DNA from: an uncultured virus (IMG/VR IMGVR_UViG_3300032030_000077)
Lineage: Duplodnaviria > Heunggongvirae > Uroviricota > Caudoviricetes
IMG/VR virus record: IMGVR_UViG_3300032030_000077
Length of the DNA stretch: 20,000 nt
Direction: 5' to 3' (one strand)
The translations under genes and the position numbers were made by a program. The notes below the pieces were generated by a model. That model was not told the DNA's origin, ran no database searches, and was given only the letters and a program-made list of their open reading frames with translations. This document shows positions 1 to 20,000 of this stretch, piece by piece; the stretch's first letter is position 1; the number at the start of each line of letters is the position of its first letter.

Positions 1-633
1 AAGATTGTCGTGAGACGGACTGAAAACCACATAGGAATTGGCTGTCTGGCCATAGCTTCTATCGGTTCCAGCGAATAAAGAAAACTCAAAATTTGATCCA
101 TTTTGAATTATCTTAAACCCAAGATGAAATGCCTGACACACCTTCTTAACAATGTCCAGAATTGTGTCACCCATATACTGAGCGACCTGACTGTAATTGA
201 CAGTTGTTACCCTAAGATCTTCACTTGGAACAAATACAAAATTATTTATTCGTCTTCTTGTGTCGACGGGACTGATTATTGCTTCATTTATTATGGAATG
301 AAGTGCATTCTGTACAGATCCGTTAACCTGGGTCTGTTTCCAGACTATTCTTCTATCGAGAATTGACTCAAGAGAACGCCCAGTTATGTTATAAGTGTTT
401 CCTTCTTCGCTGTCGGTTTCGATTTTTATAGATTCAACTATCATCAACCGATCAGAAGTTGGAATTGACAAGAAGTAATCTTTCTTTATGCTCTGGGCAT
501 ACTTGGAAGTAACTGGTAAACAAAGTTCGAACTCTCCGGTGTCGTTGTATCGGTCAGTCCAAATGAAAGAACTGTATTTCTCAATTACTCCAATACGCTC
601 CAATTCGGAGTTCAGAACATAAATTTCTATCAT
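1..633 (-). CDS. Siphovirus tail-tip/minor tail protein (ReqiPepy6 Gp37-like family), 3' end runs off the window
   Basis: Not in the ORF track. Hand translation from ATG at 633 (SD AAGGAG at 641-646) is open to position 1: MIEIYVLNSELERIGVIEKYSSFIWTDRYNDTGEFEL...ITGRSLESILDRRIVW...GTDRSYGQTANSYVVFSPSHDNL. The S-x-IWTDRY...GEFEL and GRSLESILDRR motifs and the position after Dit are typical of this family. Confidence 0.85.
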   Translation of the reverse strand, partial: MIEIYVLNSELERIGVIEKYSSFIWTDRYNDTGEFELCLPVTSKYAQSIKKDYFLSIPTSDRLMIVESIKIETDSEEGNTYNITGRSLESILDRRIVWKQTQVNGSVQNALHSIINEAIISPVDTRRRINNFVFVPSEDLRVTTVNYSQVAQYMGDTILDIVKKVCQAFHLGFKIIQNGSNFEFSLFAGTDRSYGQTANSYVVFSPSHDNL

Positions 634-635
634 GA

Positions 636-1502
636 TTAAACTCCTTCATAGCATACAGGATTTACAAAACTTGCTTCACTAATAGCATTATTAGGATCAT
701 TTATGTGAATAGTGTTAAGACCAGATTTAAATGTAATCCAGTCTGGATTCTGGTTGATAAGGTTTAATGCATTATGGTCGGCATCAGCAGTGTCAGTCCA
801 TATGCATCCCTTATTACCGAGGACACTTGTTAAGGTTATGATGTCACCTTCAACAAAACCGCCAATAGGTGTAAAGACATCTATTAACTGCGCATCTCCG
901 TCAGGATTTGCACAAGTTATGGTAAAAGCAGGAACTCCAGCATGAACCGGAGCTTCGACTGCAGAACCGATTGTGATTGTCAAATATCCACCGGTTTCTA
1001 CCTCACCCTCATACTCTATAGTAGTGTTTGCATTCGGAATTATCGGTGTAGTCACATCACCATTCGAGTCGTACCATTTAGGGTCTGGACATATAAGGCT
1101 TACTTGTGTCTTGCACATGTCACTAAATATCAACGGCTCATTCTTCTCAACATAACCATATGTCCAAACGGTTCGATTATCTGCTTCTATCTCTATGCAT
1201 ACTTTTTTTTTAATCGGAAAGAGTTGGTAGGAATACTGGCGTGTGCTTTCTATACCCGAACCGCTCTCCGAATAGAATATCAGTTCTATAACAATATTCC
1301 TTTTACCAACTCTTGCCGAATTAAACAGGTCTCCATCTACTACCATCTCTGTGGTGTTTATGTCTGCCTCTACAGGACCAAGACCGTCTATATTATCGAT
1401 GGCAAAACCTGTTTTATCTGTAACATTTGTCGGATCTGTAAGTACCATAGTAAAGGCATCCGACTTATCCGGCTTCTGAAAAACCGTCACTTTTTTAATC
1501 AT
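636..1502 (-). CDS. Distal tail protein (Dit-like siphovirus tail component)
   Basis: 288-aa ORF directly downstream of the tape measure gene, with an AGGAG SD. Motifs IDGLGPVEADIN, SARVGKRNIVI, YGYVEKNE and VSLICPDPKWY, and C-terminal YEGV. Confidence 0.8.
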   Translation of the reverse strand: MIKKVTVFQKPDKSDAFTMVLTDPTNVTDKTGFAIDNIDGLGPVEADINTTEMVVDGDLFNSARVGKRNIVIELIFYSESGSGIESTRQYSYQLFPIKKKVCIEIEADNRTVWTYGYVEKNEPLIFSDMCKTQVSLICPDPKWYDSNGDVTTPIIPNANTTIEYEGEVETGGYLTITIGSAVEAPVHAGVPAFTITCANPDGDAQLIDVFTPIGGFVEGDIITLTSVLGNKGCIWTDTADADHNALNLINQNPDWITFKSGLNTIHINDPNNAISEASFVNPVCYEGV

Positions 1503-1524
1503 TTTGAATTTTCTCCTTTACTAT

Positions 1525-1560
1525 AAAAAGACCTCTGCAAGCTGTGACACCTGCAGAGGC
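1525..1560 (-). terminator. Intrinsic terminator after the tape measure gene
   Basis: Minus strand reads GCCTCTGCAGG-TGTCACAG-CTTGCAGAGGT-CTTTTT: an 11-bp stem (two G-U pairs) followed by a U tract. Confidence 0.7.
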
Positions 1561-1582
1561 ACAGAAAGAAAAGAGGTACAAA

Positions 1583-4500
1583 TTAGGAAATAGCATTAAC
1601 AAGTTGTGAGAAACCGTTACGAGTCTGACGATAGATCTCAGTCCTGCTAAGTGCTTTAGGGCTATTGTTAGTCTGATTGAATGTGATTGACTTAGGCTCT
1701 GCATTCTGCTCAGCTATAATATTGCCAAGCTGAGTAATCATTTCTGCCTGCTGGTCATCGTTTCTAGCCTGAATAGCTATCTGACGACCATTAAACATGT
1801 TTGCAAGAGCTGCAGATCTAGCATTAACCTGAGACAAATCCAAAGTAGGAGTTATGACAGGATTAATGTCTATACTGCCATCAAGCATTCCAGACAGCTG
1901 CTGAATAGCTTCTTGTACGGGAGATAATGTTCCTAAAGCCATTTCTCCTGAAGCATCTTCAGCTAAACCTGAATAATTACGAAGACCTATTGCTAAGCCT
2001 TCATCGATGAATTTACCGATTTGCATGAACACTCTGGACGGCGATTTAATTTGCAGTTCGTCTCTTGCTGCTCTGGAAGCTCTAATAGCAACCGTTCTAG
2101 CAGCCTGTTCAACTCCGGCTATAGCGTTTTCTGAGCTGATTCCTCTTCCAATTCCTCTTGTGATCTGTTCACCGATAGAAAGCCACTGATGCTCAGCATT
2201 AACGGTCAATGCATAATTAATACCATAAATCAAGTCGTTAAAAGTATTTGTAAATCCAGCGCCTCTTCTTTCAAGGTCTATTCCAGCACAAATCTGGTCA
2301 ATAAATTTATGTCCTACTTCTTTAAACGAATCTATGGCATTGTCAAATATGTTTGTTATCGTTTCTATTACCAATCTAGCATTAGCTTCGACTCTTGCTA
2401 TGGCGTCACGGTCAGACATACCGTTTGCTACTTCATTCACATAACCTGTTCCGGCCGACCTTGCTGATCCGCTATTGCTTATGCCATCAGAAGCACTATT
2501 AGCAATATTGGTTCCTGCTGTACGACCAAGTTCAGAAGTTGCAGAATCTGTAGAAATACGGTTTGTCAAATCGCTCATACCGTTCTTGTAAGAAATATAA
2601 AATTCCTCAATGTCAAGAGGCTCTCCTAATGCTGCACTCAATTCAGCAGAGAGTTCATTCTTAAGAGCTTTTGCTTCCCTAGCAATTTTCTGATTATACA
2701 TTTCTGTATAAGAGTCTAATTGTGCATCGGTCATGCTATTAAGCATCTTAAGCTCAGCCAGTGAATCTACACCCATGCTAGCAATGGCTTCTCTGAGGTT
2801 CATATCTGAAATACGATTCATCAAAGATCCAACTGTAGCGTTGTATTCGTTGAGCTGGTCGATCTGAGCCTGCAAATTCGTGATTAACTGGTTTGTAGAT
2901 TCATTAGTCGCGACGTAACTTGCGATGTCTGTATACTCTCCAGTTATCTGAGATATGCTTCCAGTCAATTCATTTTGAATTTTGTTCTGGTTGGCCTGAA
3001 CTTTCTGTCTGTACATTTCCTGATAGCTCGACAGATCTCTATCATTCATCCTATAAAGCGCTCTAAGCTCGGGAAGTTTGTCGACATCCATCTGAGAAAT
3101 GGCTGCTCTCAGGTTTTCATCGGTTACTCTTCCACTAAGCGACGCTACAATTGTATTGAGCTCGTTGACCTGGTTAACCTGATCCTCGAGATTCTTCATT
3201 AATGTCTCAGGAGCAAAAGACTCATCTTCCATCTTAACTTCTGCAAAGAGATCCTGACTGTTCGTTCTCTCTACTGCAGACTGATAGATGTTCTCGTACT
3301 GATTCATTATGTCTTTGATAGTATCGAGGAAGTCATCGCCCTGAGAATCTACACCCTTGAATAAGTCTTTATTAGCATTTGTCTTGGCATCGTCCCACAG
3401 ATCTTCATATTTCTCCATGAGACCGTCAATCTTCTGCATAAGTTCATCTGTTTGTCTAGATGCACTAGAAGCTGAAGAACCAACTCCACCCATAGATCCA
3501 CCAAGATCGTCAAGAGATCCAGATGTCAAATCAGAGATGTTACCAAGATTAGACAATGAATTCTCGAAATCTTTAAGAAGATCTGTAAATGTCGAACCAT
3601 AATCAAGAATACCTTCATCGGTTTCCTGTAAGTTCTGGCTAGCCTGTTCTGCCTGGTATGCTAAATACTCTTCGGGGCTTCTAAAGTTCCTTATAAAGTT
3701 TTCTTCATAAGCTCTCTGCTGAGCAGTTGCAAGTCTGCCAGCATCAGCTCTTACTCTAGCAGTATCATACCAACCAGCTTTCTTACCGGTCTTACCTTTT
3801 CCGCCACCGCTAACCAAGTCAAATATTCCAGAGAGGTCAAGATTTCCACTTAAACCAGCTTTGAAATTAGCAGCAAAACTTTCAGCGGAATTAGCTCCAG
3901 CATTACCGAATACACTTATTCCTTCAAGATTTACAAAATCACCCATTTGAGCTGTTGCGGATCTGAGTATGGATTCAGCACTGGCATTAGTCAAACCTGC
4001 ACCGGCTCCAGCAACCATGTTTCCGCCCCATTCGTCTTCAGTTCTGGTCGAAGGTGAATGTATGCCCATTTCTTCTTTAAACTTATTATCAATTATAGCA
4101 GCCATACCGATAGCGCTGGTTTCAAGAATGGCTTTAGCATGCTCATTTATCAAACCTTTAGCCAATCCAGCGACTATCTGTAAGCTTGCATAATTTGTAA
4201 CAGCGTCTGCTATACGGAGAATGTCATTTGTTGCCTTAATAAACTCGTCAGCATTGAGACCACCAAGAATAGTTGACATGTTGAAAATATCAACAAGATC
4301 TGTCATCATCTTGGTCGCTGCTTCAAGACCGGCATCGATAGCAGATTTCATTGATGCAATAGCAACAAGAGGCCCAACTGCCAGTAAAAGACCAGCATTT
4401 ATTGCTCCGACTTTGACTACACCTAAAACATTAGCTCCAGCGAGCATGTTAAGTGCAGTTACAAATATAAGTATTCCTTCAAGCTTAATTCCTGTCATTA

Positions 4501-7500
4501 TTTCAGTAATTCTTTTTATAGAATCGCATACAAATGTGATCAGACCTATTCCTGAAATAACTGCATTTTGAATTGTGGCAAATGAACCAACTATTCCAAA
4601 AAGTCCTAACAGAGAAATTACAGCTCCCTGGAGTATTGCAAGTCCGGCAATCGCAGGAATTCCTAACGCACCGACTGCTATAATCATCAACATAGTTACT
4701 GTTAGACTTCTCATGGACTGAGTAATTGCTTCCATGACAGTAACAGTATTCTCAACATTACCAATTGCTCCAACTCCGGCTAAAAGAGCAGCAAAGCCTG
4801 CAATAGATGTCAAAAGTATTGCAAACATTGCGTTTCCGAGAAGGATCATCGGTCCAAGATTTCCTAAGAAACTCAATACTACAGAAAATACCAATAAGAA
4901 TGGAAGTAAACCGTTCATTGCCTTGGTTAACGATTCCATTATGGTTACGGTATTGTCTACATTTCCTATTGTCCCTATGTATGCCATGAAAGCGCCGAAC
5001 GACGCAACAAGTCCGAGCAGCATAGTAAATCCAGCAACACTTAGGAAGAACTCTTTATTGACATTTAAAACACTAAGTACTGACATGGTTATTAACAAGA
5101 ATGGTAATAATCCGGTCATTGTTAAAACCATTCCTTGCATTATTGTCAAAGTGTCTGAAGGATCTCCTATTAACCCTATGAGAGACATGAGAAGACCAAA
5201 CACACTTATTACACTAAGTAACGCAGAGAAAGCGCCAACACCTTTATAAATCTGGTCTGTAGCATTAATCTTACTGAGCAAGAATATAATTCCAGTGATA
5301 ACGAACGATAAAGAACTCATCGCAACGACAATTCCGGTCAATGCATTTATCGAATTTGTAGACCCAATTATTGCTGCTGATGACGCGAAAAATAACGACA
5401 TGAAACCCAATACAGCTGTAATTCCACTAAAAGCCTTTATCGCGTTAGCAGGTATTTGAGTAACCTTGCTTAACAAAACCAGTGTTTCGGCAACAACAAT
5501 GGACAATACAGACATGCTCATAGCTATAGCAAGCAAAGCACCTTTATCAGCGACAGGTATCTTGCTAAGCGCAAATATGTCAGCAGTCAAGATAGCCAAA
5601 GTGTAAATCATGGCTTTAAGAGTATTGTCGTCAAGTTTTACAGGCTTTATATGACTAAGCGAGTACGATAATGCAGTAAGTATAATGCCAATTGAAACTG
5701 CTGAACTAAGCACTGAATCCCACTGAACATTAGCGAGCACAGCAAGAGCACCGGTAAGGACGATTATAAGACTAACCATCTGGAGAATTGTCTTTCCATT
5801 TTGATTTTGCTTAAGTCCGAAACCGTTAAGCTTTTCTGCGGCGACAGCTATGGCTCCAAGAACTAATGCCATTCCACCTGCAGCAGCTACAGCTCTATAT
5901 GGATCAAGAATTGTCATTATTGAGATCATCATTGTCATCGTAAAGATGAGCCCAACAAGTCCTCTAAGTGACGATCCATTGGTTCCCTGAAGTGCTTTTA
6001 TTGATGCATATATTCCAACAAACGAAGCTACTATAATACTTAATGTTTTAGCAATGTCCTGCCATGAATACTTAGAAATTGTTTCCATGGTAGAACCATA
6101 TGCTTTAAGCAATACAGCAACAGCCATGAGACTAAGTATTACACCCATGAGACCGCTCTGAGATGACTTATTGTAATACAAACCACCTTTTAAGCTTGCT
6201 GTAAATGTCTTATCAGCAGTGCCTAAAGTTCTTGTTATAAGCCATATTGCTCCTGCAAACAGAACTAATACCGATGCTGCTTTTGCCCAGCTTGAATAGA
6301 ATGTATCAGCATCAAACTTGGCATATGCACTGATAATGTCTGTAAACTGATTAAGCACGATCAAGAATGCCATCATATCTACAGCACTTGCCATGAGCCC
6401 AAATCCAGCCTTCTTACATGCTGCGCCCATGATAGCAACTGATCCAGCCATAATAAGCATAGCCAGTCCGATTTCAGCAAATACAAACCATACAGAATTA
6501 GCATCGTCTTTGCTTCTGAAACGTCTGTTCATGTCAGCAAATGTTTCAACAACAGAAGCGAATCCTTTTAAAACAGCTGTAAATGCCAACATCACAACTG
6601 CAGCTCCGAGTAATCCTCCGCCAGCTTTCTTGCAAGTTGTACCGAGTATTGCCACAGCAGCGATAATTGTAGCTAAAACAGCACCCATTCGATCAAAGCC
6701 GAGCCACATTTCTTCTTCAGGAATATTAGCCCAAGCTACAACAGCTTTATACAAAATATAAATAGAACCAGCTATGCTCACAAGAAGAAGTGCAATACTT
6801 GTGAATAAAGATGCTCTTCCAATATTCTTTAAGAAAGACTGTATTCCTTTAGCTACTCTTTCCATAGATCTGGAAAGTGAAGCCATAAACGAGGAAACAG
6901 CTTTCTCCCACGGTTTAACTTTATCTTTTGACTGGTTCATCGCAGTCACAGCGTTCATTATTCTCTGAATAGCAAAGCTTACTCCCATTATTGCAAGAGT
7001 AACTGCCATAAGAACACCTATTGTATTAAGTATTCTATCTGCAGGAACGAAGCTGAGAACAACAATTGCTGCTGCAAATATCAAGAACGCAGTAGCCATC
7101 TTCTTAATAGAACTTGCTGCAAGAGACAGAGCTTCGGCATTGTTCTTATTCGCCCAAGATGTTACTGCTCTAGAAATTGCAGAGCCAACTCTAAGCACAT
7201 TGTATAAAACGCCAAAAGTAAGAAGTGACTCGATGATTGCGACTACCGATGTAAGTCCTAAGAACTTTGTCGATATGAACTCATAAACGGACATAAATGC
7301 ATTCTTAATCCGTTCGCCAATATTTGCAAATATTTCTATGAGACCTGCACCAGTGCTCTTCATCTTATCGAAGACCGATGCCATGGTTTCTCTAAGATTT
7401 GTAAATGCTCTTGCTATTCCAACAAAGAACAACCCAATTGCTCCGAGGAACGACAGAATTGCTCTCTGAATAACAGGAAGCATTCCGCCAGTCAAGAATG

Positions 7501-9610
7501 TTCCGACGAGCTGTCTGAAAGCTCTTATCATCTCATAGACTCTGGAAAGATCGATATTCTTCAAACTTTCACCAAGAAGCTTAAATACTTCAGCAACTTC
7601 CCTTATGGCAAGTCCAACAAGGCCTATAATAATTCCAAGAACAGTTATTATAGCTCTTCCGGCATAAGTGAAAGTGGTAGTAAGGATTCTTACAACAGAG
7701 TCAAGAATCTTAGATTCAGCTATGAAATCGACTATATAAGCAATTATTTCTGCAAAAATAGAAACAAATGCAATAACTACATCAACCAATGGAGTAAAAG
7801 CTCCAACAATCTTAATTACTCCACCAGCTAATTTAGCGATTACACTAATTCCAGTTTTTACTATCTTAAAAAATGTCGTAAATATTTTTACAAGATTTCT
7901 CTGAGCAGGAACCGAAAGCTTAAGTTTCGAAGTAAAATCCGAAATAGCTTCAGTTATTCCAACAACTCCCTGAACTCCGTTTCCTGTAAATACTTTTAAA
8001 AATGCTTCAATAGCAGGGCCAACAACTGAAGAAATACCATTACCAAGGTTAATTGCTACAGAAAGGACATTCTTTAAAATGTTGGCAAGCTGTGAAATTC
8101 TGGTTTCTGCAACAGTATTACCGAATGCAGCAGACATAGCGTTGGAAAACTGCTCAAATGAGATTTCGCCATTATGGCACATCATAACTATCTCATCTTC
8201 AGTCTTGTCCATAGACTCAGCAAGGTTCTTGTAAACCTTACCCATGTCATTTCCGCTATTATGCATAATCTGCGTAAGTACAGTTATTGCAGACTGTGAA
8301 TTCCTTGCACCAGATTCAACATCATCAAATACCGATTTAATAAATCCAAAACTGCTTCCTGACAGTTGAGCAATTGCTGACATGGTCTGCTCTATAACAT
8401 TCTGTCCACCATGCCAAACATTGAACAAATCATGAGCTTTTTCAGTTAATCTAGTAATAGCATTAACAAATAGCTCAACGATACTTGCTTCTTTTTCTAC
8501 TCCAGGAAACTTTATTTTGAAATTTAACGCTTTTCTTACCTGGTTGATAGCTATTCTCACATCGTTAAGAATAGGAATCATCTTTTCTCTGAAAGGACCA
8601 ATGAAATCCGCACCTATCTTAGACAGAGCGAACTTCATGTTACTAAATGCACCAGTGAAAGTGTTGTTAGCATCCTTAGCATGATCGCCATAAGTGGCAT
8701 CCATAGCCTTTGCAAAAGTCATGAAGTCGATCTGACCTTTGGAAACCATGTCACGGATGTCTTTCTCTGTTGCATTGGCTGTAACACCAATATCATTCAG
8801 GTAATCTCTCAAAGTAGCTGCGGCATTAAGACCTCTAGCAGAAAGACTCTGCAGGTCTATTGCCATTACCCTACCATTACCAGAAATTCTCTCAAACACA
8901 TGGGCGATATCGTCATAAGACGCATTAGCCATTGCCGCAGTACCAGAAATGGATCTCAATGCAACCTGCATTTCTGTTCTTAACAGACCGTTTGCATCTT
9001 TCAGATCTTCCGAGAAATGAAGAACATCGACACCTGAAGTAGCAAGAACTGATGCCGCTTTAGCAGCTGAGTCCAGTCCATAAGCAGTGTCTGCAACAGC
9101 ATAATCAGCTGCATTCATTGCTACTATAAGGTCTTCAGACATTCCAACCATGTTTGCAATCTCCGAAGAAGATGCTCTCATGGTCATGTTAAGTTTAGCT
9201 ATTCCTTCGTCAGTCTTACCAAACAGACCTTCCAACTGGAACTGAGCCTGAGCAATATTGGCAGCTCTGTTGGTACCACCAGTAATGATCTGCTGCCAAG
9301 GTTTAGCTAAAACTCGCCCTAATTTACCAGCGAGATTCATTACTTCATTGGTAATTCGCTGAATAGCAGTCATACCAACGATTCCAAAAGTCGAGAATCT
9401 ATCAGACAAGCTTTCAAGACTTGATGTAATACCGGAAAGATCTATGTTTCTTGTGGCTCTTTCGAGAGAATCAAAGCTATTTGCATCAAACTGAAGGCTG
9501 TCTTTTAACTCATTTACAATATCTATGGTCTGGGAGACATTCTCTACAAACTTCGAGTTGTCAAATTTAATCTCTACCACATTAGTATCAATTACATCGT
9601 TCTCATTCAT
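1583..9610 (-). CDS. Tail tape measure protein (2675 aa)
   Basis: Very long helical Ala/Ile/Leu-rich ORF. It has an N-terminal tape-measure domain (AQAQFQLEGL, VADTAYGLDSAAKAASVLATSGV, MVSKGQIDFMTFAKAM), long hydrophobic repeats and C-terminal LQIKSPSRVF and PVITPTLDLS motifs. It lies just before Dit, has an AAAGGAG SD and overlaps the upstream gene by ATGA. Confidence 0.95.
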   Translation of the reverse strand: MNENDVIDTNVVEIKFDNSKFVENVSQTIDIVNELKDSLQFDANSFDSLERATRNIDLSGITSSLESLSDRFSTFGIVGMTAIQRITNEVMNLAGKLGRVLAKPWQQIITGGTNRAANIAQAQFQLEGLFGKTDEGIAKLNMTMRASSSEIANMVGMSEDLIVAMNAADYAVADTAYGLDSAAKAASVLATSGVDVLHFSEDLKDANGLLRTEMQVALRSISGTAAMANASYDDIAHVFERISGNGRVMAIDLQSLSARGLNAAATLRDYLNDIGVTANATEKDIRDMVSKGQIDFMTFAKAMDATYGDHAKDANNTFTGAFSNMKFALSKIGADFIGPFREKMIPILNDVRIAINQVRKALNFKIKFPGVEKEASIVELFVNAITRLTEKAHDLFNVWHGGQNVIEQTMSAIAQLSGSSFGFIKSVFDDVESGARNSQSAITVLTQIMHNSGNDMGKVYKNLAESMDKTEDEIVMMCHNGEISFEQFSNAMSAAFGNTVAETRISQLANILKNVLSVAINLGNGISSVVGPAIEAFLKVFTGNGVQGVVGITEAISDFTSKLKLSVPAQRNLVKIFTTFFKIVKTGISVIAKLAGGVIKIVGAFTPLVDVVIAFVSIFAEIIAYIVDFIAESKILDSVVRILTTTFTYAGRAIITVLGIIIGLVGLAIREVAEVFKLLGESLKNIDLSRVYEMIRAFRQLVGTFLTGGMLPVIQRAILSFLGAIGLFFVGIARAFTNLRETMASVFDKMKSTGAGLIEIFANIGERIKNAFMSVYEFISTKFLGLTSVVAIIESLLTFGVLYNVLRVGSAISRAVTSWANKNNAEALSLAASSIKKMATAFLIFAAAIVVLSFVPADRILNTIGVLMAVTLAIMGVSFAIQRIMNAVTAMNQSKDKVKPWEKAVSSFMASLSRSMERVAKGIQSFLKNIGRASLFTSIALLLVSIAGSIYILYKAVVAWANIPEEEMWLGFDRMGAVLATIIAAVAILGTTCKKAGGGLLGAAVVMLAFTAVLKGFASVVETFADMNRRFRSKDDANSVWFVFAEIGLAMLIMAGSVAIMGAACKKAGFGLMASAVDMMAFLIVLNQFTDIISAYAKFDADTFYSSWAKAASVLVLFAGAIWLITRTLGTADKTFTASLKGGLYYNKSSQSGLMGVILSLMAVAVLLKAYGSTMETISKYSWQDIAKTLSIIVASFVGIYASIKALQGTNGSSLRGLVGLIFTMTMMISIMTILDPYRAVAAAGGMALVLGAIAVAAEKLNGFGLKQNQNGKTILQMVSLIIVLTGALAVLANVQWDSVLSSAVSIGIILTALSYSLSHIKPVKLDDNTLKAMIYTLAILTADIFALSKIPVADKGALLAIAMSMSVLSIVVAETLVLLSKVTQIPANAIKAFSGITAVLGFMSLFFASSAAIIGSTNSINALTGIVVAMSSLSFVITGIIFLLSKINATDQIYKGVGAFSALLSVISVFGLLMSLIGLIGDPSDTLTIMQGMVLTMTGLLPFLLITMSVLSVLNVNKEFFLSVAGFTMLLGLVASFGAFMAYIGTIGNVDNTVTIMESLTKAMNGLLPFLLVFSVVLSFLGNLGPMILLGNAMFAILLTSIAGFAALLAGVGAIGNVENTVTVMEAITQSMRSLTVTMLMIIAVGALGIPAIAGLAILQGAVISLLGLFGIVGSFATIQNAVISGIGLITFVCDSIKRITEIMTGIKLEGILIFVTALNMLAGANVLGVVKVGAINAGLLLAVGPLVAIASMKSAIDAGLEAATKMMTDLVDIFNMSTILGGLNADEFIKATNDILRIADAVTNYASLQIVAGLAKGLINEHAKAILETSAIGMAAIIDNKFKEEMGIHSPSTRTEDEWGGNMVAGAGAGLTNASAESILRSATAQMGDFVNLEGISVFGNAGANSAESFAANFKAGLSGNLDLSGIFDLVSGGGKGKTGKKAGWYDTARVRADAGRLATAQQRAYEENFIRNFRSPEEYLAYQAEQASQNLQETDEGILDYGSTFTDLLKDFENSLSNLGNISDLTSGSLDDLGGSMGGVGSSASSASRQTDELMQKIDGLMEKYEDLWDDAKTNANKDLFKGVDSQGDDFLDTIKDIMNQYENIYQSAVERTNSQDLFAEVKMEDESFAPETLMKNLEDQVNQVNELNTIVASLSGRVTDENLRAAISQMDVDKLPELRALYRMNDRDLSSYQEMYRQKVQANQNKIQNELTGSISQITGEYTDIASYVATNESTNQLITNLQAQIDQLNEYNATVGSLMNRISDMNLREAIASMGVDSLAELKMLNSMTDAQLDSYTEMYNQKIAREAKALKNELSAELSAALGEPLDIEEFYISYKNGMSDLTNRISTDSATSELGRTAGTNIANSASDGISNSGSARSAGTGYVNEVANGMSDRDAIARVEANARLVIETITNIFDNAIDSFKEVGHKFIDQICAGIDLERRGAGFTNTFNDLIYGINYALTVNAEHQWLSIGEQITRGIGRGISSENAIAGVEQAARTVAIRASRAARDELQIKSPSRVFMQIGKFIDEGLAIGLRNYSGLAEDASGEMALGTLSPVQEAIQQLSGMLDGSIDINPVITPTLDLSQVNARSAALANMFNGRQIAIQARNDDQQAEMITQLGNIIAEQNAEPKSITFNQTNNSPKALSRTEIYRQTRNGFSQLVNAIS

Positions 9611-9993
9611 AGAGCTTCTATCTCCTTTCTCATATCTTCGGCTATCTGAACAAATACCGGTAACATAGCCGGAGTAATGTAGTCATTTGGAGGAACCCAT
9701 ACACCTGATCTGGTACCGTGGCCATAGTAAACAAGTAACGCCACGTTTTTACCATTCTCTATGTCTGTGTTATAAAATATCAAACTGACAGAATTACGTG
9801 TTCTGCGTATCTTATAATGCCAAGATGACGCCAATAATCCCGTAACTTTAGGAGTTGTTTCAGCCAAAGCTGCAACTCCAAGCTTTCCGTAATAGTCCAG
9901 TCTACCTAACTTGATGAATTCCAAACATTTTTCAAGGAAAGAATTTGTTTTCTTGAAATCTCCTTTGAGACTGCATGTGATAGCTGAACTCAT
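9607..9993 (-). CDS. HK97 gp10-like tail completion/neck protein (128 aa; start revised to ATG 9993)
   Basis: Motifs GVAALAETTPKVTGLLASSWHY, VALLVYYGHGT and DYITPAM (TP-x-x-TG...YG...P pattern), and position before the tape measure gene. ATG 9993 follows AGGAAATTCAAA and avoids overlap with the upstream gene. Confidence 0.7.
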   Translation of the reverse strand: MSSAITCSLKGDFKKTNSFLEKCLEFIKLGRLDYYGKLGVAALAETTPKVTGLLASSWHYKIRRTRNSVSLIFYNTDIENGKNVALLVYYGHGTRSGVWVPPNDYITPAMLPVFVQIAEDMRKEIEAL

Positions 9994-10003
9994 TTTGAAT
10001 TTC

Positions 10004-10567
10004 CTAGCCTTTCGAGTTATACTTGGCTCTTCTTGCAGCATTCAAAGCCATGTTACGTTGCATAATCTCACTTTTTCCCATCTTCTTAGGCGGTGTATTC
10101 TTAGCATTGCATACTTCGATAAGCCTAATGAGCCTGTTAAGATGCCATTTTTCGAACTCACAAGGTATCTGAAGGGCTATCATCCAGTAATAGATAAGTT
10201 CTGAAGTTACAACCTCTTTGGGACCTGACTTTTGACCAGGAACTTCACGTATGGTTGTAGCAGTCATCGGATCGTTTATGTAATCAGAAATCTTTTTTAT
10301 ATCATCGGCTGTCAAATAGTTGTAAACGACATCAGGTACATTCTGGTTTATTGTCATACACTTGATGTAGTGTATAGTCTGCTCTTCTGTATGCTGCTCT
10401 TTTGACATAAACGGAATATGCCACTTTGATTCCCATTTCGAAATCGATATTAGGGAATGCTCTAGATTAAGATCAATAGCTCTATTGCCAGGAATTTTGC
10501 GGAACTCCTCTTTCTTGGGGTCCCAATAGTCCTTTTCAGGATGCTCATCGATGTGAATCGTGATCAT
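10004..10567 (-). CDS. Putative tail assembly chaperone 2 (187 aa; start revised to ATG 10567)
   Basis: SD AAAGGAG at 10574-10580. Motifs LEHSLISISKWESKWHIPF, TSELIYYWMIALQIP and KWHLNRL are recognisable from pre-tape-measure genes of related siphoviruses. Confidence 0.65.
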   Translation of the reverse strand: MITIHIDEHPEKDYWDPKKEEFRKIPGNRAIDLNLEHSLISISKWESKWHIPFMSKEQHTEEQTIHYIKCMTINQNVPDVVYNYLTADDIKKISDYINDPMTATTIREVPGQKSGPKEVVTSELIYYWMIALQIPCEFEKWHLNRLIRLIEVCNAKNTPPKKMGKSEIMQRNMALNAARRAKYNSKG

Positions 10568-10586
10568 TGGTGTCTCCTTTACCAAT

Positions 10587-10620
10587 AAAACCAGGTGGAG
10601 CTTTGACACCCCACCCGGCT
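10587..10620 (-). terminator. Intrinsic terminator after the capsid gene
   Basis: Minus strand reads GCCGGGTGGGG-TGTCAAAG-CTCCACCTGGT-TTTATT: a GC-rich 11-bp stem with G-U pairs and a short U tract, starting about 17 nt after the capsid stop. Confidence 0.7.
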
Positions 10621-10636
10621 GAATAAAAACTTAAGA

Positions 10637-12817
10637 TCAAGCCTTCTGAGCAGACTCGATAACGATTGCACTGTAAGGAACAGTGAGAGCACCAGAGCAT
10701 CTGGTCTCGATCAGATACTTCATCTGGTTGTAGTCGATGTCGAAATCATCGAACATAGAAACTGCTCCGCCCTTATCAGCGCCTACAGTGTAGTCAGAAA
10801 GGTTAACAATGATACCGATAAGATCTCTCTGAACGTTACTTACAGTTCTCTGCTGTCCTTCCATTACCTGAACGGTAACGATGCGGCTTACACGCATAGC
10901 GGAAGCAACCTCAGCCTCGGACTTGTAAAGTCTGTGGCCCATGTTGTCCTCAAGAAGGAGCATATCTGTAAGAACATCTTCAGTGGTGAAGAATACAGGA
11001 TTTCCTGATCCCTTGTAGTTCTTACGAGCCTTAACTGCTGCACGGATGTAAGCCCTAGCCTTGTCATCGTCAGTAGCGTCTGCTTCATACTCAACAAACT
11101 GCTTTATGGTGAAGAGATCGTCATCGGTCCAGATAGGTCTGATGTGATCATGCTTGATGTGATCGTTAGATGCGGTAGATCTTCCGTCACCGATAAGAAT
11201 TGCTCTAGCGATTTCCTCGTCGAGCATCATTCTCATCTCGCCCTTGATCCATGCAACTACGTCGAAATCGGTGATGTCGATAACATCATCACGATCCATC
11301 TTCTGCTTCTTATAGATGGTCTGAGGATCAGTGGATCTCTTGAGCAGAGTGAAGACTTCCTCAGTCTTTCTCTGTCCCTTGAGGTAACCCTTAGCACGTG
11401 CTTCATCCTCAGTGATGTCTGCAAATACAGACTTAATGCGGCTGAAAGGAACATGCTTGGTTCCACCAAGTACTCCGGCAACCCAATCAGTGTTTCTCTT
11501 GATCCAAGCAGGAGGATTGTTGAGAGACTTTGCTTCAGGGAACAGGAATGAAGGATCATTTACCATGTAAGCCTGAACATCCTCGGAACGCTCGATATCG
11601 GTTCCATGCTGAAGAACCATATCACTGATTCCCATCTCCTCTTTGTGAGCCAGGAAGGACTCCTTAAGAGATCCATACTTCTTCATGTCAGCGATGATGC
11701 TGTTCTGCTCGTCAAGAGTCATGCTGTGAGCAAGAACTGCGCCCTGGCTATCGTTGTCAAATACATTGTGCTTCATATCTTCTTCTCCTTTATCAGAATT
11801 TTCGTCAGCTTTCTTCAAAGCCTCGCTGACGCAGTAATTAAGAACTTTCTTCTGTTCTTCGTTCATGGTGTCGATAACATCCTGAACGGTCCTCTTACCT
11901 TCGCCGTCAGCATGCTCGAGATGTTCATTTTCCATATCGCTGTCCTCTTCTGAATGTCTAATTCCAACTCCATTAAGCTGATTACTGGTTTGAGCTAATG
12001 CCGACTGAAGCTGATTATGCATATTTCTAGCCATCTGTGTAAGTCTTCCATCATCCCAAACAGCTCTTGAGTTTTTATAATCATTGAGATATCCAGTTCC
12101 ATATCTCTTTATAAGATCTTTACACCAGTCGACGCTCATGGAATTAAATACAAAATCGCCATTATTATTCCTATGATAACCCTCAAGAGTAGTATCAACA
12201 GGACTCTGATCTATAGTCCAACTGACATGTATCTTATCATCGTTCTTATTATAAGATGCTCTAGGACTTTTAACATCAGAATTCAAAGGAAGATAATGCG
12301 TAGCTTTAATTCCTACAGCATGCTCGAGTGACTCATCGTCATTAGATTCGATGTCATTAGACTCGATGTCATCATCGCTGAATATAACAGCTTCTTCCGG
12401 ATCAATGCCGTCTTCACTGTGCGCTATTGCTGTATCAATGAATGCACCGGGATTTGCACCGGCCAGAACCAAAGACACCTCACGGATTATTCCATGAACA
12501 ACATCGCTACCGTTCTGATGCTTAAGCTGATTTGCATATATGGAAAGAGACTTTATGTCGCCATTATCGACGAGCTCTCTCGCATTCTTGCCCTGAGTTG
12601 TATCATTCAGGAAAATATCAGCATAAACGCCTTCGTCTTTGCAGTGAAGGAGAGCATGACCGAGTACATTAAGAGGGGAATCATGCTTGTGATCCCACAC
12701 GAGCGGAACGGTCTGTCCATCGCACTCATCAAATGCTCCGGGTTTTATAGTTCTTCCATCTGCACACTTGATGTTAAAGCGGGTAGCCCATCCACCAAAG
12801 TCTCTAGTCTTACCCAT
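10637..12817 (-). CDS. Prohead protease-scaffold-major capsid protein fusion (HK97 fold), 726 aa
   Basis: Residues 1-130 match an HK97-type prohead serine protease (PLVWDH with candidate catalytic His43, KSLSI with candidate Ser92, REVSLV..ANPGA). The C-terminal part is capsid-like (QTIYKKQKMDRDD, EEIARAILIGDG, FDDFDIDYNQMKYLIETRCSGAL). It follows the portal and has a GGAGG SD. Confidence 0.92.
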   Translation of the reverse strand: MGKTRDFGGWATRFNIKCADGRTIKPGAFDECDGQTVPLVWDHKHDSPLNVLGHALLHCKDEGVYADIFLNDTTQGKNARELVDNGDIKSLSIYANQLKHQNGSDVVHGIIREVSLVLAGANPGAFIDTAIAHSEDGIDPEEAVIFSDDDIESNDIESNDDESLEHAVGIKATHYLPLNSDVKSPRASYNKNDDKIHVSWTIDQSPVDTTLEGYHRNNNGDFVFNSMSVDWCKDLIKRYGTGYLNDYKNSRAVWDDGRLTQMARNMHNQLQSALAQTSNQLNGVGIRHSEEDSDMENEHLEHADGEGKRTVQDVIDTMNEEQKKVLNYCVSEALKKADENSDKGEEDMKHNVFDNDSQGAVLAHSMTLDEQNSIIADMKKYGSLKESFLAHKEEMGISDMVLQHGTDIERSEDVQAYMVNDPSFLFPEAKSLNNPPAWIKRNTDWVAGVLGGTKHVPFSRIKSVFADITEDEARAKGYLKGQRKTEEVFTLLKRSTDPQTIYKKQKMDRDDVIDITDFDVVAWIKGEMRMMLDEEIARAILIGDGRSTASNDHIKHDHIRPIWTDDDLFTIKQFVEYEADATDDDKARAYIRAAVKARKNYKGSGNPVFFTTEDVLTDMLLLEDNMGHRLYKSEAEVASAMRVSRIVTVQVMEGQQRTVSNVQRDLIGIIVNLSDYTVGADKGGAVSMFDDFDIDYNQMKYLIETRCSGALTVPYSAIVIESAQKA
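12338..12372. repeat. 15-bp tandem repeat (about 2.3 copies) encoding the acidic linker DIESN-DIESN
   Basis: Plus strand reads GTCATTAGATTCGAT GTCATTAGACTCGAT GTCAT. Confidence 0.85.
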
Positions 12818-12845
12818 TTTGATTTTTCCTCCATTTTCTTACTTG

Positions 12846-14078
12846 CTATGACTCCATAGATACGTCTATTTCTTCACTCTCGGCTTCTTCCAGAGCTTCT
12901 TTTGGCTGTGAAAGGTTGTTGTTGACCAACTGATCTGCCTGAGGATCGTCGACCGGCTTCATTCCAATTGCCTGTCTAATTTCATTAGAAGTTGCGATAC
13001 AGTTCCTAGTAAGCTTATCTGCCAACTCTGCGAAATCAGCTATAGGCATAAGTTTGAACGGGTCTCTGAAGAACATTATTGACTGACCCTGAGTCATGGC
13101 TGTCTTAGTAAGAAATTTGCGTTTCATTTCATCAGTTATTGCTGAAACTATAGGTTCAATTGTCCTGGTATAATAGTTCTGCATGACTTTTTCGTCTGCG
13201 GTTCCATCCATTACTGCCTGAGTTATTCCAAGCTGGCTGTACAGCATGTTTGTGAAATACTCAACCTGTTCGATCATGTTGTTATCTATTGATCTATTAA
13301 GCTGGGTTATCTTTTCAGTTCCATCTGCGTATGCGATGCCATACTTGGAGCTGGACAATTGCATCTCTATGTCTTTACGTCTTCTCTCGGCCTGCTGTCT
13401 TCTAGCCGGAGTTTTAATAATGTAAGGAAGCTGGATGATCATATCCAGTTTTCCAGTGGAATTATGCTCGTCAATTGTGTCCAATAAATTAAGCTTCCTT
13501 ATAAGCCTTGAAGCCGTGGAACTTGGTTCATTCATTACTGAATAGAACGGGTTCTCTATAATGGCTACTGACTCTTTGGGAAGTGTTATCTCTTGCTCAT
13601 GGCCTATTCGGTCGTTGTACACTTTTACACGAACGTAATCCGGATACCACTGCACTATCTTGCCGACTCTCATTGAGAGAATATCAAAGGCACCTTTTCT
13701 AATGTCGGTATTCGTGTCTATCGGTACTATTGCTATGCATCCCTCGTCGAGAAGTGACATAACAACATCCTGAATAAACTGTCTTCCATTCTGGTCTTTG
13801 TTTGCAGATAGTGATAGGCAATTGTTGAAATCACTTTTGATTTCTTCTTTGTATCTTCCATCTTCGTCAGTTCTTACATGACGAATATTTATGGTTGAAG
13901 CATCTATAGCTATTCGATTATAGACAGCATTTATCATCGAACGCTCATTTCCTCTCGTGAATCTAACACGATCAGGTCTTGTATAATAAGCTTCACCATA
14001 ATTCCTATAATCATAGTACGGGCCGTCTCTACCGAGAAAGGCGTTCCATCCATGATGAAGTCTATCTTTTAAACTCAT
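12846..14078 (-). CDS. Portal protein (410 aa)
   Basis: Size, position immediately before the protease/capsid gene and motifs WNAF, YNRIAID, LSLSANKDQ, LDMIIQLPY, YYTRTIEPIVSAITDEMKRKFL and TSNEIRQAIGMKP (HK97-type NE-x-R motif). Confidence 0.93.
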   Translation of the reverse strand: MSLKDRLHHGWNAFLGRDGPYYDYRNYGEAYYTRPDRVRFTRGNERSMINAVYNRIAIDASTINIRHVRTDEDGRYKEEIKSDFNNCLSLSANKDQNGRQFIQDVVMSLLDEGCIAIVPIDTNTDIRKGAFDILSMRVGKIVQWYPDYVRVKVYNDRIGHEQEITLPKESVAIIENPFYSVMNEPSSTASRLIRKLNLLDTIDEHNSTGKLDMIIQLPYIIKTPARRQQAERRRKDIEMQLSSSKYGIAYADGTEKITQLNRSIDNNMIEQVEYFTNMLYSQLGITQAVMDGTADEKVMQNYYTRTIEPIVSAITDEMKRKFLTKTAMTQGQSIMFFRDPFKLMPIADFAELADKLTRNCIATSNEIRQAIGMKPVDDPQADQLVNNNLSQPKEALEEAESEEIDVSMES

Positions 14079-14098
14079 TTTGAATTTTTCCTTTCTCG

Positions 14099-16303
14099 TT
14101 ATCTTCGACGAAGCTCTTCTCTAACAGCATCTACATAGCTACTTATTCTTTCATTGTCGGGAAGCGAAGCCATGTCAACATTGCTGACCTGACTTATGAC
14201 AGGAGCTGCAGTACGCTGATACTTGATAGCATCTTCCTGATACTTATAGCTTCCGCCATAGTTTCCATAACCGATCTGAGCTTCAGCCTGAGCGGTATAA
14301 TAGCCGTCTTTTAACTGACGTATCCTGTTATTGTAATAATCCTGAGAATCGAATTTACGTCCGGAATCGTTCTTTATTTCAGTAGCTATCTGGTTTTTAA
14401 TAAAACCGTATGCTCCTGAACTTCTTGTTGAACTGAAACCTGCATCGTTAAGGGCTCTTTCAAGTAATCCCATACGATTGTTCTGGGTGGTGTTTCGTGC
14501 ATTGTTATACGCGTCAGCAGTATCTTTCTTAATGTCTTTAACTCCACTTGAAACTGCATCCTGTACTTTACCTATAGTTTTAGCTATATCATCGGTCTTA
14601 TCATTTGCAGTCTTCATAGCGTTAGACACTTTATCTGCTACGTCTTCACCTTTTTTAGAGTCTGCAGGTTTACCGGAATTGTTTTGCTGCCGATTCTGCT
14701 GATTATTAGGCTTTTGCGGTTGCTTCTGCTGATTCTGTTGCTGATTACCAGGTTTTTGCTGCTGATTGTTCTGCTGGTTATTATTGTTATTGCCACTTCC
14801 ACCAGTAGCTAAGCTCTTGATGTACTCTGACAAATACTGTTTAACACCAGAAGAAATTCCAGCAGGGATGTCCTCGATCAAATGATCTTTAAGATTGCTT
14901 ATAAGCTGTTCACCTGCAGTCTTTGGCGGGGCAGGATTATTTTTAGCGTACTCTTCCTTGTAAAGTCTTTCGTTACGCATTCTTTCTGTAGCAATCTTAA
15001 GTTCTTCGTCTGTCATTTCAGAAGGCTTCTTATTTTCGTAAGACTTCTTCTGCTGACCAGGATCATTAACATCCGTATCAGTATCTATTCGCTTTCCTTT
15101 ATAGTCGTATGTACCATGCGATGTCTTAAATGTAGTCTTCTTATTAATCTTCTTATTCTTACCTGTTCGGAGATTGTAACTTCTGATCATGTTTTTCATC
15201 TGATCTGGAGTTAATATATCTCCGTATCTTCTCCTACCTTCCTCAGTCAAAGAGCCGTCCGGGTTCTGAAACCGTCTAATGCCCCATTTCTGACCGAGAA
15301 TACCATGATGCTCCAAATGTTCATCTTCATCCATTGCTGAATGTCTGGCAGATCTCAGATCTCTAATTTCAGCATTGAGTCTATCCCAATCAGACTGGGT
15401 CATCTCTGATGCTTTAATGTCTGACATGCCAAGGTTCTCAGCTGCTTCATTTACATACCACCATGTATTATAATCATGACTTCCTTCAAAGTGGTCAACT
15501 ATTTCTTTAGCTTTATCGACACTCTTTAAATCACTTTCCGTATATTTGTAGCCACCATCATTAAATAAAACCAGATAAAATGCATCCGACTCCGGCTTAT
15601 TTTTGGCTTCAAATTTATACATCATAGTTGTTGCTAAACTATTAGATAAATGGAAATTCTTTTCGAGTTCGTCTGCGCCAACTTCTTCAAAAGCGTTAGA
15701 CAATGTTTCTTTCAAAGAGTCTTTAGTAGACTTAAAAACATCATCGTATTTTGCTTCAAGCTCTCGCGCTTTTTCAGTCTTACCGTTTTCGTTAAGATAA
15801 TACGATACGGCATTAACTGATTGCTGTTGACCATCTTCGAGACATCCCATAAATCCTTCGTTGCCAATGTCTTCAATTGTTAAATCTTCAGGATTCTTTT
15901 TATAATAAAGCGCGCTTGCTGCTATTTCAGTAGCTGCTTCATAGTAAGACATTGTTCCTTTATCTAAACCTTCAACCAATTCATCACATTCGTCAGATAT
16001 GTCTTTTAATTTCTTAGTATACTCTTCACAGATATCATAAGATTTATTCTTAGCATCAGAAGACGCACCAGTCATCCTGAACAGTTTTTCTACACCGCTC
16101 ATATCGCTGTCATTCGCGTAAATACCTTCTAACGTCTTCTTTATTAAATCTTTCTGCAATTTGTTTGTCTTACGATATCTAAGCATACCTTCGGAAGTAA
16201 GGCTACCATCCCGATTCTGAAACCGTCTGATACCCCATTTCATACCGAGTATGCCATGATGCTCCAAATAATCTGGAGACCTTTCGACGTAGTAATTGCT
16301 CAT
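14099..16303 (-). CDS. Modular head-associated protein with two LEH-HGILGxKWGIRRFQN tags and two unrelated cargo regions (734 aa; start revised to ATG 16303)
   Basis: SD GAGGAG at 16311-16316 precedes ATG 16303, while the longer TTG start lies inside a hairpin. Tags lie at 16175-16267 and 15224-15316. There is also a KKPSEMTDEELK..ER helix and an N/Q-rich tract. Function unknown. Confidence 0.8.
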   Translation of the reverse strand: MSNYYVERSPDYLEHHGILGMKWGIRRFQNRDGSLTSEGMLRYRKTNKLQKDLIKKTLEGIYANDSDMSGVEKLFRMTGASSDAKNKSYDICEEYTKKLKDISDECDELVEGLDKGTMSYYEAATEIAASALYYKKNPEDLTIEDIGNEGFMGCLEDGQQQSVNAVSYYLNENGKTEKARELEAKYDDVFKSTKDSLKETLSNAFEEVGADELEKNFHLSNSLATTMMYKFEAKNKPESDAFYLVLFNDGGYKYTESDLKSVDKAKEIVDHFEGSHDYNTWWYVNEAAENLGMSDIKASEMTQSDWDRLNAEIRDLRSARHSAMDEDEHLEHHGILGQKWGIRRFQNPDGSLTEEGRRRYGDILTPDQMKNMIRSYNLRTGKNKKINKKTTFKTSHGTYDYKGKRIDTDTDVNDPGQQKKSYENKKPSEMTDEELKIATERMRNERLYKEEYAKNNPAPPKTAGEQLISNLKDHLIEDIPAGISSGVKQYLSEYIKSLATGGSGNNNNNQQNNQQQKPGNQQQNQQKQPQKPNNQQNRQQNNSGKPADSKKGEDVADKVSNAMKTANDKTDDIAKTIGKVQDAVSSGVKDIKKDTADAYNNARNTTQNNRMGLLERALNDAGFSSTRSSGAYGFIKNQIATEIKNDSGRKFDSQDYYNNRIRQLKDGYYTAQAEAQIGYGNYGGSYKYQEDAIKYQRTAAPVISQVSNVDMASLPDNERISSYVDAVREELRRR
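14678..14791 (-). repeat. Low-complexity Asn/Gln-rich coding tract
   Basis: Encodes NNNNNQQNNQQQKPGNQQQNQQKQPQKPNNQQNRQQNN from degenerate AAT/AAC/CAG triplets. Confidence 0.85.
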
Positions 16304-16320
16304 TTTAGATCTCCTCTTTA

Positions 16321-16433
16321 TAAGAATCCCCATGCTGTAAGAAAATGCAGAAGCCATGCCCACTGATGCCAAGGAAAGGAGACAAAGAATGGCGGCACAA
16401 CTCCTGCACTCTCTTATAGCACAGGGATTCTTA
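16321..16433 (-). other. Long intergenic RNA hairpin (about 40-bp stem)
   Basis: Arms TAAGAATCCCTGTGCTATAAGAGAGTGCAGGAG and CTTCTGCATTTTCTTACAGCATGGGGATTCTTA pair at 27/33 Watson-Crick positions. Five of the six remaining positions are G-U on the minus strand, and the stem extends 7 more bp (TTGTGCC/GGCATGG). Confidence 0.8.
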
Positions 16434-16441
16434 AAATATCT

Positions 16442-16894
16442 TTACTTGGAAAGAGGATAGATCTTAGATGTAACCTCATCCAAGCTGCCGTCAGCTTTTG
16501 CCTTTTCGATAGCCTCAGCTGCATTTTCAGGTATTACTTTGTTAATAAACTCGGCAGCCGCTTCATGATTTGTTGCAAGCTCCATGAAAAGTACCGGATA
16601 TGCAGCCGTCTGCTCGAATTCTTCGGAAAGCGGTCTTCCTGTCTGCGGATCTTTCTTATAGAACGATTTGCCATCAAGTGATCTCTCACCGTAAGCCATA
16701 AGGATCAGGCTCTTAAAGAGTTTAATAAGCTCCGGTGTGTTCTGGGCATTTGCAATTCTGGTGATCCACTGATCGAATCCACCATCCTTTGAAAGTTCCA
16801 TTTCCATAATCTCAGCATCGCTGAAATTGAAGTAGAAATCTTCCTTTCTCTTGTTTCCTGAGTAATCGGTATACTCAATCGTTTTAATGTACAT
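16442..16894 (-). CDS. Putative tail assembly chaperone 1 (150 aa; start revised to ATG 16894)
   Basis: SD AAAGGAG at 16901-16907. Immediately follows the major tail gene. Motifs YTDYSG..RKEDFYFN and AYGERSLDGKSFYK, and FEQTAAY..LFMEL. Confidence 0.7.
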   Translation of the reverse strand: MYIKTIEYTDYSGNKRKEDFYFNFSDAEIMEMELSKDGGFDQWITRIANAQNTPELIKLFKSLILMAYGERSLDGKSFYKKDPQTGRPLSEEFEQTAAYPVLFMELATNHEAAAEFINKVIPENAAEAIEKAKADGSLDEVTSKIYPLSK

Positions 16895-16918
16895 AATTTT
16901 CTCCTTTCTAGACATAAC

Positions 16919-16950
16919 AAAAGGGGCCAGCGGTTAAGCCAGCCCCAAAA
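16919..16950 (-). terminator. Intrinsic terminator after the major tail gene
   Basis: Minus strand reads GGGGCTGGC-TTAACC-GCTGGCCCC-TTTTG. Confidence 0.7.
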
Positions 16951-16965
16951 TCATTTTGATCAACC

Positions 16966-17670
16966 TTATGCAAGCATTGCAATAACTGCATCAGGAAGAG
17001 GAAGATAAGGATCTGTAGCAACAGACTGAGGATCCTCAGGATCTGCATCGGTTCCGAAGAGTGCATCCGTAAGTCTCTTAAGCTTAGCCTTTGCCTCTTC
17101 GGTTGTGAAAGCAGTGCTGTCAATAGTAAGCAGAGAGGTAGGCTTATAGACATTGTCAGAAGCATCTTTAGAAGTAAGGGTAACAGGAGTGGTTGTGAAC
17201 TCCCAGCTGAACTCGATAGCATCAGGGCTATCATTGATGGTCTGATAATCTCTCTCTGAAGGAGATGCCATGCATCCGTATACAAGGTGAATCTTGTATC
17301 CATGATCGTTACCGTCGGTGTCGTTACCAAGAACGGTTCTGTAAGCAAGACCAAAGCTCTTTCTTGACTGCTGTCCGATAGTAAGTCCACCAACCTTAGC
17401 TTCGCCGTTGCAAAGTGCCCACTCATCGGGATACATGAATGCCTTGATTGTTCCCTTGAAGGTCTCTGCTGAATAAATGCTGAGATACTTAATGTTATCA
17501 GCATACTTGTCGTTAGGCTCTGCTCCTTCAGGAGTCTCGGTAACACCGGTAAGGCCATTCCAAGCTACTCCAAGAGGATAAGCTCCTCCAGACTGAAGAT
17601 AAAGTACACCATGATCGATACCTGTCTCAAAGAGACGCTCGCCGATCTGATCCCACTGTAAAGCGCTCAT
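16966..17670 (-). CDS. Major tail (tube) protein, 234 aa
   Basis: Motifs WDQIGERLFETGIDHGVLY, GVAWNGLTGVTETP, YADNIKYL, FGLAYRT, GYKIHLVYG and YQTINDSPDAIEFSWE. Strong AAAGGAG SD and a following terminator, as expected for a highly expressed gene. Confidence 0.88.
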   Translation of the reverse strand: MSALQWDQIGERLFETGIDHGVLYLQSGGAYPLGVAWNGLTGVTETPEGAEPNDKYADNIKYLSIYSAETFKGTIKAFMYPDEWALCNGEAKVGGLTIGQQSRKSFGLAYRTVLGNDTDGNDHGYKIHLVYGCMASPSERDYQTINDSPDAIEFSWEFTTTPVTLTSKDASDNVYKPTSLLTIDSTAFTTEEAKAKLKRLTDALFGTDADPEDPQSVATDPYLPLPDAVIAMLA

Positions 17671-17754
17671 AATATTTCTCCTTTAAAAATGTTAATTTGT
17701 TACTTTAGCCACCATTAGAAGTTTACTAGGACATCTAACAGTTATGCTTGGAAT

Positions 17755-17787
17755 AAAAATCCCACTCATCTATTGATTGTAGTGGGA
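17755..17787 (-). terminator. Probable intrinsic terminator after the 406-aa gene
   Basis: Minus strand reads TCCCACT-(14 nt)-AGTGGGA-TTTTT, beginning 7 nt after the stop codon. Confidence 0.55.
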
Positions 17788-17794
17788 ATTAATA

Positions 17795-19015
17795 CTATCT
17801 CCTTCTCACGTTAACCCTTATCGGTTCTACAGGCTCGTTTCCTGATCTATGAAAGTCTATCATGTCAGCTCTGTCTTTGATCTGGGAAAGCTGCATGCTT
17901 TTAACATTATTGATAAGGCTGGCTGCTGATGTAGCAGCAATGGCGGCTGGTAATACCAATCCAGCAACGGGCATTGCTAATACTGCAGGGTTTAATATTA
18001 CCGAACTGATCAACGCACTTCCCAAAACTGAAGAAGCTCCGGCCATGCCTTTACGCTTAGAAATTTCTTTCTTAATTGCCTGGCGGCTTTCGTTATCTAC
18101 ATAACTTCCGTCTTTGTTCGTGTACCTTTTCTTACCTTCGTCAGTTAAGGTTCCATCTTCATTTTGATACCTTCTGACGCCCCATTTCATACCAAGAACG
18201 CCATGATGCTCAAGATAGTCATAAGAATGACTAAGATTAGGACTATAATAACCTTCATGCTGAGGCTTATCCTGATACTTGTAATACAAAGAAATTGCCT
18301 GCTTGATTATTTCGTGTCTTACACTATCAGGCGCCTGCCTCCAATAAGATGGATAAGAATTCCTAACAGTATTTAAAAACGAATCTACTGCTGAAACTGC
18401 ATCTTTATGTCTATGAAGAGCTATAATAAAATCTGGCATTCTTCCAGCTTTACCATTTTTATTAACCAGTACAACATGCATCAAGGCTCTATAAGAATCC
18501 ATTCTATTGCCATCTCTGGTAATATAGCACTTACCAACTTTGTAAGGATACTGTTCTATAGTTGTAGTATTCTTAGTAAGATTAGGCGAATAGTATCCTT
18601 CATGCTGAGCATGCTCAAGATAGTCATCAGTCTCGATCACATCGTCGTCATCATCTGAGTGGTGAAGTTCGGTGTTGAAATGCTGCTGGACATAACGCTC
18701 AATCGCATCAGCAGCGAGCTTTGCCTGACCGGCATCGATCGACGCACGAGAATTAGACTTCCTTACAAGGTAATTTACTATCGCAGTCTTACCGCTTTCG
18801 ATAATCCTTCCAGGAACTTTGGTTCTAGCCTGGGAATTGTCTCTGGAATTTATTAAATCTATTTCAGCATCGCCATGATTCTCTACACGAAAGACACCCT
18901 GGAACAAATATCTGTCTCTCTTATAATCATTGCCCGATCCATTATTCGGAGAATAGTATCCGGCGTGCTGAGCATGGGCTAGAGAATCGCCCTCTCTGAC
19001 AACTAAATATCTCAT
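17795..19015 (-). CDS. Three-module protein with QH(A/E)GYYSPN repeats, one LEH-HGVLGMKWGVRR tag and a C-terminal hydrophobic segment (406 aa)
   Basis: GGAGG SD and ATGA overlap with the upstream gene. QHxGYYSPN at residues 16-24, 137-145 and 252-260, tag at 268-298 and an uncharged stretch at 324-368. Function unknown. Confidence 0.8.
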   Translation of the reverse strand: MRYLVVREGDSLAHAQHAGYYSPNNGSGNDYKRDRYLFQGVFRVENHGDAEIDLINSRDNSQARTKVPGRIIESGKTAIVNYLVRKSNSRASIDAGQAKLAADAIERYVQQHFNTELHHSDDDDDVIETDDYLEHAQHEGYYSPNLTKNTTTIEQYPYKVGKCYITRDGNRMDSYRALMHVVLVNKNGKAGRMPDFIIALHRHKDAVSAVDSFLNTVRNSYPSYWRQAPDSVRHEIIKQAISLYYKYQDKPQHEGYYSPNLSHSYDYLEHHGVLGMKWGVRRYQNEDGTLTDEGKKRYTNKDGSYVDNESRQAIKKEISKRKGMAGASSVLGSALISSVILNPAVLAMPVAGLVLPAAIAATSAASLINNVKSMQLSQIKDRADMIDFHRSGNEPVEPIRVNVRRR

Positions 19016-19344
19016 TCTGTTGATCCTCCGGTATATACAGTCATTGCCGCTATTACTTCGGCATACTTTGCATTTGTTTCCATCTGAGAATCTATAGCTT
19101 CGACTTTCTTCTTCAAAAGAAGGTTTTCATTCCTCAGCTTTTCCAATTCAAGCTGCTTTTCCATCGATCCAAGCTTGAGATAATGGCAAATAACCTGAGA
19201 ACTAGCGGTTCCTTCACGCAACTGCTTCTCTGCAAGGTTTGTAGACAGAGCTATCATTTGATTCTCACGAACTTGTGGATCGATTGCCCTACGGATAGGT
19301 GCAAGTTCCTTTGAGTTTTCTTCTATAAGTTTCTTCCTTCCCAA
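19012..19344 (-). CDS. Conserved small helical phage protein, candidate terminase small subunit (110 aa, TTG start)
   Basis: SD GGAGG at 19354-19358. Motif RENQMIALSTNLAEKQLREGTASSQVICHYLKLGS followed by a coiled coil (QLELEKLRNENLLLKKKVEAI). The gene is well supported, but the terminase assignment rests only on size, architecture and position. Confidence 0.5.
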   Translation of the reverse strand: MGRKKLIEENSKELAPIRRAIDPQVRENQMIALSTNLAEKQLREGTASSQVICHYLKLGSMEKQLELEKLRNENLLLKKKVEAIDSQMETNAKYAEVIAAMTVYTGGSTE

Positions 19345-19371
19345 GACAATCGGCCTCCTTTCCTTATACTT

Positions 19372-19938
19372 TTAGACCCATCTGTGCTGCTTATAGTCAT
19401 ATCTTCTGACTCTAAGCCCACTGTCTCTTAGACGTTCGACATTTAAAGATGTTGCTGAATCCGGGTTATCGTCTTCTGGCTGAACGACTAAACCTCTTGT
19501 AGAATCCTCTGTCATAGCAATATCTTTTTGTCTACGTATTAATCTTTCCTCTGTGTTACCATTATCGCTTATGGTTCTTACTTCCCAACCACCGACATTG
19601 TTTCTAACCTGAGGATCTGTTGTGTAAACTATTACATTAGAATATCCTTTTTCTGCAAGGTATTCCTGAACTCTGGTATCTGCTCCAGGAGCATCACCTA
19701 TGAGTACTTGAGAATTGGCAGCTATGATCTTATCGACTTCTTCTTTAAGGTTGTCGTCAAGTGGCTTGTCATAGCTAACCTTACCTGAAACGAAAACCTT
19801 ATCATCGGAAGAATATCTTCTACGATCTCTGGCTCTGTCGCGAGCCCTGCCTAAAGGTGTGTGAGTTCCATCGGGATTCTGGTACCGACGAACGCCCCAT
19901 TTTTGGCCTTTGACACCATGGTGCTCTAAAAAGTCCAT
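19372..19938 (-). CDS. LEH-HGVKGQKWGVRR-tagged SLOG-superfamily (YspA/DprA-like Rossmannoid) nucleotide-binding protein, 188 aa
   Basis: SD GGAGGT at 19947-19952. After the tag come KVFVSG (strand 1), VLIGDAPGADTRVQEYL (G-x-A-x-G-A-D loop-helix), RRQKDIAM and SATSLNV, in the order expected for SLOG domains. Confidence 0.7.
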   Translation of the reverse strand: MDFLEHHGVKGQKWGVRRYQNPDGTHTPLGRARDRARDRRRYSSDDKVFVSGKVSYDKPLDDNLKEEVDKIIAANSQVLIGDAPGADTRVQEYLAEKGYSNVIVYTTDPQVRNNVGGWEVRTISDNGNTEERLIRRQKDIAMTEDSTRGLVVQPEDDNPDSATSLNVERLRDSGLRVRRYDYKQHRWV

Positions 19939-20000
19939 TTCACGATACCTCCCGTTTTGGAATTGTTTTTACGAAATCGACCGCCGGAGAAAATATAAAG

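Follow-up and report, generated by a model that had tools for sequence, protein, structure and literature searches.

A recurrent hydrophobic-x-His junction was found to connect the head-protein precursor with several accessory proteins in a 20,000-nucleotide stretch of DNA from an uncultured member of the Caudoviricetes (the window; Table 1). The junction pattern is far above chance, and we consider it fairly probable that the accessory proteins are polyproteins of head cargo, whose modules are packaged, cut apart at L-x-H by the prohead protease and delivered with the DNA. In the proposed scheme, the head would be made from a single precursor, in which a disordered acidic spacer with scaffold-like helices joins an S78 serine protease to a capsid protein of the HK97 fold. 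Within the procapsid, the protease would recognize hydrophobic-x-His and most likely cut the bond that follows the His, with [acidic]-[Y/F/H/S]-L-E-H↓[A/H] and hydrophobic-x-H↓S as the predicted preferred forms (↓, putative cut). Cutting would take away protease, spacer and scaffold to leave a 322-residue capsid protein that starts near G405. The same site would open the DUF7211 tag on accessory proteins encoded among the head genes, and this tag would carry them into the assembling head, where two-site acidic junctions would separate unrelated payloads made as one chain. The 406-aa protein would be expected to yield three products, the 734-aa protein two and the 188-aa protein one, to which the capsid precursor would add its single passenger. 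The rapid turnover of the payloads makes it probable that they act as effectors and are delivered together with the DNA. The steps that we infer in this scheme are packaging, cleavage with its exact bond, and ejection.

Re-translation of the coordinates placed every motif listed by the first-pass annotation at the residue it had given. Besides the seven sites of the precursor (Table 1), these are LAHA12, LHHS117 with a spacer before LEHA133 and LSHS261 with YDY before LEHH268 in the 406-aa protein, LEHH13, ARHS319 and LEHH330 in the 734-aa protein and single sites in the 188-aa protein (LEHH4) and the portal (LHHG7). A motif count of head proteins against all others, which that annotation had proposed, revealed an enrichment in the head module. 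Six head-module proteins (2,688 aa) contained eight LEH[AHS] sites and the other 75 ORFs (16,546 aa) none; four of the eight are not independent, because they are copies of one homologous module, DUF7211. The relaxed pattern L.H[ASGH] was found 15 times in the head module and three times elsewhere. The motif-bearing proteins are rich in His (3.3-4.2% versus about 1.5%), as would suit an artefact of chance or of His-rich, acidic low-complexity linkers. Shuffles that kept the composition nevertheless gave means of only 0.04 and 1.0 for the two patterns, and none of 5,000 attained 8 or 15, respectively. The density of [LIVM]xH[ASGH] per 100 aa reached 2.23 in fusion linkers but stayed at 0.08 in capsid domains and at 0.13 in the remaining ORFs (916 ORFs, related IMG/VR loci); linkers in these loci had 0.64 sites per His, the remaining ORFs 0.09. 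With His columns also kept across 120 homologs, an origin by chance or composition has a negligible probability.

Table 1. Features of the head module in the window (positions count from its first nucleotide; residue numbers refer to the respective protein).
Feature	Position	Strand	Remarks
Protease-spacer-capsid precursor, 726 aa	10637..12817	-	S78 prohead protease fused to HK97-fold major capsid protein
Protease domain, residues 1-133, A-I-A-H at end	12419..12817	-	folded in AF2 model, strands 7-116
First junction: IAHS131, acidic spacer, LEHA164	12317..12427	-	within pLDDT<50 segment 129-179
Linker passenger module, residues 167-288	11954..12319	-	missing from most of 120 homologs (about 614 aa); found in P0002
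Second junction: IRHS286, spacer EEDSDMENEH, LEHA300	11909..11962	-	within pLDDT<50 segment 277-309
Scaffold-like spacer, residues 304-404; LAHS362, LAHK389, LQHG402	11606..11908	-	helices 311-339, 368-390 (model)
Predicted mature capsid protein, residues 405-726 (322 aa)	10637..11605	-	from fold alignments; putative cut after H404
Portal protein, 410 aa	12846..14078	-	Phage_portal, 75.1 bits; LHHG residues 7-10 (14049-14060)
734-aa accessory protein, two modules	14099..16303	-	start M24 of 757-aa TTG ORF
DUF7211 copy 1, N-terminal, 734-aa protein	16151..16273	-	PF23847, 46.7 bits
734-aa internal junction: ARHS, spacer AMDEDEH, LEHH, then DUF7211 copy 2	15200..15349	-	
406-aa accessory protein, three modules	17795..19015	-	A residues 16-117, B 137-261, C 269-406 (DUF7211 + hydrophobic tail)
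DUF7211 copy, 406-aa protein	18098..18220	-	PF23847, 38.8 bits (cut-off 27)
188-aa protein, N-terminal DUF7211 + putative DprA/SLOG-like payload	19372..19938	-	PF23847, 36.0 bits, residues 2-20
201-aa protein (phrog_4338)	10004..10609	-	LEHS residues 49-52 (10454-10465); follows capsid gene

The precursor matched Pfam Peptidase_S78 at residues 7-128 (41.7 bits, cut-off 21) and Phage_capsid at residues 464-719 (32.3 bits, cut-off 24.2), as well as phrog_3270 (E 8.6e-212) and 244 phage records. Its AF2 model retrieved HK97-fold matches at Z 14-15, and the protease residues H43, S92 and H108 were invariant in all 38 aligned homologs. All seven sites lie in or at the edge of model segments with pLDDT<50 (129-179, 277-309, 339-365 and 398-434). 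In the protease-capsid linker, which otherwise varies among the best 120 homologs of the precursor, H133 was kept in all 120, H391 in 119, H166 in 111 (as [LIV]-x-H-[SA]), H404 in 98 and H364 in 69. Fold alignments equated model residue 407 with HK97 residue 105 (2fs3_A), 397 with HK97 113 (1ohg_A) and 415 with T5 166 (8zvi_A); the mature N-arms of HK97 and T5 fall at about 397-415 of the model, on either side of H404, and the last hydrophobic-x-His site coincides with the N-arm start of the HK97 fold. The original claim that L-x-H is the site of this protease gained support from the conservation of the linker sites, their low pLDDT between folded units and the location of the last one, but the motif alone does not define a cut, because two matches at conserved core positions (LGHA52 and VVHG106), where cutting is unlikely, fall within the folded protease domain and the density in protease domains of related IMG/VR loci is 1.83 per 100 aa. 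The passenger module in the linker was modeled as a beta-sheet-plus-helix unit (residues 182-281, pLDDT about 50-60) and shares homology with the module that opens P0275, a DUF7211 polyprotein (BLASTP E 6e-8, 26% identity, 106 aa).

The accessory proteins were proposed to be polyproteins, and this description holds in that they are modular strings whose cassettes are swapped exactly at the junctions among related phages, while their separation into products is putative. Cassettes were inserted, replaced or dropped at junctions in P0271-P0276, relatives of the 406-aa protein, whose weak AF2 model (mean pLDDT 44) contains alpha/beta units at 41-112 and 159-248 with low-confidence junctions between them. 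BLASTP agreed that the domains between junctions are unrelated, save for one shared 11-residue piece, Q-H-x-G-Y-Y-S-P-N. The N-terminus of P0279, M-A-Q-H-E-G-Y-Y-S-P-N, corresponds to a start exactly after the predicted LEH↓A bond. M24 of the longer ORF was taken as the start of the 734-aa protein, because its homologs in L007 and L008 begin with the corresponding Met. Residues 385-560 of the 734-aa protein (757-aa numbering) recur in both loci as a separate tagged protein, 282-288 aa long. The payload of the 188-aa protein stands alone in L008, and in L056 it is the C-terminal module of a 577-aa protein with multiple sites; the earlier SLOG label was reduced to a weak lead (DNA_processg_A, 0.89), with no Pfam hit for this payload. 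The same payloads were seen stand-alone or fused in related loci, and six of eight payload pieces had no homolog in 72 related loci, in which the core proteins p201 and p110 had 33 and 52 matches. No toxin domain was detected by Pfam in the window's own modules; relatives carry toxin-like Gln_amidase and GNAT domains. An eighth LEH site, missed by the first-pass annotation, is LEHS49 of the 201-aa protein, kept in 33 of 34 homologs within L-x-L-E-H-S-L-x-S-x-S-K-W-E-x-K-W. The portal motif was confirmed in position only: R-L-x-H-[GA]-W-N-A-F is conserved at the N-terminus, but no more than 30 of 55 related portals have the His, which makes LHHG doubtful as a site.

Tags and site-studded linkers were found in Faecalibacterium phage FP_oengus, Lactococcus phages P118 and 1706, Arthrobacter phages Truckee and Circum, Gordonia phage Untouchable, Curtobacterium phage Daddyjeff, Rhodococcus phage ReqiPepy6 and Streptomyces phage Madamato. 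The source phage of the window is a gut phage. The fusion gene was present in 46 of 72 IMG/VR loci (29 of the 32 with at least 7 kb downstream) and in 48 of 69 genome loci (30 of 33 by the same measure), all of them the closest matches to our own profile; as the co-occurrence of tag and fusion is lineage-wide, it is inseparable from shared ancestry.

The LEHH sites, initially regarded as bare junctions, turned out to be the invariant start of a conserved tag of roughly 30 residues, Pfam DUF7211 (PF23847), a known but uncharacterized module of the form L-x-H-[H/Y]-G-x-x-G-x-K-W-G. A search of the available literature found no paper naming this family, which is without assigned function and has 29,084 cluster representatives in public data; its link to the capsid-linker sites comes from the present analysis only. 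Three of the four copies in the window pass the family cut-off (27 bits), and the remaining one, copy 2 of the 734-aa protein (21.4 bits), is 72% identical to copy 1. Each of the best 150 DUF7211 matches listed contained 2-5 matched stretches per protein, and phrog_35934, annotated as 'virion structural protein', has a match in the tag region. Such a tag could serve as a docking motif, a short linear or hairpin element in which L-x-H and the rest of DUF7211 bind inside the procapsid to the protease groove, the scaffold helices or the capsid N-arm, so that intact chains would be loaded and only the capsid precursor cut. The conservation of about 30 residues past L-x-H is in line with docking, as is the residue that follows the His. 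All 323 anchored copies in the 150 top proteins had His at -2, with Leu in 304 and Ile in 17 at -4, and the His was followed by an aromatic residue (H 247, Y 30, W 22, F 14), in contrast to a small residue in linkers; tag and linker sites may for this reason be treated differently. L-x-H is never missing from N-terminal copies, where 3-20 residues precede it, and the motif must accordingly do more than separate domains; since a cut after three residues removes almost nothing, it may serve for binding rather than for cleavage. Many spacers, moreover, are not simply acidic and contain a conserved-looking, hairpin-like piece, for example I-E-D-G-T-L-Y, which hints at structure. The internal copies argue in the other direction: 170 of 193 have a second His 3-27 residues upstream (chance estimate, 43%), with Ser directly after this His in 79 of them and a hydrophobic residue two positions ahead of it in 141, and the spacers are 29% acidic against a background of 15%. 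This double-site grammar is that of the capsid linker, which must be cut away. Considering also the payloads that occur both stand-alone and fused and the one relative that begins directly behind LEH, docking of intact chains is regarded as rather unlikely.

Two further explanations would remove the accessory proteins from the head or the prohead protease from the reaction. If DUF7211 directed late effectors elsewhere (membrane, cell wall, secretion or a host target), the likeness of L-x-H to the linker sites would stem from sharing one phage lineage. The long hydrophobic stretch in module C of the 406-aa protein, the Gln_amidase and GNAT domains of relatives, which could act inside the producing cell, and the tagged genes among tail genes in L038 and L145 would be compatible with this explanation. 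Most tagged genes, however, sit between terminase and portal, the tagged proteins 1706 gp07 and ReqiPepy6 gp19 are structural proteins by record annotation, a payload-type module sits within the capsid precursor itself, and the acidic double-site junction is common to accessory proteins and capsid linker, all of which makes a destination outside the head quite improbable. Alternatively, His-Ser could undergo cis-autoproteolysis by an N-O acyl shift of the kind known from Nup98 or GAIN domains, with no involvement of the prohead protease. While Ser is the residue after the upstream His in the 79 junctions mentioned above and at most linker sites of the window, that position is also taken by A, G, D, K, H, Y or M, and thus no nucleophile is required. 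Autoproteolysis at known sites depends on a surrounding folded domain, and the models place the junctions in low-confidence, apparently unfolded segments; self-cleavage is accordingly deemed very improbable.

Cutting of head cargo by the prohead protease, the preferred explanation, has counterparts in known systems. The cleavage site is (L/I)-x-E for T4 gp21 and (V/L/I)-x-A↓S for herpesvirus assemblin, and the HK97 capsid protein is cut before Ser104; by analogy, L-x-H would represent the same P3-hydrophobic, P1-defined pattern read by the same protease fold. The T4 internal proteins IPI-III and Alt carry capsid-targeting sequences that are removed by gp21 at (L/I)-x-E. Here as in T4, a short peptide common to unrelated proteins contains or ends in the (predicted) head-precursor site of the prohead protease, a hydrophobic residue stands two positions ahead of the defined residue and the protease fold families are related. 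Unlike in T4, the defined residue is His instead of Glu and is recognized from sequence alone, the tag comprises about 30 residues instead of 10 and lies mostly after the putative cut, it also occurs internally with 2-5 copies per chain to give payload polyproteins, protease and capsid protein form one fusion, and the phages are siphoviruses of Gram-positive hosts. The consensus motif of phiKZ and SPN3US is likewise simple and tripeptide-like. In the available parts of the reports on phiKZ gp175 and SPN3US gp245, one prohead protease removes propeptides from many head-internal and ejected proteins at this motif, as was demonstrated by mass spectrometry and is inferred here (PMC5694885, PMC7411985, PMC10052503). 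Motif and protease clade differ in these large-genome myoviruses, and the same parts of the reports mention no DUF7211-like tag. The window's 726-aa protein belongs to a published protease-capsid fusion family (phrog_3270), from which it differs by its 122-residue passenger module; the accessible sections of that literature note the fusion, without cleavage sites, a His motif or a tag on neighboring genes. MuF-type polymorphic toxins of temperate phages, reportedly described by Jamet et al. in 2017, similarly combine a conserved head-associated part at the N-terminus with highly variable effector or toxin domains at the C-terminus. Pfam detected no MuF domain in the accessory proteins, and the conserved part is here a 30-residue tag, with several payloads per chain and putative cut sites between them. 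P0129, a relative of the 406-aa protein, ends in a Gln_amidase domain ('papain fold toxin 1', 30 bits in Pfam).

The region analysed belongs to a virus record of 61,068 bases with a completeness rating of 100%, of which it is the first 20 kb in reversed orientation, and all genes of interest lie on the minus strand of the window. No match to the region was obtained among phage records by megablast. The gene order is unusual, as the major tail protein and the tail assembly chaperone lie upstream of the portal and are flanked by two genes carrying the DUF7211 tag detailed below, and approximately 26 kb separate the portal from the large terminase. The same genes are rearranged in other ways at related loci. 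A very long tape measure protein contains an extended run of hydrophobic segments in the middle third of its sequence.

Features of the region in order of transcription, with window coordinates (positions marked C1 refer to the genome record)
Feature	Coordinates	Strand	Residues and remarks
188-aa protein	19372..19938	-	one N-terminal tag
110-aa conserved protein (phrog_4259)		-	
406-aa protein	17795..19015	-	modules A (16-117), B (137-261), C (269-406)
Q-H-[A/E]-G-Y-Y-S-P-N in 406-aa protein	regions of 18965-18970, 18602-18607, 18236-18262	-	16-24, 137-145, 252-260
Hydrophobic stretch of 406-aa protein	17795-18118	-	about 300-406
Major tail protein, then tail assembly chaperone	16442-17670	-	
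734-aa protein	14099..16303	-	two tags
Portal		-	
Portal N-terminal LHHG	14049-14060	-	7-10
726-aa protease-capsid fusion	10637..12817	-	IAHS131, LEHA164, IRHS286, LEHA300, LAHS362, LAHK389, LQHG402
201-aa protein (phrog_4338)	10004-10609	-	
LEHS of 201-aa protein	10454-10465	-	49-52
Neck protein		-	
Tape measure protein	1583-9610	-	2,675 aa
Large terminase, outside the window	C1:33164-34921		
1,355-aa protein, outside the window	C1:47447-51514		

A first-pass annotation had proposed that hydrophobic-x-His motifs separate unrelated domains in the head-module proteins. Re-translation placed every one of these motifs at the residue claimed; the 734-aa protein corresponds to a 757-aa TTG ORF read from codon 24, the start used by its homologs. 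The motifs were counted in 81 ORFs called across the entire phage, a set that surely includes spurious ones, and were found to be enriched. The six head-module proteins, with a total of 2,688 aa, contain LEH[A/H/S] eight times, and the remaining 16,546 aa do not contain it at all; composition-preserving shuffles gave a mean of 0.04, and a count of eight was not attained in any of the 5,000. The relaxed form L-x-H-[ASGH] occurs 15 times in the head module versus three times elsewhere in the phage. The pattern is not a chance one. Four of the eight LEH sites are copies of one homologous module, so that the eight are not independent events, and the other four lie in unrelated sequence. One LEH site, LEHS49 of the 201-aa protein, had been overlooked; it is conserved in 33 of 34 homologs, and the approximately 48 residues ahead of it vary in length and could therefore be a propeptide. 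The block around it (L-x-L-E-H-S-L-x-S-x-S-K-W-E-x-K-W, 33 of 34 homologs) is a loose echo of the DUF7211 tag.

When 916 ORFs from related loci were compared, linkers contained 2.23 motifs per 100 aa, capsid domains 0.08 and the other ORFs 0.13. Protease domains of related loci reach 1.83 per 100 aa, which stems from conserved core positions (LGHA52, VVHG106) and the boundary site, so that the motif alone is insufficient to define a cut. The portal LHHG, previously listed as a single site, was set aside because the His is found in only 30 of 55 related portals. This part of the portal is conserved as R-L-x-[H/N/R/K/S]-[A/G]-W-N-A-F with a variable His position.

LEHH was identified as the start of Pfam PF23847 (DUF7211, L-x-H-[H/Y]-G-x-x-G-x-K-W-G), a 25-position family without an assigned function. 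Three copies in this phage score 46.7, 38.8 and 36.0 bits, all above the curated cut-off of 27; the fourth, internal to the 734-aa protein, falls below it with 21.4 bits and is 72% identical to copy 1. These four copies on three proteins are attached to payloads unrelated by BLASTP, i.e. one short peptide is found on otherwise unrelated proteins. A profile built from the four copies was searched over 1.84 billion cluster representatives and matched 29,084 proteins at E<=0.001 (20,892 at E<=1e-10), with two to five matched stretches in each of the best 150 of the 29,084. A local profile search detected 386 copies in these best 150 proteins, of which 323 were anchored on the G-x-x-G-x-K-W-G core and 63 were left out. 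The anchored copies have Leu at position -4 in 304 cases and Ile in 17, His at -2 in all 323, and His (247), Tyr (30), Trp (22) or Phe (14) at -1; Tyr, Phe, Asp, Glu and Ser are abundant from -5 to -9. Given these residue counts, L-x-H is an invariant component of the tag, and the earlier treatment of LEHH as a free-standing junction could not be upheld.

The proposed order of a His-Ser site, a spacer and L-x-H-H did prove to be present family-wide. A stricter tag pattern yielded 193 internal and 125 N-terminal copies, and a His lies 3-27 residues upstream of the tag in 170 of the 193 internal copies, against a chance estimate of 43% from His frequency. Among the 170, Ser comes directly after this upstream His in 79 cases and a residue L, I, M, V or A stands two positions ahead of it in 141, and the spacer between it and the tag is 29% acidic versus a background of 15%. 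Many spacers contain a recurring piece, for example I-E-D-G-T-L-Y, which may be structured. N-terminal tag copies always keep L-x-H, with at least three residues ahead of it. The same motif is common to the tag and the conserved linker sites of the capsid precursor.

The 726-aa precursor matches the Peptidase S78 profile PF04586 over residues 7-128 (41.7 bits, cut-off 21) and the HK97-fold capsid profile PF05065 (32.3 bits, cut-off 24.2). Its candidate catalytic residues H43, S92 and H108 are invariant in all 38 homologs aligned. The capsid fold of the predicted model (residues about 397-725) was aligned by VIA-align to the GTA, HK97, T5 and actinophage capsids with Z 14.1-15.4 and an rmsd of 3.5-4.5 over 225-256 aligned residues, which confirms it as an HK97 fold. 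Mature HK97 capsid protein begins at residue 104 and that of T5 near 160. HK97 residues 105 and 113 aligned with model residues 407 and 397, respectively, and T5 residue 166 with 415; on these alignments and mature starts, the last site LQH|G (402-405) would be the expected start of the mature N-arm. The linker is highly variable in the best 120 fusion homologs and the His columns stand out from it: H133 is kept in all 120 ([AIV]-[IML]-[AC]-H-[SGN]), H391 in 119, H166 in 111 ([LIV]-x-H-[SA]), H404 in 98 and H364 in 69. The AlphaFold model (mean pLDDT 63.6) is composed of the protease (residues 1-128), a beta-plus-helix unit (182-281), helices at 311-339 and 368-390, and the capsid core from approximately 444. 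All seven sites are located in or at the edge of segments with pLDDT below 50 (129-179, 277-309, 339-365, 398-434). The protein belongs to the known 'major capsid and protease fusion' family phrog_3270 (244 phage records). PDB chains were compared with it by single sequence and profile without a match, so that no solved capsid of the family supplies a mature N-terminus. Three accounts already report such fusions (PMC5513430; bioRxiv 10.1101/2020.01.10.891226; bioRxiv 10.1101/842583), in passages that describe no cleavage sites, and no cleavage data were found in passages of PMC5883640. The literature searched likewise yielded none for capsid-protease fusions, P087, ReqiPepy6, phage 1706 or capsid targeting.

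These data make it probable, in our view, that the fused protease cuts at hydrophobic-x-His sites and that DUF7211 proteins are recruited and cut into separate payloads. Cleavage after the His would free a capsid protein of approximately 322 aa, with protease, spacer and scaffold being discarded; its predicted start is G405 and its predicted mass about 36 kDa, from a precursor of 81 kDa. The procapsid would take up tagged proteins, and these would be cut at sites of this kind as well, which would yield seven payloads in this phage, the passenger of the capsid precursor included. The conserved basic part of the tag is located downstream of the putative cut and would thus remain on the cargo, where it could bind shell or scaffold, bind DNA or play a role after ejection. 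The initial interpretation of packaged and processed polyproteins is partly supported, and the motif observation behind it is confirmed.

The main rival explanation takes the tag as a docking element and leaves the accessory chains whole, which we consider unlikely. The L-x-H kept by N-terminal tag copies speaks for this rival and the upstream His of most internal copies against it; complex prediction for the protease domain (residues 1-130) and the tag gave an ipSAE of 0.02 in both runs versus a mark of 0.32, which neither supports nor opposes binding. A destination of the tagged proteins other than the capsid is less likely. Tagged 1706 gp07 and ReqiPepy6 gp19 carry the record annotation 'structural protein', and the tag region also has a match to a PHROG annotated 'virion structural protein'. 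Self-cleavage at the junctions is also judged less likely, as the residue after the His varies and the junctions lie in segments of low model confidence. A chance origin of the motifs is contradicted by the shuffled counts.

Processing by the fused protease, the reading preferred here, has counterparts in known systems. T4 gp21 cuts (L/I)-x-E and herpesvirus assemblin cuts (V/L/I)-x-A|S, and both share the protease fold; the putative pattern of a hydrophobic P3 and a defined P1 would be analogous to these. Systems of this kind are known from T4, P1 and phiKZ/SPN3US, where a simple motif directs the head protease to precursors as well as to internal or ejected proteins, and a targeting peptide is involved. 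The likeness to T4-type internal proteins is that one short peptide is shared by unrelated phage-encoded proteins, while cleavage, presence in virions and ejection are putative here. MuF toxins (SPP1 gp7) differ in their N-terminal Phage_Mu_F domain, which Pfam did not detect in any of the ten proteins scanned. Polymorphic toxin systems differ in having a recognisable toxin domain, which is absent from the payloads of the window by Pfam and present in relatives; their trait of a conserved delivery part with C-terminal modules hypervariable among close relatives is found here.

A tblastn search with one tag copy retrieved 44 phage records (36 Gordonia, six faecal 'Bacteriophage sp.' and two FP_oengus). 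Tags detected with the local profile were always accompanied by His-studded linkers in Faecalibacterium FP_oengus (gp69), Lactococcus P118 (gp07, gp08) and 1706 (gp07, two copies and three further sites), Arthrobacter Truckee (gp8-11) and Circum (gp7 with two copies, gp9), Gordonia Untouchable (gp15, 17, 18), Rhodococcus ReqiPepy6 (gp15-21, seven proteins), Streptomyces Madamato (four ORFs) and Curtobacterium Daddyjeff (two ORFs). Caudovirus D_HF4_2, the sole scanned locus without a tag, is truncated where its circular record begins. The seven ReqiPepy6 genes (L086 1050-6800) are consecutive between terminase and portal, and each starts with the actinophage tag form [D/E]-x-F-L-A-H-Y-G-V-K-G-M-K-W-G.

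Of the 72 IMG/VR loci retrieved with the tag, 46 contain the fusion gene, as do 29 of 32 that extend 7 kb or more downstream. The three exceptions are L038, with the gene elsewhere on the contig, and L056 (62% complete) and L053 (13%), with none; among other fusion-less loci checked, the gene is present on the L071 contig and absent from that of L042 (19% complete). Bacterial genome and MAG loci, mostly from Lachnospiraceae, Oscillospiraceae and other Clostridia, contained it in 48 of 69 cases and in 30 of 33 with 7 kb downstream, the exceptions carrying other genes of the same phage lineage. Loci with a tag and no fusion were rejected as counter-examples, being fragments, having the gene elsewhere on the contig or carrying other genes of the lineage. 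The association of tag and fusion is lineage-wide; as the loci are the best matches to our own tag profile, this association alone does not distinguish a functional link from shared ancestry.

Most fusion homologs are approximately 614 aa long, and the protein of this phage and its homolog P0002 have 122 extra residues between two acidic-LEHA junctions. The insert is homologous to the first module of P0275 (BLASTP E 6e-8), a multi-module DUF7211 protein in which module B has a homolog too. At the junctions, the 406-aa protein and its close relatives differ by whole cassettes: P0271 has an extra cassette between B and C, B is replaced in P0272, P0273 and P0274, and C in P0272, P0274 and P0276. 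P0279 starts with M-A-Q-H-E-G-Y-Y-S-P-N, immediately past the predicted LEH|A bond. In loci L007 and L008, the stretch equivalent to residues 385-560 of the 734-aa protein (757-aa numbering) is a tagged protein on its own; the payload of the 188-aa protein stands alone in L008 and closes a 577-aa multi-site chain in L056. For six of the eight payload pieces, the 72 related loci contain no homolog; adjacent core proteins have 33 and 52 matches. Pfam assigned no family at E<=0.001 and no toxin domain to the eight pieces. The SLOG label first given to the 188-aa protein retains an Atlas lead (0.89) to a DprA-type family only and has no Pfam match. Some relatives have such a domain at their end; P0129 contains Gln_amidase ('papain fold toxin 1', 30 bits, cut-off 24.1) and P0132 a GNAT domain, and Gln_amidase or GNAT acetyltransferase payloads are carried by the tagged relatives P0129, P0272, P0276 and P0132. 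Truckee gp10 (L084 gene 10), annotated as an acetyltransferase, has a tag at its start.

More tentatively, a siphovirus lineage of Firmicutes and Actinobacteria may run a His-site cargo code, in which DUF7211-tagged effector polyproteins are loaded, cut apart by the capsid-fused protease and injected with the DNA. The His-specific protease would both mature the head and act as an entry gate, and the 30-residue tag, with more than 29,000 bearers among cluster representatives in public data, would mark a polymorphic, cassette-swapping repertoire of effectors made as polyproteins, even as passengers within the capsid precursor. Deamidase toxins, acetyltransferases, DprA/SLOG-like proteins and membrane-inserting modules would be examples. 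The literature searched contained no His site, DUF7211 tag, multi-payload double-site chain or capsid-precursor passenger of this kind, and no paper naming DUF7211. If true, the reading would give a function to DUF7211, which ranks among the more widespread phage peptide modules without a known role, an unusual specificity (His before the cut) to the HK97/assemblin fold, and a large, fast-changing set of proteins, likely anti-defence tools, to the injected contents of gut and soil phages. The site rule would allow mature capsid ends and cargo proteins to be predicted from sequence across the lineage, and the tag, joined to a cuttable junction, could offer an easy means of packing phage heads with foreign proteins. 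Cultured, harmless model phages of Lactococcus lactis, Arthrobacter and Gordonia terrae make it directly testable.

Three further observations concern this genome. The 1,355-aa protein resembles a primase-helicase/DNA-polymerase fusion and lacks the tag, and a tagged RNA polymerase was looked for in this genome and not found. The Q-H-[A/E]-G-Y-Y-S-P-N copies of the 406-aa protein are placed at module edges, just past LAHA/LEHA or just ahead of LSHS, and recur in P0271-P0280 and in none of the best 150 DUF7211 representatives. Past its tag, the same protein has a long hydrophobic stretch rich in Ala, Leu, Val and Ser, which may be a membrane-inserting segment and would be of interest if the protein is ejected.
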